Part shown: positions 1-64,000 of the stretch, one piece after another
Numbering within the stretch: position 1 is the stretch's first letter
Layout: the number at the start of each line of letters is the position of its first letter
Origin: Armatimonadota bacterium
Lineage (GTDB): Bacteria; Armatimonadota; HRBIN16
Reading direction: 5' to 3'
DNA: 64,000 nucleotides
NCBI GenBank assembly: GCA_963677485.1
Contig: OY781964.1
Span: forward strand, 3,264,001 to 3,328,000
Notes under the pieces: model-generated
What the model saw: only the letters and a program-made list of their open reading frames with translations
Told to the model about the DNA's origin: nothing
Database searches by the model: none
Translations under genes and position numbers: made by a program

Positions 1-193
1 GAGCCACATCCTGGTGGCAGGCACGCCACAAGAGCTCAAAGCACTGGGTCTGAATATCCCGGACGAGCCCGAAGTGGTGCAAGCCAATGCACTGGCCACT
101 CGTGAGGCCGAAGAGCAGGAGTTGGCGGCTGCAAAACGTCGCCGACGCGGCGGCCGGAAACATCACAAACCGCACACTCCTGGTGTAGCGTAG
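1..193 (+). CDS. 3' end of a CDS truncated by the window edge; basic low-complexity C-terminus
   Basis: Frame 2 is open from the edge: SHILVAGTPQELKALG...AAAKRRRRGGRKHHKPHTPGVA, TAG at 191-193. Confidence 0.55.
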   Translation, partial: SHILVAGTPQELKALGLNIPDEPEVVQANALATREAEEQELAAAKRRRRGGRKHHKPHTPGVA

Positions 194-202
194 CGGGGGA
201 GT

Positions 203-538
203 TTGGTGGATTATTTTACAAATATCTTCGACCTGCTGACCCCGTTCATGGCGTTGGTCTGCTTCGCACTGCCGGTTATGGTCGCCGTTGGCGATCTTCG
301 GATGAGGCGTAAGGGCCAGAAGCTCAGCGGTGAAGAGTTCATGGGCCGAATCCGGCTCTTTGCCTTTTCGCCGCTGCTGGGTTTGTCCGCTATGTTGATG
401 TTTGTGATGGATCATAGCCGTGACCAGCAGATGCAGTCGTTAAGTGATGGAGCCTTCATCGGCGGCATTGGATATGGCGTGGTGGTATTTATATCAATCA
501 CTCTGACCCGCATGATACTCTACAGGAGGCAACAATAG
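203..538 (+). CDS. small hypothetical membrane protein (~3 TM)
   Basis: Hydrophobic segments; GGGGAG RBS before a TTG start; stop overlaps the next start. Confidence 0.65.
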   Translation: MVDYFTNIFDLLTPFMALVCFALPVMVAVGDLRMRRKGQKLSGEEFMGRIRLFAFSPLLGLSAMLMFVMDHSRDQQMQSLSDGAFIGGIGYGVVVFISITLTRMILYRRQQ

Positions 539-870
539 TGGAATACGAGACGTATGTAGCTATTGCTGCCTTCGCCTTCCTCTGTACGCCGGTTCTGACC
601 TTTCTTACACCATCGAAACTGATTGAAGGTGCCCACCGGCGGTGGCTGTTACTATTGACGCGAAACTACTGGCTCTCATTGACCGGCCTGTCGCTGTGCT
701 TGTGGCAACTACTGAGCTGGGCGTATCCATACCCCGGTGGGATTCGATACTGGTACAGCCTGGGTGCAGGCTTAGTAGTTGGGATTCTAGCTGGTATTAT
801 GCTCTTGCGGGAATATGTTCTATGTTTGCGAACACCTGAACCTTCAGAAAGCGAGACAGAGATAGTATGA
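538..870 (+). CDS. small hypothetical membrane protein (~3 TM)
   Basis: Hydrophobic segments; TAGTG and ATGA overlaps couple it to both neighbours. Confidence 0.65.
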
Positions 871-1382
871 TTTTGCGAAGACGCCTGCTTAACATCCTGG
901 CCGTGATCGCTGTGGCTTATGTAGTGTATGCGCTATCTGCTCCTGATGTGCCACCAACACCCAAAAGTAGTCCATCCATTCAGTTGTCAATGCTTGATGG
1001 CAAAACGGCGAAACTGAGTGATTACCGCGGGAAAGTGGTAGTGCTGGACTTTTGGGCGAGCTGGTGTAACCCCTGTAAAATGAGCGTGCCTGACATGAAT
1101 AAACTGGCTAAGGAATACGCAGGCAAGGGTGTGGTGGTGCTCGCTGTGGCGACGGACACCGCACGCGACAACGTAGATAAGGGCATCAAGGAGTTTGGCA
1201 TTGAGTATCCCGTGGTATGGGATCATGACAGCGGACTTCAGTCGGCGTTCCAAGTGTCGAGTTACCCCACTGTGGTGATCATCGACAAAAAAGGCCTGAT
1301 CAGCCGCAAACTGCAAGGGTATGATCCTTCTCAAACGCCCGTGGATCTTCGAAACCAGATCGACTCCGTCCTGGTCCGGTAG
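867..1382 (+). CDS. TlpA/ResA-family membrane-anchored thiol-disulfide oxidoreductase
   Basis: N-terminal TM; [21 protein letters not shown] thioredoxin motif; cis-Pro YPT motif. Confidence 0.92.
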
Positions 1383-1447
1383 CCCACAATGCCGATGTAT
1401 ATCCCAGAATCATAGGCGATTTCGCGACTTTGTAAGTGGCTTGGTTG

Positions 1448-1900
1448 GCTATGTCCGGGGCGGTCTGTCAGTACGCCTGCGGAGGCCACTGTCTGTAGAC
1501 CGCGCCGGTCTGGTTCCTGACACAAATCTATCAGGCCTATCCGCCAGACCGGCGCGGTCTTGAGCCTTCTGCATCCGCTAGCCTACGCACAGACCGCCCC
1601 GGACATAGGCAACACGTGACTGCAATAAGGGCGAGCAGCCAACTCTTACATCGCTCTGTCGCTTCAGCGTGACGCATCAGTTACACCATGGGCTGCCGTG
1701 CAGGTACGGACGGGTGCTTGTTCCTGACACAGATCTTTCATGGCTATCCGCCAGACCGGCGCGGTCTTGAGCCTTCTGCATCCGCTAACCTTCTCACAGA
1801 CCGCCCCGGACATAGGCAACACGTGACTGCAATAAGGGCGAACAGCCAACTCGAACATCACTCTGTCGCCTCAGTTACCGCCTGGGCTACCGTGAATGCA
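1448..1900. repeat. nested-palindrome REP/REPIN-like element plus a ~200 bp tandem duplication
   Basis: GTCCGGGGCGGT (1453) ... ACCGCCCCGGACATAGGC (to 1610) with inner ACCGCGCCGGTCT/AGACCGGCGCGGT; ~1514-1700 is repeated at ~1721-1900. Confidence 0.8.
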
Positions 1901-1996
1901 CGGGCTGTCGCTTGTTGTTCAGGAGCCGAGACGTTTATGTCGCCGCATTCGAATATGCGGGACCGGCTTGAGTGAAATCAAGCCAGCCTAAAGAAC

Positions 1997-2034
1997 AAAA
2001 AAGGCGGGGAGCAGATTTGTCTGCTCCCCGCCTT
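1997..2034 (-). terminator. Rho-independent terminator of the transporter gene
   Basis: Perfect 15-bp stem AAGGCGGGGAGCAGA / TCTGCTCCCCGCCTT with a 4-nt loop, followed by a T-run on the minus strand, ~20 bp after the stop. Confidence 0.85.
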
Positions 2035-2052
2035 CTAGATGATCGAGCCGGG

Positions 2053-3930
2053 TTATTTCGCGGCTTTAGCGGCGAAGTTCACCACGCTGTAGAGTATCGG
2101 CGCAAGAAACTGCACAAATACCACCTTGAGAATGGTTGCAATCGGGTAGACGCTGGACCATCCTAACACAGGCAGCTCACTTCGCGTTTGCGATATGGAG
2201 GCACCCAGTGCAGGAGGGTTCGTCATGCAGGCCGCCAATGCGCCGCTGGTAGTCAGCCACCGGAGGCGGAATATCACCAGCATGGTGACCAGCGTGAGAA
2301 TCCAGCAGACTGTGGTGACCGCTGCGCCGGCACCGACCAGGCTCCAGCCGTATTTGCTGAACACATCCGCGAATTTAGCTCCACCATCCAGACCGGCTCC
2401 GGCCAGGAACAGCATCAAGCCAAACTCCTTGCAGAAGTTTGCGGCAGCGGTTGGGACGTGAAGGTGCCATGGGCCCACTTTACCGTAGTAACCAAATACC
2501 AGCGATATGAGGAATGCGCCTCCCGCCGTGCTGAGTGTGATCGAACTTGCGCCGATCGGGAACTCTTGCACGCCGATAAACACACCGATGAGCAGACCTG
2601 CCAGGAAAGGCAGGAAGCTGGTCTCTTCGGCGGTATGGGCTCCGCCCTCTAGACGCTTGGTCACTTCAACAACGCCTTCACGCTCACCTACGATGCACAG
2701 GTTGTCATTGTGCATCAACTCACTGGAGCCTGTGGGGGTTAGCTCCGCACCCTGACGTCGGATACGGGTGACTGTTACACCAAATCGGTTGAACAGGTCA
2801 AGCTCGGCTAGCGTTTTATTAGCATATTTCAGTGACAGCAGATCAAGGTCAACGGATACCACGTTGGGGTTTGTGTGCCAATGGGTTTCGCACTCTTCGC
2901 CGATCAACAGACCGAGCTTATCGAGCTCACCCGCTTCGCCTACAGCCAGAAGGATGTCGTCAGTCTTGATGACAAAGGTGGCTGTGGTGCTGTGTACCTC
3001 GTCACCGCGTCGGACCCGGCTGATATTGACATTGATATGTCGGTCGGGGTTAATCTGTGTGATGGTCTTTCCATCTATCATGCTGTTGGTCACACGGAAC
3101 GCACGCCGGGCCAGATGCCCTTTGCCTGCGCGTCGCTCCACATCCCAGCTCTGCTCTTCCTTCTTGAAATCGCGTTTTAGAAGTTTGGGCAGTAGTTGGA
3201 TGAGCAGCACCGTGCCTACCATACTGAAGGGATATGCCAGCGCGTAACCGGCTACTGCGTTACCGCTTTTGATACCCCAGGCCGCGGCACTGGGCAACGC
3301 GTCCAGCACCGGCTTGGCAGCGCCCAATGCGGGGGTGTTCGTCATGGCACCGCAGAATAAACCCGTGGCGATATCCGGGGGAAGCTTCATCACGATCGCA
3401 GCAATGACGACCACAGCCATCGCAGAAAAAACACTCACAGCCGTGATCGTAAGGAATTTCAGGCCGGAACGCTTGAAGGTTCGGATGAACGCAGGACCAG
3501 CTTGCAGGCCGACCGCATACAGGAAGATCAGCAGACCTACGGTCTTCAGGTCTTCGAGTTCGATGATCTCCTTGATATGGTCCGCACTAACGACCTTCTT
3601 CACCTCAGCTTTGGTGATGCTGGTTGTTGCGGCAGGCTCGGTCTTAGCAGCCTCAAGTTGCGCCTTGGCGGCGATATCCTTGAGGTCCGCTTTCGGGGTG
3701 ATCTTGAGCTGCAGCTCTATTGCTTTGATAGAGGGTTCAGGTATGCCGCGTACCACGGCATCGGGTAACACGTTTTGGCACAGATGGCCGAAGACCAGTG
3801 CGATCAGCAGAACCAGAGTGGTTCCTAACGAGATGCCTTTTATTTTGAACCGCCCCAGCCAAATTCCTAAGGCCAGGATCAGGAAAAGCACAAAGTACTT
3901 CTTTCCGAACAGGAAAACGAGATATTCCAT
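2053..3930 (-). CDS. AspT/YidE/YbjL-family transporter with two TrkA-C domains
   Basis: GLLIFLYAVGLQAGPAF, GAMTNTPALGAA, two TrkA-C-like segments, second repeat ACMTNPPAL; AGGAGG RBS before the ATG at 3930. Confidence 0.9.
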   Translation of the reverse strand: MEYLVFLFGKKYFVLFLILALGIWLGRFKIKGISLGTTLVLLIALVFGHLCQNVLPDAVVRGIPEPSIKAIELQLKITPKADLKDIAAKAQLEAAKTEPAATTSITKAEVKKVVSADHIKEIIELEDLKTVGLLIFLYAVGLQAGPAFIRTFKRSGLKFLTITAVSVFSAMAVVVIAAIVMKLPPDIATGLFCGAMTNTPALGAAKPVLDALPSAAAWGIKSGNAVAGYALAYPFSMVGTVLLIQLLPKLLKRDFKKEEQSWDVERRAGKGHLARRAFRVTNSMIDGKTITQINPDRHINVNISRVRRGDEVHSTTATFVIKTDDILLAVGEAGELDKLGLLIGEECETHWHTNPNVVSVDLDLLSLKYANKTLAELDLFNRFGVTVTRIRRQGAELTPTGSSELMHNDNLCIVGEREGVVEVTKRLEGGAHTAEETSFLPFLAGLLIGVFIGVQEFPIGASSITLSTAGGAFLISLVFGYYGKVGPWHLHVPTAAANFCKEFGLMLFLAGAGLDGGAKFADVFSKYGWSLVGAGAAVTTVCWILTLVTMLVIFRLRWLTTSGALAACMTNPPALGASISQTRSELPVLGWSSVYPIATILKVVFVQFLAPILYSVVNFAAKAAK

Positions 3931-4269
3931 GTGGTACCTCCTAGTTAAAGAGTACAAAATTATCTAATAAGAATCAAATGCAGCCGGTCTCCAGTGTGTA
4001 TAAACGGAACACATGGTATGCTGGTATCAACCCACGGTGGTTGGATGGTTCGCTTCGGTCTTGAGGGTAGGTTATATTTGATGGATTTGGGACTGCACAC
4101 ATCATGGCCATTCCTCCCGGTATCCGTGAGCCACAGCTTACCGCCTATTGATGTCGGATATCTGTCATGATATCGCCATAGTTGGTAACATATATGTGTA
4201 TTTCAGGAATGAAATTACCATAAACATGGTTACCTGATGGCGGGTAGCCGTAACACATCGGGAGTGGGT

Positions 4270-5394
4270 ATGCGCAGTAAAACTGATATCCTGGCGGAAG
4301 AGATATGGAAAGAATATGTCTATTGCGGGTTGTTAGGCCAATCGCAGTCGCTGCCTAGTATCCGTGCCATCCACGCCAGATTTGGCGGCTCACACAGCCA
4401 GATTATCCAGGCACTACATACCCTTTGCGAACTCGGCATCGCCGAAAAGCGCCCAGATGGCGGTTGCGTGCTGGTGAACACCGAAATCCCATTCCGAAAC
4501 TATTCTGACCTAAAAATCGGCATCGTAGTCACAGACACCGTGCCTAACAGCTTCTGCATGAGGCTGTTGGAAGGGGCCAGACGTAAATGTACGGAACATG
4601 GCTGTATGCTGCTGATCTCATCCTCAAACGCCGACTACGATAAGGAATCGGATTGTCTGCAGCAGCTCATCAACGCCAAATGCGCGGGCGTGATCATGCT
4701 GCCCACGGTGCGCACACGCGATCAGATTGTGGATGACCACCTCTGCACTCAAAACCTGGACTACCCGATAGTGCTGGTGGACCAAACCTATCCACACCAG
4801 AAGCGCCCTCAGCTCATCTTTGACAATGAGCAGGCGGGGTTTGAAATGACGACGCTGCTGTTGGCGGCGGGACATCGCCGCATTGTGTTCATGGATGCCA
4901 ACCAGGCTGACAGACGGGTTGCTTACCGCAGTGTGAAAGAGCGGCATCTGGGGTATGTGAAGGCACTTCGCAAAGCTGGTATCACCCCAGACCCAAGCTG
5001 GTGCTGGAGCGGACTGAGCTGGCTCCACCCGGGTGTTCTCAGCTTGCACCTGCGCGCGAACCTGAAGCGATGGGCAAAGCTAGACCCCACTCTCCGGCCC
5101 ACTGCTGCTTTAGCGGTGGAGGATTACAGTGCCAGGCTGACGATGGATATGCTGGCCGAAATGGGATTTGAGGGCGAGATGACCGTCACTGGCTTTGACA
5201 ACCTCACACAGTATCAGCTTTCCGGTCAGCCCTTCCCAACCACTGGTCCCAACTTGATACGGGCCGGTGAAATCGCCGCCGAGATGCTGTTTAAGCACAT
5301 CGACGGGCAATTGTCACTAAACGCCACGATGATCATGCCGGTGCCCATCATCCCTCGCGACCTGCAAGGGCATATCGCCACCAGCAACGCCTGA
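4270..5394 (+). CDS. GntR-type HTH fused to a LacI-type sugar-binding domain (AraR-like regulator)
   Basis: LPSIRAI...QALHTL wHTH; PIVLVD, FDNEQAG, GHRRI and VTGFDN effector-domain motifs; GGAG RBS before 4270 (ORF open from 4237). Confidence 0.85.
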   Translation: MRSKTDILAEEIWKEYVYCGLLGQSQSLPSIRAIHARFGGSHSQIIQALHTLCELGIAEKRPDGGCVLVNTEIPFRNYSDLKIGIVVTDTVPNSFCMRLLEGARRKCTEHGCMLLISSSNADYDKESDCLQQLINAKCAGVIMLPTVRTRDQIVDDHLCTQNLDYPIVLVDQTYPHQKRPQLIFDNEQAGFEMTTLLLAAGHRRIVFMDANQADRRVAYRSVKERHLGYVKALRKAGITPDPSWCWSGLSWLHPGVLSLHLRANLKRWAKLDPTLRPTAALAVEDYSARLTMDMLAEMGFEGEMTVTGFDNLTQYQLSGQPFPTTGPNLIRAGEIAAEMLFKHIDGQLSLNATMIMPVPIIPRDLQGHIATSNA

Positions 5395-5487
5395 GCGGCC
5401 AATGCATCAGCAGGAATCGCGCTCGGCTTCGGCAAACATAGATTTGACATCATCTTCGCACACTCATCATATCTAGGAGTTATACAT

Positions 5488-7935
5488 ATGAAACAGTCCC
5501 TTAATGGTGCCTGGCAGTTAACAGGTGATCGGTTACACGCGCCGGTGAAGGCTGTGGTTCCGGGCGGTGTTCATGTCGACCTGATGGCGGCGGGTGTTAT
5601 TCCCGACAGCTTCGTCGGTGACAACGAATACCGTGTCGCCTGGGTGCATGAAGCCGACTGGAGTTACAGTCGCAAGTTTGATCTGCCGCCAAATGCCGGT
5701 TTACGTGACCCCGCCTGGCTGGTGTTTGACGGTCTAGATACCTTCGCCGCCATCAGACTGAATGGTGAACAACTGGCCGAAACCAACAATATGCATGTGC
5801 AGTATCGTGTTGAAGTAACAGCGAAACTCAAAGCCACGGACAATCTTCTTGAGGTGGTCTTTACATCTCCTGTGAAAGCGGTAGCTGAGGACATGGCACG
5901 CGACCCGCTGGATGCACCCGGCCCCGATATGTGCATACAGGGCATGATCTACGCGCGTAAGGCGATGTGCCACTGGGGCTGGGACTGGGGTCCAAAGAAC
6001 CCGACCAGCGGCATCTGGCGCGATGTCTATCTGGAGACCGCTTCGGTCGCGCGGATCGCGGAGATGACACTCGACCAAAAACACATCGATGGCAAGGTGT
6101 CACTGAGCTGTCGGGCATCGATCGAGCGTTTCTCCCAGGAACCCGTGAAGCTGCTTCTGGTCTGCACTCACCCTGACGGCTCTGAGCAGACATACGAGAC
6201 CAGCGTGACGGGTAACGAGTGGCTGGCTGAGTTCGAGGTCAATGACCCTCAGCTTTGGTGGCCCAACGGGTATGGTGAGCAGCCGCTGTATCAACTGTCG
6301 CTTTGTCTACTGCATGACACCCATGTGATTGACGGCGTGAATAAGCAGATCGGGCTGCGCACTTTGGAGCTGGACCGCACGCCGGACGAGTGGGGCGCAC
6401 GCTTTATGGTGCTGGTGAATGGTCGGCCGATTTGGGGTAAAGGCGGCGACTGGATACCCAGCGACCAGTATCCCACCCGTGTCACCCGCAAGCATTTGGA
6501 GTACCTGCTGTGGAGTGCGAAAGAGTCGAACTTCAACATGCTGCGCTGCTGGGGCGGCGCCTACTATGAGGATGAGGCATTCTATGACCTGTGCGACGAA
6601 TTCGGTTTGCTGGTGTGGCAGGACTTCATGTTTGCCTGTGGGCAGTATCCCACCGATCCTGCGTTCCTGGCCAATGTGAAGAACGAGGCGGAGCAGGTGG
6701 TAAGCCGCCTGCGCCACCGTGCTTGTCTGGCGTTATGGTGTGGCAACAACGAGCAGGAGTGGATGCTGTGGCAAGGCTTTGGCGGCAAACGCTGTGCTGA
6801 GTTTAAGCTGGAATATCCCAAAATCTACCACGATGTTCTTCCTGAGGTGTGCAGGCGTCTCGACCCTGAGCGTCCTTACTGGCCTGCTTCTCCGCACAGT
6901 GAGGGTGAGCTTTATGAAGACCCCAACGGAGAGGCATCTGGCGATGCGCATTACTGGGAGGTGTGGCACGGTAAGAAGCCGTTCTCGGATTACCGCAACC
7001 ACTACTTCCGGTTTATGAGTGAGTTCGGATTTGAGTCCTTCCCAGATATCGAGACCGTGCGCAGCTTCGCCAAGCCAGAGGAAGAAAACCCGCTGAGCTA
7101 TGTGATGGAGTGCCATCAGAAGAATTCGGCAGGCAACGGGTTGATCCTGCACTACCTGGCTCAGACCTTCCAGTATCCTTACCGGTTTGATGACCTTTGC
7201 TATGTCAGTCAGCTACTGCAGGCCGAAGCGATGCGCTACGGCGTGGAGCACTGGCGACGCAACCGCAACGGCTATCGCTGCATGGGCGCCACCTATTGGC
7301 AGTTCAACGACATTTGGCCTGTGGCAAGCTGGGCGAGCGTGGACTACTATGGCCGCTGGAAGGCGCTGCAGTATATCGCCAAAAGGTTCTTCCAACCGGT
7401 GGGCTTGAGTATCTGTGAGCAAGGCACCAGTGCCAGCATCCACGTGACGAATGACACCAGCAATGAGATTATCGGCAAGCTGCGCTGGTGGCTGGAGAAC
7501 ACAGATGGCCAGCCAGTGGCTTGCGGAACGCAGGACGTCATCGCAGCCCCTGAGTGTAACACCGAGCTGGTGGGCCGCGACTTCGTCGCTGAGCTGCAGG
7601 GAGACGCACGCCGCAGCGTGATGCTGTTTGCGGAGCTGCTGGTGGATGAGCAGGTCGTCAGTCGGGCTGCGGTGGCCTTCGTGCCCTGCAAGCATCTGGA
7701 GCTGCGCGATCCTGGTTTGAGTGTGCGCATCGAGGGTGAGCAGCTAGTGGTCACCGCCCAACGTGCTGCGCGGTTTGTGTGGCTGCGGATACCTGGCAAG
7801 AATCTGGTGTTTGACGACAACTACTTCGACATCTCGGCTGGTGAGCAGCGGGTGATCTCTGTGCTTCGGGCTGACGAGGATTATGATCTGGGGCAGGTTG
7901 AGCTGCGCTCGTTGTGGGACAGCTACCAGCCGTAA
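5488..7935 (+). CDS. GH2 beta-mannosidase
   Basis: GLDTFA, RKAMCHWGWDWGP, NMLRCWGG, LWCGNNE (acid/base), RFMSEFG (nucleophile), YWQFNDIWP. Confidence 0.93.
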   Translation: MKQSLNGAWQLTGDRLHAPVKAVVPGGVHVDLMAAGVIPDSFVGDNEYRVAWVHEADWSYSRKFDLPPNAGLRDPAWLVFDGLDTFAAIRLNGEQLAETNNMHVQYRVEVTAKLKATDNLLEVVFTSPVKAVAEDMARDPLDAPGPDMCIQGMIYARKAMCHWGWDWGPKNPTSGIWRDVYLETASVARIAEMTLDQKHIDGKVSLSCRASIERFSQEPVKLLLVCTHPDGSEQTYETSVTGNEWLAEFEVNDPQLWWPNGYGEQPLYQLSLCLLHDTHVIDGVNKQIGLRTLELDRTPDEWGARFMVLVNGRPIWGKGGDWIPSDQYPTRVTRKHLEYLLWSAKESNFNMLRCWGGAYYEDEAFYDLCDEFGLLVWQDFMFACGQYPTDPAFLANVKNEAEQVVSRLRHRACLALWCGNNEQEWMLWQGFGGKRCAEFKLEYPKIYHDVLPEVCRRLDPERPYWPASPHSEGELYEDPNGEASGDAHYWEVWHGKKPFSDYRNHYFRFMSEFGFESFPDIETVRSFAKPEEENPLSYVMECHQKNSAGNGLILHYLAQTFQYPYRFDDLCYVSQLLQAEAMRYGVEHWRRNRNGYRCMGATYWQFNDIWPVASWASVDYYGRWKALQYIAKRFFQPVGLSICEQGTSASIHVTNDTSNEIIGKLRWWLENTDGQPVACGTQDVIAAPECNTELVGRDFVAELQGDARRSVMLFAELLVDEQVVSRAAVAFVPCKHLELRDPGLSVRIEGEQLVVTAQRAARFVWLRIPGKNLVFDDNYFDISAGEQRVISVLRADEDYDLGQVELRSLWDSYQP

Positions 7936-7957
7936 GCGTCCTGGCGAGTAACATATT

Positions 7958-8626
7958 GCCTATGTCCGGGGCGGTCTGGCAGTTGGCCAGCGGTAGCGGA
8001 GAGCTCAAGACCGCGCCGGTCTGGCGGATAGCCGGGTAGCCCTTGTCCCGCATGGATCAAGACCGGCGCGGTGGGGAAAACTATCCGGACGTTGGTCATT
8101 GCCTATGTCCGGGGCGGTCTGGCAGTAGGCTAGCGGTGGCGGAGGGCTTAAGACCGCGCCGGTCTGGCGGATAGCCGGGTAGCGCTTGTCCCGCATGGAT
8201 CAAGAGCGGCGCGGTTAGGAGAAAACCGCCCCGGACATCGGAAATTGGTGGTTTTTAATGGACATTAATGCCTATGACCGGGGCGGTCTGGCAGTTGGCT
8301 AGCGGTGGCGGAGAGCTCAAGACCGCGCCGGTCTGGCGGATAGCCGGGTAGCGCTTGTCTCGCATGTATCAAGACCGGCGCGGTTAGGAGCAAACCGCCC
8401 CGGACTTAGGCGAATGAAGACCGGCGGAGTAAGGAAAACCACCCGGACGTTGGTAGTTGCCTGTGTCCGGGGCGGTCTGGCAGTAAGCTAGCGGCTGTAG
8501 AATGCTCAAGACCGCGCCGGTCTGGCGGATAGCCGGGTAGCGCTTGTCCCGCATGGATCAAGACCGGCGCGGTTAGGAGAAAACCGCCCCGGACTTAGGC
8601 GAATGAAAACCGCCCCGGACTTGGGC
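7958..8626. repeat. array of ~4 nested-palindrome REPIN/MITE-like units (~140 bp each) between convergent genes
   Basis: Units start GCCTATGTCCGGGGCGGTCTGGCAG near 7958, 8101, 8270 and 8459, most ending ACCGCCCCGGAC; conserved core CTCAAGACCGCGCCGGTCTGGCGGATAGCCGGGTAG. Confidence 0.9.
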
Positions 8627-8651
8627 AACACTGTTGGTCATCGGCCTGACC

Positions 8652-9314
8652 TTACAACTCCAGGTGGCCGTCATGCATGTGGTACATGGTGTCGCACTCT
8701 CTCAGCATGGCGGGATCGTGCGATACGACCAGCACCGCGCCACGGGACCGATATCCTGCGATCAGCTTCATCACTGCCTCACCGTTGGTGCGGTCCAGGG
8801 AGGCGGTGGGCTCATCTGCGAATAGTATGTCGGGCTGGTGTGCCGTGGCTCGCGCGACGCAGACCCTCTGCTTCTCACCACCGGATAGCTTATAGGGCCG
8901 CCTGGACTCCAAGTGATGGAGGCCTAACTGCTGCATCACCTCATGCGCCTGCATGACAGATTGCGCACCACCGCATGGTGCGGCCAGAAGCACATTCTCC
9001 AGCGCACTCAGGTAGGTCATGAGGTATGGCTGCTGGAAAACAAACCCGAAGTCACGCAAACGCAGCCCCATCAACTTGGGTTCTGGCAGCATATGCATGT
9101 CGGTGTCTTGGTAGATCACCGTGCCCTCGGTGGGCCGCTTCAGGCCAGACAGCAGATACAGCAGGCTGCTTTTGCCGCTTCCGGACGGGCCCATCACGCC
9201 CACGAATTCGCCCTTGTGAATCTTGATATCGACATGGTCGACCGCGAAAGTCTTTTCTGTGCCTTCTTGATACAAAAGGCTGAGCTGTTGTCCCTGCAGG
9301 ATTACCTCTGGCAT
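8652..9314 (-). CDS. ABC transporter ATP-binding protein (LolD/MacB-like)
   Basis: GPSGSGKS, LSGGEKQRV, ILFADEPT, VSHD. Confidence 0.93.
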   Translation of the reverse strand: MPEVILQGQQLSLLYQEGTEKTFAVDHVDIKIHKGEFVGVMGPSGSGKSSLLYLLSGLKRPTEGTVIYQDTDMHMLPEPKLMGLRLRDFGFVFQQPYLMTYLSALENVLLAAPCGGAQSVMQAHEVMQQLGLHHLESRRPYKLSGGEKQRVCVARATAHQPDILFADEPTASLDRTNGEAVMKLIAGYRSRGAVLVVSHDPAMLRECDTMYHMHDGHLEL

Positions 9315-9317
9315 CGC

Positions 9318-10457
9318 CTACAGCTTCCTTTCGATGATGGCCACAGGATCGAAGCTCAGCAGGCGGCTGCCCGCGGTGATGGAGGCGAAGGCCAGTACCG
9401 TCAGGGGCAGCGGCAGGGTATAGGCGTAACTGCCGATGTCATATGGATTTAGCAGCAGCCCACGCGGCGCAAATACCAGTTGATTTAGAAGGTTCAGCAA
9501 CGCGATGGTCAGAACAGCTCCCAGTGCCCAGCCACCTACCACCATCAGGCTGGTTTCGCGCACGATCCTGGCCAGCAGACGTCTGCGCGTGTATCCCATG
9601 GCGGTCAGCAGGGCGAATTCGGGCAGCCTTTGGGTGAAATAGATGTTGCTGAGAAGCCCCATCATGATGGCCAGCACGAAAACCACAACAGTAACGACCA
9701 CCTTCATGATGAGGTAGAGGTTCTCCAGCGATTCGCGTAGCTCCTTCACTAGCATCCCGAAGGTGAACATCCGCACCTGAGTGGGGTCAAGGGATTTCTT
9801 GTTTTTTGCATCTAGTGCGGTTTGCGTTTTGATGCTGCCAGAGGTGAGCATGCTGCTCTCCATGGCCGGAAAATAGTGTTCGGCCACAAACTCATAGCTT
9901 GTGACCGCAAACCAGTTTTCGCCATCCAGCAGACCCACCAGTTTCACCGGCTTGGGCGAATAGGAGTCGGACTGATCTGGACTGAGCACCGTGTCGCCGA
10001 TCTTCACTCGCTTGTTCTTAGCTAACGCCACGGACAGCACGCACTCGGGTGCGTTCTGCTTTGGCATCCGGCCCTCTATCAGCCGCATACCGGTCAGTGT
10101 GAGGACCTTGGGCATATCTGCCTGCTTTAGTCCGAACAGCACGAACGGAAACTTGCCGAAGATGCTGCGGATGGTGGTGAAGGCGGGTCGGAACGCTACC
10201 TGCTGTTTGATTTCGGACATCATATAGAGTTGGCCTTGCACTTCCGGGGTCAGTTCCACGCCGTTGCGCGGGGTCACAATCGCGAAGTGACGGTTGTATC
10301 CATACACCGTGAGCACCGTCAGGTCAATGCTGCGTATGACCGTGATGACGGCACCGATCAGCACCACCGCCAGTGCGATCACCGCTGTGACAGGGGCGGT
10401 CCGGGCTAGATTGCGGCTGATGAACAGCCGTGCCGAGAGGGGGTTGAATGCCTTCAT
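9318..10457 (-). CDS. FtsX/MacB-type ABC permease
   Basis: N-terminal TM, large periplasmic domain, QRLPEFALLTAMGY followed by 3 TM; coupled to the ATPase. Confidence 0.85.
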   Translation of the reverse strand: MKAFNPLSARLFISRNLARTAPVTAVIALAVVLIGAVITVIRSIDLTVLTVYGYNRHFAIVTPRNGVELTPEVQGQLYMMSEIKQQVAFRPAFTTIRSIFGKFPFVLFGLKQADMPKVLTLTGMRLIEGRMPKQNAPECVLSVALAKNKRVKIGDTVLSPDQSDSYSPKPVKLVGLLDGENWFAVTSYEFVAEHYFPAMESSMLTSGSIKTQTALDAKNKKSLDPTQVRMFTFGMLVKELRESLENLYLIMKVVVTVVVFVLAIMMGLLSNIYFTQRLPEFALLTAMGYTRRRLLARIVRETSLMVVGGWALGAVLTIALLNLLNQLVFAPRGLLLNPYDIGSYAYTLPLPLTVLAFASITAGSRLLSFDPVAIIERKL

Positions 10458-10692
10458 GAATACATTTTACCTGATGGCTATATGTTGGGATAGCAGTGGA
10501 TTTTGGGTGGGGGATATCCGTGGCCCGTTGGTTTAAGCTGGGCTCGTGATTCACTGATTCCGCGACATAAATGTCGCGGAATATGGTCATTGAAGCCAAT
10601 CCCAAGTTGTGGGTTATATCTGGGATGCCGAATAGTGATATCCCGTGCCCTAATAACGGCCCCCTGTAGTGTGTATCTACAACAGAGGGCTG

Positions 10693-12111
10693 CTATTTAC
10701 TCAGAAGCAGCTCCCCATCAACCAGCCCGACTCCCATGGCCTCAGCGGCGATGCGGGTATGATCGTCAAAGCCCGCCAGCGAATAGAGCAGGTAATGGCA
10801 GTTCAGCTTCTCGTCAGCCGGATGGGCCGCCACCCATGCGGCACGTTTGGCTAGCAGTGACTGCAGAACAGCGACACCGATCGGCTTGGATGACCATTTG
10901 CACTCTGCCAGAAGCAGACTGCGGTCCTCCAAGTGCCCCACGATGTCGATCTCATGGGTTCCGTCACGCTCCCAGTATCGGCCGCATGTTTTCACCGGTG
11001 ACGGCAGGGTGTGATGCCCCTCAATCATCAGGTGCTGTTTGCAGATACCCTCAAAGACGAATTTGCCCATATAACCGTTCAGCATCGGCTCGATACGGCT
11101 GCGATAGATGCCTTCTACCGGTTTCATGGCCAGTTCGCTACGGAACGGGTTCATGACATGGTAGTAAAACATCAGGAACGGGTCTGTGATCTTATACAGC
11201 CCCATTTTCTCCCTGGTATCGCCGTATGGGTATTCGCGGTTTATCCATTCCCACTCCAGAAGGTTGCGCAGCGTATACTGCATTCGGGCAACAGGGATAT
11301 CTGCCGCGCCGGAGATATCTGAGTTGCGGGTATGTCCTTGTGCCACGGCCCGGATGATGCTGTTATAGGCAGCAGCCTCGCGTGCTTGCGTAGAGGACAT
11401 CAACACCTCAGGTTCGTGGGTCAAGAAACCCATCGGGCTGAGCACTGTTTGAATGATGTTCTCATCCAACGGTAGTGAGACATCCATCAATGCATGGTAT
11501 CTTGGTGTGCCTCCCAGAATGCCATAGGCCAGCAGAATATCGCGGGATGAATACCCGCTTTCAGCATAGAACTCTGCCACTTGCCTGTAGTTCATGGGTG
11601 GCAATTGGTATGTGACGTTGAACCGGCCATACAACGGGTTACTTCCGCTCTCCAGCGCTGACATCATGCCTATGTGGGAACCACACAGCACGAGCATAAT
11701 CTTGCTTCGGATGCCATCCTTGTCCCACCATGCCTGGATTTGTGATGGGATGCTGGGGTCACTGCTGATGAGGTATTGAAACTCATCGAGCACCAGCCCC
11801 ACACGCCGCGTACTGGCAAGGTGTGACATAAACCTCAGGATGTTCGGCAGTGACGCCAGGTCTGACAGTGTATACCCTGAGTCAGGATCAAGCTCCAACA
11901 CTGTGTGCGCCAGATCCGCCAGGTTCTGACTTAACGAGGTGTCAGACGCCAGAAAGTAAGCATGAGGCTTATCATTCAGGAAGTGCTGCAGCAGGTATGT
12001 CTTGCCCATGCGTCTGCGTCCGTAAAGAAGCACGGACTGTGCATGTTTGTGGTCGTTCCACAGGCTTGACAGTTTCTCTAACTGCATAACTCGGTCAACA
12101 AATGGCAGCAT
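10693..12111 (-). CDS. archaeal-type ATPase with wHTH and C-terminal DUF234-like PD-(D/E)XK nuclease domain
   Basis: FVDR..., YGRRRMGKT (Walker A), VLDEFQYL (Walker B), LCGS, GGTPRY, DPFL, EIDIVG...LAECKW. Confidence 0.88.
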   Translation of the reverse strand: MLPFVDRVMQLEKLSSLWNDHKHAQSVLLYGRRRMGKTYLLQHFLNDKPHAYFLASDTSLSQNLADLAHTVLELDPDSGYTLSDLASLPNILRFMSHLASTRRVGLVLDEFQYLISSDPSIPSQIQAWWDKDGIRSKIMLVLCGSHIGMMSALESGSNPLYGRFNVTYQLPPMNYRQVAEFYAESGYSSRDILLAYGILGGTPRYHALMDVSLPLDENIIQTVLSPMGFLTHEPEVLMSSTQAREAAAYNSIIRAVAQGHTRNSDISGAADIPVARMQYTLRNLLEWEWINREYPYGDTREKMGLYKITDPFLMFYYHVMNPFRSELAMKPVEGIYRSRIEPMLNGYMGKFVFEGICKQHLMIEGHHTLPSPVKTCGRYWERDGTHEIDIVGHLEDRSLLLAECKWSSKPIGVAVLQSLLAKRAAWVAAHPADEKLNCHYLLYSLAGFDDHTRIAAEAMGVGLVDGELLLSK

Positions 12112-12161
12112 TTCCGCGCCTCCGTTCGAAATACGGGTAGTATCCCATCATCATTATACCT

Positions 12162-12260
12162 CATTATTTAATATTAATTAATCATACTTAATATAAACAT
12201 ACTTATATAAAATATATTTAATATAAACATGTTTATATAATATATTCTATGTATATAAAC
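12162..12260. repeat. very AT-rich imperfect 15-bp tandem repeat upstream of the ATPase gene
   Basis: CATACTTAATATAAA / CATACTTATATAAAA / TATATTTAATATAAA / CATGTTTATATAATA at 12183-12242. Confidence 0.75.
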
Positions 12261-12327
12261 AGCGGCACTGAGGGTCATCAGTCAGCGGTAGAATGTAATG
12301 GGAATGAAATCTAGTAGGAGAATGTTG

Positions 12328-13173
12328 ATGTTCAATAAATCCGGTTCCGAACTGTTCGTGCCCGATGGGCTGCCAGTGGAGCAAGCCTTAGTGCGATGTG
12401 ATCACCTGGCCATAGCTGCCCACCAGGATGACATAGAGATCATGGCGATTCACGGAATCCTGCAGTGCTTCGGTCGTGACGACCACTGGTTCTGCGGATG
12501 TGTCGTGACTGACGGGGCAGGCAGCCCGCGTGATGATCTCTATGCCAGCACCAGCGATGAGCAGATGAAGCAGATACGCAAGCAGGAGCAGCGCAAGGCG
12601 GCCATCGTGGGTGAGTATGGTGCACAAGCAGCGATGTGTTACTCCAGCGCAGAGACGAAGCACTCAGGTGACACCCCCGTAGTTGATGACCTGTACAAGC
12701 TGTTTATGGCCTCCAGTGCTCACACGGTCTATCTGCACAACCTAGCCGACAAGCACCCCACGCATGTGGCGACAGCACTCCGCGCCATCTGTGCGTTGCG
12801 TCGACTGCCGATGGAGCGTCGGCCCAAGCACCTTTACGGCTGTGAGGTGTGGCGAGACCTTGACTGGCTGGTGGATGAGCAGAAGGTTGCCCTGGATGTG
12901 AGCGGCCATGAAAGCCTGCAGGCGGCCCTTCTGGGTGTGTTCGACAGCCAGATATGCGGCGGCAAGCGATATGACCTGGCGGCCATGGGACGCCGACGCG
13001 CCCATGCTACTTATTATGCCAGCCACGGTGTCGATGCCAGCAGCCTGCTGACCTTCGCGATGGACCTCAGTCCGTTGATGGAGGATGACACCCTTTCTCC
13101 TCTGGCTTTGGTAGAGAAGTATATCGCCGCCTTCAGCTCCGATATCCGCGACCGCATGAGGGCGATGGGTTGA
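12328..13173 (+). CDS. PIG-L/LmbE-family deacetylase
   Basis: AIAAHQDDIE, VTDGAG and DKHPTH metal-binding motifs; AGGAG RBS at 12316. Confidence 0.88.
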   Translation: MFNKSGSELFVPDGLPVEQALVRCDHLAIAAHQDDIEIMAIHGILQCFGRDDHWFCGCVVTDGAGSPRDDLYASTSDEQMKQIRKQEQRKAAIVGEYGAQAAMCYSSAETKHSGDTPVVDDLYKLFMASSAHTVYLHNLADKHPTHVATALRAICALRRLPMERRPKHLYGCEVWRDLDWLVDEQKVALDVSGHESLQAALLGVFDSQICGGKRYDLAAMGRRRAHATYYASHGVDASSLLTFAMDLSPLMEDDTLSPLALVEKYIAAFSSDIRDRMRAMG

Positions 13174-13287
13174 GCAATCCGGTTGAGGTACCATGTGCCT
13201 CAACCGCTATATCATCGATAATTTGGATAAGCATATACTATTATATGTGCTATAATGTCTATATAATGCCCATTTCGGAGGTCATTC

Positions 13288-14172
13288 GTGTCTTCGGACT
13301 TTCCCGATATCATGCAGACTGAATACTTCCCCACAGCCGATGCCGATTACGAGCCCGTGGTGCGCGAGCCTGCGGGTCTTGAACCTGTGGCTTTGGGGGC
13401 CGCGCTGCTTGAAGTCGGGTTATGGATCAGCCGCACCAACGGACTGCCAGCCCCCGCAGGACTGCACAAGTCGATGGGGATATTGCAAGAATATGTCGAT
13501 ATGGATGGTCCTACGCTGCGCCGGTTGGAGATATTCGGGCAAGCCTTGCTGGCCACGCGTCCGGAAATTGACCATGTGGCCCGCCGCGTCAGCCGGCTGG
13601 TGGAGGCTGGGCATCAGCAATTAGTGGTCAAGTATGTGCGCAGGGTTTCTTCCTCGCAGCAGTGGCGCAGTGCCAGCATAGGAGCACCAAAACAGTCGGT
13701 GCATGTGCCGGTAACATTGGTCAAGGCCACTGGCATCTCATGGCAGGGTGAGGCGATACCGCAAGAGCCGATCGTGCCAAAGGCTCCGCCTAAGCCGCAG
13801 ATACACATTAATATGGCTCGCTTGGACGAGTTGAAGCAGCAAACCTCTGAAGTACAGAGCCTGCTGGCCCAGCATCTCGATTCCGAACATACGGATCACC
13901 ATGAGGCACCAGAACCCACACCGATCGTTGAAGCACAGCCACCTACGCCCGCACAACCAATTGGGCTGGTAGAGCAAGCCGTCGCCGCCCTGAAGGCGCA
14001 GCCGCTGTGGAGTGCCTCAGAGATAGCCGCACTGGCACGCCAGTTGGGCGTGTTCCCCGGCAAGCTGGTGGAAAGCGTGAACGCCTGGAGCAACGAGCTG
14101 TATGATGACGACTTTATATATGATGATGACCCCTACGAAATCCAATTGGGGCTGTTAGCGGAAGGAGCCTGA
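13288..14172 (+). CDS. sngA: TerB_C-domain protein, Shango SngA-like (apparently lacking TerB_N)
   Basis: INMARLDELKQQTSEVQSLL and ESVNAWSNELYDD resemble TerB_C; lies directly upstream of the DUF2791 ATPase and Lhr helicase. Confidence 0.6.
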   Translation: MSSDFPDIMQTEYFPTADADYEPVVREPAGLEPVALGAALLEVGLWISRTNGLPAPAGLHKSMGILQEYVDMDGPTLRRLEIFGQALLATRPEIDHVARRVSRLVEAGHQQLVVKYVRRVSSSQQWRSASIGAPKQSVHVPVTLVKATGISWQGEAIPQEPIVPKAPPKPQIHINMARLDELKQQTSEVQSLLAQHLDSEHTDHHEAPEPTPIVEAQPPTPAQPIGLVEQAVAALKAQPLWSASEIAALARQLGVFPGKLVESVNAWSNELYDDDFIYDDDPYEIQLGLLAEGA

Positions 14173-14173
14173 T

Positions 14174-15487
14174 ATGCCACCAGCCATCAAAACACGCGAA
14201 CGAGAAGCCATCCTGCAGTCACTGCGGGCTGGGGTGGTGCCGCGCGTCGGTCTGCACCATATTCAAGTGGGCCGTCTACAAGAGGTGCGTGCGGTGATGG
14301 CCGACCTGGAGCGTGTACAGCAGGGGGCCGCCGCGGTGAGGTTCATCATCGGACGCTTCGGTGCGGGCAAGAGCTTCTTCTTGAACTTGGTTCGTACCGT
14401 GGCATTGGAGATGAAATTCGTGGTGGCGCAGGCCGACATCACCCCGGACCGTCGTCTGCACGCCGGCAACGGTCAGGCGCGCGGTCTGTATGCGCAGCTC
14501 ATGGCCGGGCTTTGCGCCGGCAGCCGCCGTGATGGCGGGGCACTGGCCAGCGTGGTGGAGTGCTTCGTCTCGGACATCCATTTTACCCTCACGCAGTCGG
14601 GTGCAGATGAATCTCTGCTGCCCCAGAAGATCGCACAGGAACTCCGTCCCTTGCAGCAACTGGTCAGCGGGTATGACTTTTCGACGGCGATATCACGGTA
14701 TGCTGAGGGCTTTCTGAAGGGTAACGATGAGCTGATGCAGTCGGCACTACGCTGGTTGCGCGCGGAATACAGCACCAAGACAGAGGCGCGTGCCGATTTA
14801 GGCGTGCGCAGCATCATCGACGACGACAATATCTATGAGTATCTGAAGCTGTTCAGTGCGTTTGTCCGGCTGGCGGGATATAGCGGATTGGTGGTGAACC
14901 TGGACGAGATGGGGGTTCTCTCTCACCGCTTGAACAACTCGCAGGCACGCAACGCGAACTATGAGATGATCCTGCGGATGTTGAACGACTGCCTGCAGGG
15001 AGCTGTGAGCGGGTTGATGTTCTTGTTCGCCGGTACCGATGCTTTCCTTGATGACAGGCGCAGGGGGCTGGCCAGCTATGAGGCGCTCAGCAGCCGTCTG
15101 GCAGACAACAGCTTCGCGGGTGATGGTCTGACCGACCTCAGCGGGCCGGTGATTCGGCTTCCCAACCTCACCCCGGAGGACATGTATCTGCTGCTGCGCA
15201 ACATCCGGCACGTATACGCCTCCGGTGATGAGAGCCGCTATCTGGTGCCGGACGAGGCACTGGCTGCCTACCTCAATCACTGCGCTGCCCAATTGGGTGC
15301 CGAGTTCTACCACACACCCCGTGATGCCGTGAAAGGCTTCATCGGTCTGTTGTCGGTGCTGGAGCAAAACCCAGGCTCGGACTGGCAGTCCTTGCTGGGC
15401 AGTGTGAGTCTGGAGCCGATGCCCATCGATGAGCCACAGGCTCTGACCGATGACATGGATAACTCCCTCACCAGCTTCCGGCTGTAA
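14174..15487 (+). CDS. sngB: DUF2791/BrxD-like P-loop ATPase (Shango SngB-like)
   Basis: ILQSLRAGVVPRVGLHHIQVGR, GRFGAGKSF, RLAGYSGLVVNLDE, YEALSSRL. Confidence 0.85.
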   Translation: MPPAIKTREREAILQSLRAGVVPRVGLHHIQVGRLQEVRAVMADLERVQQGAAAVRFIIGRFGAGKSFFLNLVRTVALEMKFVVAQADITPDRRLHAGNGQARGLYAQLMAGLCAGSRRDGGALASVVECFVSDIHFTLTQSGADESLLPQKIAQELRPLQQLVSGYDFSTAISRYAEGFLKGNDELMQSALRWLRAEYSTKTEARADLGVRSIIDDDNIYEYLKLFSAFVRLAGYSGLVVNLDEMGVLSHRLNNSQARNANYEMILRMLNDCLQGAVSGLMFLFAGTDAFLDDRRRGLASYEALSSRLADNSFAGDGLTDLSGPVIRLPNLTPEDMYLLLRNIRHVYASGDESRYLVPDEALAAYLNHCAAQLGAEFYHTPRDAVKGFIGLLSVLEQNPGSDWQSLLGSVSLEPMPIDEPQALTDDMDNSLTSFRL

Positions 15488-15493
15488 CCATAG

Positions 15494-17713
15494 ATGAGTA
15501 ACGCGTATGCACGCCTGAATGTGCCGCTTCAGCGTCGGCTTCGCCTGATGGGCTGGACGCATCTGAAGCCCATCCAGGTGCAGGCGATCCATGCCGTGTT
15601 GGACGGCGACAGCGACATCCTCATCACCGCCCAGACCGCCGCAGGCAAGACCGAGGCGGCGTTCCTGCCCATCCTCTCTGCGAGCTGGGAGAGCCTGCAG
15701 GGGGCGGTCACCGTGATGTATGTGGGCCCACTGAAAGCACTCATCAACGACCAGTTTCGACGACTGGAAGAACTGTGCAAGCAAGAAGACATCCCTGTCA
15801 CCCGCTGGCACGGCGATGTGGACTACCAACGCAAGAAGCGGTTGATGCAGCACCCGTCGGGTGTGCTGCTCATCACCCCCGAGTCGCTGGAAGGGATGTT
15901 TGTGAACCACCCGGAGCGGTTGGCCCCCCTGTTTGCCGCACTGCAGTTTGTGGTCATTGATGAGCTCCACGCCTTCCTGGGCGATGAGCGAGGCATACAC
16001 CTGCGTAGTCTGCTCCACCGCATTCAGGCGGTCGCCAAGCAGCGCGTCCGGCTTGTAGGGCTGTCGGCCACCATCGGCGCGTTGATGCCCGCCAAGGAGT
16101 TCATGAACCCTGATTTTCCCGAAACCGTCACAGTGGTGCAGGACGACACCCGCAAGGAGGTACAGATGGCGGTGCATGGCTATCTGCGCAAGAACCTTCA
16201 TCATGGCGACATCCGCCCCACTCCTGACGAAGACAAAGAAGAGACCCCTGAGGAGTCGGCAACGCAGAGTGAACTGGGCATCGCCCGCCAGATGATCCGC
16301 TTTTTCGAAGGCCGGACAGGGCTGGTGTTTTTCAATAGCCGCGGTGAGTTGGAGTTCTATGCCGACCTATGCAACCGGGTGCTGGCCCACCTGGGACGGC
16401 CACCGCGGTTCCATACCCATCACGGCTCTCTGGCCAAAGCCGAACGCGAACAGACCGAGGAAGCGCTGCGAGACCAGCACCGCGTGGTGGCTTTTTGCAC
16501 CAGCACGCTGGAGTTGGGTATAGATGTGGGCAACTGCTCCGCAGTGGGGCAGGTGCGCGCACCCTGGACCGTCAGCGAGATGCGCCAGCGTTTAGGCCGC
16601 AGCGGCCGGCACGAGGGCGAAGCCAGCGTGATGGAGCTGTATATCTCACAGAACGAACCCTCCGAACGCAGCGACCTTGTGGACCACCTGTTCCCTGACC
16701 TGCTCCAATCTATCGCCATGGTGGAGCTGATGCGCCAGGGTTGGTGTGAACCGCCTCAGGAGGGCATCTGGCACGGCAGCACCCTGCTGCACCAAACCCT
16801 CAGCCTGGTGGCGCAGTATGGTGGTGCCAGTGCTCCGGTACTGGTGAATACTTTGCTGAGCCATGGGGCGTTTCGTAACATCCCGCAAGGCCAGTATCTG
16901 GAGCTGCTAAAGGCAATGGCTGGGCATGACCTCATTGAACAAACGCCTGAAGGGCTGATCATTCTGGGGCTCAAGGGAGAGCATATGGTGCGGCACCACG
17001 ACTTCTACGCCGCATTTGCCTCGCCGAAGGAACTGAAGGTGATATCGCAGGGAAGGCTGATTGGCACCATCACCGCGGTACCCGATGTGGGGGCCAGCAG
17101 ATACTTAATTCTGGCGGGGAAACGCTGGCGCATACTCGAGGTCAACCTGGAGCGCGACGAAATCATCGTCCGCCCGTCACCTGCGGGCCGTGTTCCGCTG
17201 TTCACCGGCACCGGTGGGCCCAATATCCATCAGCTTGTGCGTGACCAGATGATGAAGGTACTGATGGAGGGTGGGGAACTACCATATATGGATGCCACAG
17301 CGCAGCAAATGCTGGAGGACGCCCGACATGCGGCTCTGGAAGCGAACCTGGGGTATCGGCGGTTGGTAGAGGGCGGCGATTGTGTCACGCTGTTCACCTG
17401 GTGCAGTTCTGTGATCCACCGGTCACTTCTTGGCTGTTCATTGTTGAAGGGTATGGATGTGCTTGACAGGGACATCGCTTTGGTCTTCCGCAAGCATGAC
17501 CGCGGAGAGGTTCTCTCCCTGCTGCGCTGGATCAGCGAAGCACCCCCATCTGTGGAGGAGCTGGCCGCGGCATTCCCGGTCATGACCATCGAGAAGTTCG
17601 ACCGGCTGTTGCCCATCGGTCTGCTGGCGCGCTGTTTTGGCAGCAAGTATCTTGACCCCGCAGGGTGCGTGAGCCTGGCCTCCCAACTCCTGGCCAGCGA
17701 GCTGAAGCTGTAA
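15494..17713 (+). CDS. sngC: Lhr-like DEAD/DEAH helicase (Shango SngC-like)
   Basis: TAAGKT, PLKALINDQ, TPESLE, DELH, LSAT, HHGSL, TSTLELGIDVG, QRLGRSGR. Confidence 0.88.
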   Translation: MSNAYARLNVPLQRRLRLMGWTHLKPIQVQAIHAVLDGDSDILITAQTAAGKTEAAFLPILSASWESLQGAVTVMYVGPLKALINDQFRRLEELCKQEDIPVTRWHGDVDYQRKKRLMQHPSGVLLITPESLEGMFVNHPERLAPLFAALQFVVIDELHAFLGDERGIHLRSLLHRIQAVAKQRVRLVGLSATIGALMPAKEFMNPDFPETVTVVQDDTRKEVQMAVHGYLRKNLHHGDIRPTPDEDKEETPEESATQSELGIARQMIRFFEGRTGLVFFNSRGELEFYADLCNRVLAHLGRPPRFHTHHGSLAKAEREQTEEALRDQHRVVAFCTSTLELGIDVGNCSAVGQVRAPWTVSEMRQRLGRSGRHEGEASVMELYISQNEPSERSDLVDHLFPDLLQSIAMVELMRQGWCEPPQEGIWHGSTLLHQTLSLVAQYGGASAPVLVNTLLSHGAFRNIPQGQYLELLKAMAGHDLIEQTPEGLIILGLKGEHMVRHHDFYAAFASPKELKVISQGRLIGTITAVPDVGASRYLILAGKRWRILEVNLERDEIIVRPSPAGRVPLFTGTGGPNIHQLVRDQMMKVLMEGGELPYMDATAQQMLEDARHAALEANLGYRRLVEGGDCVTLFTWCSSVIHRSLLGCSLLKGMDVLDRDIALVFRKHDRGEVLSLLRWISEAPPSVEELAAAFPVMTIEKFDRLLPIGLLARCFGSKYLDPAGCVSLASQLLASELKL

Positions 17714-17724
17714 GCCGCTCTACG

Positions 17725-18849
17725 CTACACGGACTGCCGGATGGCATCTCCAATGGCCCATCCACAGATGCTGGTGAACCATCCCAAGCTGCAGCCGATC
17801 CACAGAAACTGAAATAGCTCCGCGGCTTGCGATCGTATGGAGTTAAGCTGGGGCTGAACGGTCAGCACAAAGCAGCATACGATGGTAATCACTACCAATC
17901 CAAGTGTCAGCAGCTTTGTTTCGTAACGTCTGAGCGCGATGCCTAGATAGAAAAAGGCCACAGCTAGTATGGGAAAAGCGATGCTGCCCAGTAGCATGAT
18001 GATACCGCCACCGGGAATACCCGGTGTCCGGCTGCGGTTGATCTGCGGCCACCATATCTCTGTACTAAGGCGGCTGAGCTGCCCACTCAAGCTCAAAGTA
18101 AGTCCCGCTACCACACAGGCCGCCGCAATCGCGGTGAATACCTTGATCCCGATATCGCCTCCGATCAGCGTGTTAGTGCCTTGATAACCGAATATCATGG
18201 GTGAGAACACCGCAGCGCCAACCGTGGTCCATCCGATCGCCATTCCCAATGCACGAAGAATCCGGGGGATAAGCACCATGACTTGCGCAGTACCCATTGA
18301 GGGGCGGCTCTCTATTGTGCTGTTGTACTTCCGCTGTAAACTGGGGTTTTGGGGTGAGTATTGCACCGCCATGCTGTACAGTTGCGCAGCCTGGTCTCGC
18401 TGCCCGCGTGCTAGTGCCACATCCGCCCGGATTTCGTAAGCCTGGGCATTGCGGCTGTCTATGGCATTGCAGCGTTCGGCTTGCTCGGTAGCCCGTTTGT
18501 AGTCACCTTTAGCTAGCGCGATACGTGCTTCGTGAAGAAGCTGAGTGATTTTTTTGGCACTCTCATCTTTCGGGTTGGATTTTCGCTGCGACTCTGTTCT
18601 TATATCGCCTGCGCCGCGTTTGCTCTGTTCATTGAGAGCAATGAGGTCGTCATACTGGCGGCGTTTTACCGGGTCACCGATGACCGTGTGTGCCTCGGTG
18701 ATCTCCTGGAAGAGGCGCAGGGTATTACCACCCGCTACGTCGGGATGATACCGGCGAGCGAGCTCACGGTAGGCCCGGCGAATCTCTTCATGTGTGGCTG
18801 TAGGCTTCACACCGAGCACGGAGTAGTAGTCGCGTAGTGGCAGTCTCAT
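17725..18849 (-). CDS. J-domain + TPR + multi-TM membrane protein
   Basis: DYYSVLGV...YHPD J-domain; TPR-like helices; ~5 C-terminal TM segments. Confidence 0.85.
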   Translation of the reverse strand: MRLPLRDYYSVLGVKPTATHEEIRRAYRELARRYHPDVAGGNTLRLFQEITEAHTVIGDPVKRRQYDDLIALNEQSKRGAGDIRTESQRKSNPKDESAKKITQLLHEARIALAKGDYKRATEQAERCNAIDSRNAQAYEIRADVALARGQRDQAAQLYSMAVQYSPQNPSLQRKYNSTIESRPSMGTAQVMVLIPRILRALGMAIGWTTVGAAVFSPMIFGYQGTNTLIGGDIGIKVFTAIAAACVVAGLTLSLSGQLSRLSTEIWWPQINRSRTPGIPGGGIIMLLGSIAFPILAVAFFYLGIALRRYETKLLTLGLVVITIVCCFVLTVQPQLNSIRSQAAELFQFLWIGCSLGWFTSICGWAIGDAIRQSV

Positions 18850-18858
18850 AATGTTATT

Positions 18859-20073
18859 TTACGGCTCTATGCCATTAAGCTGGTTTTCATAACCATTCCT
18901 CACACCGACACCCATGTTGATGATGCTGGTAGCACTCATGATCACGGCGAACAACAAACCCAATGCGCCTGCGATGATGATCACACGCCGCACGGCGTTT
19001 CTATGGATGTCATCCAGCATGGCTGAGAGCCTTACCAGGCTTTCGTCGACTTTACCGCTGGTTTCTGCGATCAGCATCTGCGAAGTGACCGACATGGGCA
19101 TCGTATCACTGGCGAGCAGCGCGGCGGCCAGTGTTCCACCGTTCCGCACCGTGTTGACATGGGGGGCGACACGCTGTGAGATGACCATTTGACCGGCCGA
19201 CTGGCATGCGTATTCCAGGCACTGTGCTGGGGGAAGCCCTGCGTGATAGAGCGATCCCAATGCACGGAGAAACCGGCTTTGGGCTCCGCTTCGCTCCATA
19301 GCATTGTATATCGGTGTATTCCAGGCCAATTTGTCTAGAGCGATTTTAATGGCTGGAACGGTGTGGCTGAAGCGTTTGAGCACGATGACAATAGCGCAGA
19401 CAGCTAGTAATCCTAGCCCACACGACCGTGAGATTATGAAGGCTGATCTAGCTCCATTGAAAATGGTTTGGTCTACTTCCATAGATTTTCCCAAATAAGC
19501 CAACACAATATAGAGTATTGCGGGTACAAATAAAGCAAAGACCAGCACAACAACGGGGTAAATCAATTCGGTGATCGCCTGTCGCCTGGCTACAGTAATG
19601 GTGGCAAGCCATTGATTGCATTCCGCCGCCATCTCAGGCACTTTTCCTGAGACATCGCCCGCTCTCATTAAAGCGGGGCAGGGAGGCGTGAACCTGCTCT
19701 CGAACCGTTCCATCTGCTGACTCAGGCTTTCGCCTGCGGCGATGGCATCTCGCATCTGTATGGCGATTTGGCGCAGGCCACCGCGCGATTGTGTGGCCAG
19801 CATATCCAGCGAAGCGGCCATCGTGATTCCGGCAGCCTGGGTTTGTTGCAGAGTTGAAAAAAAGATCATCTGCTGCCCTATTGGTAGTGGGGTGCCACGG
19901 TTCTCAGTCGGTATAGCTACCGTTTCTGAGGTCTCAGTCTGGAGTGAAACAGCCAGTGGCTGGAGTTGCTGCTGCCTGATCTTGATGATGGCATCTCCGC
20001 GAGTGGGTGCTTCGACAGAACCAGTTTTTAGCTGTTTGTCTGTATCAAGGGCTCGGTAAGTAAATTGGGGCAT
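18859..20073 (-). CDS. type II secretion F / PilC-family inner-membrane platform protein
   Basis: MPQFTYRALD start; two T2SSF repeats (AGESLS...AGDVSG and NGGTLA...AETSG); LIYP followed by a TM. Confidence 0.88.
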   Translation of the reverse strand: MPQFTYRALDTDKQLKTGSVEAPTRGDAIIKIRQQQLQPLAVSLQTETSETVAIPTENRGTPLPIGQQMIFFSTLQQTQAAGITMAASLDMLATQSRGGLRQIAIQMRDAIAAGESLSQQMERFESRFTPPCPALMRAGDVSGKVPEMAAECNQWLATITVARRQAITELIYPVVVLVFALFVPAILYIVLAYLGKSMEVDQTIFNGARSAFIISRSCGLGLLAVCAIVIVLKRFSHTVPAIKIALDKLAWNTPIYNAMERSGAQSRFLRALGSLYHAGLPPAQCLEYACQSAGQMVISQRVAPHVNTVRNGGTLAAALLASDTMPMSVTSQMLIAETSGKVDESLVRLSAMLDDIHRNAVRRVIIIAGALGLLFAVIMSATSIINMGVGVRNGYENQLNGIEP

Positions 20074-20254
20074 TTCATCATCCCTATGCAAATGGGGGCA
20101 TCACGTATTACAATAGGTGTATTAGCGGAAGGCCCCGTAGAACACGTTCACCGATTCGGTTAGAAATCTGTTCGATAGTAGATATAGTATAGATGGACTT
20201 GGCCGCCAATGCGAATAATGAAAAGCAAATGCGGGCAGGGAAGGCAGGAATACG

Positions 20255-22192
20255 ATGGACTGGCAGGCAATGAAGCAAGCGTTTCGTGAGCAGAGTGATA
20301 TCACCGACGATGCTGAACTATGTCATGACGCCATACTGCAAGCTTTGCAGATGGGTGCTGAAGCAGGTGGTAATGAACTGGGAACGATTCTGCTGAGCGT
20401 GCTCGATGGTCTTTTTTGGGTTGATTCGAATGATGTCATTCGACAGTGCATGGTATCTGACCGCATGAAATCCACATCAGCCGACTACGTTGGAAAAAAA
20501 CTGTGCGAAATCCTACATGGGGAATCGTATTGTGATGTGAAGGACGCGATGCGGCTATGCCAGGAGTCCCATAAATACTCTGAATGCGTTTTGAGGTGGG
20601 AGGATTCTGATCCACCGAAGACCTTCAATGTAAGCTTGAATGTTCATGGTGACGGATATATTGTTCTGTTGCGTGATATCAGCAAGCGGCATGAGCTATC
20701 TGACCGCTTGGAGGAATCCGAACGCCGCTACCAACTCATCGCAAACTCGATCAGCGATGTCATCACGATCTCAGATATACAAGGCTATTTTTCCTTTGTC
20801 TCAGATTCATCTGAATTATCTGTTGGGTGGTCACCTGATCAGTTGGTAGGCCGATCTGCTTTTGAGTTTATACATCCTCAAGACGCTCCGACTGTTCGTG
20901 AATCCATACGAAAGGCCATCAACACAGCCGGTTCGGTTTCGTATGAGCACCGCTTTTTAAAGTCATATGGCGGGTATGTTTGGTTTGAAACTGTACTGCA
21001 GCCCATATCAGACAGAGACGGCAAGATCACGGCATTTCAAGGTGTCTCACGGGATGTGACGGAGCACCGTGCTACAGAACGTCGGTTGCGGCAACTGCTT
21101 CATCTTCTTGAGCAGAGCAGCGGTATGCTAGCGATTGTAAATAGTGATGGTTTGGTAGATTACATCAACCCTAGCCTATTGAAGTATCTTGGGGTAAGCA
21201 AGCGTCGACAGAAGCACCTTACTAGCGAGATGCTGCTTCCGAGAGGTATGGACCCAAAACACTCGTATGCCATCAATCAGGCGCTTCTGAAACACCAGCC
21301 GTGGCATGGTGAGATTTCCGGGAAAGATTCTAAGGGACATGCAGTGACATGTCTAGTCAGCGTAGCGCCTGTAGTGGATGACTTGGGCGAGATGACCCAT
21401 TACGTACTGGAACTGATTGACATCACAGAGCGTAAACGCGCCGAACAGTTGATCGAGCAGAAGAGCGAAGAGCTTTCGGCTGTGAATAGGGAACTTCAGG
21501 AGTTTGCCTATGTGGTCAGCCATGACCTCAAAGCCCCTTTACGCAGCATCAGTTCCTTGACGCACTGGCTGATGACCGATTATGCCCATCTGCTGCCCGA
21601 AGAGGGGCAGGAGCATTTGTCTTTGTTGAACCAGCGGGCCATACGGATGCAGTATTTGATAGATGGTGTGCTGACCTATAGCCGTGCTGGGAGGGTGGCC
21701 GAACAAGCCGGTAATTCGGACATCAGTCAACTTGCGGCTGATGTTTGGAACCTGTTGAATCCGCCACCAAATATGCACATCACGATTCAGCCCAATATGC
21801 CGGTCATATACGCAGAGCCAATTCGGTTGATCCAGCTTTTTCAGAACTTGATCAGCAATGCGATTAAACATAACGACAAGGCTGAGGGATATATTGAGGT
21901 ATTCTGTGAAGACGATGGAGCAATGTGGAGGTTTGGTGTTAAGGATAACGGTCCTGGGATCGAACCCAAACACCATGATCTGGTGTTTGGCATATTTCAA
22001 ACTCTGAATACCAAAGAAGAGTGCCCTGACAGCACCGGTATCGGGCTTGCACTTGTCCGCAAGGTTGTGGAACTCTATGGTGGACGCATCTGGATAGAAT
22101 CGGATGTGGGCCGGGGCTGTACATTCTGGTTTACTATTCTGAAACACCCGCTAGATCCTGGTACCGATCAACTGGACCAAGATATTGATTGA
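20255..22192 (+). CDS. cytoplasmic multi-PAS sensor histidine kinase
   Basis: PAS/PAC motifs (FIHPQD, RDVTE, DITERK); FAYVVSHDLKAP, NLISNAIK, DNGPG, GIGL. Confidence 0.93.
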   Translation: MDWQAMKQAFREQSDITDDAELCHDAILQALQMGAEAGGNELGTILLSVLDGLFWVDSNDVIRQCMVSDRMKSTSADYVGKKLCEILHGESYCDVKDAMRLCQESHKYSECVLRWEDSDPPKTFNVSLNVHGDGYIVLLRDISKRHELSDRLEESERRYQLIANSISDVITISDIQGYFSFVSDSSELSVGWSPDQLVGRSAFEFIHPQDAPTVRESIRKAINTAGSVSYEHRFLKSYGGYVWFETVLQPISDRDGKITAFQGVSRDVTEHRATERRLRQLLHLLEQSSGMLAIVNSDGLVDYINPSLLKYLGVSKRRQKHLTSEMLLPRGMDPKHSYAINQALLKHQPWHGEISGKDSKGHAVTCLVSVAPVVDDLGEMTHYVLELIDITERKRAEQLIEQKSEELSAVNRELQEFAYVVSHDLKAPLRSISSLTHWLMTDYAHLLPEEGQEHLSLLNQRAIRMQYLIDGVLTYSRAGRVAEQAGNSDISQLAADVWNLLNPPPNMHITIQPNMPVIYAEPIRLIQLFQNLISNAIKHNDKAEGYIEVFCEDDGAMWRFGVKDNGPGIEPKHHDLVFGIFQTLNTKEECPDSTGIGLALVRKVVELYGGRIWIESDVGRGCTFWFTILKHPLDPGTDQLDQDID

Positions 22193-24551
22193 TAGTATAC
22201 TCGGCTATTCGCTAGACTATGCGTTGGCTTGTTATGGTCTGCTACTGTTCATCGCTTCGGTCGAGATGTACCGCATGCGCCGACGTGATGTGTTATGGCA
22301 ACCATGGAAGTGGCTTAGCGCATATGCTGGCCTACAGGTGGTTCATTCCTGGAGTGTTCTAGCATCTATCAGCTTACCATTGAGCGATGTCTACTACCTT
22401 ACGGGCTTTATCATAATGTCACTATCGTATTTCTGTTTGTTTGAGTTTGGTGTGCGCTCTATGCTTGGGAAGCGCGGCGCAACCTGGCGCGTAATCACTG
22501 CACCTATCATGCTGGTTTTGCTGATAGTGGTAGTGCCCAGTGCAGAGCTAAACATTGTCGTCGTGATTTTCGCCATGGTCTGTTCTATCACCTCTGCATT
22601 CGCCATGCTACGCCATTCCGATCAGCGTTACAGAGAGAACCGGGCGCTGCTCGGTTTTGGTGCGGTTTCTTTACTGATGTGTGGTGTGACCATGAGTGTC
22701 GGTATGATGAATGCATATGGTCTGCAAATTACCAAAGTATCGACATCGGCGTTTATCCCCCGTCACGGCGTGCCAATCGAATATTACCAGTTGTTTGCTG
22801 CGGTCCTGTTCTTCGTCTTTGTGATGCTGTATGCCATGAGCTGCAATAAGAGTGATGGACGTCGGCTAGGGCATGACAAGGTGACCCCTTACCACATCTA
22901 CATCACCGCAACCCTGGTCCCACTCCTTAGCATTGGGTGGGTTCTATGTAAAATGGGTGGTGACTTCGGCATACACCAGTTCCGTAAGTCGCTCCTGGGG
23001 CGGGCGCAAACCGCCGTCGCTAATATCAGCCCAGATGAAGTAGAGAAATTGTACCACCTGGATCGCCCAGGCTATCCTAAGACGTTACGCTTTTTTAGAG
23101 AACAAATGGATAAAGTTCGCAGGGTGAATGGAGATACGCGGTTCATCTACATGTTAGGCAAGGTGGAGCCAAACATCGTATTTCTAGCAGATTGTGAGTC
23201 GGAATTATCACCCAACTATTCGCCACCGATGCAGATTTACACTGAGGCAAGCCAACTCGCTTATGATGTTTTTCGCAAGGCTCAGCCTACCTTCGACGGT
23301 CCTACTGAGGACCGGTGGGGTGTATATGTGTCGGCTTTTGTGCCCATAGTACGAAAAACCACCAATGAAGTGGTAGCCGTGATGGGTATGGACATTACTG
23401 GTAACCTATGGCTGAGTGCTGTGGCTCGTTACCGGCTGGTAGCCATTGTGGCGATGCTGATCATGGTGATTGTGCTGGTAGTACTTGGCTCAGCGTATAT
23501 CTTAACTAAAGATGCGCTGGCCAATAGTGCGCTGAGCCAAAGCCGATTTCAACGTGTTTTTGATGCCGCCCCCGAGGGTATTCTCATCGTCTCAATATCC
23601 GATGGTTTTGTGCGGGCCGCCAACCAACGGCTTCTTAAGTGGCTTTCGGTATCATTCAACGACATTGCCGGTCAGCCGATGGGCCTGTATCTGCCCACAG
23701 GTCATGAGCTACCTGAAGCAGGACATGTATGTCAGATCAACGATTCGGGCGACAGCCGCTATCTTGGGGTGACCAGTGCCGAGATCCACTTTATGGGGTA
23801 CGCATCGTATCTCTATTTCCTGCGAGATATCACGCAGCAACGGCAGGCTGTTGATGCCAAAGAAGCACTAGTCACCGAACTTCAAGAGACGAATTTAGAA
23901 CTTCAGCAGATCATCCATGCAGTGGCCCATGATCTAAAAGCTCCGACCCGAAGCATCAGCACATTGGCTCAATGGATACAATCCGATTACCAATCTGGTT
24001 TTGATGAGCCTGCGAACCGAATGCTGAACACCATCATCGACCGTACGCATCGCATGGATCGACTATTGTCAGGGTTACTGGAGTTTATACGCATCGGGCG
24101 AATCCGGCCAACCTACGAACCCGTGAACTTCCGGGTTTTGGTAGATGATGCGTTGAAGCAGTGTCATGCATATGAGCGATGCAGTATTCAAGTGGATGTG
24201 CCTGAGACTGTTACGACGGACGCTTCGCTAATGAATATCATACTGGTGGAACTGGTTGAGAATGCGGTCAGCCATGGTTTTGCTCGCGATCAGCCGGTGT
24301 TGGTGTCAGCCAAATTCGAAGATGATGTGCTCACACTTAGTGTCAAAGATCATGGCCCAGGGATAGATTCCAAATACCATACGAAGGTGTTTGAGTTGTT
24401 TGAAACCCTCAGCCCAAAAGATGAAACTGGTCGGTTGGGGCTTGGCCTGGCATTGGTAAATAAGGTTGTGCATCGTCTGGGTGGTAGTATATCGCTTGTT
24501 TCCAAACCAGGGGAAGGGTGTTCGGTATCGATATCCGTAACGGCTGTATGA
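22185..24551 (+). CDS. multi-TM membrane sensor histidine kinase with Cache-like and PAS domains
   Basis: ~8 N-terminal TM; EDRWGVYVSAFVP extracytoplasmic motif; AHDLKAP, ENAV, DHGPG, GLGL. Confidence 0.88.
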   Translation: MIDSILGYSLDYALACYGLLLFIASVEMYRMRRRDVLWQPWKWLSAYAGLQVVHSWSVLASISLPLSDVYYLTGFIIMSLSYFCLFEFGVRSMLGKRGATWRVITAPIMLVLLIVVVPSAELNIVVVIFAMVCSITSAFAMLRHSDQRYRENRALLGFGAVSLLMCGVTMSVGMMNAYGLQITKVSTSAFIPRHGVPIEYYQLFAAVLFFVFVMLYAMSCNKSDGRRLGHDKVTPYHIYITATLVPLLSIGWVLCKMGGDFGIHQFRKSLLGRAQTAVANISPDEVEKLYHLDRPGYPKTLRFFREQMDKVRRVNGDTRFIYMLGKVEPNIVFLADCESELSPNYSPPMQIYTEASQLAYDVFRKAQPTFDGPTEDRWGVYVSAFVPIVRKTTNEVVAVMGMDITGNLWLSAVARYRLVAIVAMLIMVIVLVVLGSAYILTKDALANSALSQSRFQRVFDAAPEGILIVSISDGFVRAANQRLLKWLSVSFNDIAGQPMGLYLPTGHELPEAGHVCQINDSGDSRYLGVTSAEIHFMGYASYLYFLRDITQQRQAVDAKEALVTELQETNLELQQIIHAVAHDLKAPTRSISTLAQWIQSDYQSGFDEPANRMLNTIIDRTHRMDRLLSGLLEFIRIGRIRPTYEPVNFRVLVDDALKQCHAYERCSIQVDVPETVTTDASLMNIILVELVENAVSHGFARDQPVLVSAKFEDDVLTLSVKDHGPGIDSKYHTKVFELFETLSPKDETGRLGLGLALVNKVVHRLGGSISLVSKPGEGCSVSISVTAV

Positions 24552-24652
24552 CCCATGCCTGAGGCGTTGGAATAAATCCTCGCTTTCAGGTACATTGAGA
24601 ACACAAGCATACTTAGAGATGTGACGGCAATACGTTTCCGATAGGGGGATAT

Positions 24653-25063
24653 ATGCGGGGCGAAATCAACGTCTTGCTTCTAGGCACTGAACCGACCTAC
24701 TCTGACTTGTTCAGTAGGGCTGCTGCACTTTATGGCATCGGACTGCGGCTTAGTGTCGGCGAAGATATCGGTGGATTTATCAACAGATTACCAGTTAAAA
24801 TGGCTCCAAACACTATATTGGTCATCGTATGTGATTTTTCCAAATATAACTCCCTGGCGCAGCTTCGCGGACTGAAGGGGCAGCAGAAGCTTCTCCGCTT
24901 TCCCGTGCTCATTTTTGGACTGAACTACACGAAGCAGAATTGCACTGACTGTTTTTCCGCCGGGGCAGCCGGCCTTTTTCCGTTCGCTGATGATGTGAAC
25001 GAGTTGGCAAAGCTGCTTAAGGTGATTGGTGACTATTGGCGAATGTCTGAATTACCAGACTAG
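24653..25063 (+). CDS. degenerate single-domain response regulator (pseudo-receiver)
   Basis: Receiver-like layout with C-terminal YWRMSELP, matching YWTLSELP of 30839-31249; acidic pocket and conserved Lys not recognisable. Confidence 0.65.
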   Translation: MRGEINVLLLGTEPTYSDLFSRAAALYGIGLRLSVGEDIGGFINRLPVKMAPNTILVIVCDFSKYNSLAQLRGLKGQQKLLRFPVLIFGLNYTKQNCTDCFSAGAAGLFPFADDVNELAKLLKVIGDYWRMSELPD

Positions 25064-25093
25064 ATACATCGACGAAGAGATGATATAGAGCAG

Positions 25094-28000
25094 ATGAGTA
25101 TAAGCATACTTCATATCGAGGATGACGTTGTCGAGCAAGTGAGTTTGGTTAGGACCTTTAAGAAGGCACATCCAGATTATGTCTGCAAGGCGGTGAGAAG
25201 CATTGCGGACGCTCGAACCATTCTGGCCCGCGAACACTTTGATGCCATCATCGCTGACTACTTCCTTGAAGACGGCTGTGCGTCTGATCTGCGAGCTGAT
25301 ATCGGCGACATCCCGTTAATCATGGTTACTGGTTTTGGTAATGAGAGCATCGCCATGAACGCGTTGCGGCAGGGTGCTGTGGACTATCTCATAAAGGACA
25401 CTGAGCGATCATACCTTAACGCGTTGCCCAATGCTGTAGACAAGGCCATCCAACATCGTGACACCATTCAGCAGTTAAAGTTGCTTGGACAAACGGTGGA
25501 AAACGCGTCTGACGTGATTGTGATCACTGATGCGGCCTACAACATAGTATTTGTGAACCGCTCATTTGAAGAGCTTTACGGGTTGGCAAGCAGTGAGGTC
25601 ATAGGCCTCAATGTAGCCGATGTGTTTCAAGAGTCCACCCCATCAGACAGCACCCCCCAGAAAGATAAACAAGCCATTCTTGATACGTGCCATCGGCTGA
25701 AATCCGGCCGGATTATCAATGTGCTGGTCAGCAACTCTTCTACTGTAGGAACTGATGGACGGCCCAACGCGCATTCATATGTAGTTCGCGATGTGACTCG
25801 TCTGCGGCAGGCTGAGGAAGAATTGATCTCGCAACGCAACGACTTGGTGCGTCAGCGTGACCTGTTGAATGCGATCCTAGATAACAGCCAGTCGTTCATC
25901 GTAGTGCTTGACAGCAATCTGAAAATCATGTTGACCAATCAAGCTGTCGCAAGTGAGATGGGCATCTCTGTTGAGCAACTCACAGGTTGTCACTATGCAG
26001 ATCGTCTTGTGACTCCAGCCGGTCGTGACCAATCGGTAGCTGCGATGCGCGGATTGTTTGTTACAGGCGGTCCTTTGGTAGGTAATTCAGACTGGGTGAA
26101 TGCGGCGGGCCAAACCAGGACGATCTATTGGAACGTCATGCTGGCCCAGTTGCCATTTGTCGAGGGCGCCTGTGCAGTGGCAGGGGGGCGTGATGTCACT
26201 GAAGTGATGGCGGCCCAAAAGGAGATGACCCGGCTGTCCAGTGCCCTTAACCAGATTGGAACCGCCATCTGTGTGACCGATGTTCAAGGGTGTGTGGAGT
26301 ATGTCAACCGTGGGTTTACCACATTGATAGGTCTTGATCCCGAGCAGGCAGTTGGCCAAAAGCTTAAGGATCTTGATATTTTTATGCTTCCCCCGGGCAG
26401 TGATGAGCTGTGGCACCAAGTGAGGGATCTGCACCAGGAGGTGACCCTTGAGTCGCAGGTAAGGCGTGCTGATAAGTCACAAGCATGGGTGCAAGTCACC
26501 GTCAGTCCTGTGAAGACACCCCGTGACCTGTTGGAAGGCTTCATGTTGATCGTGACGAATATCATGGATTCTCGTGAGATGCAGCAGAACCTGCTGCGCG
26601 AAAAAGAGTTGTTGAATGTCACGGTCCAATCTATCCGTGATGGAGTGATCTCTGTAGACAAAGATGGTCACCTAGTGATGATCAACCGATCGGCCTGTGA
26701 AATTCTTGGCCAACCGGAAGCCCAGTTACTCGGCGTGCTTTTACAGGATGTGATGCATATCCGCTGGGAAGAGAGCGATGAGATCATTGATGTGAGCTTA
26801 GACCAATGTGGTCCTACCGCGTCGAAGTCGGTGTTTGGCCAGGTGACATTGGCATCTAGCAGTGAGCAGGAAATGCTGCTGCAGATCGATATGAACACCC
26901 TGCATGATCAGGATTCTGTGCGGACAGGGGCCGTGCTGGTGTTTCGTGATGTGACGAAAAGCGAGCAGATCGACCGTGAATTGCGCCGCATGAACAAGCT
27001 GGAGTCCATCAGCCTTTTAGCTGGAGGAATCGCCCACGACTTCCGCAACATACTCACACCAGTCTTAGGTGACATCTCAATGGTCAAGGAGAGCCTGGCC
27101 AATGATGATCCACTGGCGGTAGACCTGACACATGCAGAACGAGGCTGCCAGAGAGCGGCCAATCTGGCTACCCAGCTTCTTATCTTTGCACGCGGGGGGT
27201 CGCCGGTAAGGCACCCCATGAACTTGACGGTAACCGCGATGCAGGCTGGCGAATTTGCCACCAGCGGAAGCAGCTGCAGGGTTGTCAACGTGATAGACCC
27301 CGAGCTATGGGCTGTGGAGGCCGATGAAGGCCAGGTTTTCCAGATTCTGCATAACTTGATCATCAATGCCCGGATTGCCTTGAATGATCAGGGTGAAGTG
27401 TTGGTGCGCATCAACAATACCATCCTTGCGGAAGACGAAATCCCTTTGTTGAGAGCAGGGCGGTATGTCAAGATCGAGGTAGAAGACCATGGCCCGGGGA
27501 TTTCGCCGGACGTGATGCCTTTGATTTACGACCCCTTCTTTACGACTCGGCCTGATGGTCGCGGGTTGGGACTGGCTATTGTGTATAGCGTCGTTCGTAA
27601 CCATGATGGCATCATACAGGTTGAATCCGTGCTAGGGGAAGGGACCACCTTTACCGTATATCTTCCCGCCACAGACATGCCCTCCAGCAGCCTGGTAGAC
27701 ACTAACGCCCAGATGGTACGCGGTACCGGACGCATATTGATGATGGACGATGAACTGCCCATTCTGGAGTTTATGACCAAGCTGGTGTCGAAACTGGGGT
27801 ATGAACCCATCACTTCAGAAAATGGGGAGCAAGCCATTGCCAGGTATAAAGCTGCAATGGATGTTGGAACCCCCTTCAATCTGGTCATCATGGACTTGAC
27901 GATTCCTGGAGGCATGGGCGGACGTGAAACCATCAAGGAGTTAATCCGGATAGACCCTGAAGTCAAGGCGATTGTAGCCAGCGGTTATTCTAATGATCCT

Positions 28001-28102
28001 ATTCTGAGCGATCCTGCCACCTACGGCTTTAAAGGTGCCATCACGAAACCATTCCGAATTAAAGAGATGTCTGCACTGATTGCTAAAGTTTTGCAAGCGT
28101 AG
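25094..28102 (+). CDS. hybrid histidine kinase REC-PAS(x4)-HisKA-HATPase-REC
   Basis: ILHIEDD REC; four PAS segments; LAGGIAHDFRN, NLIINA, DHGPG, GLGL; C-terminal ILMMDD...MDLTIPGG...KPF. Confidence 0.93.
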   Translation: MSISILHIEDDVVEQVSLVRTFKKAHPDYVCKAVRSIADARTILAREHFDAIIADYFLEDGCASDLRADIGDIPLIMVTGFGNESIAMNALRQGAVDYLIKDTERSYLNALPNAVDKAIQHRDTIQQLKLLGQTVENASDVIVITDAAYNIVFVNRSFEELYGLASSEVIGLNVADVFQESTPSDSTPQKDKQAILDTCHRLKSGRIINVLVSNSSTVGTDGRPNAHSYVVRDVTRLRQAEEELISQRNDLVRQRDLLNAILDNSQSFIVVLDSNLKIMLTNQAVASEMGISVEQLTGCHYADRLVTPAGRDQSVAAMRGLFVTGGPLVGNSDWVNAAGQTRTIYWNVMLAQLPFVEGACAVAGGRDVTEVMAAQKEMTRLSSALNQIGTAICVTDVQGCVEYVNRGFTTLIGLDPEQAVGQKLKDLDIFMLPPGSDELWHQVRDLHQEVTLESQVRRADKSQAWVQVTVSPVKTPRDLLEGFMLIVTNIMDSREMQQNLLREKELLNVTVQSIRDGVISVDKDGHLVMINRSACEILGQPEAQLLGVLLQDVMHIRWEESDEIIDVSLDQCGPTASKSVFGQVTLASSSEQEMLLQIDMNTLHDQDSVRTGAVLVFRDVTKSEQIDRELRRMNKLESISLLAGGIAHDFRNILTPVLGDISMVKESLANDDPLAVDLTHAERGCQRAANLATQLLIFARGGSPVRHPMNLTVTAMQAGEFATSGSSCRVVNVIDPELWAVEADEGQVFQILHNLIINARIALNDQGEVLVRINNTILAEDEIPLLRAGRYVKIEVEDHGPGISPDVMPLIYDPFFTTRPDGRGLGLAIVYSVVRNHDGIIQVESVLGEGTTFTVYLPATDMPSSSLVDTNAQMVRGTGRILMMDDELPILEFMTKLVSKLGYEPITSENGEQAIARYKAAMDVGTPFNLVIMDLTIPGGMGGRETIKELIRIDPEVKAIVASGYSNDPILSDPATYGFKGAITKPFRIKEMSALIAKVLQA

Positions 28103-28137
28103 GGATATAAGAATGATGATACCGTTGGTAAGCTGTC

Positions 28138-30753
28138 ATGTCGACTAAGCAAGGAGATGCGCCGACACTCCGCGATATGCTGATGGGAACATATCGAAAA
28201 ATGGGTTTTTACCCATTGCTGGGCATTCAGGTGGTTCTGGTTGTTGTCTACTTTGCGGCGATGAGCTTGTATGGGCGTACCGCTCGCGGCTTGATACTAG
28301 AGAAGGTTCAGGCTCAGATGCAGAGCATTGCTCGGGCAAAAGCGGCTAGCATCGAAACGACGACGAGTAAAGTCTATAGCGTGACAGAGTTGTTTCAGAA
28401 GGAATACGCGCGTCTGTTTGCCCACCCAGAGAGCTTCCCACAACCTAATCCGGTGCCCGCATTTCAAAAAGCACCAAATGGTGTTACCTATAAACCAGTT
28501 GATAACGGCGGATCTTATGTGTGGTATAGCAATATCACACCACAAGGTGCCGAACAACAGCAAAAGCGCCTGTTTACCGAAGCCTTAGACCCCATCGCGA
28601 AAAACATCATGCATTCCGACCCTGCGATTGTGGCTGTATACCTGAACACATACGACAGCATGTGCCGGTATTATCCGTATGTCAAGGATGTGTGGAAGTG
28701 GGCTGGATATAAGGCTGATATGCGTATCCCTCGGTTTAACTTCTACTATCTGGCTGATGCGAAACACAACCCCAGTAGAAAGCCGGTGTGGACCCGTGCC
28801 TACCTTGACCCTGCCGGGCAAGGATGGACTGTCAGCTGCATCGCTCCTATATACCGGGGTAACTTCCTTGAAGGCGTCGCGGGATTAGATATCACCATTA
28901 AGCAGATGGTCAAGCGTTTGTTTAATGAAGCACTACCATATGGTGCGCAGGCAATGCTGGTGGATCAAAATGGTACGATTTTAGCGATGCCTGTCCAGGT
29001 GGCCAGCTGGCTTGGATTGAAGGAGATGACGGAGCCCCTTTATACCAATCCTGTGACCCACACGGTGAATAAGCCTGATCAGTTTAACTTGCTGAAAGCC
29101 AGCCACGGAGGCATCGGTCAGGCGTTCCGTCCACTGATCACCGGACAAGCTGATGTGGGCGAGTTGATGATTCAGGGCAAGCCTTTTGTTTTAGCCTCCA
29201 GCGCCATCGGTAGTTCCGGCTGGAAGGTCGTGACGCTGGTCGATCGCGATGTCGTTTACCAACCCGTCATGGAACTGCAGTACCAGGTGAATGGGCTTGG
29301 TGCGTCCGCGTTGATCATTGCTATTTTGCTGACAGTTCTGGTGTGGGGCTTGCTGGATGATCGTTCGAATAAACTCGCTCAGCATATCAGTACGCCGATC
29401 GAACAGTTGGTTGCGGCATCTACTGCGATCGCAAAGGGTATCGGGCTGCCACGGGTTGAGGCATCAGGTATTTCCGAGGTTGACTTTTTGTCAAGTAACT
29501 TTGCCCGCATGGCCAAAGTGCTGAAGGCCGATGCGCAGCGCAAGCAGCACTATACAAGCCGGTTAAAGACTGTGCATGAACTGACGAATGACCCAGAACT
29601 GAACTTCGACCAAAAGCAGCGGCAACTTCTGCAGATGATCCAGCGGGAGATGGAGCTGACCAGTATCACGCTGGTGCAGCAACAGGCCACTGGGCTCGAG
29701 GCTGTCTGCAGCGCAGGCACTGCTGTCTGGCCGGATGGCTGCAGTGTAGCGATTGATGGACTGACACGGACCGAAGGCACGGAAGTGATGGCTTGTCAGA
29801 TGAGCTGCGCGGACGAGTCGACGATGAACCTGGTGCCGGTGTTGTGGATACCTTACATGGTGGATGGCATGGTGACTGGGGGCGTAGCCTGCCGGTTCGA
29901 GGCCGATCACAATGATGCTGAAGCAAATGATATGGAACTTCTGCAGATGGTGGCTCAGTGGTACGGATTTGAACGGGAACGCCATGAAGCCGAGATCCGC
30001 CGAAGGCTCCTGATGACCGACTTGCAGGCGGTCAACAAGGAACTCAGCGAGTTTGCCTACATGGCTTCGCATGACCTCAAGGCACCGCTGCGTTCTATCA
30101 GCAGTTTAGCCGACTGGCTGATGAACGACTACTCAGCAACCGTAGATGAGCAGGGACGCGAAATCATGGAACTGCTGGTAAATAGGGTGCGCCGCATGCA
30201 TTTGCTGGTTGAGGGCGTGTTGAATTACGCTAGAATCGGCAAATCACATGAACGCACGGAGCTTCTTGATATCGACTTAATCGTGAGGGAGATATTTGAA
30301 GGTCTCAACAGCGAGCATCGTCACCACTTGGAGGTGGTTGGCAAGCTGCCTCAGTTTGTGGCCTCAAAAACGAGTATTGAGCAACTATTCTTGAATTTAC
30401 TTGATAATGCTGTTAAATATATGGACAAAGAGCACGGCGTGGTCACTGTGGCCTGTGAAGAGGCTGGTGATATGTACGAGTTCGCCATATCGGATAACGG
30501 TCAGGGCATACCGGAGCAATATCGTGAAGGTGTGTTCAGTATTCTGCAGACAATGAAGCTGCGGGGCAACAATGACAGTACAGGCATCGGCCTGGCTCAT
30601 GCTAAGAAAATTGTCGATCTGTATAACGGAAAGATATGGCTTCAGAGTGGTGAAGGCAAAGGCGCAACATTCCGTTTCCGAATACCCAAGAACCCAATAG
30701 CTCAGCTATCCGATAAGCAAGATGATATCACACTGCAAGATGCCACCAGTTAA
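28138..30753 (+). CDS. dCache-HAMP-GAF-like sensor histidine kinase
   Basis: TM; WTRAYLDPAGQGW dCache motif; TM-HAMP; FAYMASHDLKAP, NLLDNAVK, DNGQG, GIGL. Confidence 0.9.
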   Translation: MSTKQGDAPTLRDMLMGTYRKMGFYPLLGIQVVLVVVYFAAMSLYGRTARGLILEKVQAQMQSIARAKAASIETTTSKVYSVTELFQKEYARLFAHPESFPQPNPVPAFQKAPNGVTYKPVDNGGSYVWYSNITPQGAEQQQKRLFTEALDPIAKNIMHSDPAIVAVYLNTYDSMCRYYPYVKDVWKWAGYKADMRIPRFNFYYLADAKHNPSRKPVWTRAYLDPAGQGWTVSCIAPIYRGNFLEGVAGLDITIKQMVKRLFNEALPYGAQAMLVDQNGTILAMPVQVASWLGLKEMTEPLYTNPVTHTVNKPDQFNLLKASHGGIGQAFRPLITGQADVGELMIQGKPFVLASSAIGSSGWKVVTLVDRDVVYQPVMELQYQVNGLGASALIIAILLTVLVWGLLDDRSNKLAQHISTPIEQLVAASTAIAKGIGLPRVEASGISEVDFLSSNFARMAKVLKADAQRKQHYTSRLKTVHELTNDPELNFDQKQRQLLQMIQREMELTSITLVQQQATGLEAVCSAGTAVWPDGCSVAIDGLTRTEGTEVMACQMSCADESTMNLVPVLWIPYMVDGMVTGGVACRFEADHNDAEANDMELLQMVAQWYGFERERHEAEIRRRLLMTDLQAVNKELSEFAYMASHDLKAPLRSISSLADWLMNDYSATVDEQGREIMELLVNRVRRMHLLVEGVLNYARIGKSHERTELLDIDLIVREIFEGLNSEHRHHLEVVGKLPQFVASKTSIEQLFLNLLDNAVKYMDKEHGVVTVACEEAGDMYEFAISDNGQGIPEQYREGVFSILQTMKLRGNNDSTGIGLAHAKKIVDLYNGKIWLQSGEGKGATFRFRIPKNPIAQLSDKQDDITLQDATS

Positions 30754-30838
30754 CCAGCTATAGCTGTCTGACTTAAGTGAGATTCGCGGGTATACTACCT
30801 ATACAGTGCCTGAATGCTATGTAATACGCGAGGAGACC

Positions 30839-31249
30839 ATGAACACGAGAAAGAGCATACTTTTAGTTGAGGACGATAAAGTAGATGCGATGACAGTGAA
30901 ACGCGCATTGCGCGAGATTAATGTCACCAATCTGCTGGCGACCGTCAATGATGGTGAGCAAGCACTTGAATATCTTCGTAATAAAGATAACGAAAGGCCA
31001 GCCATCATTCTTTTAGATCTGAATATGCCCAAAATGAATGGCATTGAGTTACTAAAACACATGAAAGCCGACGTTGATCTGCGCAGCATTCCCGTCATTG
31101 TGTTGACGACCTCCAAAGCTGACCAGGACCGGATTGAGAGCTTTAAGCTTAGTGTGGCGGGTTACATGCTGAAGCCGGTTGATTATATCCAATTTGTTGA
31201 GGTTATGCGCACGATCAATATCTATTGGACACTGAGTGAGTTGCCCTGA
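30839..31249 (+). CDS. single-domain response regulator (Rcp1-like)
   Basis: ILLVEDD, ILLDLNMP, LTTS, KP; AGGAG RBS. Confidence 0.93.
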   Translation: MNTRKSILLVEDDKVDAMTVKRALREINVTNLLATVNDGEQALEYLRNKDNERPAIILLDLNMPKMNGIELLKHMKADVDLRSIPVIVLTTSKADQDRIESFKLSVAGYMLKPVDYIQFVEVMRTINIYWTLSELP

Positions 31250-33555
31250 TGCCAACGGATGAACTGCTCAGCCACCAAGTCAGACACCGAATTCTCTATG
31301 TAGAGGATGACCGGGTCGACCAGATGGCTTTTAAGCGCTTGGTCAGAGATCAAGAACTGAACTATGACTATGTGATCGCTGGGTCAATAGCTGAAGCCAA
31401 AGAGGTGCTTGCGGTTTCCCAGTTTGATGTGGTTCTGACCGACTATTTCCTGGGTGACGGCACCGCCTTTGATATCATCGACCTCGTGAAAGAAACGCCC
31501 ATCATCTTCGCCACAGGTACCGGCGATGAGAAGGTGGCGGTGGAGGCGATGCGCAGGGGTGCGCGTGACTACCTGATCAAAGACCCTGACCGAAGCTACC
31601 TGACGGTTCTTCCGCTTACCGTTGATAAGGTGATTGAGGAGCGTAACCGCGACCGAGAACTGCGGATGCTGTCTCAAGCGATCAAGAGCATTCATGACAG
31701 CGTGTTTATTACAGACCTGAGCAATAGAATCATCTTTACCAACCGGGCGTTTTGTGAAACATATGGGTATGAAGAGACACAGATACTCGGTGCGAATACT
31801 TCGCTATTGTGGATGGACGAATCCGATAACGAGCTTGTCAATGACCGTTCTCGCATAGCTGAAGGTGAATATTACCATAAGCGAAGTAATGGAGAGAATT
31901 TCCCGGTGCTCCTTTCATGGTCATTTATCGAAGATCAGGAGCGTCAGCAGTTCGCTATCGTTGGGGTCTCACGCGATATCACTGAACGGAAGCAGGCCGA
32001 AATTGCGCTGCAGTCGAGTGAAGAGCGTTATAGGGCCATCGTTGAGGACCAGACGGAGATGATCTGCCGGTTCACACCAAACGGCACCTTGACATTCGTG
32101 AATGAGGCTTACTGCGACTACTTCCATCAACACAGGGATTCGTTGTTAGGCACGCAATTTGGTCCGCATCTACCTCACTCTGACGCTGAGACGCCCATAG
32201 AGGCACTTCAGCACTTCGGCCCGGCGAACCAGCAGGCCACATACGAAACGCATCAGTTAATCATCGATGGCGGTACGGAATGGCAGCAGTGGAAAATCCG
32301 CGTGTTACTTGATGACCATGGTGCGGTGGCCGAGTTCCAGGCCGTGGGACGGGATATCACAGAACGAAGACTAGCCGAAATCGCTTTAAGCGATACTGGC
32401 AGCCGCATTCAACAGACGCTGCTTTTAGGCCAGCCTCCAGTTGACTTAAAGGGCGTAGAGATCGCCAGCCTTACGGTGCCATCACTTGATGTTGACGGCG
32501 ACTTCTATGACTTCCACCGCTGGGATGCCTATGCATTTGATGTGGTGGTGGGTGATGTGATGGGTAAGGGGGTACCGGCTGCGCTGACTGGTGCGGCCAC
32601 GAAAAGCCAGTTCCCCAAGGCCATGACCACGATTCTGGCATCATCTGAACCAGGGATAATCCCCAGGGCAGACAGCATCGTGCAAAGCGTGCATGATCAG
32701 TTGTCGGAAAGACTGATCTCGCTGGAGACCTTCGTCACGGTCTGTTACGCACGATTTGACATGTTGCAGCGCAGCCTGACATACGTGGATTGCGGCCATA
32801 CCAGCACCGTGGTCTTTAGAGCGGCCACAGAGACCTGTGAGACCATCAGCGGTGACAACCTGGCATTTGGCTTTGTTCCGTATGAAGAGTATCATCAGTT
32901 CAAAACCTCACTTGCTGAGAACGACGTTTTTGTGTTCTACAGTGATGGAGTGACTGAAGCTCAAACCCCCGCGAATGAGCTGTATGGGCTGGATCGGCTG
33001 TTGCAGTTCGTATCAGAGCATGGTCGGTTGAGTGCAGAGCAGATCACTGAGGCACTTTACGAGCGCATCAAAGAGTGGACGGGTCAAGATAAATCAACGG
33101 ACGACCTGACATGTGTCGTTGTGAAGATCGGTGCACCGCCACTAGAGCCCGTCAGCCTGGTCAAGGAACTGAGCTTTAGCAGCACACTGGATTGTTTGGC
33201 TCAAGTCAGGCAGTTTGTGCATGATTTCGTCGTGCTGGATGCTGAAGCGCGTGATAAAGTAGACAATGTGGAGCTGGTGCTGACTGAAGCGGTGACGAAC
33301 GTGATCCGTCATGCATACAATGGTGTGGAGCAACAACCGGTCCGGCTAATAGCGAAACTGTATCCCACCTATATGGAGTGGCTGGTTCTACATAAGGGCG
33401 ATGATTTTGATCCTGGCAGCGTGAACCCGCCGACCTTTGACGGCTCTCGCGATGGCGGGTTTGGACTTTTCATCATCGATGAGCTGATGGACTATGTAGA
33501 CTACGATACGATGCAGGATGGGTGGCGATGCACCCGTATGATTAAACGTCGATAA
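31249..33555 (+). CDS. REC-PAS-PAS-SpoIIE(PP2C) phosphatase fused to an RsbW-type HATPase
   Basis: ILYVEDD; two PAS; DGDFYD, GDVMGKG, YSDGVTE, DDLT; EAVTNVIRHAY and GGFGLFII. Confidence 0.9.
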   Translation: MPTDELLSHQVRHRILYVEDDRVDQMAFKRLVRDQELNYDYVIAGSIAEAKEVLAVSQFDVVLTDYFLGDGTAFDIIDLVKETPIIFATGTGDEKVAVEAMRRGARDYLIKDPDRSYLTVLPLTVDKVIEERNRDRELRMLSQAIKSIHDSVFITDLSNRIIFTNRAFCETYGYEETQILGANTSLLWMDESDNELVNDRSRIAEGEYYHKRSNGENFPVLLSWSFIEDQERQQFAIVGVSRDITERKQAEIALQSSEERYRAIVEDQTEMICRFTPNGTLTFVNEAYCDYFHQHRDSLLGTQFGPHLPHSDAETPIEALQHFGPANQQATYETHQLIIDGGTEWQQWKIRVLLDDHGAVAEFQAVGRDITERRLAEIALSDTGSRIQQTLLLGQPPVDLKGVEIASLTVPSLDVDGDFYDFHRWDAYAFDVVVGDVMGKGVPAALTGAATKSQFPKAMTTILASSEPGIIPRADSIVQSVHDQLSERLISLETFVTVCYARFDMLQRSLTYVDCGHTSTVVFRAATETCETISGDNLAFGFVPYEEYHQFKTSLAENDVFVFYSDGVTEAQTPANELYGLDRLLQFVSEHGRLSAEQITEALYERIKEWTGQDKSTDDLTCVVVKIGAPPLEPVSLVKELSFSSTLDCLAQVRQFVHDFVVLDAEARDKVDNVELVLTEAVTNVIRHAYNGVEQQPVRLIAKLYPTYMEWLVLHKGDDFDPGSVNPPTFDGSRDGGFGLFIIDELMDYVDYDTMQDGWRCTRMIKRR

Positions 33556-33615
33556 GCGAACAAGATGCCTTTTGCGATCCTAAGGCAGCGTCCCATATAA
33601 CTCGGAGGTAACAAC

Positions 33616-33948
33616 ATGAACCTGAGCGTAACAAAGAGTGGCGAAATCGCCATCGTTGAGATCCCTGGCGACCACCTGGATGCCGGAAATGTTAAAGAGT
33701 TCAAGCGTGAAATCACGCAGGTGCTCAATGACAACAAAAAAGTGATTTTCGATTTTGGGCAGCTTCGCTTCGTCGACAGTTCTGGGCTGGGTGCGATACT
33801 CTCCAGCTTGCGGACCCTCAATGCCGCCGGCGGTGACTTGAAACTAGCAGCACTCAGCAAGGGCGTACGGGCTCTATTCGAGCTGGTGCGTATGCACCGG
33901 ATATTTGACATCTTCAATACCGTTGATGAGGCCGTCAAGGCGTTCTAA
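33616..33948 (+). CDS. STAS anti-anti-sigma factor (RsbV/SpoIIAA-like)
   Basis: GDHLDA; FVDSSGLG with the phosphorylatable Ser; GGAGG RBS. Confidence 0.92.
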   Translation: MNLSVTKSGEIAIVEIPGDHLDAGNVKEFKREITQVLNDNKKVIFDFGQLRFVDSSGLGAILSSLRTLNAAGGDLKLAALSKGVRALFELVRMHRIFDIFNTVDEAVKAF

Positions 33949-33957
33949 GGGGGCGAA

Positions 33958-35127
33958 ATGCGGATTTCGCTTTTTGTATTCATTGATGCGTTTGGATGGG
34001 AGATACTGAAACAACACCGCTTCCTGGAGGAAAGTCTGCCTTATAGACAACCTCTAGGGACGGTGTTTGGATACAGCTCGACCTGCGACCCTACGATCAT
34101 CACTGGGGTGTTACCCCGAGAACATGGGCATTTTTCGTTCTTTGTGTATGATCCCAAGAAGTCACCTTTCAAATGGCTTAAGCTGCTGAAGGTGCTTCCC
34201 GGCAGTTTGACGGATCGGGGGCGCGTGCGTCACATCATCAGTAAGCTGGTGCAGAAGTTTTACCGCTACACCGGCTATTTCGAACTGTATGGTGTGCCGT
34301 TTGAGCTGCTTCCTCAATACGACTACACAGAAAAGTCAGATATTTACTTCCCCGGTGGCATCAATGGGGGACAAAAGACCATCTTCGACCTCATGCGCAA
34401 GGACAACAAAGCGTTCAGCCTGAGCGACTGGCGCAAGGGCGAAGAAGAGAATCTGTCGCGTCTGGAAGCTGACATCCAGGCGGGCGAAATCCGGTTTGCA
34501 TATCTGTATATGGCGGCCATGGACGCGACCCTGCACGCCGATGGCACCCACAGCGAGCGGGTCACGCAGAAAATCGCCTGGTATGAGCTGCAGTTGAAGC
34601 GCATCTATGAACTGGCCAAAAAGCACTACGACGATGTGCGTATCACGGTCTTTTCCGACCACGGTATGACCAATATCCGCGAAACTTGCGACCTCATCAA
34701 GCTCATCGAAAACACCGGTCTGGTGTTTGGCGAAGATTACGCCGCGATGTATGACAGCACCATGGCGCGTTTCTGGTTCCTGAAGCCCAGCAGTCAGTTG
34801 ATAATCGAAAATGCACTGGAGGCCAACACGCAGGGACGGATTCTCTCACAGGAAGAGCTGCACGAGTGGGGCGTGGACTTTCCAGACGATCGATATGGTG
34901 ACCTCATCTTCGTGATGAACCCGCACGTGCTGCTGTGCCCCAGCTTCATGGGGAAAGCACCATTAAAGGGGATGCATGGTTTTGAGCCGACACATGCCGA
35001 CTCCGTGGCGATGCTCTGCAGCAACCATGAGCCCGAGCGCAAACCAAAGCGGCTGGAAGATATGTATGCATTGATGAAGAGCCAAATCCAGTGGGCCTGG
35101 GAAGAGATACCGTCGAAGGTAGACTAG
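33958..35127 (+). CDS. alkaline phosphatase superfamily / nucleotide pyrophosphatase-phosphodiesterase
   Basis: FIDAFG, TG..PREHG, D...H, FSDHGM, GMHG. Confidence 0.85.
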   Translation: MRISLFVFIDAFGWEILKQHRFLEESLPYRQPLGTVFGYSSTCDPTIITGVLPREHGHFSFFVYDPKKSPFKWLKLLKVLPGSLTDRGRVRHIISKLVQKFYRYTGYFELYGVPFELLPQYDYTEKSDIYFPGGINGGQKTIFDLMRKDNKAFSLSDWRKGEEENLSRLEADIQAGEIRFAYLYMAAMDATLHADGTHSERVTQKIAWYELQLKRIYELAKKHYDDVRITVFSDHGMTNIRETCDLIKLIENTGLVFGEDYAAMYDSTMARFWFLKPSSQLIIENALEANTQGRILSQEELHEWGVDFPDDRYGDLIFVMNPHVLLCPSFMGKAPLKGMHGFEPTHADSVAMLCSNHEPERKPKRLEDMYALMKSQIQWAWEEIPSKVD

Positions 35128-35312
35128 GCAGCGGATGGTTGCGAACGCCGATGGCACGTAGCCATGGCGGTGGTTGGGTGAGTGGTAGCCCACCGCCACG
35201 CGCTAAAGCACATGGCTATTGACCTGCCAAGCCTGCTGAAGCAGGCTGAGGGCTTCGCCCTTTAGGTGGTTGACAGGTTTATCAGACTGCTTCAGCAGTC
35301 TTGTAAGTAACT

Positions 35313-35400
35313 GGTCGTAGGGGCGTCCCTTGTGGGCGCCCTAAACATAATCATCGAGTAAACAACGATTAGGGCGCCCACAAGGGACGCCCCTACGACC
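35313..35400. repeat. GTAG-class REP doublet (REPIN) with a perfect 32-bp inverted repeat
   Basis: GGTCGTAGGGGCGTCCCTTGTGGGCGCCCTAA (35313-35344) and its exact reverse complement (35369-35400). Confidence 0.88.
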
Positions 35401-35622
35401 GTATCCGTTACAGGATAGGCTGCCGTGCCAGCACGGGCGGTTGCTTGTTGATCAATAGCCGAGACATTTATGTCGCGGAATCGAAGGCCATATACCCCCT
35501 ATCTATTGGTGGGTAATAGACTGTCCCAAAGACCGTGGCTATCGACCTGCCAAGCATGCCGACACCGCGGGCTAATTTGCGGTATATCGCATATACCTGT
35601 GTTTATATAGTGGGGTAAAACA

Positions 35623-36678
35623 ATGAATATCGTGGTGACGGGCGGGGCCGGCTTTATCGGGGCCAATTTCTTAAACCTGCTGGTGCCGCGGTTGCCGCAG
35701 CACCAGTTTATGAATGTAGACAAGCTGACATACGCCGCCAACCTGCTGAGTTTGAAACCCATCATGGACGCTCCCAACTACCAGTTTTGCCGTGTGGACA
35801 TCGCCGATGCCACGGCGGTCAACGCACTGTTTGAGGGGCATCAGGTTGATCTGGTCGTCCACTTCGCGGCCGAAAGTCATGTCGACCGCAGCATCGTCAG
35901 CCCGGGGGATTTTATCCAGACCAACATCGTAGGCACCTTCAATCTGCTGGAAGCGTGCCGAAAGCAGTGGAAAAGCTGGGAAGGTAAGCTGTTCCACCAT
36001 GTCAGCACCGATGAGGTGTTTGGTAGCCTTGGTGACAGCGGCTATTTCACCGAGGAGACGCGTTATGACCCCAGCAGCCCCTACTCCGCCAGTAAAGCCT
36101 CCAGTGACCATTTGGTGCGAGCCTACGGGCGCACTTACGGAATGCCCTTCAAACTGACCAACTGCAGCAACAACTACGGCCCGCTTCAGTTTCCTGAGAA
36201 GCTGATCCCGTTGATGATCCAAAATGCTTTGACGGGCAAACCGCTGCCGGTGTATGGCCAAGGTCTGAACGTGCGTGACTGGCTCTACGTGGGCGACCAC
36301 TGTGAAGCGATCTGGAGCGTGATTGAACACGGCGCAGTGGGTGAGAGTTATAACATCGGTGGGCACAACGAGAAGAAGAACATCGAAGTGGTTCATGCCA
36401 TCTGTCAGGCTCTGGCGGACGAAACCGGCAAGCCGCTGGATGAGTTCACGAAGCTGATTACGTATGTCACCGATCGGCCTGGCCATGACCTGCGGTATGC
36501 CATTGACCCCAGCCGTATGATGAACGAGCTGGGCTGGAAGCCCGCCGAGAGCTTTGAGACCGGCCTGCGTAAGACAGTGCGGTGGTATCTTGATAACCAA
36601 GCATGGGTAGAGAGCATTCAAACCGGTGAGTATATACGCTGGATGGAACAAAACTACGGAAGCAGGGGAGACGTATAG
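35623..36678 (+). CDS. rfbB: dTDP-glucose 4,6-dehydratase
   Basis: [54 protein letters not shown]. Confidence 0.96.
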
Positions 36679-36680
36679 TC

Positions 36681-37565
36681 ATGATCAAAAAAGGCATTAT
36701 TCTGGCCGGAGGATCGGGCACACGCCTGTATCCGCTCACTCGGGTGGTCAGTAAACAACTGATGCCCATCTATAACAAACCGCTGATTTATTACCCGCTG
36801 TGCAGCCTATTGCTGGCCGGGATCACCGAGGTTCTGGTGATCAACACCCCTGAGGACAGCGCGCTGTTTCAGAGGCTGTTAGGCGATGGTTCGGAGTGGG
36901 GCATCAAGATCGAATATGCCGTGCAGCCTGCCCCAGAGGGTCTAGCCCAGGCGTTCATCATCGGTGAGGATTTTATCGGCGGTGAGGGCTGTGCGCTGGT
37001 GCTGGGCGACAACATCTTCTTTGGCCACGGTCTGCCCGAGCAGCTTATTAAAGCCACCGCGCAGCCCCAGGGGGCCACTGTCTTTGCCTATTACGTACGT
37101 GACCCTCAGCGTTATGGCGTGGTGGAGTTTGATGCCGATGGCAAGGCCATCAGCATTGAAGAGAAGCCGATCAAACCACGGAGCAACTGGGCGGTGACCG
37201 GCCTCTACTTCTATGACAAGCGCGTGGTGGAGATCGCCAAAAACCTGAAGCCCAGCCCCCGCGGCGAGCTGGAGATTACCGATGTGAATGCCACCTACCT
37301 GCAGATGGGGGAGTTGAGCGTGCAGAAGCTGGGACGCGGGATCGCTTGGCTGGACACCGGTACCCACGAGTCATTACTGCAGGCCGCTGATTTTGTGCAG
37401 ACGGTCGAAGAGCGGCAGGGCATGATGATCTGCTGCCCGGAGGAGATCGCCTGGCGCAAGGGGCTCATCAGCGATGAACAGTTGCGTAAACTGGCCGCTC
37501 CGCTGGCGAAGAACGACTACGGCCACTATCTACTAGAGATGGTCGACAGGGGGATACACGGATGA
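36681..37565 (+). CDS. rfbA: glucose-1-phosphate thymidylyltransferase
   Basis: [42 protein letters not shown]. Confidence 0.96.
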
Positions 37566-38113
37566 ACATCATCGAAACGCCCATCCCCGGTGCCGTGGTG
37601 ATTGAGCCGAAAGTGTTCGGTGACGCCCGTGGGTTCTTCTTTGAGAGCTACAGCCAGCAGCGGTATTCGGAACACGGTCTGAACGTGTCGTTCGTGCAGG
37701 ACAATGTCTCCTTCAGCCGCCGCGGTGTGTTGCGAGGTCTGCACTTTCAAAAGCCGTTTACTCAGACCAAACTTGTACAGGTGCTGCAGGGCGAGGTTTT
37801 TGATGTGGCGGTGGACTTGCGCGTGAGCTCGCCGGCGTTCGGAAAGTGGCATGGCGTGCTGCTCACCGCAGAGGCACACAACCAGTTCTACGTGCCGCAA
37901 GGATGCGCCCACGGCTTTGTGGTGCTCAGCGAAACCGCGCTGTTCAGCTACAAGTGCGATGATTACTACCATCCCGAGTGCGAGGGCGGCGTCATCTGGA
38001 ACGACCCCGAGATCGGCATTATCTGGCCCATCACCGACGTCCAGCTCAGCGAGAAGGACACCAAGCTGCCGCGCTTGAGTCAATTGCCAACGGAGCGGCT
38101 GTTCCGGTTTTAG
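37562..38113 (+). CDS. rfbC: dTDP-4-dehydrorhamnose 3,5-epimerase
   Basis: [37 protein letters not shown]. Confidence 0.96.
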
Positions 38114-38280
38114 GGGATTCATCTCACGCGGCACCGCAGGTGACGACGCGGAGGGGGTTTTATCCACAGATTACGCAGATTGCGCAGATTAGGTAGTGTC
38201 CGGGCGGTTTTTCGGCACACACGCGCTTCGACAATACAGGTAAATGGATATACGGTAAGGTTTGTAGATACTGTGGCTTT

Positions 38281-38286
38281 TGTCAA
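38281..38286 (-). promoter_or_regulatory. outward-facing -35 box (TTGACA) at the IS110 right end
   Basis: Lies exactly 17 bp from TACGCT (40075-40070) once the ends are joined at the CT core. Confidence 0.75.
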
Positions 38287-38538
38287 GTCCCCAGGGGCAA
38301 ATCTGGGGATTTGGACCTGAATATCAGACACTGGCTCTAGACCACGTAGAATAACGTTAATGTGATGTTTGTGGCATATAGACCAAACCTGGATCCGCGA
38401 CAGAAACAGGCTCAGATGGCATCAGTTGGTCCGTAGCACCTCACATGACGCTCGGAGTCGCGAACGGACGTGCGACATCTTCGTGGCTTCGAAAGATATC
38501 GTTATGCTTCGATGCGTGCTATCGGCAGACTGCCGCAG

Positions 38539-39831
38539 CTAGGATACTGGTGTCAGAACCCTCGGTTTGTTGCCCACCCGACTGCGCGATGGCCGGTTTC
38601 GGGATGCGGGCCGACCACCGCCGGCAGGAGTGGGCTCATTGGTGGGATTTCCATCCACGCATCCCCGTCTTGGAACGCTCACGTCCAGCCCAGGATCATT
38701 GCCTACACCGGCTATATCATGGGCCGCTCCGGCACGATCCTGGACATGTCCGTTCGCGTCGGTCAGCGGTTGCTGGTTGGCCGCATTTGAAGCTTGTTCG
38801 ATGCCGAAGTTTGGATCATATGGCTGACGGCTGATTAATACCGACCACATGAGCACCAGCTGCTTGCGCATGATTGCGCGCCGGACAACTCGCTTGGACT
38901 TCGGTTTCTTATTGGGATTCTTTACCAAATTCGGATGCTGCAGTTCCTTCACGAAGTCGTGCATGCTCTGGCCAAGCTTTTTCGACTTACCGTTGACCAT
39001 CTTCACCACAGTGCTCGATCCACAGTAGAGTAATGTCCGCATATATCGGTCACCCATCTTGGATATGGAGCCGTCGTATGTCTTGCAGCTTCCTGACCGT
39101 TGCGGGCAGGGGTTCATTCCGAAATAGCGCGCGACCGCTTTCGATGTTTCAAATCGTTTAGCATCACCGATTTTCGCAAGGAAATAGCTTGCTGTGACGT
39201 CGCCGATACCCGGAATGCTCTTCAGCAGAGCCATATCTTCGGTCATCTGCGGTGAACTCATCACAAGCTCTTTGATCTGAACATCAAGCTTTTTGATGCC
39301 CATGTCATGAAAAGCGATCATCTCGTCCAGCACTGTGCTCCGCGTAAGCCGACAGCTTTGGCGCTGGGCGATCGCCTGTCTGTGTTGCACCAGCATACGG
39401 CGGTCATTGGTGTAACCAATAAGCGCATCATAGCATGCTAGACGAGGGACATAGAGTGAGACATTGTGACTTTTCACATAGTCAGCGATTAGCACGCTGT
39501 CAGAGCAGTCCGTCTTTTGTTCCCAGCCTTTGGCTTTGCGGTGATAGAGAACCCGTTTTGGCTCCAGTTGGACAGCATCGTGCTGGTGCTCGTAGAGGTA
39601 ATCAAGCAGCGGTCGGCTGTAAGGCCCGGTGGCTTCAGCCGCATACAAGGCGGGAGTTCGGGTAAGCTTCTTCACCCATGACAACAACTCCTTGTATCCG
39701 GCCTTGTTGTTCTTGAACTCCTTATGGTCTATCGGCTTGTGCGATGAACCTAATACAGACGCGTCAAACGTCAATTTCGAGATGTCGATCCCGACATAAT
39801 GGATGTAGATTTTGTCTTCAACTTCGTGCAT
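38539..39831 (-). CDS. IS110 DEDD recombinase/transposase
   Basis: YVGIDISK, EATG and KTDCSD (DEDD tetrad); SIPGIG, GMNPCPQRSG (catalytic Ser), ISKMGDRYMR; likely ATG at 39831 after GGAG. Confidence 0.95.
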   Translation of the reverse strand: MHEVEDKIYIHYVGIDISKLTFDASVLGSSHKPIDHKEFKNNKAGYKELLSWVKKLTRTPALYAAEATGPYSRPLLDYLYEHQHDAVQLEPKRVLYHRKAKGWEQKTDCSDSVLIADYVKSHNVSLYVPRLACYDALIGYTNDRRMLVQHRQAIAQRQSCRLTRSTVLDEMIAFHDMGIKKLDVQIKELVMSSPQMTEDMALLKSIPGIGDVTASYFLAKIGDAKRFETSKAVARYFGMNPCPQRSGSCKTYDGSISKMGDRYMRTLLYCGSSTVVKMVNGKSKKLGQSMHDFVKELQHPNLVKNPNKKPKSKRVVRRAIMRKQLVLMWSVLISRQPYDPNFGIEQASNAANQQPLTDANGHVQDRAGAAHDIAGVGNDPGLDVSVPRRGCVDGNPTNEPTPAGGGRPASRNRPSRSRVGNKPRVLTPVS

Positions 39832-39864
39832 GTGGTAATCTCCAGTTGGTAGTGATTGATGGTG

Positions 39865-40063
39865 CAATCAACCAAATCAGCCTAGCGAACACGGGGTTTT
39901 CTCCCAAGATACTGTTCGATATGGGTTGATTGGGAGAAGGATGCCTATCTACGTCACGGTGTTTTCCACCAGGGGCGGTTCCGGCATCCAATCCTTCTCC
40001 TTCACCCCCAGCTAAGGGGTGAGATTAGCTCCCCGACTGCTTTTGGTGTCCGGGGAGCTCACC
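39865..40063 (-). ncRNA. predicted IS110 bridge RNA
   Basis: 5' hairpin at 40027-40060; target loop closed by GGAGAAGGAT/ATCCTTCTCC with guides ACCGCCCCT and CGTAG; donor loop closed by CAATCAACC/GGTTGATTG with guides ACAGTATCT and CTAG; the guides match the element's own flanks and junction. Confidence 0.85.
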
Positions 40064-40433
40064 ATATATAGCGTACTAGGGGCGGTTCGAGAACCGCCCT
40101 TCTTGCGTCGAGGGGTAGCCACGCCCCTGGCGGTTGGCATAGGGAATATCATCCACGGATGACGCAGATTACACAGATTAGGTCATGACCGGGGCGGTTT
40201 CTCAGAGCACTATCAAACGCCCTGCAGCCCGTCTCCGGCGCGGTCTGGCGGACAGCCCGTTGCCGATGCCCCTGGCGTCAGGATACCCGTTGACAACCAA
40301 CACTTAAAAGGGTGTAACTAGACAGAGCAGACAAGCATAGCCATATCTCACTTGCGACAAACTAACGACAGCAAAACATCGATCAAAGCTGATCTTTGCA
40401 CCACTTTCAGTAACTACCAGGAGATATATCATT

Positions 40434-41057
40434 TTGAAAAACTTACCTACAGGAACAATCAGGCGTGCAAGAATAATGATCCCGATTGTCGCATTGTGCT
40501 TGATATGGCTCATCTATCATTCGTTGAGTGTACGTATATTTATTGATTTTCCAGGTGGTTATACTCTTTATAACAATGACTATGGCTTGACGATGACATA
40601 TGGATTGAAACCACAAAACAGAGATAGTGATACTAAGAATTGGCCTTATATCATGAGGATCGGCCCTAACATCGGCGGTTATCACGTCTACTCTAATGTA
40701 GTCGTAGGTATTATCACTTCATATGAGAGAGAGGATGATTACATCCGTGTCGGGTTCTCCGATATAGGGTGTGAAAGAAGGAAGGGCTACTTCATCATGG
40801 ATATCATCCACAAGAAAGTCTATGGTGGCCTAAGCAAGCGGGACTGGCTGGAGAAGCTGAAAACATACGGGATCACCACGGAACCAGCGTTGCATGAGCC
40901 CCACTGGTTGGACGAGTACTTCGGCGGAACAAACCATCAGATGCTCCTGGGCGATAGGCGAGTAGCTCCAGAGCATGAAGGATTCTGCCCTCGCTTGCTG
41001 GAAGCAGTTAATTGTGTTGGGATAACCATACTGTGCTATGGCCATATGACCGCCTAA
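40434..41057 (+). CDS. hypothetical exported/membrane-anchored protein, paralog 1 (3' frameshift extension)
   Basis: N-terminal TM; FPGGY, IGPN..GY.VYSN..VGI, GYFI.D and GGLSKRDWL shared with the next gene; low GC. Confidence 0.7.
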   Translation: MKNLPTGTIRRARIMIPIVALCLIWLIYHSLSVRIFIDFPGGYTLYNNDYGLTMTYGLKPQNRDSDTKNWPYIMRIGPNIGGYHVYSNVVVGIITSYEREDDYIRVGFSDIGCERRKGYFIMDIIHKKVYGGLSKRDWLEKLKTYGITTEPALHEPHWLDEYFGGTNHQMLLGDRRVAPEHEGFCPRLLEAVNCVGITILCYGHMTA

Positions 41058-41089
41058 GATCGTAGTCTCGAGGTTGCAATTACATAAAT

Positions 41090-41647
41090 ATGTACAAAAA
41101 AGGCTCTATCATACGCAGGTGGGTTGTCGCGTTAGTCGTGGTAATCGCACTGTCATTAGGTGCCTTCCTGTTTTTATTTGAAGGGTATTTACATGAGCAT
41201 TACGTCATTGAGCTTCCAGGGGGGTATCGATGCCGGAACAACAACTTCTCCGGCGTCACTCCTGCTTTGATGGGTGTGATTATTGAACTCTACCAAGATC
41301 AAGCCTCTGTTATAAATTACGACCAATTAAAACTTAAGGTAGGACCTAATGTGAACGGTTATTGTGTTTACTCCAACACAATAGTTGGGATCGTAACGAT
41401 GCGGAGAAACAAGGATATATCAGCATATGATGCAATACATAATTTTACTATTCAAATATCTGAAATGCGACCTGGCTATTTCATCATCGACCTTCATACG
41501 AAACGTATTTTCGGCGGCCTTAGCAAGCGGGACTGGCTGGCGAAGCTCAAAACATACGGGATCACCACGGAACCAGCGTTGCATAAACCACACTGGATGG
41601 ACGAGTATCGAGGGTGGAATAAACCGGTGGACGTTCCTGCCCGATAA
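41090..41647 (+). CDS. hypothetical exported/membrane-anchored protein, paralog 2 (possibly DUF3997-like)
   Basis: N-terminal TM; LPGGY; C-terminus KLKTYGITTEPALH near-identical to the upstream gene. Confidence 0.72.
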   Translation: MYKKGSIIRRWVVALVVVIALSLGAFLFLFEGYLHEHYVIELPGGYRCRNNNFSGVTPALMGVIIELYQDQASVINYDQLKLKVGPNVNGYCVYSNTIVGIVTMRRNKDISAYDAIHNFTIQISEMRPGYFIIDLHTKRIFGGLSKRDWLAKLKTYGITTEPALHKPHWMDEYRGWNKPVDVPAR

Positions 41648-41739
41648 GATGGACCAATTCCAACAGATGAAGGATTCTGCGCCCGCTTGCTGGAAACAAT
41701 CAACAGTAACCACAAAACTAGCAGGTGCAGTCCCACAGT

Positions 41740-44370
41740 ATGAGTGATCCATCGCCCCGAGACACGACAAGGCAACTTAACTCGCCTGACGCCCGTAAAA
41801 CCCTCTTTGCGCTGGGATCGCTGGCAGAGGGGGCTTTGTTGTGTGATCGGTTCGTGGTGGTGCGTACATTCCGCCCGCATGAAACCGCCAGGCCAGGCGT
41901 GTTTCTGTGTGACGACGCCCAGCTAGGCCGCGTGGTCGTGAAGATACACCCCCTCGATATCCCGCCCGATCAACACCTGTGGAGCATGTTGCAGCAGATC
42001 AGGCATCCCAGTGTGGTGCCCATTCTGCACACGCTGCATTGGCAGGGGCTGTGGGTCGAGGTGCAGCCGTACCTGTCAGGCGGCAGCCTGGTCGACCGCT
42101 ACACGCAGAGCCTCACCGGTCTGGTGCAGATGCCGCTGCCATACATCGAGAACGGGTTGGTGCCCCAGATCAGCAGTGCTCTGGCGGCCCTGCACGAGCG
42201 CGGGATTGTGCACCGCGATGTGAAGCCGGGCAACATATTGATTCAACCCGAAGAGGGCGGCGACCACTACCTTCTGGGCGACTATGACATCAGCTCGCAG
42301 TTGGCTATCGATGTCCACACCCGACTGACATCACGCGCGGCGGGCACCTGGATATACACCGCGCCTGAGGCCTTCCCGCGGTATCGCGATGACAACGGCG
42401 AGTTGGGTGCTAAGGTGTCGCGGGCGAGTGACTACTACAGTCTGGGGGTCAGTCTGCTCGAGCTGTGTGTGGGCACCACCCCGCTGCACACCAGCCAGTT
42501 GCCGGATATGTATGACTTCTACCTGACTGGGAACCGCCTGGACCCCCCGGCATCGATCCCTCAACGGGTGCGCGAGCTGATCTCGGGGCTGCTGATCCGT
42601 CAGCCGCATCTGCGCTGGGGTGAGCCCGAACTCAGCCGATGGCTGAGGCATGGCACCACCGCCGAGGACCTTACCCGTATCGAACAGGCGCAGCACCAGC
42701 CTGTCAGCGGCAAAGTGGTGGTGGAGTTTCGGTATTACGATCAGATTGTGGAGAGCCCTGAGCATCTGGGCCAATTGATGGCGGGCGAACTCGACAAAGC
42801 CGCGTTCTACCTCGAACAGCCCGAGGGGCTGTGGAGCTGGCTCGGGCAGATCGACGTCAACCGGGCGGTCACCGTGCGTAAGCGGTTTGAAGCGGCCCGG
42901 TCAGCCGGCGGGGCCGAAATGCTGCTGGTCTGCCTGTCGAACCCCTCCGCGAGGTGCCTGGTCAACGGGGATGTTCTCCAAAATGCGGCGCAGTGGCTGG
43001 AGAACCATAAACAGCAGGCGCGCGCGAGCTGGGTGACCGACATGGAGCTGAATCGCCTGCTCTACTGGCTGGAGTTCCACCGTGACGGCGACCCAGCACT
43101 GGCAGAGAGACTGAAGCCCATCAAGAAGACCCCCCACTCGGTGCGGTTGTTCGAGATGCAGTGGGCGCTCTTCCCCGAGCTGCCCATCACCATCCGGCCG
43201 GGCTACACCGCGCAAACACCCGCCGAGTTTGCCCTGATCGCCTACGGCAAGGAGCCGGACTGGGCCAGCGGACGTTGTGAGAGCTATCAGCGTGCGATGG
43301 TGGTGTGGCAGGACGGGCTGCTTGAGGCCTGGCTGCGCCAGCGTGGTCTGCTCCAGCTTTCGGAGCGCAGCGAACAGATACGTCAGCAAAGCTCGGATCA
43401 GCCGATCATCGCCTTCGAGGAGCTGCTGTTGCAGCTCAACCCGGAGCTGCCCAAACCAGTGATCAGGGTGGATCACGCCTCTACGGTGCAGATATCATTT
43501 GCCACCTCAACCCCTATTCTGGTGCCGTATCACACCAAAGGCATGGGCAACCCCATCATTCAGGTCAAGTGGCGGGCTCAGCCGGAGCTGGTGCCCGCAC
43601 CAAATCCGCTGGTGGGCCGTGAGGGGCATATCAGCGCAGTGTTTGGTGCCCAGATGGGGCGGGCAAGGGCCTCTGGGGAGATGGCCTTCAGCCTGAGCAG
43701 CCACAATGCCATCGTGAGCCAGGAGCTGCACACCGTGCCGTTCCGCGTGGTCAATCCCAACGGCGACCTCATCCGGCAGATGATCATCTCTATCCTGGTC
43801 GGGATTGCGATCTTTTGGTTTAGCCGCTGGGTGATGTCCGTCACCGGTCTTCATGCCCCTTTTACGTACGAGCAGCTTGAAGTGAACGGCACGTGGCGTC
43901 CATACCGGCGTGCTGCCACAAACACCATGCTATCGGCGCAACTGGGCATTGCGGTCTGGGCCTCTCTGATGTCCATCGGCTGGCTTTGCCATCAGAGCGC
44001 CCGGATGCGTGTTGAGCGGCTTGCTATCGGCGATCCGAGCATGAGGGACCTCATCAACCGCGAGGTGATGGGCAGCATCGTGGCCTTCATCGGGATATCG
44101 GGGTTTGTCGGGCCATGGATGGCTTATATCCTGGACATCCTGACCAGCTCCAGGCTGACATCATCCCATCCCGCGTTGATGTGGGCTGTGTGGGGCGGGG
44201 TGCTCGGTGGGGTCGCGGGGTTCTGGCTGATCAGTCCCGTTCAAGGGCGCACCTATTGGCGCGGATGGGTGCTTCTGGCTGTCATCATTGTGATGGTGGT
44301 GTTGGCGGCCGTCACGATGATAATGATGCCTGATGTAGCCGTTCCGGTAGCGGCCACTGGCCTCGATTGA
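41740..44370 (+). CDS. membrane-anchored Ser/Thr protein kinase 1 (atypical motifs)
   Basis: VVKIH, HRDVKPGN, GDYD in place of DFG, GTWIYTAPE, SDYYSLG; C-terminal multi-TM region. Confidence 0.9.
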   Translation: MSDPSPRDTTRQLNSPDARKTLFALGSLAEGALLCDRFVVVRTFRPHETARPGVFLCDDAQLGRVVVKIHPLDIPPDQHLWSMLQQIRHPSVVPILHTLHWQGLWVEVQPYLSGGSLVDRYTQSLTGLVQMPLPYIENGLVPQISSALAALHERGIVHRDVKPGNILIQPEEGGDHYLLGDYDISSQLAIDVHTRLTSRAAGTWIYTAPEAFPRYRDDNGELGAKVSRASDYYSLGVSLLELCVGTTPLHTSQLPDMYDFYLTGNRLDPPASIPQRVRELISGLLIRQPHLRWGEPELSRWLRHGTTAEDLTRIEQAQHQPVSGKVVVEFRYYDQIVESPEHLGQLMAGELDKAAFYLEQPEGLWSWLGQIDVNRAVTVRKRFEAARSAGGAEMLLVCLSNPSARCLVNGDVLQNAAQWLENHKQQARASWVTDMELNRLLYWLEFHRDGDPALAERLKPIKKTPHSVRLFEMQWALFPELPITIRPGYTAQTPAEFALIAYGKEPDWASGRCESYQRAMVVWQDGLLEAWLRQRGLLQLSERSEQIRQQSSDQPIIAFEELLLQLNPELPKPVIRVDHASTVQISFATSTPILVPYHTKGMGNPIIQVKWRAQPELVPAPNPLVGREGHISAVFGAQMGRARASGEMAFSLSSHNAIVSQELHTVPFRVVNPNGDLIRQMIISILVGIAIFWFSRWVMSVTGLHAPFTYEQLEVNGTWRPYRRAATNTMLSAQLGIAVWASLMSIGWLCHQSARMRVERLAIGDPSMRDLINREVMGSIVAFIGISGFVGPWMAYILDILTSSRLTSSHPALMWAVWGGVLGGVAGFWLISPVQGRTYWRGWVLLAVIIVMVVLAAVTMIMMPDVAVPVAATGLD

Positions 44371-44442
44371 TGGACTATCTTCGGGTGGTTTAGAAAATAC
44401 CAACCCTGTCTTGGGTAATTGTTAGTATTCAAGAACATCATA

Positions 44443-44958
44443 GCCTATGTCCGGGGCGGTCTTTCAGGAAGCAAGCGGTGGCGGAGGGAAAAAGACCGCG
44501 CCGGTCTGGCGGATAGCCTGATATCCCTCGTCACGAACAGGTCAAGACCGGCGCGGTTAGGAGAAAACCGCCCCGGACTTAGGCAATAGCGCCGGTCTTG
44601 CGGAAAACCAGCAGTGCCTATGTCCGGGGCGGTCTTGCAGGAAGCTAGCGGTGACGGAGGGTAAAAGACCGCGCCGGTCTGGCGGATAGCCTGATATCGC
44701 TTGTCACGAATAGATCAAGACCGGCGCGGTTAGGAGAAAACCGCCCCGGACATAGCAACCAAGACCGGCGCGGTTAGAGAAAACCGCACCGGACATAGCA
44801 AATGAAAACTAGCAATGCCTAAGTCCGGGGCGGTCTTACAGGAAGCTAGCGGTGACGGAGGGTAAAAGACCGCGCCGGTCTGGCGGATAGCCTGATAGCC
44901 CTTGTCACGACTAGATCAAGACCGGCGCGGTTAGTAGAAAACCGCCCCGGACATAGGC
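44443..44958. repeat. array of three nested-palindrome REPIN/MITE-like units plus half units
   Basis: Same family as 7958-8626: GCCTATGTCCGGGGCGGT ... ACCGCCCCGGACATAGGC, units near 44443, 44616 and 44817. Confidence 0.9.
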
Positions 44959-45090
44959 AATCAAGACTGGTCTAGAAACATTCTTGCGACGCGGTCATGC
45001 GTGAGGCGATATACTTGGGTAGCATCGGCCTCCATTGGTGTATAGTGTTGTATGAAAAGGGAAATATGTCTGACTGATGGAGTGGTTATA

Positions 45091-47775
45091 TTGGCTGATC
45101 GCCCGACGGAAAAGATAGGCAACGACAACCCGACACAGCTTGTGGGCGGTGCCGTCGCGGCAGGCGGTGACGCCACCCGTGCGGTGCGCTCTTCCGACCA
45201 ACCCCGGGCCCAGGCATCACCCCGCTTCGCGCTGGGAGCACTGGCTGAGGGCACGATGCTGCTCGGTAGCTACAAGGTGGTGCAGACCTTCCGAGCGCAC
45301 GAAACCGGCCGCCCGGGCGTCTACCTGTGTGACACCGCCACCGGTCGGGTTGTGGTGAAGCTCTACCCCCTCGACTACCCGCCTGTGGCTGATGTTTGGG
45401 CCCAGACCGGGCAGTTGGTCCATCCGCATGTCGTACCCACCATCCGGCAGGTCATGCAGAACGGCCTTTTCTGCGATGTGATGCCCTATTATGAGAGCGG
45501 CTCGCTGGTGGAGGCGTATCAACAAGAAGGCTCGAACCTGCTGCAAGTGCCGATGGAGATCATCACAGACAGATTCGCTCCGCAGATACTCGATGCCCTG
45601 GCGTATGTCCATTCAATGGGGCTTGTCCACCGAGACATCAAACCGAGCAACATCCTGGTGGACGGCGTAGATGATCAGCCGGAGTTTCTTTTGGGTGACT
45701 TTGACATCAGCTCACAGCTTAACACCCAGCTTGATCAGCGCATCACCATGCGCGCCGCGGGCACTTGGACCTACACCGCCCCAGAGGCGTTCCCCAGATA
45801 CCAGGACGAAGAGGGCGTGGTCGGAGCCAAGGTAACGCGGGCATCTGACTACTACAGCCTGGGTGTGACGATGCTGGAGATGACCTGCGGTACCACTCCG
45901 CTGCACACCTGCTCACTACCCGATGTGTTTGACTTCTACCTCAGCGGTCAGAGGATTTCTGTGCCGTCGGAGCTGCCCGAGCGGTTGCGCACGTTGATCC
46001 AGGGCCTGCTCATCCGTCATCCGCAGCAGCGCTGGGGTGAAGCCGAAGTTGATCGTTGGCTTCAAAGCAATAACACCGCCGATGACATGCAGCGCATACA
46101 GGATTCTCAGGTCAGACCACTGAGTGCTAAGACAGAACCGCCATTTCAGTATCGTGATGAGGTTATGCAGAACCCTGAACAACTCGGTCAACTCATCGCT
46201 GACGACCTGGATGCAGCCACCACATTGCTGCGTCGTGCCGAAGGGTTGTGGGTCTGGCTGGGCAGGATCGATGTGAACCGGGCGGTGGCGATACGGAAGC
46301 GCGTGGAGGCGGCATCCGGCGGTGGAGCCGAAGTGATACTGGCCTGCCTGCTGAACCCGCACGTGGTATGCCATGTCGGCTCCCATGAGCTCAACACGGC
46401 CCAGCAGTGGTTTGACATGCTGGACAGTGCCCGCAGCGCATCAGTAAGCAATGCTGAGCTCTACCGGTTCCTCTACTGGCTGTATTACCATGCTGACGGT
46501 GATCGTGACTTGGCGAAGCGGATCATGCCGATCTTGAAGACGCTGGATGGCATCCGGTTATACGAGATTCGCTGGGCAATGTATCCCGGCACCCCGTTGA
46601 CAGTGTGTCAGGGCTATGATGCCCGCACTCCAGAGCAGTTGGCTTCCATCGCATACGGGCAGGAGGCGGACTGGAGCAGCGGACGATGCGACCAGTATGA
46701 ACGGGCGATGTCGCTCTGGCTGGATGGCATCGTGGAGGCCTGGCTGAGGCAGTTGGGCCATCAGCAGCTGGCGGTCCTCAGCAAAGCCAAACGCGATGCG
46801 AGTGCCGGCCAACCGGTGGCCGGTTTTGAAGAGGTTTTGCGTCTGATGAAACCCGGGCTTCGCAGGCCTGAAGTCAGTTTCCAGCTCCCAAGCTGCGTGA
46901 AGGTAGACTTCAAAATCCCAACCCGCGTGCGGGTTCCATATACCACCACGGGCCCAGGAAAACCTGTGATGCATGTCCAGTGGCAGCCACACAGTGGTTT
47001 AGATGCCGCCGCAGAACAATATGTGGAACGTGTTGGTCATGTGGAGGCGAAGCTCATTGCACAGGGTGGACAGCTTGAAGAGAAGGGTCGCGTTGGTTTT
47101 AGTGTCGAAAGCCCGAATGCAAAGCTCATCCCTGGCATGCACTGGCTGCCGTATGAGGTGGTCAACCCGAACGGGAGTATAGCCATTCAGATGGTCGCAT
47201 CGACTATTCTGGGCGGGTTGATATTTGGCGTGAGCCGGTCCATCATGGCGGCGATGGGTTACCACGGATTCTTTAGTATCGCTGGTGAACACGCCACCAG
47301 GACTCAGGATGGGCTCATGGGGCAGGCAGGGATGTTTATATTTGTGTCGCTGCTGGGAGCAGGGGTGACGGCTCATTGCGTGGTTCGTGACCGTGTGGAG
47401 AAGCTGCGGATTCAGATGGCTGACTTTGAAATCGTGGATTCCTCTGCGTATGCATATGATCCCGAATCGAGGGTGGAGGCCATGGCCGGTCAGTTGATGG
47501 TGCAACACCCATGGCTATCAGCCGGGATTCTGATCATCGTGGGCGGTCCGGTCTCAATTAGTGTGCTGGACTATGTCACGGGCTCGCTGCTCATCCCGTC
47601 AACCCCGCAAATCATGTGGACCTTTTGGGGACTAATATATGGTGCGGTGGCCGGTTTTTGGCTGGTGAGCCCTCTGCGGGGGCGTACCTACCTGCGCCTC
47701 CCTGTGCTGGCTGGCGTGGTTCTGCTGATGGCGGTGCTCGGTCTGGTGATCTACGGTTTGTGCCCACCACCGTAG
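45091..47775 (+). CDS. membrane-anchored Ser/Thr protein kinase 2
   Basis: HRDIKPSN, GDFD, GTWTYTAPE; TTG start inferred from alignment with kinase 3 (MADRPT) and a GGAG RBS; C-terminal TMs. Confidence 0.9.
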   Translation: MADRPTEKIGNDNPTQLVGGAVAAGGDATRAVRSSDQPRAQASPRFALGALAEGTMLLGSYKVVQTFRAHETGRPGVYLCDTATGRVVVKLYPLDYPPVADVWAQTGQLVHPHVVPTIRQVMQNGLFCDVMPYYESGSLVEAYQQEGSNLLQVPMEIITDRFAPQILDALAYVHSMGLVHRDIKPSNILVDGVDDQPEFLLGDFDISSQLNTQLDQRITMRAAGTWTYTAPEAFPRYQDEEGVVGAKVTRASDYYSLGVTMLEMTCGTTPLHTCSLPDVFDFYLSGQRISVPSELPERLRTLIQGLLIRHPQQRWGEAEVDRWLQSNNTADDMQRIQDSQVRPLSAKTEPPFQYRDEVMQNPEQLGQLIADDLDAATTLLRRAEGLWVWLGRIDVNRAVAIRKRVEAASGGGAEVILACLLNPHVVCHVGSHELNTAQQWFDMLDSARSASVSNAELYRFLYWLYYHADGDRDLAKRIMPILKTLDGIRLYEIRWAMYPGTPLTVCQGYDARTPEQLASIAYGQEADWSSGRCDQYERAMSLWLDGIVEAWLRQLGHQQLAVLSKAKRDASAGQPVAGFEEVLRLMKPGLRRPEVSFQLPSCVKVDFKIPTRVRVPYTTTGPGKPVMHVQWQPHSGLDAAAEQYVERVGHVEAKLIAQGGQLEEKGRVGFSVESPNAKLIPGMHWLPYEVVNPNGSIAIQMVASTILGGLIFGVSRSIMAAMGYHGFFSIAGEHATRTQDGLMGQAGMFIFVSLLGAGVTAHCVVRDRVEKLRIQMADFEIVDSSAYAYDPESRVEAMAGQLMVQHPWLSAGILIIVGGPVSISVLDYVTGSLLIPSTPQIMWTFWGLIYGAVAGFWLVSPLRGRTYLRLPVLAGVVLLMAVLGLVIYGLCPPP

Positions 47776-47783
47776 GGGCAGGT

Positions 47784-47848
47784 CCCCTGGGAACGCCCCC
47801 TGGGAACGCCCCCTGGGAACGCCCCCTGGGAACGCCCCCTGGGAACGC
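47784..47848. repeat. perfect 13-bp tandem repeat x5 (CCCCTGGGAACGC)
   Basis: Counted directly: TGGGAACG at 47788, 47801, 47814, 47827 and 47840. Confidence 0.92.
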
Positions 47849-48028
47849 CAATCTCCTGATTGGCACATTGTCCTACTCGTCCTACTCATCCTACATGTCC
47901 GGAACGGGAAATAAAACCACGAATGAACACGAATGAACGCGAATGCCCGGATTGTCTGAACCACGGATGACACGGATGGGGAGGGAAATGCCGTTTCGTG
48001 GGCGGGGCGTTGCGGAAGGTGGTTTTTT

Positions 48029-48093
48029 GGGCGGGGCGACCCCGCCCCTACGATTTTATGCGGCCACCGTAGGGGCGGGGTCTTCCCGCCCTG
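48029..48093. repeat. pair of GTAG-class REP palindromes
   Basis: GGGCGGGGCGACCCCGCCCCTACG and CGTAGGGGCGGGGTCTTCCCGCCC. Confidence 0.75.
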
Positions 48094-48289
48094 GGCCTGC
48101 ACGCCCAGGGTCTCCCCGCTCGGGGTTCCGGCCCACACACGCCCCGCCCAAACCCATCGCCCACCTTGCGATCTGGCCCATCCGATAACGATGACCATCG
48201 GGCAGATGCGTAAGGCTCCAATTGTCAGTGCGTTGTGGTATAAATAACATGGTCTCTGAAGTTGGAGGCCGATGGAGTTGCTCCCAGCA

Positions 48290-50614
48290 ATGGCAGATCG
48301 TCCGACACAGAAAATAGGTAACGATAACCCGACACGGCTTGTGGGAGACGTTGTTGCGGCACCCGGCGATTCCACCCGTGCGGTGCGCTCAACCGATAAA
48401 CCCCGAGCCCAAGCCTCAACCCGTTTCGCACTGGGAGCCTTGGCTGAAGGCACCATGCTCTTCGGCGATTATAAAGTGGTGCAGACCTTCCGCGCACATG
48501 AAACAGGCCGCCCCGGCGTGTATCTGTGTGACACCGCCTCGGAGCGGGTCGTGGTGAAGGTCTACCCGTTGGATTTCCCGCCGTCTGCGGATGTCTGGGC
48601 CCAGATTGGACAGTTAAACCATCCGCATGTGGTGCGAATCGTTCGCCAGGTGCTGCAGGACGGCCTCTATTGCGATGTGCTGCAGTATTGTGAGTGCGGC
48701 TCGCTGGTTGAGGTGTATCTAAACAACGAAACAAAAATGCTGAAGGTTCCGATGGGCTCCATGCTAGATCGGTTCGCTCCGCAAATGCTGGATGCACTCA
48801 AGTATGTTCACTCCATGGGGCTTGTGCATCGCGACATCAAACCAAGCAATATACTAATAGAAGAGAACGCGGAAAATCCCGAATTTCTTCTTGGTGACTT
48901 CGATATCAGCTCCAAGCTGAGTTTGCAGCTCGATCAGCGCATCACCATGCGGGCCGCGGGCACTTGGACCTACACCGCGCCAGAGGCGTTCCCAAGATAC
49001 CAGGACGAAGAGGGCGTGGTGGGGGCGAAGGTGACGCGTGCCTCCGACTACTACAGCCTGGGCGTGACGATGCTGGAAATGGCCTGCGGAACCACTCCGC
49101 TGCACACATGCAAACTACCGGATATGTTCGACTTCTATCTGAGCGGACAGAAGATCGACGTGCCGTTGAGCATACCCGAGAGGCTTCGACTGCTTATCCA
49201 GGGGCTTTTGATACGCAACTCCAGCCAGCGCTGGGGTGAGGCGCAGGTCGGCCGGTGGCTGACGGGCACGAACACCGATGTCGATGTGCAGCTCATCACC
49301 GATGACCGCGAACACAGCCCCTTCAGCAAGGCGGCGGGCGATGCCTACTCGTTTGGCGCGCAGCACGCAAGGAGTTTCAGCCAGTTGGCGGAGATGTTTG
49401 CCGCGGACCCTGAGATGGCTGCGGACCACCTGCGCATGAGCGATGCGCTTTACCAGTGGGTGGGGCAGCGTGATACCAGCCTGGCCATATTGTTGCGCAA
49501 GGATGTTCAGAAATACATCAACCATCCTGACCTGGCAATGATCGGCGCCTGTCGGCTGGACCCCAACGCGCCGATGATCTTCTTCAACGGATTGCCTGTG
49601 CGGACGGCCGAACAGTGGCTTTCCGAGGCGGAGCGGATATACCCACAGCGTAAAGAACCGGACTGCTGGCTGGATGAAAAAGAGGCCGAGCGTTTGCTGC
49701 TATGGCTGCAGAGGCGTGGAGCTGCCGACCGTGATATCGCCAGACGGCTGGAGGGTTTGGAAGTCCGTAACCCGGAGTGCCGGTTGGCTGAGGTCAGCTT
49801 TGTAATTGACCCGCGCCGCGGCATCAGCCTGGCGGAAGGTGTGACGGTGTCGCACCCTGTCGATTTTTCGACCATGGCCTACGGTGATGAGCAGAGCTGG
49901 ACTAACGGGATACCGGCGTGCTATGAGCAGGCATACCGCGTGTGGAGCACAGGGATTCTGGAGGCATGGTTCCGGCAGCGCGGACTGACGGCTCTGGCCG
50001 TGCGCTGCGCTGATCTGAAGGAGACAATGCGTGACACTCCTTACGGGGCCTTCGAGACCATACTTCGGGTGATCAATCCGAAGTTGCCCACGGTGAAGGT
50101 CAGTTTTGAGCGCATTCCGCCGGTGACACTGGTGTATGGTAAGCCGACGCGAGTGGCGTTAAACTACCACACTATCGGCCCCGGATGTCCGCTGATGCGG
50201 TTTGTCGGCATGGGTGATAAAGATGAGGCGTATCTGGAAACCCCAGTGATAGGCTCGCGTGAAGGCCAGGTTTGGGTGAAGCTGACCGGGATGGTAACAC
50301 TTAAGGGTGTACCGCGTCTGATGGATATTAAAAGCACGGGTCCTTTTTCGAAACTGGTGGGTGGAGAGCCGACGCTTACCTATGAAGTGGTTACCAACTC
50401 GCGTATGTTTGGTGTCTATGTGGGCTGGAGTGCTGCGTATGGACTGCTAGGTCTTTGGCTGCCCAGGCAGTTGATGCAATACACTGGTATTAACGAGTTA
50501 GATTTTGAACTTCGCCGCATTGCTGCGGCAATAGGTATGGTTGTTCTGGCAGTGATGATATTTCTCGGCAGAATGATGTATCTATCAGCCCTAAAATCGG
50601 CGGAGGAAGAGTAG
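48290..50614 (+). CDS. Ser/Thr protein kinase 3 with two C-terminal TM
   Basis: HRDIKPSN, GDFD, GTWTYTAPE; N-terminal ~320 aa highly similar to kinase 2. Confidence 0.9.
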   Translation: MADRPTQKIGNDNPTRLVGDVVAAPGDSTRAVRSTDKPRAQASTRFALGALAEGTMLFGDYKVVQTFRAHETGRPGVYLCDTASERVVVKVYPLDFPPSADVWAQIGQLNHPHVVRIVRQVLQDGLYCDVLQYCECGSLVEVYLNNETKMLKVPMGSMLDRFAPQMLDALKYVHSMGLVHRDIKPSNILIEENAENPEFLLGDFDISSKLSLQLDQRITMRAAGTWTYTAPEAFPRYQDEEGVVGAKVTRASDYYSLGVTMLEMACGTTPLHTCKLPDMFDFYLSGQKIDVPLSIPERLRLLIQGLLIRNSSQRWGEAQVGRWLTGTNTDVDVQLITDDREHSPFSKAAGDAYSFGAQHARSFSQLAEMFAADPEMAADHLRMSDALYQWVGQRDTSLAILLRKDVQKYINHPDLAMIGACRLDPNAPMIFFNGLPVRTAEQWLSEAERIYPQRKEPDCWLDEKEAERLLLWLQRRGAADRDIARRLEGLEVRNPECRLAEVSFVIDPRRGISLAEGVTVSHPVDFSTMAYGDEQSWTNGIPACYEQAYRVWSTGILEAWFRQRGLTALAVRCADLKETMRDTPYGAFETILRVINPKLPTVKVSFERIPPVTLVYGKPTRVALNYHTIGPGCPLMRFVGMGDKDEAYLETPVIGSREGQVWVKLTGMVTLKGVPRLMDIKSTGPFSKLVGGEPTLTYEVVTNSRMFGVYVGWSAAYGLLGLWLPRQLMQYTGINELDFELRRIAAAIGMVVLAVMIFLGRMMYLSALKSAEEE

Positions 50615-50919
50615 TGTACAGATACCGACGCCCGACGCCTGGCGAAATGTTGGTGCAAGCGGCGATCATAGGTTTGTTTTTACTATTCATGGCAGGGCCG
50701 TATGCGATAGCTCTACTGGACTTCGTGTTCAGCACGTATTTGGTTCCTGAGATGCCTCAGATTATGTGGGGCTTTTGGGGTGTTGTGATCGGAGCAACCA
50801 TAGGTCTGCAGATCGTGGCACCACGGATGGGGCTCGAGAGAGCGGCTCAGATATCGCGATGGTCAGTACCGGCAGTGATGCTGGTTCTTGCCCTAATCGG
50901 ACAGTTAATCAAAAGGTAG
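50614..50919 (+). CDS. small membrane protein homologous to the terminal TM module of kinases 1 and 2
   Basis: GPYAIALLD...PQIMWGFWG vs kinase 2 GPVSISVLD...PQIMWTFWG; TAGTG overlap with a GGAGG RBS. Confidence 0.75.
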   Translation: MYRYRRPTPGEMLVQAAIIGLFLLFMAGPYAIALLDFVFSTYLVPEMPQIMWGFWGVVIGATIGLQIVAPRMGLERAAQISRWSVPAVMLVLALIGQLIKR

Positions 50920-50929
50920 GAGAAATCAA

Positions 50930-52249
50930 ATGAGTGGAGCAGTCGATATGGTACTGCTGGTAGGTGCCTTGCTTGAAGGGGTCAGCCTGGCAGTCAATAC
51001 TATGCAAGACGCGTACAAAACGGCCCAGCGGCAGATGGAAACCGCGCAAGAGACAGTGAAGTTTCAGCGCGATATGGAGCTGCAGCAGGCGTGTGAGGAT
51101 CAGATCAAAAGTGGGCAGGTTGTGGCCGCCTCAGCGCAGATGCTGACGGACGAACCTGGCACGCTGTTCCTTTTCCAGGCACTGGGTGAGCTGAAACAGC
51201 AGCTTGGGCAGAGCCAGGGGGCTCGCACTGAGTCTCTTCGTGCAGCGATCGATGAGCGAATTCGCCAGGTGGCCAATCATCCCGACCAGATGGTGGCGCA
51301 CACCAATGCGATATTTGAGTTCCACCAGCAGATCGCGGAGCTCAGCCAGCAGCAGCAATCCGAAACGGTCAGCGCATTGGCACACACCGCCATCCCGTTT
51401 GCTCAGCAGGTGCAATATCTGCGTTCGATGCTGGACACCGCGCTGATCAGGCAGTTTCGGCCTAAAGAGCTGGAAGAGATGAAGCTGCAGATCGCCCGTC
51501 TGGAGATCGTGGCGGAGCAAAGCCCCGAGATCGCAGCTCAGGGTTATGAGACGCTGACGGCTCAGTTGCGGCGGTTAATGTTGGATGCCGCTGAGCATGA
51601 GCAGCATCGGCGTGCCGGTATCGCCCGAATCCAGCAACTGCTGGCAGTGGCCCGACCGGCTTTAGCAGCGGTGATGACCGCCCAGGAACTGGTGCCTCAT
51701 CTCTCCACCCGCAGCACGGCGTTGAAGCAAGCGATCAAGAAATTCGTCACCAACTGGAACGGCGGCTCGCTTGAGGAGTTAGAGGCACTGTCGCAAAACA
51801 GCGAGCTGTTATACCATCAGGCTCAGCAGTATATCCAGAAGCAGGCGGCTGCCGAACTGGTGTATAACAATGTCACCGCCTCCTTCCAGGAGCTGGGCTA
51901 TGAGGTCATGACGCTCAACCGGTATCAAGGCCGATGGCGCGGGCGGGTGGCCTTGACGGACACCGCCGGCATCGAGTTTATCTCAGACCCCGAGGGCGGG
52001 GTGTTGTCAGACACGGTCACCACAGATATCAACAACGTGGCTTTCAATCCAGAGCTGGAGCAGAAGGTCTGTACGACCGTTGATGAGGTACTGGAAAAGG
52101 CCAGGGCGAAACTGGCAGGCACCGGAGTTGAGCTGCGCGAGCGCAGCCGTGTGCATGGACGCGTACCGAGGCTGGTGCGCAGCCTGCAGAGAGATACCGA
52201 GGAACAAACCACCACTGCCGAGGCCCCAAAGACGCTGGAACAGCAGTAG
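50930..52249 (+). CDS. hypothetical coiled-coil protein
   Basis: Hydrophobic N-terminus, Q/E/A/L-rich helical body, C-terminal SFQELGYEV alpha/beta region; AGGAG RBS. Confidence 0.8.
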   Translation: MSGAVDMVLLVGALLEGVSLAVNTMQDAYKTAQRQMETAQETVKFQRDMELQQACEDQIKSGQVVAASAQMLTDEPGTLFLFQALGELKQQLGQSQGARTESLRAAIDERIRQVANHPDQMVAHTNAIFEFHQQIAELSQQQQSETVSALAHTAIPFAQQVQYLRSMLDTALIRQFRPKELEEMKLQIARLEIVAEQSPEIAAQGYETLTAQLRRLMLDAAEHEQHRRAGIARIQQLLAVARPALAAVMTAQELVPHLSTRSTALKQAIKKFVTNWNGGSLEELEALSQNSELLYHQAQQYIQKQAAAELVYNNVTASFQELGYEVMTLNRYQGRWRGRVALTDTAGIEFISDPEGGVLSDTVTTDINNVAFNPELEQKVCTTVDEVLEKARAKLAGTGVELRERSRVHGRVPRLVRSLQRDTEEQTTTAEAPKTLEQQ

Positions 52250-52384
52250 AAACTAATACCGCATCTACCTGGTCTCACGCGAAGACGCGAAGGTAACAGC
52301 CAGTTCAGGCGTCCGCTTTAGCTGGTTGATGGAACCCGTCGCCGATGCCTAGGTAGAACCTAACAGCCAAATAAGGAGCTTCGC

Positions 52385-54331
52385 ATGGAGTTAGCCTCGC
52401 AGCCCAGATGGATACAGGAGCTGCTGCGCGTCAGCAGCTACAAGACGCTTATCATCCTGCATGGTGCGATCCGTGACACGGTACTGTATCCCGTCCAGAG
52501 CCTGGAGGGCACTCAGCAGTATACATTTGGGCCGCTTCGCAGTGCGCTGTTTGAGCTGTTGGGCCGTAATCCGCTGTTTGGAGAGTATCCGCTGGTCGGC
52601 GCGTACAGCGGGTTAGATGGTTTGCTGTTTGCACCCGGCAGCGGTACCGGGCAGACACCGGAGCAGCTTTTCGCCGATGCGGTCAAACAGGCAGAGCAGG
52701 CTCAGAAGACGAACAACAGCCCGATCAAACCGCAGCAGACACAAGCCGCGTCCGATGCCGCCATCCAGCAGCTCCGCATGTGCACCCGCAACACCATCAC
52801 CCCCTGTGCATTTATCGTGGAGAACGCCACCCAGATGGTGGGAACGCCCAACCATCTGCCGATGGATGAGCGAAACCCCTTCCTCAGGATGCTGATCGGC
52901 AGCACCGAAAGCCGTCCGGTGGGTGTTGACCGCGACGGAAAGCGGCGGATCATGCAGAATTTGCTGATCATCTGCGCCAGCAGGCCGACGGACCTGCCTC
53001 CCTGGGTCTACCTCGATAACCCCTTCGCGGCCACCGTGGAAGTGGAACGCCCGAACTCGTTGGAACGCAGATACTTCTTTAGCAGCTACCTGAGCCCTGT
53101 GCCGACGGAGCAGCACCTCGACCAGTTGGTGGACCTGACGGACGAGATGAGCTTCCGCGACCTGTTCGGCATTCAAAAGATCGCAACCGGTATGAATGAG
53201 GAATCCGCCAACCCCAAGGCGTTGGTGGACCGCTTCAAATATGGCGAACGGCAGAGCGAATGGGACAGCCTGGAGCCTGCCAGACTGCTGGATGCGGAAA
53301 AGACGCTCAGCCAGCGTGTGCTGGGGCAGCCTGCGGCTGTCGCGGCGGTCGCCGATGTGCTGCGGCGTGCCCGGCTGGGCCTCTCAGGCGTGCAGCACAG
53401 CAGCCAGACCAAACCCAGAGGAGTCTTGTTCTTCGCGGGACCAACCGGCGTGGGTAAAACCGAGCTGGCGAAAGCGGTGGCCGAGTTGGTATTCAGCTCT
53501 GAAGAGGCTTGCATCCGGTTTGATATGAGCGAATACAGTGCCAGCCATAGTGATCAGCGCCTGCTGGGAGCTCCCCCCGGTTACGTCGGTTATGAAGAGG
53601 GTGGACAGCTCACGAACCAGATCAGGGCGAACCCCTTCAGTGTGATTCTGTTTGACGAAATTGAGAAGGCGCACCCGAATATCCTGGATAAGTTTTTGCA
53701 GATTCTGGAAGATGGGCGCATGACCGACGGCAGAGGCCAGACGGTCTATTTCAGCGAGAGCATCATCATCTTCACCAGTAATGCCGGCATCTATAAGGTC
53801 AACTCGCAGACAGGCCGGCCTGAGCAGGACCCTGTGACGGGTCTACCGTTACTAAATATCGACCCCGACACCAATCCAAAATACGAGCAGGTTCGTGACC
53901 AGGTGATTAAGGGTGTGAGTGACTATTTCAAGCACTACCTGGGACGCCCTGAGCTGCTGAACCGCATCGGCCAAAATGTAGTTGTGTTCGACTTCATCCG
54001 CCCAGATGCGATGCGAAGCATTTTGGAGAACAAGGTGCTGAAGGGTGTCAGCAAGCAGCTCAATCAGCGTTGGGGCATTAAGCTGGAGCTAAGCCCCGAG
54101 GCTCTGGAGCAGCTTTCGGTATGGGTGCTGGCCGATCCTGGCTCCGGTGGGCGCGGCATCGGTAACCTGGTAGAGGTGGCTCTGGTGAACCCCCTTAGCC
54201 GGTTGCTGTTCGCCAAACTGGCCGAAGACCCGCAAGGCTTTCAGAATCGCACACTACGTGTGATCAGCTTCACGGCACCGGAATCCAACGCAGAACACCG
54301 CTACGAGCTGTCTGTCGGGTGGACTGAATGA
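52385..54331 (+). CDS. AAA+ ATPase with a degenerate N-terminal AAA domain and a ClpA/B D2-like C-terminal domain
   Basis: IILHGAIRD (no Walker A Lys); RVLGQ, FAGPTGVGKTELAK, RFDMSEY, GAPPGYVGY, ILFDEIEKAH, IFTSN, RPELLNRI; no Clp N-domain. Confidence 0.9.
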   Translation: MELASQPRWIQELLRVSSYKTLIILHGAIRDTVLYPVQSLEGTQQYTFGPLRSALFELLGRNPLFGEYPLVGAYSGLDGLLFAPGSGTGQTPEQLFADAVKQAEQAQKTNNSPIKPQQTQAASDAAIQQLRMCTRNTITPCAFIVENATQMVGTPNHLPMDERNPFLRMLIGSTESRPVGVDRDGKRRIMQNLLIICASRPTDLPPWVYLDNPFAATVEVERPNSLERRYFFSSYLSPVPTEQHLDQLVDLTDEMSFRDLFGIQKIATGMNEESANPKALVDRFKYGERQSEWDSLEPARLLDAEKTLSQRVLGQPAAVAAVADVLRRARLGLSGVQHSSQTKPRGVLFFAGPTGVGKTELAKAVAELVFSSEEACIRFDMSEYSASHSDQRLLGAPPGYVGYEEGGQLTNQIRANPFSVILFDEIEKAHPNILDKFLQILEDGRMTDGRGQTVYFSESIIIFTSNAGIYKVNSQTGRPEQDPVTGLPLLNIDPDTNPKYEQVRDQVIKGVSDYFKHYLGRPELLNRIGQNVVVFDFIRPDAMRSILENKVLKGVSKQLNQRWGIKLELSPEALEQLSVWVLADPGSGGRGIGNLVEVALVNPLSRLLFAKLAEDPQGFQNRTLRVISFTAPESNAEHRYELSVGWTE

Positions 54332-54969
54332 GGCGGACCCATATAGATATCGACGGCGCGGCAGCCCACGTTCAGGGGCTTGGGCCAGGTGAACGGCTGG
54401 TGATCTGGCTGCGCGGCTGCTCACGGCGGTGCGAGGGTTGTATCGCGCCGGAGCTGTGGGATTCGGGTGAACCGACCCCGATTGCGGAAGTGGCTGCCTA
54501 TTTGTTGTCGGAGCTTCAAGGATGCGGCAAGCTGACCGTGTCTGGTGGCGAGCCGATGGATCAGCCGGAAGCTTTGCTGGAGCTCATCAGGCAGTTGCGC
54601 ACAGCCATGCCGGAGCTGGAGGTGCTGGTGTATACCGGATATGTTTATGAGGAGCTGCAGACGAAGTCAACGGCCCACACACAGCTTTTGGGTCAGATCG
54701 ATATGTTAGTGGATGGTGCATTTGAGGTCGACACGCCCAACACGCTGCAGTGGCGCGGTTCCGACAACCAGCGGGTTCTGCTTCTCTCCGAGCGGGCGCA
54801 GATATACCGCGACCAAACCGAGCTGCCCTGGCCGGAGCAAAGGCCCATCCAAGTGCAGATGTGCAGTGCCACGGAGTATCGGGTGATCGGCATTCCGAAG
54901 CGCGGCGGGATCGAACAGTATAGAGAGTTGATGCGTCAACGAGGAATAGAAGTGGGGCCATCCATATGA
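54328..54969 (+). CDS. NrdG-like radical SAM (activase-family) 4Fe-4S protein
   Basis: LGPGER.VIWLRGCSRRCEGC (CxxxCxxC), TVSGGEP, YTGY, DMLVDG, WRGSDNQR. Confidence 0.9.
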   Translation: MRRTHIDIDGAAAHVQGLGPGERLVIWLRGCSRRCEGCIAPELWDSGEPTPIAEVAAYLLSELQGCGKLTVSGGEPMDQPEALLELIRQLRTAMPELEVLVYTGYVYEELQTKSTAHTQLLGQIDMLVDGAFEVDTPNTLQWRGSDNQRVLLLSERAQIYRDQTELPWPEQRPIQVQMCSATEYRVIGIPKRGGIEQYRELMRQRGIEVGPSI

Positions 54970-55478
54970 CTGCAGTGAGAATATGTCCAGATTGTGGGCA
55001 ACAGAACGCGGCGCATCTGGTTTTTTGTACGAAGTGCCAGATGGATATCAGCACGGTGCCGCCGGAGGTTCCCGAGGTGACAGAGCAGACCATCACGACA
55101 CCTGCACCGCCGCAGAAGACATCTGATGCCACGTCAGTGGTCAAACCATGCGGTCAGAAGAGCGATGGAGCGGTGTGCAGCCTGGAGCTGGTTTCTGACT
55201 CCAATGTGGTGTTCAACGTGCAGGATGGCCAGGTGGTGGGCCGCGGTGATAAGGCGGATGTGCGTATTACCGGGGTACCGGATATCGATGCGATTTCACG
55301 GCTTCATGCGAAGTTCTTTTGTAAGAACGGTCAGTGGTACGTGCAGCATATGGGAAGCACGAATTTTATCAAAGTGGACGGCCAAACCTATACCGATCAC
55401 GACTCAGAAGTGGCCGTGTATGAGGGTAGTATTGTGGTGTTGAGCCTGACCCCTTTCACCTTCCGCGTGGTAGATTAA
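54966..55478 (+). CDS. zinc-ribbon + FHA domain protein
   Basis: CPDCG...FCTKC; VVGR, ISRLHA and GSTN FHA motifs. Confidence 0.88.
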   Translation: MTAVRICPDCGQQNAAHLVFCTKCQMDISTVPPEVPEVTEQTITTPAPPQKTSDATSVVKPCGQKSDGAVCSLELVSDSNVVFNVQDGQVVGRGDKADVRITGVPDIDAISRLHAKFFCKNGQWYVQHMGSTNFIKVDGQTYTDHDSEVAVYEGSIVVLSLTPFTFRVVD

Positions 55479-55623
55479 CGTTGTTCTGCATCTCCAGTTA
55501 TCATTTGTAGCTTAGCGCGACATAATCCAGTATATTACTAGCATCAGTAGCCAACGCATATGCTATAATATGCCATATCGGTGCCTTACCACCACCATCC
55601 TCATCACGTATCGAGGTGACACC

Positions 55624-56643
55624 ATGGAGATTTCCGAGTTCAAACTGCCCGGGGCCTCTATCAACTGCGCGAAGGGATTTGCCATGCTGTTTGTGGTGAT
55701 GCAGCATGTGGGGAACCGCGCCGATTTCCCTGCATTTTACGAAGCTTTCATCAAGTTTACTGACTTCTTCAACATGCCTGCTTTTGCATTTATATCCGGT
55801 TATCTTGCCTATTACAGCTACCAGAAACATGCGGTCTCTTCTGGGTGGGATGGGGTCTGGCATCTGATCGGCCGCAGGGCAAAGCAGTTGCTGGTGCCGT
55901 ATATCTGTGCAGAGGCCATCTATATGGTGATCCAAGCTGTGCGGAATGCCATCACCCACCAGCCGCTGATGCATCCTGAGACATTGACGAACCTGCTGTT
56001 ATATCCCATCCAGACGCCGAACCCGCCCTTATGGTACTTATATGTATTGTTCCTGGTGAGTGGTATTTTTTTGATCATGCGGAAGATCGTGGGTGAAGGC
56101 GGGCTGTTGCTGGCATTATGCCTGGCGGCGTTCTTTCTACCGGGTGATAATCTGTTGTATACCCGCAAGATCGTGTTCCTGCTGCCGTTTGTAGCCTTGG
56201 GCTGGTACACCTGGAAGCTGAAGCGGGTGATGCCATTTGACAAGAGGCTGGCATGGCTTTGGATACCCGCTATATTGCTCACGATCACACTGCTTCACTA
56301 CCCGGTAGTTCAGGAGAGTGAGCTGTGGCTGAGACCGCTGCGGTACGTGATCGCGATTCTGGGTGTTCTGGCGATGTGTGGCACCGGGCAGGCGATTCAA
56401 GAGAGCAGCCGATTGCGCAAAACCGTGATCTGGATGGGTGAGGTGAGCCTGCCTGTCTATCTGCTGCATGATGGGTTTGTGGACCTGGTAGGTCGGTTTG
56501 CCCAGCGTCACGTGCATGGATGGCAGTTCCTGCCGGCTGCTTTGGTGATATGCGCACTGGCCATTGGGTTGATCGGTGCCGCTCACATCTGGCTACAACC
56601 CCGCAGCCGGTGGTATCGCACCCTTCTGCTGGGCTCGCGATAG
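55624..56643 (+). CDS. acyltransferase-3 family membrane protein
   Basis: AKGFAMLFVVMQH, FNMPAFAFISGY, LLVPY, LWYL, SLPVYLLH. Confidence 0.88.
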   Translation: MEISEFKLPGASINCAKGFAMLFVVMQHVGNRADFPAFYEAFIKFTDFFNMPAFAFISGYLAYYSYQKHAVSSGWDGVWHLIGRRAKQLLVPYICAEAIYMVIQAVRNAITHQPLMHPETLTNLLLYPIQTPNPPLWYLYVLFLVSGIFLIMRKIVGEGGLLLALCLAAFFLPGDNLLYTRKIVFLLPFVALGWYTWKLKRVMPFDKRLAWLWIPAILLTITLLHYPVVQESELWLRPLRYVIAILGVLAMCGTGQAIQESSRLRKTVIWMGEVSLPVYLLHDGFVDLVGRFAQRHVHGWQFLPAALVICALAIGLIGAAHIWLQPRSRWYRTLLLGSR

Positions 56644-56732
56644 GGTCAGCCAGCGTAGAAATCTTTAGATACGGGTAATCACCCGTTGTGTGCTTACCGA
56701 TTGTCTCTGCCATCGCCAGGAGGTAGGATATC

Positions 56733-57662
56733 ATGAATCTGACCGTGGTGACTGCAAGCGATCATAACTTCATCTGGGGCGTATATCTTGCCTGTGCCTC
56801 GGTTCGTCATAGCGGCATTGATGCCCGGATGATCGTGGCCGGTCCGGACTACACCACGGCTGACATCGCCTTGCTGGAGCAGTTTGACCGAGTCAAGGTG
56901 ATCCGCATGGACCCCAAACACCCTCGGAGCGTCGCTACCCGTAAACCTGAAGCGTTGCTGGCTGCCGATACCGAGTACGTGATGTGGATGGATGCAGACT
57001 GTATCACCATAGGCGATGTGAGCCGGTACCTGAATACCCCGGAGGACAGCATTCAGATTCGCTTTCGCGACAGAACTGAGAACGCGGCTGTCTATCGAAA
57101 CTACTATGCAAAGGACGAAACACGCGGCCCAGTGGCACAGAGCGTGCTTGATATCTGGCGACATGATGTTGGCGAGCTAACCAGCCCCCGCGTCAACACA
57201 CAAGTCTTGAGCAACTGCTTTATCTACCACAAAAAGCACGAATGGTTCATCCGCAGGTGGTCAGAGCAGATGGATAAAGTGCTCACCTCAGACCGCAGGA
57301 TGGTGGTCGACTACCGGAACAAGGGCTATTTCATGACTGACGAGTCGGTGTTGAGCTCTTTGTTTAGTTTCTGCAAGGACGCACCAAAAACAATGAAATA
57401 TCAGCTTGACATCAACCCTTATGCGTTCATGGGGCACTACAGACTTTCACCGAAACCTTGGGTCGCCTGGCTGCCCAATAGCTTGAAATACTTCGACCAT
57501 ATCATTCAACTGGTAGAATGGGTGCAGGGTGTTGGACTGAAGAGCCCGGCGGTACCCTGGCAGTTTGAACGCAAGAACCGCCCTAAGGCGATGGTGATGG
57601 CATATCTGCAGTCTGCCCGGTTGCATATACAGAACCGGTTGAGCACGAATACAGGCCGATAA
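56733..57662 (+). CDS. putative GT-A fold glycosyltransferase (GT8-like)
   Basis: VVTASDHNF, RKP, WMDAD (DxD), TDES, HY..SPKPW. Confidence 0.6.
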   Translation: MNLTVVTASDHNFIWGVYLACASVRHSGIDARMIVAGPDYTTADIALLEQFDRVKVIRMDPKHPRSVATRKPEALLAADTEYVMWMDADCITIGDVSRYLNTPEDSIQIRFRDRTENAAVYRNYYAKDETRGPVAQSVLDIWRHDVGELTSPRVNTQVLSNCFIYHKKHEWFIRRWSEQMDKVLTSDRRMVVDYRNKGYFMTDESVLSSLFSFCKDAPKTMKYQLDINPYAFMGHYRLSPKPWVAWLPNSLKYFDHIIQLVEWVQGVGLKSPAVPWQFERKNRPKAMVMAYLQSARLHIQNRLSTNTGR

Positions 57663-57760
57663 TTCCGAAATAGAGATGGATTAGTTCCGTTCTTCCTATG
57701 GAGTCGATGAGTGATATTCCGTAAAATCCATGTGTGCTTAATCTATTCCGGAGAGGTACG

Positions 57761-60700
57761 ATGCAAAATACCCGCTGTAGAAATCGCTTGATGTACACTC
57801 TATATGGAGCTTTGTGTTTCGTGTTCGTCATGGCTCTGACCTCAGTATCCACTTCGATGTATGCCCAAGATATGGAGAATTCCCGATTGACACAGTTACC
57901 CCCTGATATGAACCTGATCGCTTTCGATGACTGCGGTGTTTCCGGCAGGCAGCCCCATGTGACCCCCATGAACAGCTGGCGCATGACCGCCCCCGAGGGT
58001 GAGTGGCAGCAGGCGGCCTCTACCTGCACCTTTAACCCGCCGACCATCACTGTGAGTTATACGATATTACCCGCAGAAGCCCGGTATGTGATGGCGATGC
58101 TGTTTATGACTGAAAGCACAAATGAGCGTGCAGTGAGTGTCACCAGTGGGGCACATGAGCTGATCGGGCGGTATCAGATCAAAACCACACCCGAGTGGGT
58201 CTATATGGATATCCCAGCGGAGCTGGTGGTCAACGGCCAATTCAATGCCCAAGTGAACAGTTTGGCAGGGCCGAATGCGGTGCTCTCTGCGGTCGCGCTT
58301 TACAGCAACCAGGCTGCGGTGAAGGAATACCATCTTGAGGTATCGTCTACTACGGTAGGCGGGGTGCATTGTCAGTTGAGCGATGATCTTTGGAAGGGTG
58401 TGGTAGGAGCGACGGTGGAAGTATCAAGCGATGGTCAGCCTAAGCTGGGCTCTGCGGTGACCGATGCCAACGGACGATTCGCCTTCGACCGAGTGAGCCC
58501 GGATGCTTCAGACAAGTCCACATACCGCGTGACCGCACTTGTAGGTGATGAACGGCTGGAGCAGCAGATTAAGGCCTCCAGCATGTGGTATCACGCGCCT
58601 GTACTGCAGCCGATTGCTGACGAATCTCGACGCTACAAGCTGGATGGCAACTGGGATTTAGTGTTCGAAAACGGTGAGCACACACGGTTCCGCACTCCGG
58701 GGCAGTTCTTGCAGCAGGGCCTCAAGCCGGACGCCAAAGAGGGATACACCATCACGCGGCCGGTCTGCATACCACGCGACTGGCGACTGGGCCGAATCAT
58801 CTGGCGGCTGGAAGCGGTGCATGGATCCGTGGACTACTTTGTGAATGACACCAAAGTGGCGCACAGCGAGAACCTGTTCACTCCCGTAGAGATAGATATC
58901 ACCGACACCATCCGGCCGGGCCGCAACGATGTCCTCAAGATGCGCATCTACCCCAGCAGCGTCTCAGAGGCACTCAGCCACAGCAGCACCTACGCGCACC
59001 ATGATCTGGTAGGCGTGGACCGCAGTATGAGCCTCTACACGCTGCCGATGCAGCATCTGACCAAACTGCAGGTGACCGGCGGCACCGCGAACGGCTATAA
59101 AGACGGTCAGCTCAGCTTGCACGCGGAGTTGTCGGAGCCGGTCAGCAGTGAGATGATCCATGTGCGCTTGATGCGCAACGGCAAGATATTGATGGAAAAG
59201 AAGGCGCTGATCGAAAAAGGCCAGAGCCGGCTGGATTGGAGCTGTGACGTGCCCAAGGCCGCGCTTTGGAGTGCCGAAAAGCCCAACCTGTATGATCTGG
59301 AGCTGGAGCTGCGCACGAAGAAGCACATCATCCAGACTTTCAAGCAAAAGCTGGGCTTCCGCAGCATTGAGGTCAAGGGAACCCAGTTGCTGGTGAACGG
59401 CGTCTCGGTGAAACTCGCTGGCGCCTGCCATCATGAGACCGACCTGCTGACGGGCCGTGCCGACACCTTCAAATGGGCGGAGACCGACGCGAAGCTGTTC
59501 AAGGATGCCAATGTGAACTTCGTCCGAACCTCGCACTACCCGCCGACCAGGGATTTCCTCGATGCCTGCGATCGTGTGGGCTTGTATGTGGAAGTGGAGG
59601 CACCTTTCTGCTGGACACGCACTCAGGCTGGCAAAGAGGATGATGCGGCGTTCCGGAACACATTCCTAGACCCCACGGCGCTCATGATGGCCGAACACGG
59701 TAACCACGCTAGTGTGATCATCTGGAGCCTCGCGAATGAGTCTGGCAGTGTGTCGGGTGGTGCGGACCAACTGGGGCAAAACTATGTGGAAAGCCACCGG
59801 TATCTGCGGGCCAACGACCCAAGCCGACCGACCCTGTTCAACAATGAGTGGGCCCTTGACGGCGGGATACCGGAAATTGCGGTGGTTCATTACCCCGCTT
59901 CGCCGCTGGAGACGAACCCCGACATTGCCAAACCGACTAGACCGGTGATGGTGGACGAATACTGGCATCTGCCCTGCTACGAAAAGGGTGATTTGGCCCT
60001 GGATCCTGGTCTGCGTGACCAGTGGGCCAGCGGGCAGGACGGCCCAGACGGGCTGTGGAGTCAGATACGGGCCAGCTCCAAGATGATCGGCGGTGCGATC
60101 TGGGCGGGCATAGACGATATATTCCAGATGCCCGATGGCACCATCACCGGTTACGGGGAGTGGGGCATCATCGACAGCCTGCGCCGCAAAAAGCCAGAGT
60201 ATTGGGGGCTTCAAAGGGTATACAGCCCGGTGGTGTTCCCGGTGAAGCAGGTTGAGTTTACCGAAGGTTTACAGAGCCTGCAGATACCCGTAGAGAACCA
60301 CTACAGCTTCACCGACTTGAGCGAGTTGCGCTTTGCGGTGCTCTGCGGGAGCTGGCGCAAGGGGTTTACTGTGTCGATGGCACCTGGTGGTAAGGGCACG
60401 ATCTCGCTGCCCATGCCGGAGAGCTACAAGGATGGCGATCTGCTGACCGTACGCGTCAGCACGGCCGATGGCCGTCTGGTGACGCACCATGGCATCCGCA
60501 TAGGCACGGTACCGCTGCCGAGGCTGCTGGCGCCTTCATCCGGTGCGCCGGAGTGGAAGCTCGAAGCCCACGATGCGCTGATCGAGGGTGATGGCTGGCA
60601 GTTTCGCCTGAACACCCAGACCGGAGCTTTTAGCGGAGCTGGCCTCAACGCGTTGCCTGGCATCCACATGACCCAGCGTGATGAACAGGCCCCATGGAGC

Positions 60701-61309
60701 ATTAGCGGACGAGCGTGGGCGATGCTGCCCGACCAGAGCACGCGCCATCTGAGCGACATCAAGCTGCAGCGGGTAGGGGATGCGCTGGAGATACGCTACC
60801 ACGACACCTACGCAGGGTTTGAGGGCGAGGTGGTTCTAGCCATCGACCGCTCGGGCGTGATACGCGCCGATGTGCAGATGACCTCCACGGGCATGAACTT
60901 GCCTGTGCGGGAGTTTGGTATCCGGTTCCCTGTTAATGAGGCTTTACGCACCATCAAGTGGGATCGCAAGACCGACTGGGACGTCTACCCTGAGGGGCAT
61001 ATTGGGGCCGCGAAGGGTTCGGTCACGGATACCCCGGTTGAAGGACCGGCGAAGCGGTGGGAACAGGCAGGCAACGACTACGGCAGCAATATCTTCCGGG
61101 CCAGCCGCTGGGGTATCTACACGGCGGAACTGCTGGCCTCGGATGGTCACGGTCTACGCGTGGTTGCCCAGGGCGATGTGGGAGTGCGCTGCCACAAACA
61201 GTCCGGTGGACGGGTGTTTCATGTGCTGATGGCCTCCCCGGGCTCTGTGGCTGATGGCCAGGTGTTGAAGTGCTCCGCCACCGTGCAGTTGGTTCCGGCG
61301 GACCTGTAG
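57761..61309 (+). CDS. secreted GH2 glycoside hydrolase (beta-galactosidase-like) with N-terminal accessory domains
   Basis: Signal peptide; WSAEKPNLY, GFRSIE, LAGACHHE, NFVRTSHYPP, WSLANE, DEYWH. Confidence 0.88.
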   Translation: MQNTRCRNRLMYTLYGALCFVFVMALTSVSTSMYAQDMENSRLTQLPPDMNLIAFDDCGVSGRQPHVTPMNSWRMTAPEGEWQQAASTCTFNPPTITVSYTILPAEARYVMAMLFMTESTNERAVSVTSGAHELIGRYQIKTTPEWVYMDIPAELVVNGQFNAQVNSLAGPNAVLSAVALYSNQAAVKEYHLEVSSTTVGGVHCQLSDDLWKGVVGATVEVSSDGQPKLGSAVTDANGRFAFDRVSPDASDKSTYRVTALVGDERLEQQIKASSMWYHAPVLQPIADESRRYKLDGNWDLVFENGEHTRFRTPGQFLQQGLKPDAKEGYTITRPVCIPRDWRLGRIIWRLEAVHGSVDYFVNDTKVAHSENLFTPVEIDITDTIRPGRNDVLKMRIYPSSVSEALSHSSTYAHHDLVGVDRSMSLYTLPMQHLTKLQVTGGTANGYKDGQLSLHAELSEPVSSEMIHVRLMRNGKILMEKKALIEKGQSRLDWSCDVPKAALWSAEKPNLYDLELELRTKKHIIQTFKQKLGFRSIEVKGTQLLVNGVSVKLAGACHHETDLLTGRADTFKWAETDAKLFKDANVNFVRTSHYPPTRDFLDACDRVGLYVEVEAPFCWTRTQAGKEDDAAFRNTFLDPTALMMAEHGNHASVIIWSLANESGSVSGGADQLGQNYVESHRYLRANDPSRPTLFNNEWALDGGIPEIAVVHYPASPLETNPDIAKPTRPVMVDEYWHLPCYEKGDLALDPGLRDQWASGQDGPDGLWSQIRASSKMIGGAIWAGIDDIFQMPDGTITGYGEWGIIDSLRRKKPEYWGLQRVYSPVVFPVKQVEFTEGLQSLQIPVENHYSFTDLSELRFAVLCGSWRKGFTVSMAPGGKGTISLPMPESYKDGDLLTVRVSTADGRLVTHHGIRIGTVPLPRLLAPSSGAPEWKLEAHDALIEGDGWQFRLNTQTGAFSGAGLNALPGIHMTQRDEQAPWSISGRAWAMLPDQSTRHLSDIKLQRVGDALEIRYHDTYAGFEGEVVLAIDRSGVIRADVQMTSTGMNLPVREFGIRFPVNEALRTIKWDRKTDWDVYPEGHIGAAKGSVTDTPVEGPAKRWEQAGNDYGSNIFRASRWGIYTAELLASDGHGLRVVAQGDVGVRCHKQSGGRVFHVLMASPGSVADGQVLKCSATVQLVPADL

Positions 61310-61450
61310 GGGTTTTTTGAACCACAGAGGGCACAAAGGTAACGGAGGGTTGCCTGAACCACGCCGGCCCTGTCCTACTCGTCTTACTCATCCTACCTGT
61401 CTTGTTGGGGGCTCGTTTTAACCGCGGATGAACACGAATGAACGCGAATG

Positions 61451-61478
61451 GTAAGGGCGGTTCGCGAACCGCCCTTAC
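61451..61478. repeat. REP palindrome variant GTAAGGGCGGTTCGCGAACCGCCCTTAC
   Basis: Perfect 28-bp palindrome related to the IS110 target REP. Confidence 0.8.
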
Positions 61479-61574
61479 CCTACATGCCCAACCTCATGCA
61501 GGGATTCCGCCCCTGCCCGGATAACCATATGGATAGTAAGACAACCCAATGAATAATCAAGGAGTCACCCTGTC

Positions 61575-62591
61575 ATGTTGACAAAAAGAATGATCATACC
61601 CACGCTGGCCATACTGGCACTCGCCGTGGTGTGTGCAGGATGTGCGAAGAAGCCCGGTAACGGCGCGAAGTCCGGCAGTGACATCAAACTCGGATTCCTC
61701 GTGAAGCAGCCGGAGGAGCTCTGGTTTCAGAACGAATGGAAATTTGCCCAAAAGTGCGCCGATGACAACGGCTTTGAGCTGAAGAAGATTGGCGCCACCG
61801 ATGGCGAGAAGGTGCTGAACGCGATCGACAACCTGGCCGCACAGGGCGTGAAGGGGTTCGTGATCTGCACACCGGACGTCAAACTGGGCCCGGCGATCGT
61901 GGCCAAAGCGGTGACCAACGGCATGAAGGTCTATTCGGTCGACGACCAGTTCCTGGGCTCCGACGGCAAGCCGATGACGATGATCCCGCACATGGGAATC
62001 TCGGCTAGCGCGATAGGCCAGAACGTGGGCAAGTCGCTGTATGAAGAGTTCAAAAAGCGCAAGTGGGATGTAAATGAAACTGGTGTGTGCGTGATCACCT
62101 TTGAGGAGCTGCCCACCGCGAAGGAGCGCACCGATGGTGAGATTGCCGCGTTGAAAGCGGCAGGGTTCCCTGAGAACCGCATATTCAAGGGTGCTGAGAA
62201 GGTCGCCACCATCCCTGCTGCGAATGACGCGGCGAACATCGTGCTGACCCAGCAAGCGAAAATCAAGAAGTGGCTGATCTGCTCGATGAACGACGAAGGT
62301 GTTCTGGGCGCGGTGCGGGCGATGGAAGGTCAGGGGTTCACCGCTGCGGACGTGATCGGCATCGGCATCGGCGGCAGCACGTGTCTGGTGGAGTTCGAGA
62401 AGTCCAAACCCAGCGGTTTCTACGCCACCTGCCTGATCAGCCCCAAACGACACGGGTATGAGACCACCGAGAACCTGTATAAATGGGTCAAAGACGGCAT
62501 CCAGCCTCCGAAGGACATCAGAACCAAGGGGATCATGATCAACCGCAGCAACTACAAGACGATCATGAAAGCGGAAGGGTTGATGGACTAA
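61575..62591 (+). CDS. araF: L-arabinose ABC transporter substrate-binding lipoprotein
   Basis: Lipobox (CAGC); KLGFLVKQPEELWFQNEW, GFVICTPDVKLGPAI, VDDQF, MNDEGVLG, GIGIG. Confidence 0.9.
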   Translation: MLTKRMIIPTLAILALAVVCAGCAKKPGNGAKSGSDIKLGFLVKQPEELWFQNEWKFAQKCADDNGFELKKIGATDGEKVLNAIDNLAAQGVKGFVICTPDVKLGPAIVAKAVTNGMKVYSVDDQFLGSDGKPMTMIPHMGISASAIGQNVGKSLYEEFKKRKWDVNETGVCVITFEELPTAKERTDGEIAALKAAGFPENRIFKGAEKVATIPAANDAANIVLTQQAKIKKWLICSMNDEGVLGAVRAMEGQGFTAADVIGIGIGGSTCLVEFEKSKPSGFYATCLISPKRHGYETTENLYKWVKDGIQPPKDIRTKGIMINRSNYKTIMKAEGLMD

Positions 62592-62593
62592 AG

Positions 62594-64000
62594 ATGGCGG
62601 ATTGCTATCTTCAGTTCCACGGAATCAGTAAGCTGTTTCCCGGTGTGAAAGCACTGAACCAGGTTTCTTTCGAGGTCAATGAAGGCTCCGTCCATGCCAT
62701 GATCGGCGAGAACGGGGCCGGTAAATCGACCCTGCTGAAGATACTCAGCGGGGTCTATATGCCCGATGGCGGCGAACTGCGGCTGGGTGGTCAGCATGTG
62801 GTGTTCCACTCCTCTTCGGATGCGTTTGCCAACGGCGTGGCGGTGATCTACCAGGAGCTCAACCTGGTGCCGAACATGACGGTGGCCGAGAACATCATGC
62901 TGGGCCACATCCCCAGTCAGCTGGGTGTGGTGGACCGCAAGGGGCTGCTCAAGGCGGCCGAGGCGCGTATCACCGAGCTGGGTGAGAACATCCCTCTGAA
63001 TGCCAAGGTCTCCTCGCTGCCGATTGCACAACGTCAGATTGTGGAGATCGCGAAAGCACTCTCCCGCGACGCCAAGGTGATCGCATTTGATGAGCCCACC
63101 AGCAGCCTTTCGCAGCGCGAAGTGCAGAATCTGTTCGGCATCATCCGCTCACTGAAGGCGCAGGGCAAAGTGATCCTGTATGTCTCACACCGGTTGGAGG
63201 AGATATTCGAGATCGCCGACTCGGCTACGGTACTGCGTGATGGTCAGTTGGTGAAGAGCTTTGACACACTGGATGGCATCACCACCGGTGACCTGGTGAG
63301 TGCCATGGTGGGGCGTGCTATTCAAGATATTTACAGCTACACTCCTCGTCCGATTGGTCCCGCCGTGCTGCGCGTGGAGGGCCTCTTTGGTCGCGGCCTC
63401 TCCGCACCCGCCAGCCTTGAGGTGGGCAAGGGTGAGATCGTGGGCATCTTCGGGCTTGTCGGCGCGGGCCGGAGCGAGCTGCTGAAGCTGATCTACGGTG
63501 CCGTTCACCCCAAAGCGGGGCAGGTGGAGGTGGGCGGTGAACCGGTGAGGGCTACCGGACCGATCGCCGCCATTGACAAAGGTCTGGTGCTCTGCCCGGA
63601 AGACCGCAAGAGCGAAGGGATCATCGGGATACGCTCTGTGGCGGAGAACATCAACATCAGCGCCCGCCGCAAGTTTTCCAATATGCCCTTCATTATCAAC
63701 ATGCCGATGGAACGCCGCCACGCCCAGAAGCAGGTGGATGCTCTTTCCATCAAAACCCCTTCACTAGACCAGCTGATCGGCAACCTCTCGGGCGGGAACC
63801 AGCAAAAGGCGATTTTAGCACGCTGGCTATCGGAGAACCCCACGGTGATCATGATGGATGAGCCCACGCGTGGCATCGATGTAGGCGCGAAGAGCGAGAT
63901 TTATTCCATCATCTTCCGGCTGGCGGAGCACGGCGCAGGGGTGCTGCTGGTCTCCAGCGAGCTGCCCGAGGTGCTGGGCATCTGTGATCGCGTGATCGTG
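62594..64000 (+). CDS. araG: L-arabinose ABC transporter ATP-binding protein (runs off the window; absent from the ORF track)
   Basis: ATG at 62594: MADCYLQFHGISKLFPGVKAL...GENGAGKSTLLKILSG, IYQELNLVP, AFDEPTSSL, LSGGNQQK, MDEPTRGIDVGAK. Confidence 0.92.
   Translation, partial: MADCYLQFHGISKLFPGVKALNQVSFEVNEGSVHAMIGENGAGKSTLLKILSGVYMPDGGELRLGGQHVVFHSSSDAFANGVAVIYQELNLVPNMTVAENIMLGHIPSQLGVVDRKGLLKAAEARITELGENIPLNAKVSSLPIAQRQIVEIAKALSRDAKVIAFDEPTSSLSQREVQNLFGIIRSLKAQGKVILYVSHRLEEIFEIADSATVLRDGQLVKSFDTLDGITTGDLVSAMVGRAIQDIYSYTPRPIGPAVLRVEGLFGRGLSAPASLEVGKGEIVGIFGLVGAGRSELLKLIYGAVHPKAGQVEVGGEPVRATGPIAAIDKGLVLCPEDRKSEGIIGIRSVAENINISARRKFSNMPFIINMPMERRHAQKQVDALSIKTPSLDQLIGNLSGGNQQKAILARWLSENPTVIMMDEPTRGIDVGAKSEIYSIIFRLAEHGAGVLLVSSELPEVLGICDRVIV

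What the first reader, a model, noticed from the sequence alone, without database searches (positions are those of the whole stretch)
38266..40079. IS110 bridge-recombination element whose RNA guides can be read directly and are programmed for a host REP palindrome
Seen (minus strand): the ~230 nt non-coding end upstream of the DEDD recombinase folds into a 5' hairpin and two bipartite loops. Target-loop guides ACCGCCCCT (39979-39971) and CGTAG (39953-39949) match the reconstructed empty site ACCGCCC-CT-AC. Donor-loop guides ACAGTATCT (39915-39907) and CTAG (39885-39882) match the circle junction ACAGTAT-CT-AG. Known: this is the IS621-type bridge RNA architecture. Inference: a natural, probably active RNA-guided recombinase with its own target specificity, the REP GTAGGGGCGGTT.
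Basis: partly seen in the sequence, partly recalled or inferred. Interest (0 to 1): 0.87.

Follow-up and report, generated by a model that had tools for sequence, protein, structure and literature searches.

The report
IS110 bridge-RNA element targeting REP
This is a recently spread IS110-family jumping gene whose own small RNA carries readable copies of the host palindrome it inserts into and of its own ends, a well-supported but ordinary new member of the IS621-type bridge-recombinase kind.

Summary
Window 38266-40079 (minus strand) is an IS110-group insertion sequence: 1810 bp, with a CT at each junction. The genome holds 12 near-identical copies. Ten have an intact 430-aa DEDD/Ser recombinase; two share a 16-bp frameshift deletion.

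All 12 copies sit at the 3' foot of a GC-rich REP-like palindrome. The left target is ACCGCCC in 6 of 12 and one mismatch away in 5 of 12. The core is CT in 12 of 12. The right target is AC in 11 of 12. A congeneric genome has the orthologous site empty.

The 5' non-coding end folds into 5' hairpin(s) plus two internal-loop stem-loops. The loop strands match the target and the element's own ends in IS621 geometry.

Four related lineages carry different left-target guides, and their insertion flanks change with them. The right-donor guide also co-varies with the left-end sequence.

A TTGACA, 17 bp, TACGCT promoter exists only across the circle junction.

Transcription and the circular form were not shown: only assembled contigs were available.

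It is a new member of a known kind, of modest interest.

The parts
38266..40079 (-). Whole insertion sequence ('ISx1'): 1810 bp plus the CT core dinucleotide present at both junctions
   Evidence: 12 copies with identical ends in the genome. Empty orthologous site in a congeneric genome. No terminal inverted repeats.
40080..40099 (-). Host REP-like palindrome (GGGCGGTTC-TC-GAACCGCCC). Its 3' arm is the left target.
   Evidence: Read. The same palindrome family lies left of 12 of 12 copies. 228 empty CGCCCCTAC sites in the genome, 111 of them next to a perfect hairpin of at least 5 bp.
38264..38265 (-). Right target dinucleotide AC
   Evidence: AC in 11 of 12 copies, AT in 1.
40070..40075 (-). 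-10-like hexamer TACGCT in the left end. It works only with the -35 of the right end after circularisation.
   Evidence: Computed across the junction. A 17-bp spacer is conserved in three lineages. No promoter-like site on this strand in the integrated context.
38281..38286 (-). -35 hexamer TTGACA in the right end, 15 nt from the end of the core
   Evidence: Same position in ISx1, ISx2 and ISx3.
40003..40063 (-). 5' stem-loop region of the predicted bridge RNA (one long hairpin or two). The inferred transcription start is near 40063.
   Evidence: Fold. Helix 1 has 4 compensatory pairs. The start site is inferred from the -10 position and was not observed.
39933..40000 (-). Target-binding stem-loop (outer stem 40000-39991 with 39942-39933)
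   Evidence: helices 2-4: 93-100% of cells paired, 5 compensatory pairs. inverted repeat I19.
39971..39979 (-). Left target guide ACCGCCC+CU. In this copy the match to the flank runs 11 nt, 39981-39971.
   Evidence: It co-varies with the flank in five lineages.
39947..39953 (-). Right target guide (C)GUAG at 39953-39949, followed by handshake dinucleotide AU at 39948-39947
   Evidence: GUAG is complementary to CT+AC. AU is complementary to donor positions 6-7 (AT), as described for IS621 in passages of PMC11208158.
39865..39932 (-). Donor-binding stem-loop (outer stem 39932-39924 with 39873-39865)
   Evidence: helices 5-6.
39907..39915 (-). Left donor guide ACAGUAU+CU, identical to the right-end terminus plus core
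39880..39892 (-). Right donor guide GUGU-UC-GCUAG (39892-39882). It pairs discontiguously with core plus left-end start (CT+AGT, then ACGC). Handshake GC follows at 39881-39880.
   Evidence: My reading of the alignments. Two positions change on both the RNA side and the DNA side between ISx1 and ISx2.
38539..39831 (-). Recombinase gene: 430 aa, ATG at 39831, stop included. DEDD RuvC-like domain, then the Ser-bearing Tnp domain, then a C-terminal extension of about 90 aa.
   Evidence: Pfam PF01548 and PF02371. Alignment to IS621 chain 8wt6. Relatives start at the same Met.
38268..38538 (-). Right-end non-coding region, 271 nt. It holds the -35 box and a hairpin just upstream of it. It is otherwise unexplained.
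   Evidence: z = -2.0; I11. No word of 9 nt or more there matches the target or donor, apart from the end itself.

Best explanation
This is an autonomous IS110-group insertion sequence that moves by bridge-RNA-guided recombination, as IS621 does.

Inferred cycle:
1. The element excises as a circle.
2. Joining the right end to the left end brings a TTGACA box 17 bp from a TACGCT box. This switches on transcription of a roughly 200-nt RNA from the left end (about 40063-39865) and of the recombinase gene behind it.
3. The RNA has two internal loops.
   - The first loop reads the host site. [quoted passage not shown] GUAG pairs with the top strand CT+AC.
   - The second loop reads the circle junction. 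ACAGUAU+CU pairs with the right-end terminus. GUGU..GCUAG pairs with CT+AGTACGC of the left end.
4. A DEDD/Ser recombinase tetramer exchanges strands at the shared CT core.

The preferred site is the 3' foot of one subfamily of a GC-rich REP-like palindrome.

Shown here: element boundaries, copy number, site preference, RNA fold with compensatory changes, guide-to-flank covariation in five lineages, conserved catalytic residues, and junction promoter hexamers.

Inferred: transcription, the circle, RNA-protein binding and present-day activity.
For: Copies and ends:
- There are 12 full-length copies. The first 250 nt are identical in all of them.
- The ends are the same in 12 of 12.
- Left-target mismatches to the guide: 0 in 6 copies, 1 in 5 copies, 3 in 1 copy. 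Core is CT in 12 of 12. Right target is AC in 11 of 12.

Site occupancy among N7-CTAC sites:
- perfect match: 6 occupied, 3 empty
- one mismatch: 5 occupied (one of these has right target AT), 144 empty
- two mismatches: 0 occupied, 584 empty
- three mismatches: 1 occupied, 1985 empty

Empty orthologous site in a congeneric genome.

Related lineages, guide against flanks:
- ISx2: guide CGCGCCC; flanks CGCGCCC and CCTGCCC
- ISx3: guide GUCAUCC; flank GTCATCC in 6 of 8 copies, one mismatch in 2 of 8
- L108: one mismatch
- L110: one mismatch, of the rG:dT type

Donor side. The left-end start differs between ISx1 (AGTACGC) and ISx2/ISx3 (TGTATGC), and the right donor guide changes to match.

Structure. 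93.9% of cells are paired. Eleven pairs change on both sides (0 of 500 shuffles reach this). Sliding the 3' partners by 1-3 columns gives 0-4 such pairs.

Protein.

Junction promoter. It is conserved in three lineages. No promoter-like site was found on this strand in the integrated context.

Covariance model. A model of the two loops finds 7 of 98 distant IS110 loci at E <= 1 (4 at E <= 1e-3). All 7 hits lie on the coding strand just upstream of the recombinase gene.

Published rules. IS621 geometry (9-nt left guide, 4-nt right guide, 11-bp target ATCAGGCCTAC, CT core, discontiguous right donor guide, handshake guides, junction promoter) comes from passages of PMC11208160 and PMC11208158.
Against: - No direct evidence of the RNA or the circle. 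Only assembled contigs could be laid, and no joint linking 38266 back to 40079 appeared.
- Contigs from two RNA libraries cover the left end of close relatives, but they run on into REP-like flank. They could equally be read-through or DNA.
- Rfam gave 0 matches at E <= 1.
- One insertion (L003) has 3 mismatches to the guide in the ungapped register.
- The empty site in the relative has one extra C.
- The window copy and one other carry R318. The other 8 intact copies and all 7 relatives have C there.
- Left donor guides of ISx2 and ISx3 do not pair with the second core base. The ISx3 guide also mismatches donor position 7.
- One relative (L111) lacks the left end altogether.
- Covariation rests on five lineages, four of them close to each other.
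Confidence: 0.9

Rival explanations
1. The element is an IS110-family IS whose ends and target are read by the protein alone. On this view the internal copies of the target and end words are chance matches, or relics of captured REP sequence, and not guides.
For: A single 9-mer match in 238 nt is not very rare: 19 of 2000 shuffles reach it for the donor word. The target word is C-rich, like much of this genome's REP content. No RNA was observed.
Against: Both words lie on the 5' strands of the two internal loops. Their partners lie on the 3' strands, in IS621 geometry. In four other lineages the loop word differs and the flank differs with it. The right donor guide changes together with the left-end start. 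Stems around the loops are kept through compensatory changes.
Confidence: 0.03
2. The family is a genuine bridge-RNA IS but is now silent in this genome. The 12 copies would be a past burst, and the window copy itself, with its R318 variant, is not competent.
For: Two of 12 copies are frameshifted. The window copy and L002 differ from the family consensus at residue 318. Three perfect target sites remain empty. No circle junction was seen in contigs.
Against: Across 1814 bp only 6 positions vary among the 12 copies. Ten ORFs are intact. Guides are identical in all copies. Contigs drop rare variants, so a missing circle joint says little.
Confidence: 0.2
3. This is an IS1111-type element whose guide RNA (seekRNA) lies in the long right end rather than the left end.
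For: The right non-coding end (271 nt) is slightly longer than the left one (246 nt). That is unusual for the IS110 group, going by the passage of PMC11208160 seen.
Against: No word of 9 nt or more in the right end matches the target or donor. There are no subterminal inverted repeats. The right-end fold is unremarkable, z = -2.0. The left end holds all four guides.
Confidence: 0.02

Closest known systems
IS621 of Escherichia coli (IS110 group; bridge recombinase with bridge RNA)
   Same: Two-domain DEDD/Ser recombinase with all five catalytic residues aligned. RNA encoded in the left end with target and donor loops. 7+2+2 target geometry, CT core and right target AC (IS621 target ATCAGGCCTAC). 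Discontiguous right donor guide. Handshake A after GUAG. Junction promoter. Insertion into REP elements.
   Different: About 30% protein identity over the core. 430 aa against 326-328 aa, because of a C-terminal tail of about 90 aa with no Pfam match and low model confidence. Left end 246 nt, with extra 5' hairpin material. Long 271-nt right end. Different left target word and different left-end start. No DNA similarity found in E. coli genomes.
ISPpu10 and ISPpu9 of Pseudomonas putida (REP-targeting IS110 elements)
   Same: Multi-copy IS110 elements. All insertions lie beside a GC-rich stem-loop in one conserved intergenic repeat (abstract of 10.64898/2026.03.19.712850; search listing of PMC12288879).
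   Different: Different host, target word and guides. Whether the stem-loop acts here as a second specificity layer was not tested. No sequence comparison with these elements was made.
ISx2 and ISx3, the sister lineages found here (own genome and a 5.3-Mb congeneric assembly)
   Same: 41-42% protein identity, the same C-terminal tail, the same RNA architecture, the same right-end terminus and core, and REP-like targets.
   Different: Different left target guides (CGCGCCC, GUCAUCC) and a different left-end start (TGTATGC) with a matching right donor guide. In effect these are natural re-programmings of the same scaffold.
IS1111 group (seekRNA in the right end)
   Same: Same recombinase family and the same idea of RNA-guided site choice.
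   Different: The guides here are in the left end. There are no subterminal inverted repeats.

Membership tests
IS110 family, IS110 group (IS621-type bridge recombinase plus bridge RNA) | N-terminal DEDD RuvC-like domain plus C-terminal Tnp domain | tested here: met
   PF01548 (E 1.8e-21, residues 13-158) and PF02371 (E 3.9e-22, residues 201-285).
IS110 family, IS110 group (IS621-type bridge recombinase plus bridge RNA) | Catalytic D, E, D, D and Ser present | tested here: met
   D16, E66, D108, D111 and S246 align with the IS621 residues that the paper numbers D11, E60, D102, D105 and S241 (chain numbering is +2).. All five are invariant in 8 of 8 aligned proteins.
IS110 family, IS110 group (IS621-type bridge recombinase plus bridge RNA) | No terminal inverted repeats; a dinucleotide core at both junctions | tested here: met
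   CT at both ends in 12 of 12 copies. None of the 20 inverted-repeat pairs joins the two termini.
IS110 family, IS110 group (IS621-type bridge recombinase plus bridge RNA) | Structured non-coding RNA in the left end with two internal loops | tested here: met
   Fold z = -3.8. Consensus fold. 11 compensatory pairs, 0 of 500 shuffles. Caveat: five sequences, and the structure was derived from them.
IS110 family, IS110 group (IS621-type bridge recombinase plus bridge RNA) | Target-loop strands complementary to the insertion site, and co-varying with it | tested here: met
   five lineages, and an occupancy gradient of 6/9, 5/149, 0/584, 1/1986.
IS110 family, IS110 group (IS621-type bridge recombinase plus bridge RNA) | Donor-loop strands complementary to the right-end and left-end termini | tested here: met
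   9-nt left donor guide equals the right end plus core. The right donor guide co-varies with the left-end start between ISx1 and ISx2/ISx3.
IS110 family, IS110 group (IS621-type bridge recombinase plus bridge RNA) | Handshake guides 3' of the right guides, pairing with the non-cognate DNA | tested here: inconclusive
   The first handshake base fits in all five lineages (A with donor T7, G with target C7). The second fits only in the ISx1 target loop. This is my reading against passages seen.
IS110 family, IS110 group (IS621-type bridge recombinase plus bridge RNA) | [quoted passage not shown] | tested here: met
   TTGACA, 17 bp, then TACGCT (ISx1) or TATGCT (ISx2, ISx3). None on this strand in the integrated state. 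Sequence evidence only.
IS110 family, IS110 group (IS621-type bridge recombinase plus bridge RNA) | RNA is made and a circular intermediate exists | tested here: inconclusive
   Only contigs could be laid. No circle joint was seen, and the RNA-library contigs of relatives are ambiguous.
IS110 family, IS110 group (IS621-type bridge recombinase plus bridge RNA) | Left non-coding end longer than the right one (typical of the group, not defining) | tested here: not met
   246 nt against 271 nt.
IS110 family, IS110 group (IS621-type bridge recombinase plus bridge RNA) | Match to a curated RNA family model | tested here: inconclusive
   0 Rfam matches at E <= 1. I do not know whether Rfam 15 holds a bridge-RNA family. 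My own model finds 7 of 98 distant IS110 loci.
IS1111 group | Subterminal inverted repeats of 7-17 bp and a guide RNA in the right end | tested here: not met

The most novel reading that the evidence does not exclude
The ISx1/ISx2/ISx3 clade may be a distinct subtype of bridge recombinase. On this reading the conserved C-terminal tail of about 90 aa, possibly together with the extra 5' hairpin and the long right end, reads the REP stem-loop as a second, structural specificity layer, or couples transposition to a host factor. Site choice would then not be set by the two RNA loops alone.
Probability: 0.1. Interest if true: 0.5.

Novelty: new member of a known kind. Interest (0 to 1): 0.3.

Why it matters
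It adds a naturally validated bridge recombinase about 30% identical to IS621. For this element the target word, donor word, core, junction promoter and tolerated mismatches can all be read from one genome.

Its sister lineages show the same scaffold re-aimed at other REP-like words, including a changed donor. That is useful for annotation: 12 'IS110 transposase' genes and their REP targets are explained. It also offers a candidate orthologue for bridge-editing work.

It does not change what is known. Durrant et al. predicted bridge RNAs in 85.7% of IS110-group elements in ISfinder (passage seen).

Tried and rejected
- Rfam scan of 37800-40500 at E <= 1: no match.
- Single-protein scan of genome contigs: 26 pattern hits, none related. 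The alignment-based scans did not return the closest relatives, P0001-P0005 (61-94% identity).
- blastn of the ISx2 left end plus 5' coding part against E. coli genomes, to reach IS621 DNA: no match. No direct RNA alignment with IS621 was therefore made.
- Read laying on X1, X3, X15 and X17, all assembled contigs.
  - The IS forms a 1820-nt contig at about 10 times the flank depth (117 against 12-15, and 154 against 9-15). That fits about 12 copies.
  - The listed joints all start or end in the short high-copy flank repeat, not at the IS ends.
  - No circle junction and no excised allele was seen. This is not evidence of absence.
  - RNA-library contigs (X15 at 39712-40101, X17 at 39903-40102) are relatives, not this element. 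They do not show transcription.
- AlphaFold2 model on the 8-sequence alignment: mean pLDDT 59.7, with the tail 342-430 below 35. It was too poor for a fold search, so none was run.
- Pfam on the last 93 residues: nothing.
- Right end as a structured RNA: z = -2.0, not pursued.
- Extended right target guide beyond 5 nt: flanks do not fit in ISx1 or ISx3.
- Text search for the target or REP words in papers: 352 papers hold at least one word. The 10 listed are unrelated primer or promoter sequences, so I found no printed description by that route.
- Supplements of the papers are closed. The catalogue of IS110 orthologues and predicted bridge RNAs of PMC11208160 may already list this element or its relatives.
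- Rows left out:
  - L109 has the same sequence as ISx3, with its left flank cut at 14 nt by the contig end.
  - L111 has no left end. Both were kept out of the guide table.
  - L138-L142 were not searched with model R1 because of the 100-source limit.
  - The training lineages were not searched with R1.
Full report
WHAT IS THERE

On the minus strand of 38266-40079 lies an element with this layout:
- CT, then 246 nt of non-coding left end
- a 430-aa ORF (ATG at 39831; relatives begin at the same Met)
- 271 nt of non-coding right end, then CT

The protein carries the two IS110 domains: PF01548 at residues 13-158 and PF02371 at residues 201-285. Its best solved relative is the IS621 recombinase (8wt6, E 2.3e-28), followed by ISCro4 (9t56). 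In that alignment D16, E66, D108, D111 and S246 stand opposite the IS621 residues that the structural paper names as catalytic (passages of PMC11208158). All five are invariant in the 8 aligned proteins. No inverted repeat joins the two termini.

COPIES AND BOUNDARIES

The genome (5.22 Mb, one contig) gives 16 matches. Twelve are full-length copies. The other four are partial matches that belong to two copies of a related element.

Variation among the 12 copies:
- Only 6 positions vary, plus one 16-bp deletion (39393-39378) shared by two copies.
- The first 250 nt are identical in all 12.
- Ten ORFs are intact. Two are frameshifted.
- The window copy and one other have R318. Eight copies and all seven relatives have C there.

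All 12 copies have the same ends and sit immediately 3' of a GC-rich palindrome of the type GGGCGGTTCGCGAACCGCCC.

The 7 nt left of the core are:
- ACCGCCC in 6 copies
- ATCGCCC in 3
- AACGCCC in 1
- CCCGCCC in 1
- CCGCCCC in 1

The core is CT in 12 of 12. The next two bases are AC in 11 copies and AT in 1.

A search of 30 related genomes found no listed match to the IS body outside this genome. One congeneric genome (G001) has the orthologous locus without the element. There the palindrome runs straight into CT and the same right flank, with one extra C in the C-run.

THE RNA

The 248-nt left end folds with z = -3.8 into:
- 5' hairpin material (40063-40003)
- a first stem-loop (40000-39933) with a large internal loop
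- a second stem-loop (39932-39865) of the same design

By the published rules for IS621 (9-nt left guide and 4-nt right guide, both including the core; 11-bp target; passages of PMC11208160), the loops read as follows.
- First loop: ACCGCCC-CT-AC.
- Second loop: the right-end terminus ACAGTAT plus CT, then the left-end start.
- After GUAG comes AU, complementary to donor positions 6-7.
- After the right donor guide comes G, complementary to target position 7.

The last two points match the handshake pattern described for IS621.

GUGU-UC-GCUAG (39892-39882) can pair with CT+AGT and then ACGC, leaving a 2-nt bulge. This is the same discontiguous pattern as in IS621: nine RNA bases against seven donor bases outside the core.

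IS IT MORE THAN CHANCE?

One copy alone is suggestive only:
- Target 11-mer: 2 of 2000 shuffles reach it.
- Donor 9-mer: 19 of 2000 shuffles reach it.

The weight comes from comparison.

Relatives. The protein search found 734 relatives:
- five at 61-94% identity and the same length, whose DNA I could not fetch
- two at 41-42% identity
- the rest at 34% or less

The 41-42% clade was recovered as DNA:
- ISx2: two copies in this genome, one of them interrupted
- ISx3: eight copies in a 5.3-Mb congeneric assembly
- L108 and L110: metagenome contigs

Their left ends align with ISx1 at 87% mean column identity.

Left target guide against flank:

| Lineage | Guide | Flanks |
|---|---|---|
| ISx1 | ACCGCCC | as listed above |
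| ISx2 | CGCGCCC | CGCGCCC, CCTGCCC |
| ISx3 | GUCAUCC | GTCATCC in 6 of 8, one mismatch in 2 of 8 |
| L108 | GUGGCCC | GTTGCCC |
| L110 | CGUGCCC | CATGCCC (an rG:dT position) |

Donor side. All lineages keep the right-end terminus ACAGTAT-CT. The ISx2 clade starts its left end with TGTATGC. Its right donor guide reads GCAU-UU-ACAAG (AU in place of UU in ISx3 and L108). Compared with ISx1, two positions change on both the RNA and the DNA side.

Right target. The right target of the ISx2 clade is ACG in 11 of 12 copies, fitting CGUAG. In ISx1 the G is present in only 4 of 12.

Stems:
- 49 pairs, with 93.9% of cells paired.
- Eleven pairs change on both sides. No shuffle out of 500 reaches this, and sliding the partners gives 0-4.
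- Caveat: there are only five sequences, four of them close to each other, and the structure was derived from them.

Site use in the genome. Among all N7-CTAC words:
- perfect matches to the guide: 6 occupied, 3 empty
- one mismatch: 5 occupied (one with right target AT), 144 empty
- two mismatches: 0 occupied, 584 empty
- three mismatches: 1 occupied, 1985 empty

Tolerated mismatches lie at left-target positions 1-2, far from the core.

WIDER HOMOLOGY OF THE RNA

A covariance model of the two loops (R1) was run on 98 distant IS110 loci (21-40% best-segment protein identity). It found 7 hits at E <= 1, of which 4 at E <= 1e-3. All 7 lie on the coding strand and end 10-45 nt before the recombinase match.

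I read one hit, L041, by eye. This is a single copy, and I inferred its boundary from the donor match, so it is a lead only. It shows the same logic with a TT core:
- The left donor guide matches the right end.
- The right target guide AACAAA is complementary to TT+TGTT.
- The right donor guide has the same 2-nt bulge.
- The left guide matches the flank in 7 of 9 positions.

EXPRESSION LOGIC

Across the joined ends, TTGACA (38286-38281) lies 17 bp from TACGCT (40075-40070). ISx2 and ISx3 have the same -35 box at the same distance, and TATGCT as the -10. In the integrated context, the consensus scan finds no promoter-like site on this strand. This matches the junction promoter reported for IS621. 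A transcription start near 40063 is inferred from it.

WHAT WAS NOT SHOWN

- Only Logan contigs were available.
  - They confirm the copy number: IS contig depth is about 10 times the flank depth.
  - They show neither a circle nor an excised site.
  - The RNA-library contigs belong to relatives and run on into flank.
- Rfam has no match.
- IS621 DNA could not be reached for a direct RNA alignment.
- One insertion (L003) fits the guide poorly: 3 mismatches in the ungapped register.
- Left donor guides of the ISx2 clade do not pair with the second core base.

COMPARISON AND NOVELTY

In every tested defining feature this is an IS110-group, IS621-type bridge element.

It differs from IS621 in these respects:
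- about 30% protein identity
- a conserved C-terminal tail of about 90 aa with no Pfam match and low model confidence
- extra 5' hairpin material
- a right end slightly longer than the left end

REP targeting by IS110 elements is known for IS621, and for ISPpu9 and ISPpu10 (search listing; abstract). The ISPpu10 preprint reports that a GC-rich stem-loop 5' of the target is a second specificity determinant. Here 12 of 12 insertions sit at the foot of such a stem-loop. Whether the stem-loop matters could not be tested.

Bridge RNAs were predicted in 85.7% of ISfinder IS110-group elements. This is therefore a new member of a known kind.

Noticed in passing
window 40182-40151 and 38194-38162 (minus strand): A repeat of about 30 nt built of three 9-nt units (AATCTGCGT-like) flanks the IS on both sides. 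It is highly repeated: the two flank copies draw 43 and 82 blastn hits in this genome. It shows about 10-fold contig depth and many loose ends. A larger unit of about 110 nt around it has 13-15 copies. A congeneric genome carries it too.
   Followed up: partly
G000:C1:1296594-1298385 (L016 about 1429-3220); second copy from about G000:C1:2667675: A second, related bridge-RNA IS ('ISx2', about 1.8 kb, 41-42% protein identity). It has its own left target guide CGCGCCC and sits in a different REP-like subfamily. The genome holds 6 empty perfect sites for it.
   Followed up: yes
G000:C1:2668304-2670866 (L143): The second ISx2 copy is interrupted by a 2563-bp IS21-family element. Its genes are IstA (rve plus Mu-transposase C-terminal domain, 519 aa) and IstB (PF01695, E 7e-67). 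About 6 bp of ISx2 sequence is duplicated at the insertion point.
   Followed up: yes
window 38539-38820 (minus strand), protein residues about 340-430: The C-terminal tail of the recombinase is conserved across the clade, with invariant N352, Q353, V363, Q364, R366, G377, N378 and C391 among others. It has no Pfam match, and pLDDT is below 35. Its function is unknown.
   Followed up: partly
window 38880 (codon 318): The window copy and L002 encode R318. The other 8 intact copies and all 7 aligned relatives have C. The assembled contigs of runs X1 and X3 carry the majority base.
   Followed up: partly
L111 1-1046: A 43%-identical recombinase gene whose upstream DNA shares only about the last 25 nt before the start codon with the clade's left end. 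It has no bridge-RNA region. It may be a truncated or rearranged copy.
   Followed up: no
window 38284-38313 (minus strand): An 11-bp-stem hairpin lies immediately upstream of the -35 box in the right end (I11). The rest of the 271-nt right end is partly conserved among ISx1, ISx2 and ISx3 and remains unexplained.
   Followed up: partly
L041 1240-1460 and 2520-2550: A distant IS110 element (27% protein identity, from a Prolixibacteraceae MAG). Read by eye, its predicted loops match its own ends and flank with a TT core instead of CT.
   Followed up: partly
window 36681-38113 (plus strand): Two overlapping ORFs (294 and 183 aa) next to the IS look, from my reading of the translations only, like sugar-nucleotide (rhamnose pathway) enzymes. 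The IS lies in the intergenic repeat cluster downstream of them. No search was run.
   Followed up: no

Follow-up and report, generated by a model that had tools for sequence, protein, structure and literature searches.

A widespread bacterial cassette of kinases, an Hsp100-like AAA+ protein and an NrdG-like radical SAM enzyme: a candidate conflict system

Eight co-oriented genes in a 64,000-nucleotide stretch of an Armatimonadota genome (hereafter the window) form a cassette that we tentatively read, with a probability of roughly 45%, as a member of a widespread, horizontally mobile and uncharacterised module, most likely a conflict system directed against phages or mobile elements. The core of this module comprises five parts: (i) a protein of the Ser/Thr kinase fold with a variable sensor or output part; (ii) a Zn-ribbon, which belongs to the kinase in some versions and to an FHA protein in others, including that of the window; (iii) a two-tier AAA+ unfoldase resembling ClpB and ClpC, whose D1 ring is dead and D2 ring live and which lacks a protease-docking loop; (iv) an NrdG-type radical SAM enzyme; and (v) a membrane-anchored coiled-coil protein with a small terminal alpha/beta domain that carries an invariant cysteine. 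The variable kinase part is a fast-evolving four-helix membrane domain in the three paralogues of the window and a DUF4011 SF1-helicase/restriction-endonuclease elsewhere.

All eight ORFs lie on the plus strand (Table 1), as a sequence-only reading of the window had claimed. The genes for the AAA+ protein, the radical SAM enzyme and the FHA adaptor appear to be translationally coupled, again as claimed, through ATGA overlaps that can be read directly in the sequence at 54328-54331 (AAA+/radical SAM) and 54966-54969 (radical SAM/FHA). The domain assignments of that reading were all confirmed, apart from the description of the AAA+ protein as D2 only.

Table 1. Genes of the cassette, in window coordinates
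Feature	Coordinates	Strand	Length	Basis of assignment
Kinase 1	41725-44370	+	881 aa	Pfam Pkinase
Kinase 2	45052-47775	+	907 aa	Pfam Pkinase
Kinase 3 (split form)	48272-50614	+	780 aa	Pfam Pkinase
Small two-helix membrane ORF	50614-50919	+	101 aa	blastp to kinases, hydropathy
Coiled-coil core protein	50930-52249	+	439 aa	family alignments
Two-tier Hsp100-like AAA+ (predicted)	52385-54331	+	648 aa	AAA_2, ClpB_D2-small, AF2 model
NrdG-like radical SAM	54328-54969	+	213 aa	Fer4_12, Radical_SAM
Zn-ribbon + linker + FHA adaptor	54966-55478	+	170 aa	FHA, weak Zn-ribbon

Components of the cassette

The Pkinase matches of the three large proteins range in E-value from 2.5e-24 (kinase 1) to 8.1e-31, and in the PADLOC models the same proteins match the kinase part of MkoA. 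Kinase 1 retains the VVVK, HRD..KPGN, D[YF]D and APE motifs in the alignment and, judged from these, looks like an active Ser/Thr kinase; its kinase domain is followed by a second conserved domain and then by four C-terminal membrane helices, located by hydropathy scan within residues 682-867 (the fused form). Kinase 2, a paralogue with 45% identity to kinase 1, is likewise a fused form with four C-terminal helices, and kinase 3, which is 50% identical to kinase 2, is a split form that stops past the second helix. The small ORF downstream has no Pfam match, contains two membrane helices in the hydropathy scan, and aligns in blastp with residues 813-877 of kinase 2 (40% identity, 1e-12) and residues 776-841 of kinase 1; it represents the final two membrane helices of kinase 3, detached as a separate ORF, and its start may be the ATG at 50647. 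A split kinase accompanied by a separate small ORF also occurs in the relatives L094, L095, L103 and L105. Compared with the congener G002, identity is 81% for the AAA+ protein, 75% for the coiled-coil protein, 72% for the radical SAM enzyme and 60% for the FHA adaptor, and lowest for the kinases (32-58%), in agreement with their earlier description as variable. Kinase 2 diverges most among the congeners (79% identity to G001, 47% to G002), mostly in its membrane part and N-terminal tail. The kinases are thus the fastest-evolving part of the cassette, chiefly in their membrane part. T-x-x-[V/I/L] motifs are present in the N-terminal tails of all ten window-clade kinases scanned, with one TxxL motif in kinase 1 and TEKI, TQLV and TRAV in kinase 2.

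FHA domains are readers of phospho-threonine. The adaptor combines such a domain (3.1e-9, with a weak match to FhaB/FipA at 4.8e-5) with weak Zn-ribbon matches, and both a CxxC...CxxC pattern and the FHA GR and SxxH residues are conserved in the family alignment. All loci that lack the FHA protein (L017, L019, L022 and L020) carry the Zn-ribbon as part of the kinase instead. The sequence-only reading had proposed a phosphorylation-gated module; this does not hold universally, the alignment and HMM census showing proteobacterial versions with a catalytically dead kinase and neither FHA nor PP2C.

The AAA+ protein matches AAA_2 (1.6e-49) and ClpB_D2-small in Pfam. The NCBIfam ClpB model scores 268 bits, below its cut-off of 1232, and aligns over positions 553-833 only; therefore, the ClpN domain and the M-domain are unmatched. 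The earlier label "ClpB-D2-like" is too narrow, because the full AF2 model (pLDDT 83) aligns over ~690 columns with the two-tier ClpC/ClpB/ClpA proteins, and a Foldseek search with it retrieves ClpC1, ClpB and ClpA. In all 23 family members, the single Walker A motif is located in D2; D1 is degenerate, with GxxxD at the Walker A position. D2 is intact according to alignments and motif scan, with Walker A and B, a GYVG-type pore loop and the sensor-2 Arg, and the family motif scan found no conserved ClpP-docking IG[FL] loop. From model and motifs, the protein is predicted to be Hsp100-like and built of two tiers, of which D1 is dead and D2 is live.

The coiled-coil protein, which has no Pfam or PADLOC match, begins with "MSG" and a hydrophobic N-terminal helix; an extended coiled coil comes next, and an alpha/beta domain forms the C-terminus. 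It is predicted to be membrane-anchored. The cysteine of the C-terminal domain is invariant in 22/22 family sequences, and in a G-Y pair, G and Y individually are nearly invariant (90% or more). The AF2 model of this domain (pLDDT 83) finds its best fold matches, of borderline significance, in KA1 and AMPK C-terminal domains (Z 7-8.3). A conserved glycyl-radical motif of the RVxG[YFW] type was found neither in the alignment of this family nor after the Zn-ribbon in that of the FHA adaptors.

NrdG-type radical enzymes normally switch on glycyl-radical enzymes. The radical SAM protein of the cassette matches Fer4_12 (4.1e-31) and Radical_SAM in Pfam; NrdG (TIGR02491) is its best family match, at 105.4 bits under the cut-off of 126.1. 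The CxxxCxxC and GGEP motifs are intact, residues C31, C35, C38, G73-P76 and R143-Q148 are invariant across 17 sequences, and a C-terminal extension of ~55 residues is confined to the window's clade in the alignment. Pfam scans of the cassette and 17 flanking ORFs found no glycyl-radical enzyme in the window, in line with the sequence-only reading. The enzyme had been called an orphan, a view that would have yielded to an NrdD encoded elsewhere; the window's genome (one contig, 97.4% complete) gave no NrdD match and nine PFL-like Gly_radical matches outside the window. None of the five other carrier genomes has a Gly_radical match and three of them have no NrdD match either; therefore, the substrate must presumably lie elsewhere, and judging from these gene inventories a role as conventional activase is excluded for at least some carriers.

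Distribution and genomic context

In an HMM census, 90 AAA-anchored loci were fetched, 31 of which contain partner genes; among these 31, with models built partly from loci that were also counted, the radical SAM enzyme is found in 27, the coiled-coil C-terminal domain in 26, FHA/Zn-ribbon in 24 and the kinase in 20. Most missing partners coincide with contig ends, as do three of the four cases without radical SAM (L104, L153 and L165). Within L093-L107, the clade nearest to the window (AAA 51-57% identical), the gene order matches the window over the stretch that the contigs, many of them truncated, cover: coiled-coil protein, AAA+, radical SAM, FHA, an added PP2C phosphatase gene in some relatives, and membrane kinase, optionally with the small membrane ORF. 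The exception is L095, with the order AAA+, FHA, kinase, small membrane ORF, radical SAM. The set also occurs on loci outside HMM training, namely a Rhizobium conjugative plasmid (L189), a plasmid of the clostridial genus Aristaeella (L190) and an IMG/VR contig (L191). Homologues are thus syntenic, and the genes form one conserved module, as had been surmised, which has spread horizontally.

Carriers stem from Pseudomonadota, Actinomycetota and Bacillota, nine plasmid records contain the cassette AAA, and matches to the D1-like domain at E<=1e-30 fall into 340 clusters of 50% identity. A large clade of gut Clostridia (7/30 clusters at 90% identity) keeps the AAA+ protein without radical SAM, kinase and FHA. 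Strong matches to the AAA N-domain occur in 3/3 genomes of the window's genus versus 0/13 of its sister genus, and the cassette AAA in 10/201 species genomes of the genus of L017. The cassette is conserved in all three congeners, and a probable Pseudomonas aeruginosa counterpart is reported from every isolate (PMC10250203); such full conservation is unusual for accessory defence genes.

A conflict or anti-phage role, suggested by the sequence-only reading, is supported in sister clades. In Proteobacteria, the kinase-fold protein is a fusion that also contains DUF4011, SF1-helicase and MTES_1575-endonuclease parts; the L017 protein has 2102 residues, and its PADLOC matches are PDC-S37 (4.8e-148), Hhe (8.9e-65) and MkoA (2.3e-51). 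JetA lies directly downstream in L022 (1.7e-193), an MkoA/MkoC-like helicase lies upstream in L019, and the cassette is carried on plasmids. The window itself does not lend the same support: the 17 flanking ORFs scanned include no recognised defence gene, but PAS histidine kinases, a SpoIIE-type phosphatase, a sugar epimerase, an acyltransferase and a GH2 glycosidase; an acyltransferase_3 gene adjoins the cassette in both congeners. The four neighbours tested in L093 and L094 gave no PADLOC match, DUF4011 is absent from the window's genome, and the window's version of the cassette contains no recognisable effector domain.

Related systems and alternative explanations

As the earlier reading had anticipated, no description of this gene combination was found in the PADLOC models and literature searched, and the cassette is apparently undescribed. 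One of its closest parallels is the threonine-phosphorylation control of type VI secretion, which involves the kinase PpkA, Fha1, the phosphatase PppA and the AAA+ protein ClpV. Both encode a ClpB-family AAA+ protein together with a membrane Ser/Thr kinase, an FHA protein as reader and a PP2C phosphatase as reset (for the cassette, in relatives of the window), and NCBIfam ClpV1 matches the cassette AAA+ at 5.5e-63. However, this match reaches only 213 bits against a cut-off of 885, D1 is dead, the kinase is catalytically dead in other clades, the cassette has a radical SAM enzyme and a dedicated coiled-coil protein in addition, and scans of the cassette and flanking ORFs revealed no structural gene of type VI secretion. 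The proteobacterial kinase-fold fusion resembles Mokosh MkoA, Hhe and PDC-S37, whereas the window kinases bear a membrane domain instead of the helicase-nuclease; judged from the PADLOC models, none of which matches specific parts of the AAA+, radical SAM or coiled-coil proteins, these three are absent from those systems. The radical SAM enzyme shares the Fer4_12 fold, both motifs and the small size with NrdG and other activases, but differs in its sub-threshold score, its clade-specific extension, the NrdD-less genome and a gene always linked to AAA+ and not to a glycyl-radical enzyme. Similarly, the AAA+ protein shares the two-tier fold and the D2 elements, including the pore-loop Tyr and D2-small, with ClpB, ClpC and ClpA, but neither a D1 Walker A nor a conserved IG[FL] loop. 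The ClpB-like defence ATPases PDC-M37B (3e-31) and DolB of Dodola (9.2e-20) match its D2 core over about 120 residues only. In multicellular bacteria, Kaur et al. (2020, PMC7159879) describe conflict systems centred on NTPases of the MoxR/vWA, STAND and related types, which likewise feature an AAA+ NTPase, often-dead kinases, occasional FHA domains, variable effectors and a patchy distribution; in the accessible part of that paper, the sole radical SAM mentioned belongs to FtsH ternary systems, and no Hsp100-like AAA+ is paired with an NrdG-like enzyme.

The genes might instead serve housekeeping-type signalling or quality control of the cell envelope or membrane, with no role in conflict: the kinases would report the envelope state, FHA would relay it, and the AAA+ and coiled-coil proteins would extract or remodel membrane proteins, akin to PknB-FhaA/FhaB-PstP operons or the ClpV control outlined above. 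The signalling and envelope genes in the flanks, including the acyltransferase_3 neighbour, the fixation in the congeners and in P. aeruginosa, the predicted membrane anchoring of kinases and coiled-coil protein, and the weak FhaB/FipA match fit this explanation, which we nevertheless consider rather unlikely in view of the very patchy distribution in the sister genus and the genus of L017, carriage on conjugative plasmids and an IMG/VR contig, repeated fusion or linkage to a helicase-nuclease matching defence-candidate models, and the rapid divergence of the kinases.

It is less probable still that the module is a conflict system in which the radical SAM enzyme, viperin- or QueE-like, acts on a small molecule to yield a modified nucleotide or signal, with AAA+ and kinase in purely regulatory roles. 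NrdG is by far the best match (105 bits vs 21 for QueE), the RGSxNQ block typical of NrdG is kept across the family, the enzyme is small, as are activases with an open active site suiting protein substrates, and its gene is tightly coupled to that for a protein unfoldase. The points that speak for a small molecule are that Fer4_12 also covers QueE (weak match, 1.8e-4), a weak PADLOC match to prokaryotic viperin (5.7e-3), the lack of a conserved glycyl-radical motif in the coiled-coil and FHA adaptor alignments, and Ophion, a radical-SAM defence system for which nucleic-acid chemistry is proposed in the accessible part of its preprint (bioRxiv 10.1101/2025.09.30.679545). Activation of some orphan PFL-like enzymes, with AAA+ as their chaperone and a regulatory kinase/FHA link, is very improbable. 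The window's genome does combine its nine Gly_radical matches with a single activase above the TIGR02494 cut-off, which adjoins one Gly_radical gene, and at the seven other loci inspected no CxxxCxxC ORF of at least 150 residues lies within ~1.5 kb (the sole matches are two short minus-strand ORFs of 101 and 84 residues, L006). However, none of the five other carriers has a Gly_radical match and three of them lack NrdD as well, the enzyme scores only 3.3e-4 against the PFL-activase model, and its gene neighbours, conserved across phyla, include no glycyl-radical enzyme.

A possible mode of action

The best reading, that of a conflict module, includes a radical step on a protein substrate, and the binding and catalytic steps that we infer from gene content and motifs could proceed as follows. 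The membrane part of the kinases would sense a membrane-level signal, upon which the kinases would autophosphorylate their N-terminal tails at T-x-x-[V/I/L] motifs. The FHA domain would dock at the phosphorylated tails and thereby bring the Zn-ribbon to the kinase. The AAA+ protein may then engage and unfold a protein of the module, either the coiled-coil protein or a kinase, and the radical SAM enzyme would abstract a hydrogen atom from the unfolded protein, which is thus switched on or destroyed. Because the window's clade carries no nuclease, the output of this version is proposed to take effect at the membrane, and in relatives that encode it, the PP2C phosphatase would reset the module.

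Gene content and distribution of the cassette

ORF calling bears out the eight co-oriented genes described in the sequence-only reading (Table), and both of the ATGA overlaps noted there, between the AAA+ and radical SAM genes and between the radical SAM and FHA genes, are present in the sequence. Its domain calls agree with Pfam: the 881-, 907- and 780-aa proteins (kinases 1-3) carry a Pkinase domain (E-values from 2.5e-24 to 8.1e-31), the 648-aa protein AAA_2 and ClpB_D2-small, the 213-aa protein Fer4_12 and Radical_SAM, and the 170-aa protein FHA with a weak Zn-ribbon. The 439-aa coiled-coil protein and the 101-aa ORF have no Pfam match, and an Rfam scan of window positions 40000-57000 returned none.

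Positions of features in the window, or in the locus named, and occurrence of partner genes
Feature	Position or occurrence	Strand	Basis
Eight ORFs, head to tail	41725-55478	+	ORF calling
IS110-family transposase, then two paralogous small single-helix membrane proteins	38539-41647	- (transposase)	
Upstream paralogues	40434-41647		
Three tandem ~153-nt repeats	44430-44956		
Further ~153-nt repeats	8097-8598 and 1446-1818		
13-nt unit, about five tandem copies	47776-47849		
Locus on the Aristaeella plasmid (L190)	1-16032		
Coiled-coil and AAA+ genes of L018	8810-14209		
Radical SAM	27 of 31 loci with partners		HMM census
Coiled-coil C-terminal domain	26 of 31 loci with partners		HMM census
FHA/Zn-ribbon	24 of 31 loci with partners		HMM census
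Kinase	20 of 31 loci with partners		HMM census

A scan of a genome collection with the AAA+ protein yielded 80 loci, ten of which (L013-L022) match over the full length and the other 70 over D2, the second AAA+ tier, only; a metagenome scan with an alignment of the D1 domain, the N-terminal part of the protein, added 80 further loci. Five HMMs (D1, radical SAM, FHA/Zn-ribbon, kinase and coiled-coil C-terminal domain) were then compared with six-frame translations of 90 loci. The conserved neighbourhood that had been proposed as a check holds as synteny: partner genes are present in 31 of the 90 AAA-anchored loci, census counts that are not independent because the HMMs were built partly from the same loci, and the same gene set recurs in three loci outside HMM building (a Rhizobium plasmid, an Aristaeella plasmid and an IMG/VR contig). 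Among the four census loci with partners but no radical SAM gene, L104, L153 and L165 stop at a contig end, and L018 truly lacks it.

The conjugative Rhizobium leguminosarum plasmid encodes, in this order and with overlapping starts, products annotated as an AAA ATPase, a 4Fe-4S single cluster protein, a 2086-aa “AAA domain-containing protein” and a hypothetical protein. On the 44-kb Aristaeella lactis plasmid, the order is DUF4011, Ser/Thr kinase, a hypothetical protein of the coiled-coil family, FHA, 4Fe-4S single cluster protein, AAA ATPase, Ser/Thr phosphatase, DUF6273 and a second protein kinase; DUF4011 here has a gene of its own adjoining the cassette, unlike in Proteobacteria, where the kinase-fold protein includes it as a fused part. 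In the closest clade (L093-L107; AAA+ proteins 51-57% identical), the loci show the order of the window to the extent that their contigs cover it: coiled-coil, AAA+, radical SAM and FHA, with a PP2C phosphatase next in some loci, and last a membrane kinase whose sensor and membrane part is complete; L095 is the exception, with the order AAA, FHA, kinase, small TM ORF and radical SAM.

Strong D1-domain matches occur in all three genomes of the window's genus and in none of 13 of the sister genus; elsewhere in the phylum the matches are weak, with 14 of 61 genomes in all at E ≤ 1e-3. In the genus of L017 (a locus of the proteobacterial form), 10 of 201 species genomes contain the D1 family at E ≤ 1e-20; it also occurs on nine plasmid records, and its carriers include Pseudomonadota, Actinomycetota and Bacillota. 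At E ≤ 1e-3 the D1 profile matched 1521 clusters (50% identity), a number that falls to 907 at 1e-10 and to 340 at 1e-30; the AAA+ N-domain has no match in a phage collection of 50,697 records. The cassette is a real, conserved and mobile module.

Several variants depart from this arrangement. In a human-gut form (L115, L128, L155, L171, L191), the order is radical SAM, kinase, coiled-coil, FHA and AAA+; upstream of it in L115 and L128 lie an FtsK/SpoIIE-family ATPase, a DUF5685 protein and three genes with no assignment, and the copy on a 50-kb IMG/VR contig (L191) points to an integrative or viral element as carrier. A gut and rumen Clostridia clade (L013-L015, most of L111-L172, and L016) has an AAA+ protein with a dead D1 and no radical SAM, kinase, FHA or coiled-coil genes; 47 loci of this solo clade form one 90% cluster, 7 of 30 clusters are without any partner, and in a quick tree, used for this point only, the clade nests among system-type sequences. 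The AAA+ gene is followed in L013 and L014 by one for a 242-248-aa protein without Pfam or PADLOC match, and in L016 it adjoins a DarT1-associated NADAR antitoxin gene. L018 (Comamonadaceae) combines coiled-coil and AAA+ genes, with neither radical SAM nor kinase; their neighbours are genes for an RtcB ligase and for a PrfH-like protein with an RF-1 domain.

The sequence around the window's cassette has features of its own. Kinases 1 and 2 are separated by the three tandem ~153-nt repeats, which are 90-95% identical, are spaced at 173 and 201 nt and take up the gap. In the genome at large the unit is matched 107 times (73-100% identity), with many of the matches in tandem arrays that have a period of ~170-200 nt, and it constitutes a dispersed intergenic repeat family. 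The 13-nt array lies directly 3' of the kinase 2 stop codon. Upstream, GC content falls to 0.49 over the stretch that holds the transposase and the two paralogues; the latter (207 and 185 aa, 44-48% identical, no Pfam match) were considered as part of the cassette and rejected, as they are not found 5' of kinase 1 in the congener G001.

The AAA+ protein and the radical SAM enzyme

An AF2 model based on 23 family members (pLDDT 83) aligns in Foldseek over ~690 columns with the two-ring chains of ClpC1, ClpB and ClpA (E-values down to 9.5e-31), and the N-terminal 300 residues thus represent a D1 tier. The initial description of the protein as ClpB-D2-like therefore stands as far as the intact D2 is concerned, but the protein is not a D2 alone, the model being two-tiered. 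In 23 of 23 sequences the single Walker A motif lies in D2, which also retains Walker B, a GYVG-type pore loop and the sensor-2 arginine; D1 lacks Walker A and has an invariant G27...D31 at that position. The invariant G79 is read as a pore loop because it is located in a beta-hairpin at the D1 pore-loop position. A motif scan of the family found no conserved IG[FL] protease-docking tripeptide.

The nearest NCBIfam models are ClpB, ClpV and ClpA, each matched over its D2 part only. The ClpB model (TIGR03346) reaches 268 bits, where the cut-off is 1232, and covers model positions 553-833 only, so neither a ClpN domain nor an M-domain is matched; the cassette protein shares the two tiers of the ClpB/Hsp100 class 1 disaggregases but differs from them in its D1, which lacks the Walker A motif of an ATP-binding tier, in the M-domain and in the family-level score. 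Type VI ClpV (TIGR03345) is similarly distant (213.5 bits, cut-off 885), and no type VI families occur among the scanned ORFs of the window. The PpkA/Fha1/PppA/ClpV pathway of type VI secretion is what we take to be the closest functional analogy.

In the family of the radical SAM enzyme, 17 of 17 members share C31, C35 and C38 (CxxxCxxC), G73-G74-E75-P76 (GGEP) and an RGSxNQ block without variation, and the main clade carries a C-terminal extension of ~55 residues. NrdG (TIGR02491) is the nearest NCBIfam model with 105.4 bits, under its curated cut-off of 126.1; the PFL-activase model TIGR02494 gives 38.9 bits (E 5.6e-10; E 3.3e-4 in a whole-genome search) against a cut-off of 174, and a sequence search of solved structures returned a PFL activase as sole match (E 0.0088).

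With NrdG the enzyme shares CxxxCxxC and GGE, but its score is under the cut-off and the cognate NrdD is absent: PF13597 has no match in the window's genome (one contig, 97.4% complete). The sequence-only reading had remarked that the window encodes no glycyl-radical enzyme, and Pfam scans of the cassette and of 17 flanking ORFs found none. Among five other carrier genomes, the Gly_radical domain occurs in none and NrdD in two, and therefore three carriers are without a known substrate class. A PFL-type activase is a poor description too, as both a family-level score and an adjacent glycyl-radical enzyme are lacking; in the window's genome alone, the enzyme may nevertheless activate orphan PFL-like enzymes. 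PFL-like glycyl-radical enzymes number nine in that genome (710-792 aa; L001-L008 and G000:C1:3368176-3368475) and contain RVxG[YFW] motifs, and a single activase is above the TIGR02494 cut-off and adjoins L004; around the other 7 loci inspected, no CxxxCxxC ORF of at least 150 aa lies within ~1.5 kb, and L006 has two short minus-strand CxxxCxxC ORFs (101 and 84 aa). A protein within the module, or recruited by it, is favoured as the substrate because the constant companions of the radical SAM gene in the census are the AAA+, coiled-coil and kinase-fold proteins and because of the three carriers without a known substrate class.

No conserved glycyl-radical motif (RVxG[YFW]-like) was found in the module proteins. 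Four candidate radical sites were set aside: “RVHGR” in the window's coiled-coil protein is not conserved in its relatives, the window's FHA protein does not conserve the Gly that follows the Zn-ribbon, G79 of the AAA+ protein sits at the D1 pore-loop position, and the near-invariant “LGY” at the start of the coiled-coil C-terminal domain, which 2 of 22 sequences lack, is not claimed. A complex prediction with the AAA+ protein, the coiled-coil C-terminal domain and the radical SAM enzyme as partner scored 0.00, which is uninformative either way.

Kinases, FHA protein and coiled-coil protein

Kinases 1-3 are paralogues with 40-50% identity across most of their length, and the C-termini of kinases 1 and 2 each contain four membrane helices, the final two of which have their homologue in the 101-aa ORF. 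The small-helix piece is also a separate ORF 3' of the kinase in L094, L095, L103 and L105; kinase 3 and the 101-aa ORF therefore represent a common split form and not a broken gene, and a frameshift is rejected. In the alignment, all three proteins keep the VVVK, HRD[VI]KP[GS]N, GD[YF]D and APE motifs of an active Hanks-type Ser/Thr kinase, and the kinases of the window clade and of the Firmicutes forms look active; in the proteobacterial form (L017, L019, L022), the VAIK Lys, the catalytic Asn and the DFG Asp are all lost. Relative to the congener G002, the kinases diverge fastest (32-58% identity, compared with 81% for AAA+, 75% for coiled-coil, 72% for radical SAM and 60% for FHA), and the differences among congeners lie mostly in the membrane part and the N-terminal tail. 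An ESM Atlas search with the kinase mid-domain gave no usable match.

The FHA domain scores 37.6 bits against a Pfam cut-off of 20.7, and in an alignment of 13 sequences its GR, S and H residues (GR, SxxH) reach at least 85% conservation, as expected of a putative phosphothreonine reader. T-x-x-[V/I/L] is the usual FHA ligand pattern; the tails that precede the kinase domain contain one to four such motifs in 10 of 10 window-clade kinases. The proteobacterial loci lack FHA and PP2C, and their kinase-fold protein starts with Zn-ribbons; L020 lacks an FHA domain, and its kinase, which is active, has two Zn-ribbons fused to it and a membrane helix at the C-terminus. A Zn-ribbon is therefore always present, on either the kinase or the FHA protein, and we infer that in the window clade an FHA-phosphothreonine contact would take the place of the covalent fusion of the Zn-ribbon to the kinase.

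The coiled-coil protein is a core member of the module, its C-terminal domain being recognisable in every subtype. One Cys is invariant in 22 of 22 sequences and a G-Y pair is near-invariant (each residue at least 90%); the “MS(G)” N-terminus is conserved in the family, and most close relatives have an N-terminal hydrophobic helix. In the model of the C-terminal domain (pLDDT 83), a helix leads into a four-strand meander, which is followed by a long helix and then a strand; the domain has no Foldseek match at E ≤ 1e-3. In a wide VIA-align search, where a best Z of 7-8 is typical of models without a true match, the METTL16 VCR reached Z 8.3, and Chk1 KA1 (Z 8.2, rmsd 2.9 over 78 residues), the AMPK C-terminal domain (7.9) and MARK1 (7.4) fall in a range that the tool regards as borderline. 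The likeness of the model to KA1 hints at a kinase-regulatory or membrane-binding subunit. The ESM Atlas returned unnamed hypothetical clusters only (best score 0.90).

Relation to known systems and presumable role

In PADLOC-DB v2.0.0, no system is matched over the module-specific proteins, as the check proposed at the outset had asked: the coiled-coil protein, FHA protein and small membrane ORF have no match, the radical SAM enzyme matches only pVip (5.7e-3), and the AAA+ protein and the kinases are matched over generic domains, the D2 core (~120 residues) and the kinase domain. Judged by sequence, the closest relatives of the parts are NrdG, the D2 of ClpB/ClpC and, for the kinase-fold protein of the sister clade, MkoA, Hhe and PDC-S37. 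The main texts searched contain no description of the cassette; the supplements of PMC10250203 may bear on its novelty, as could the PADLOC definitions of PDC-M37 and PDC-S37. The radical SAM protein in Kaur et al. 2020 (PMC7159879) belongs to FtsH ternary systems, a 2026 ParA preprint concerns HSP90 with radical SAM and permuted FHA domains, and Ophion (bioRxiv 10.1101/2025.09.30.679545) comprises radical SAM, PHP and PRTase; each differs from this cassette. The module appears to belong with the multi-gene NTPase/kinase conflict systems; an Hsp100-like unfoldase paired with an NrdG-like enzyme seems to be without precedent.

Proteobacterial loci encode the kinase-fold protein as a fusion with DUF4011, an SF1 helicase and an MTES_1575 endonuclease, and the fusion matches PADLOC PDC-S37 (4.8e-148), Hhe and MkoA; the defence gene JetA lies directly 3' of the cassette in L022, and a MkoA/MkoC-like helicase 5' of it in L019. 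In Pseudomonas aeruginosa, “DUF4011 plus radical SAM” genes mark the edge of the main defence hotspot, core defence hotspot 1 (Johnson et al., PMC10250203), and by this description they fit the proteobacterial form. The flanks in the window (PAS histidine kinases, a SpoIIE-type phosphatase, an epimerase, the IS110 transposase, an acyltransferase and GH2) include no defence gene, four neighbours in L093 and L094 have no PADLOC match, and the window's version has no recognisable effector, DUF4011 being absent from the genome. Besides these proteobacterial links, the uneven spread across the phylum and the genus of L017, the plasmid carriage, the range of carrier phyla and the fast divergence of the kinases count for a part in conflict; the window's flanks, the missing effector and the solo Clostridia clade count against it. 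The most likely role is one in conflict or defence, in which the kinase-fold protein would serve both for sensing and for output while a protein would be acted on by the AAA+ and the radical SAM enzyme as a pair; its probability is put at about 0.45, held at this level because the window's own clade is without defence neighbours. A more specific mechanism, a radical protein switch in immunity, is unlikely: the NrdG-type activase, no longer tied to ribonucleotide reductase, would place a backbone radical on a module protein presented by the dead-D1 Hsp100, or would cleave or cross-link it, and kinase, FHA and Zn-ribbon would be exchangeable means of recruitment. Either the kinase-fold sensor or the coiled-coil protein, through its invariant Cys, would be the target; if true, this would be the first glycyl-radical-activase-like enzyme serving as a signalling or executioner step outside metabolism.

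Compact plasmid-borne versions of four and seven genes exist and can be moved into laboratory strains. If the conflict reading is right, the cassette represents an unrecognised, widespread module, its D1-like domain being present in the 340 clusters matched at the strictest threshold, and the P. aeruginosa hotspot-edge genes would gain a function. The substitution of a phosphothreonine contact in one clade for a covalent fusion elsewhere would be a design principle of the family, and the combination of an unfoldase with a glycyl-radical-activase-type enzyme, in genomes without a glycyl-radical enzyme, would mean protein radical chemistry in the service of conflict or signalling.
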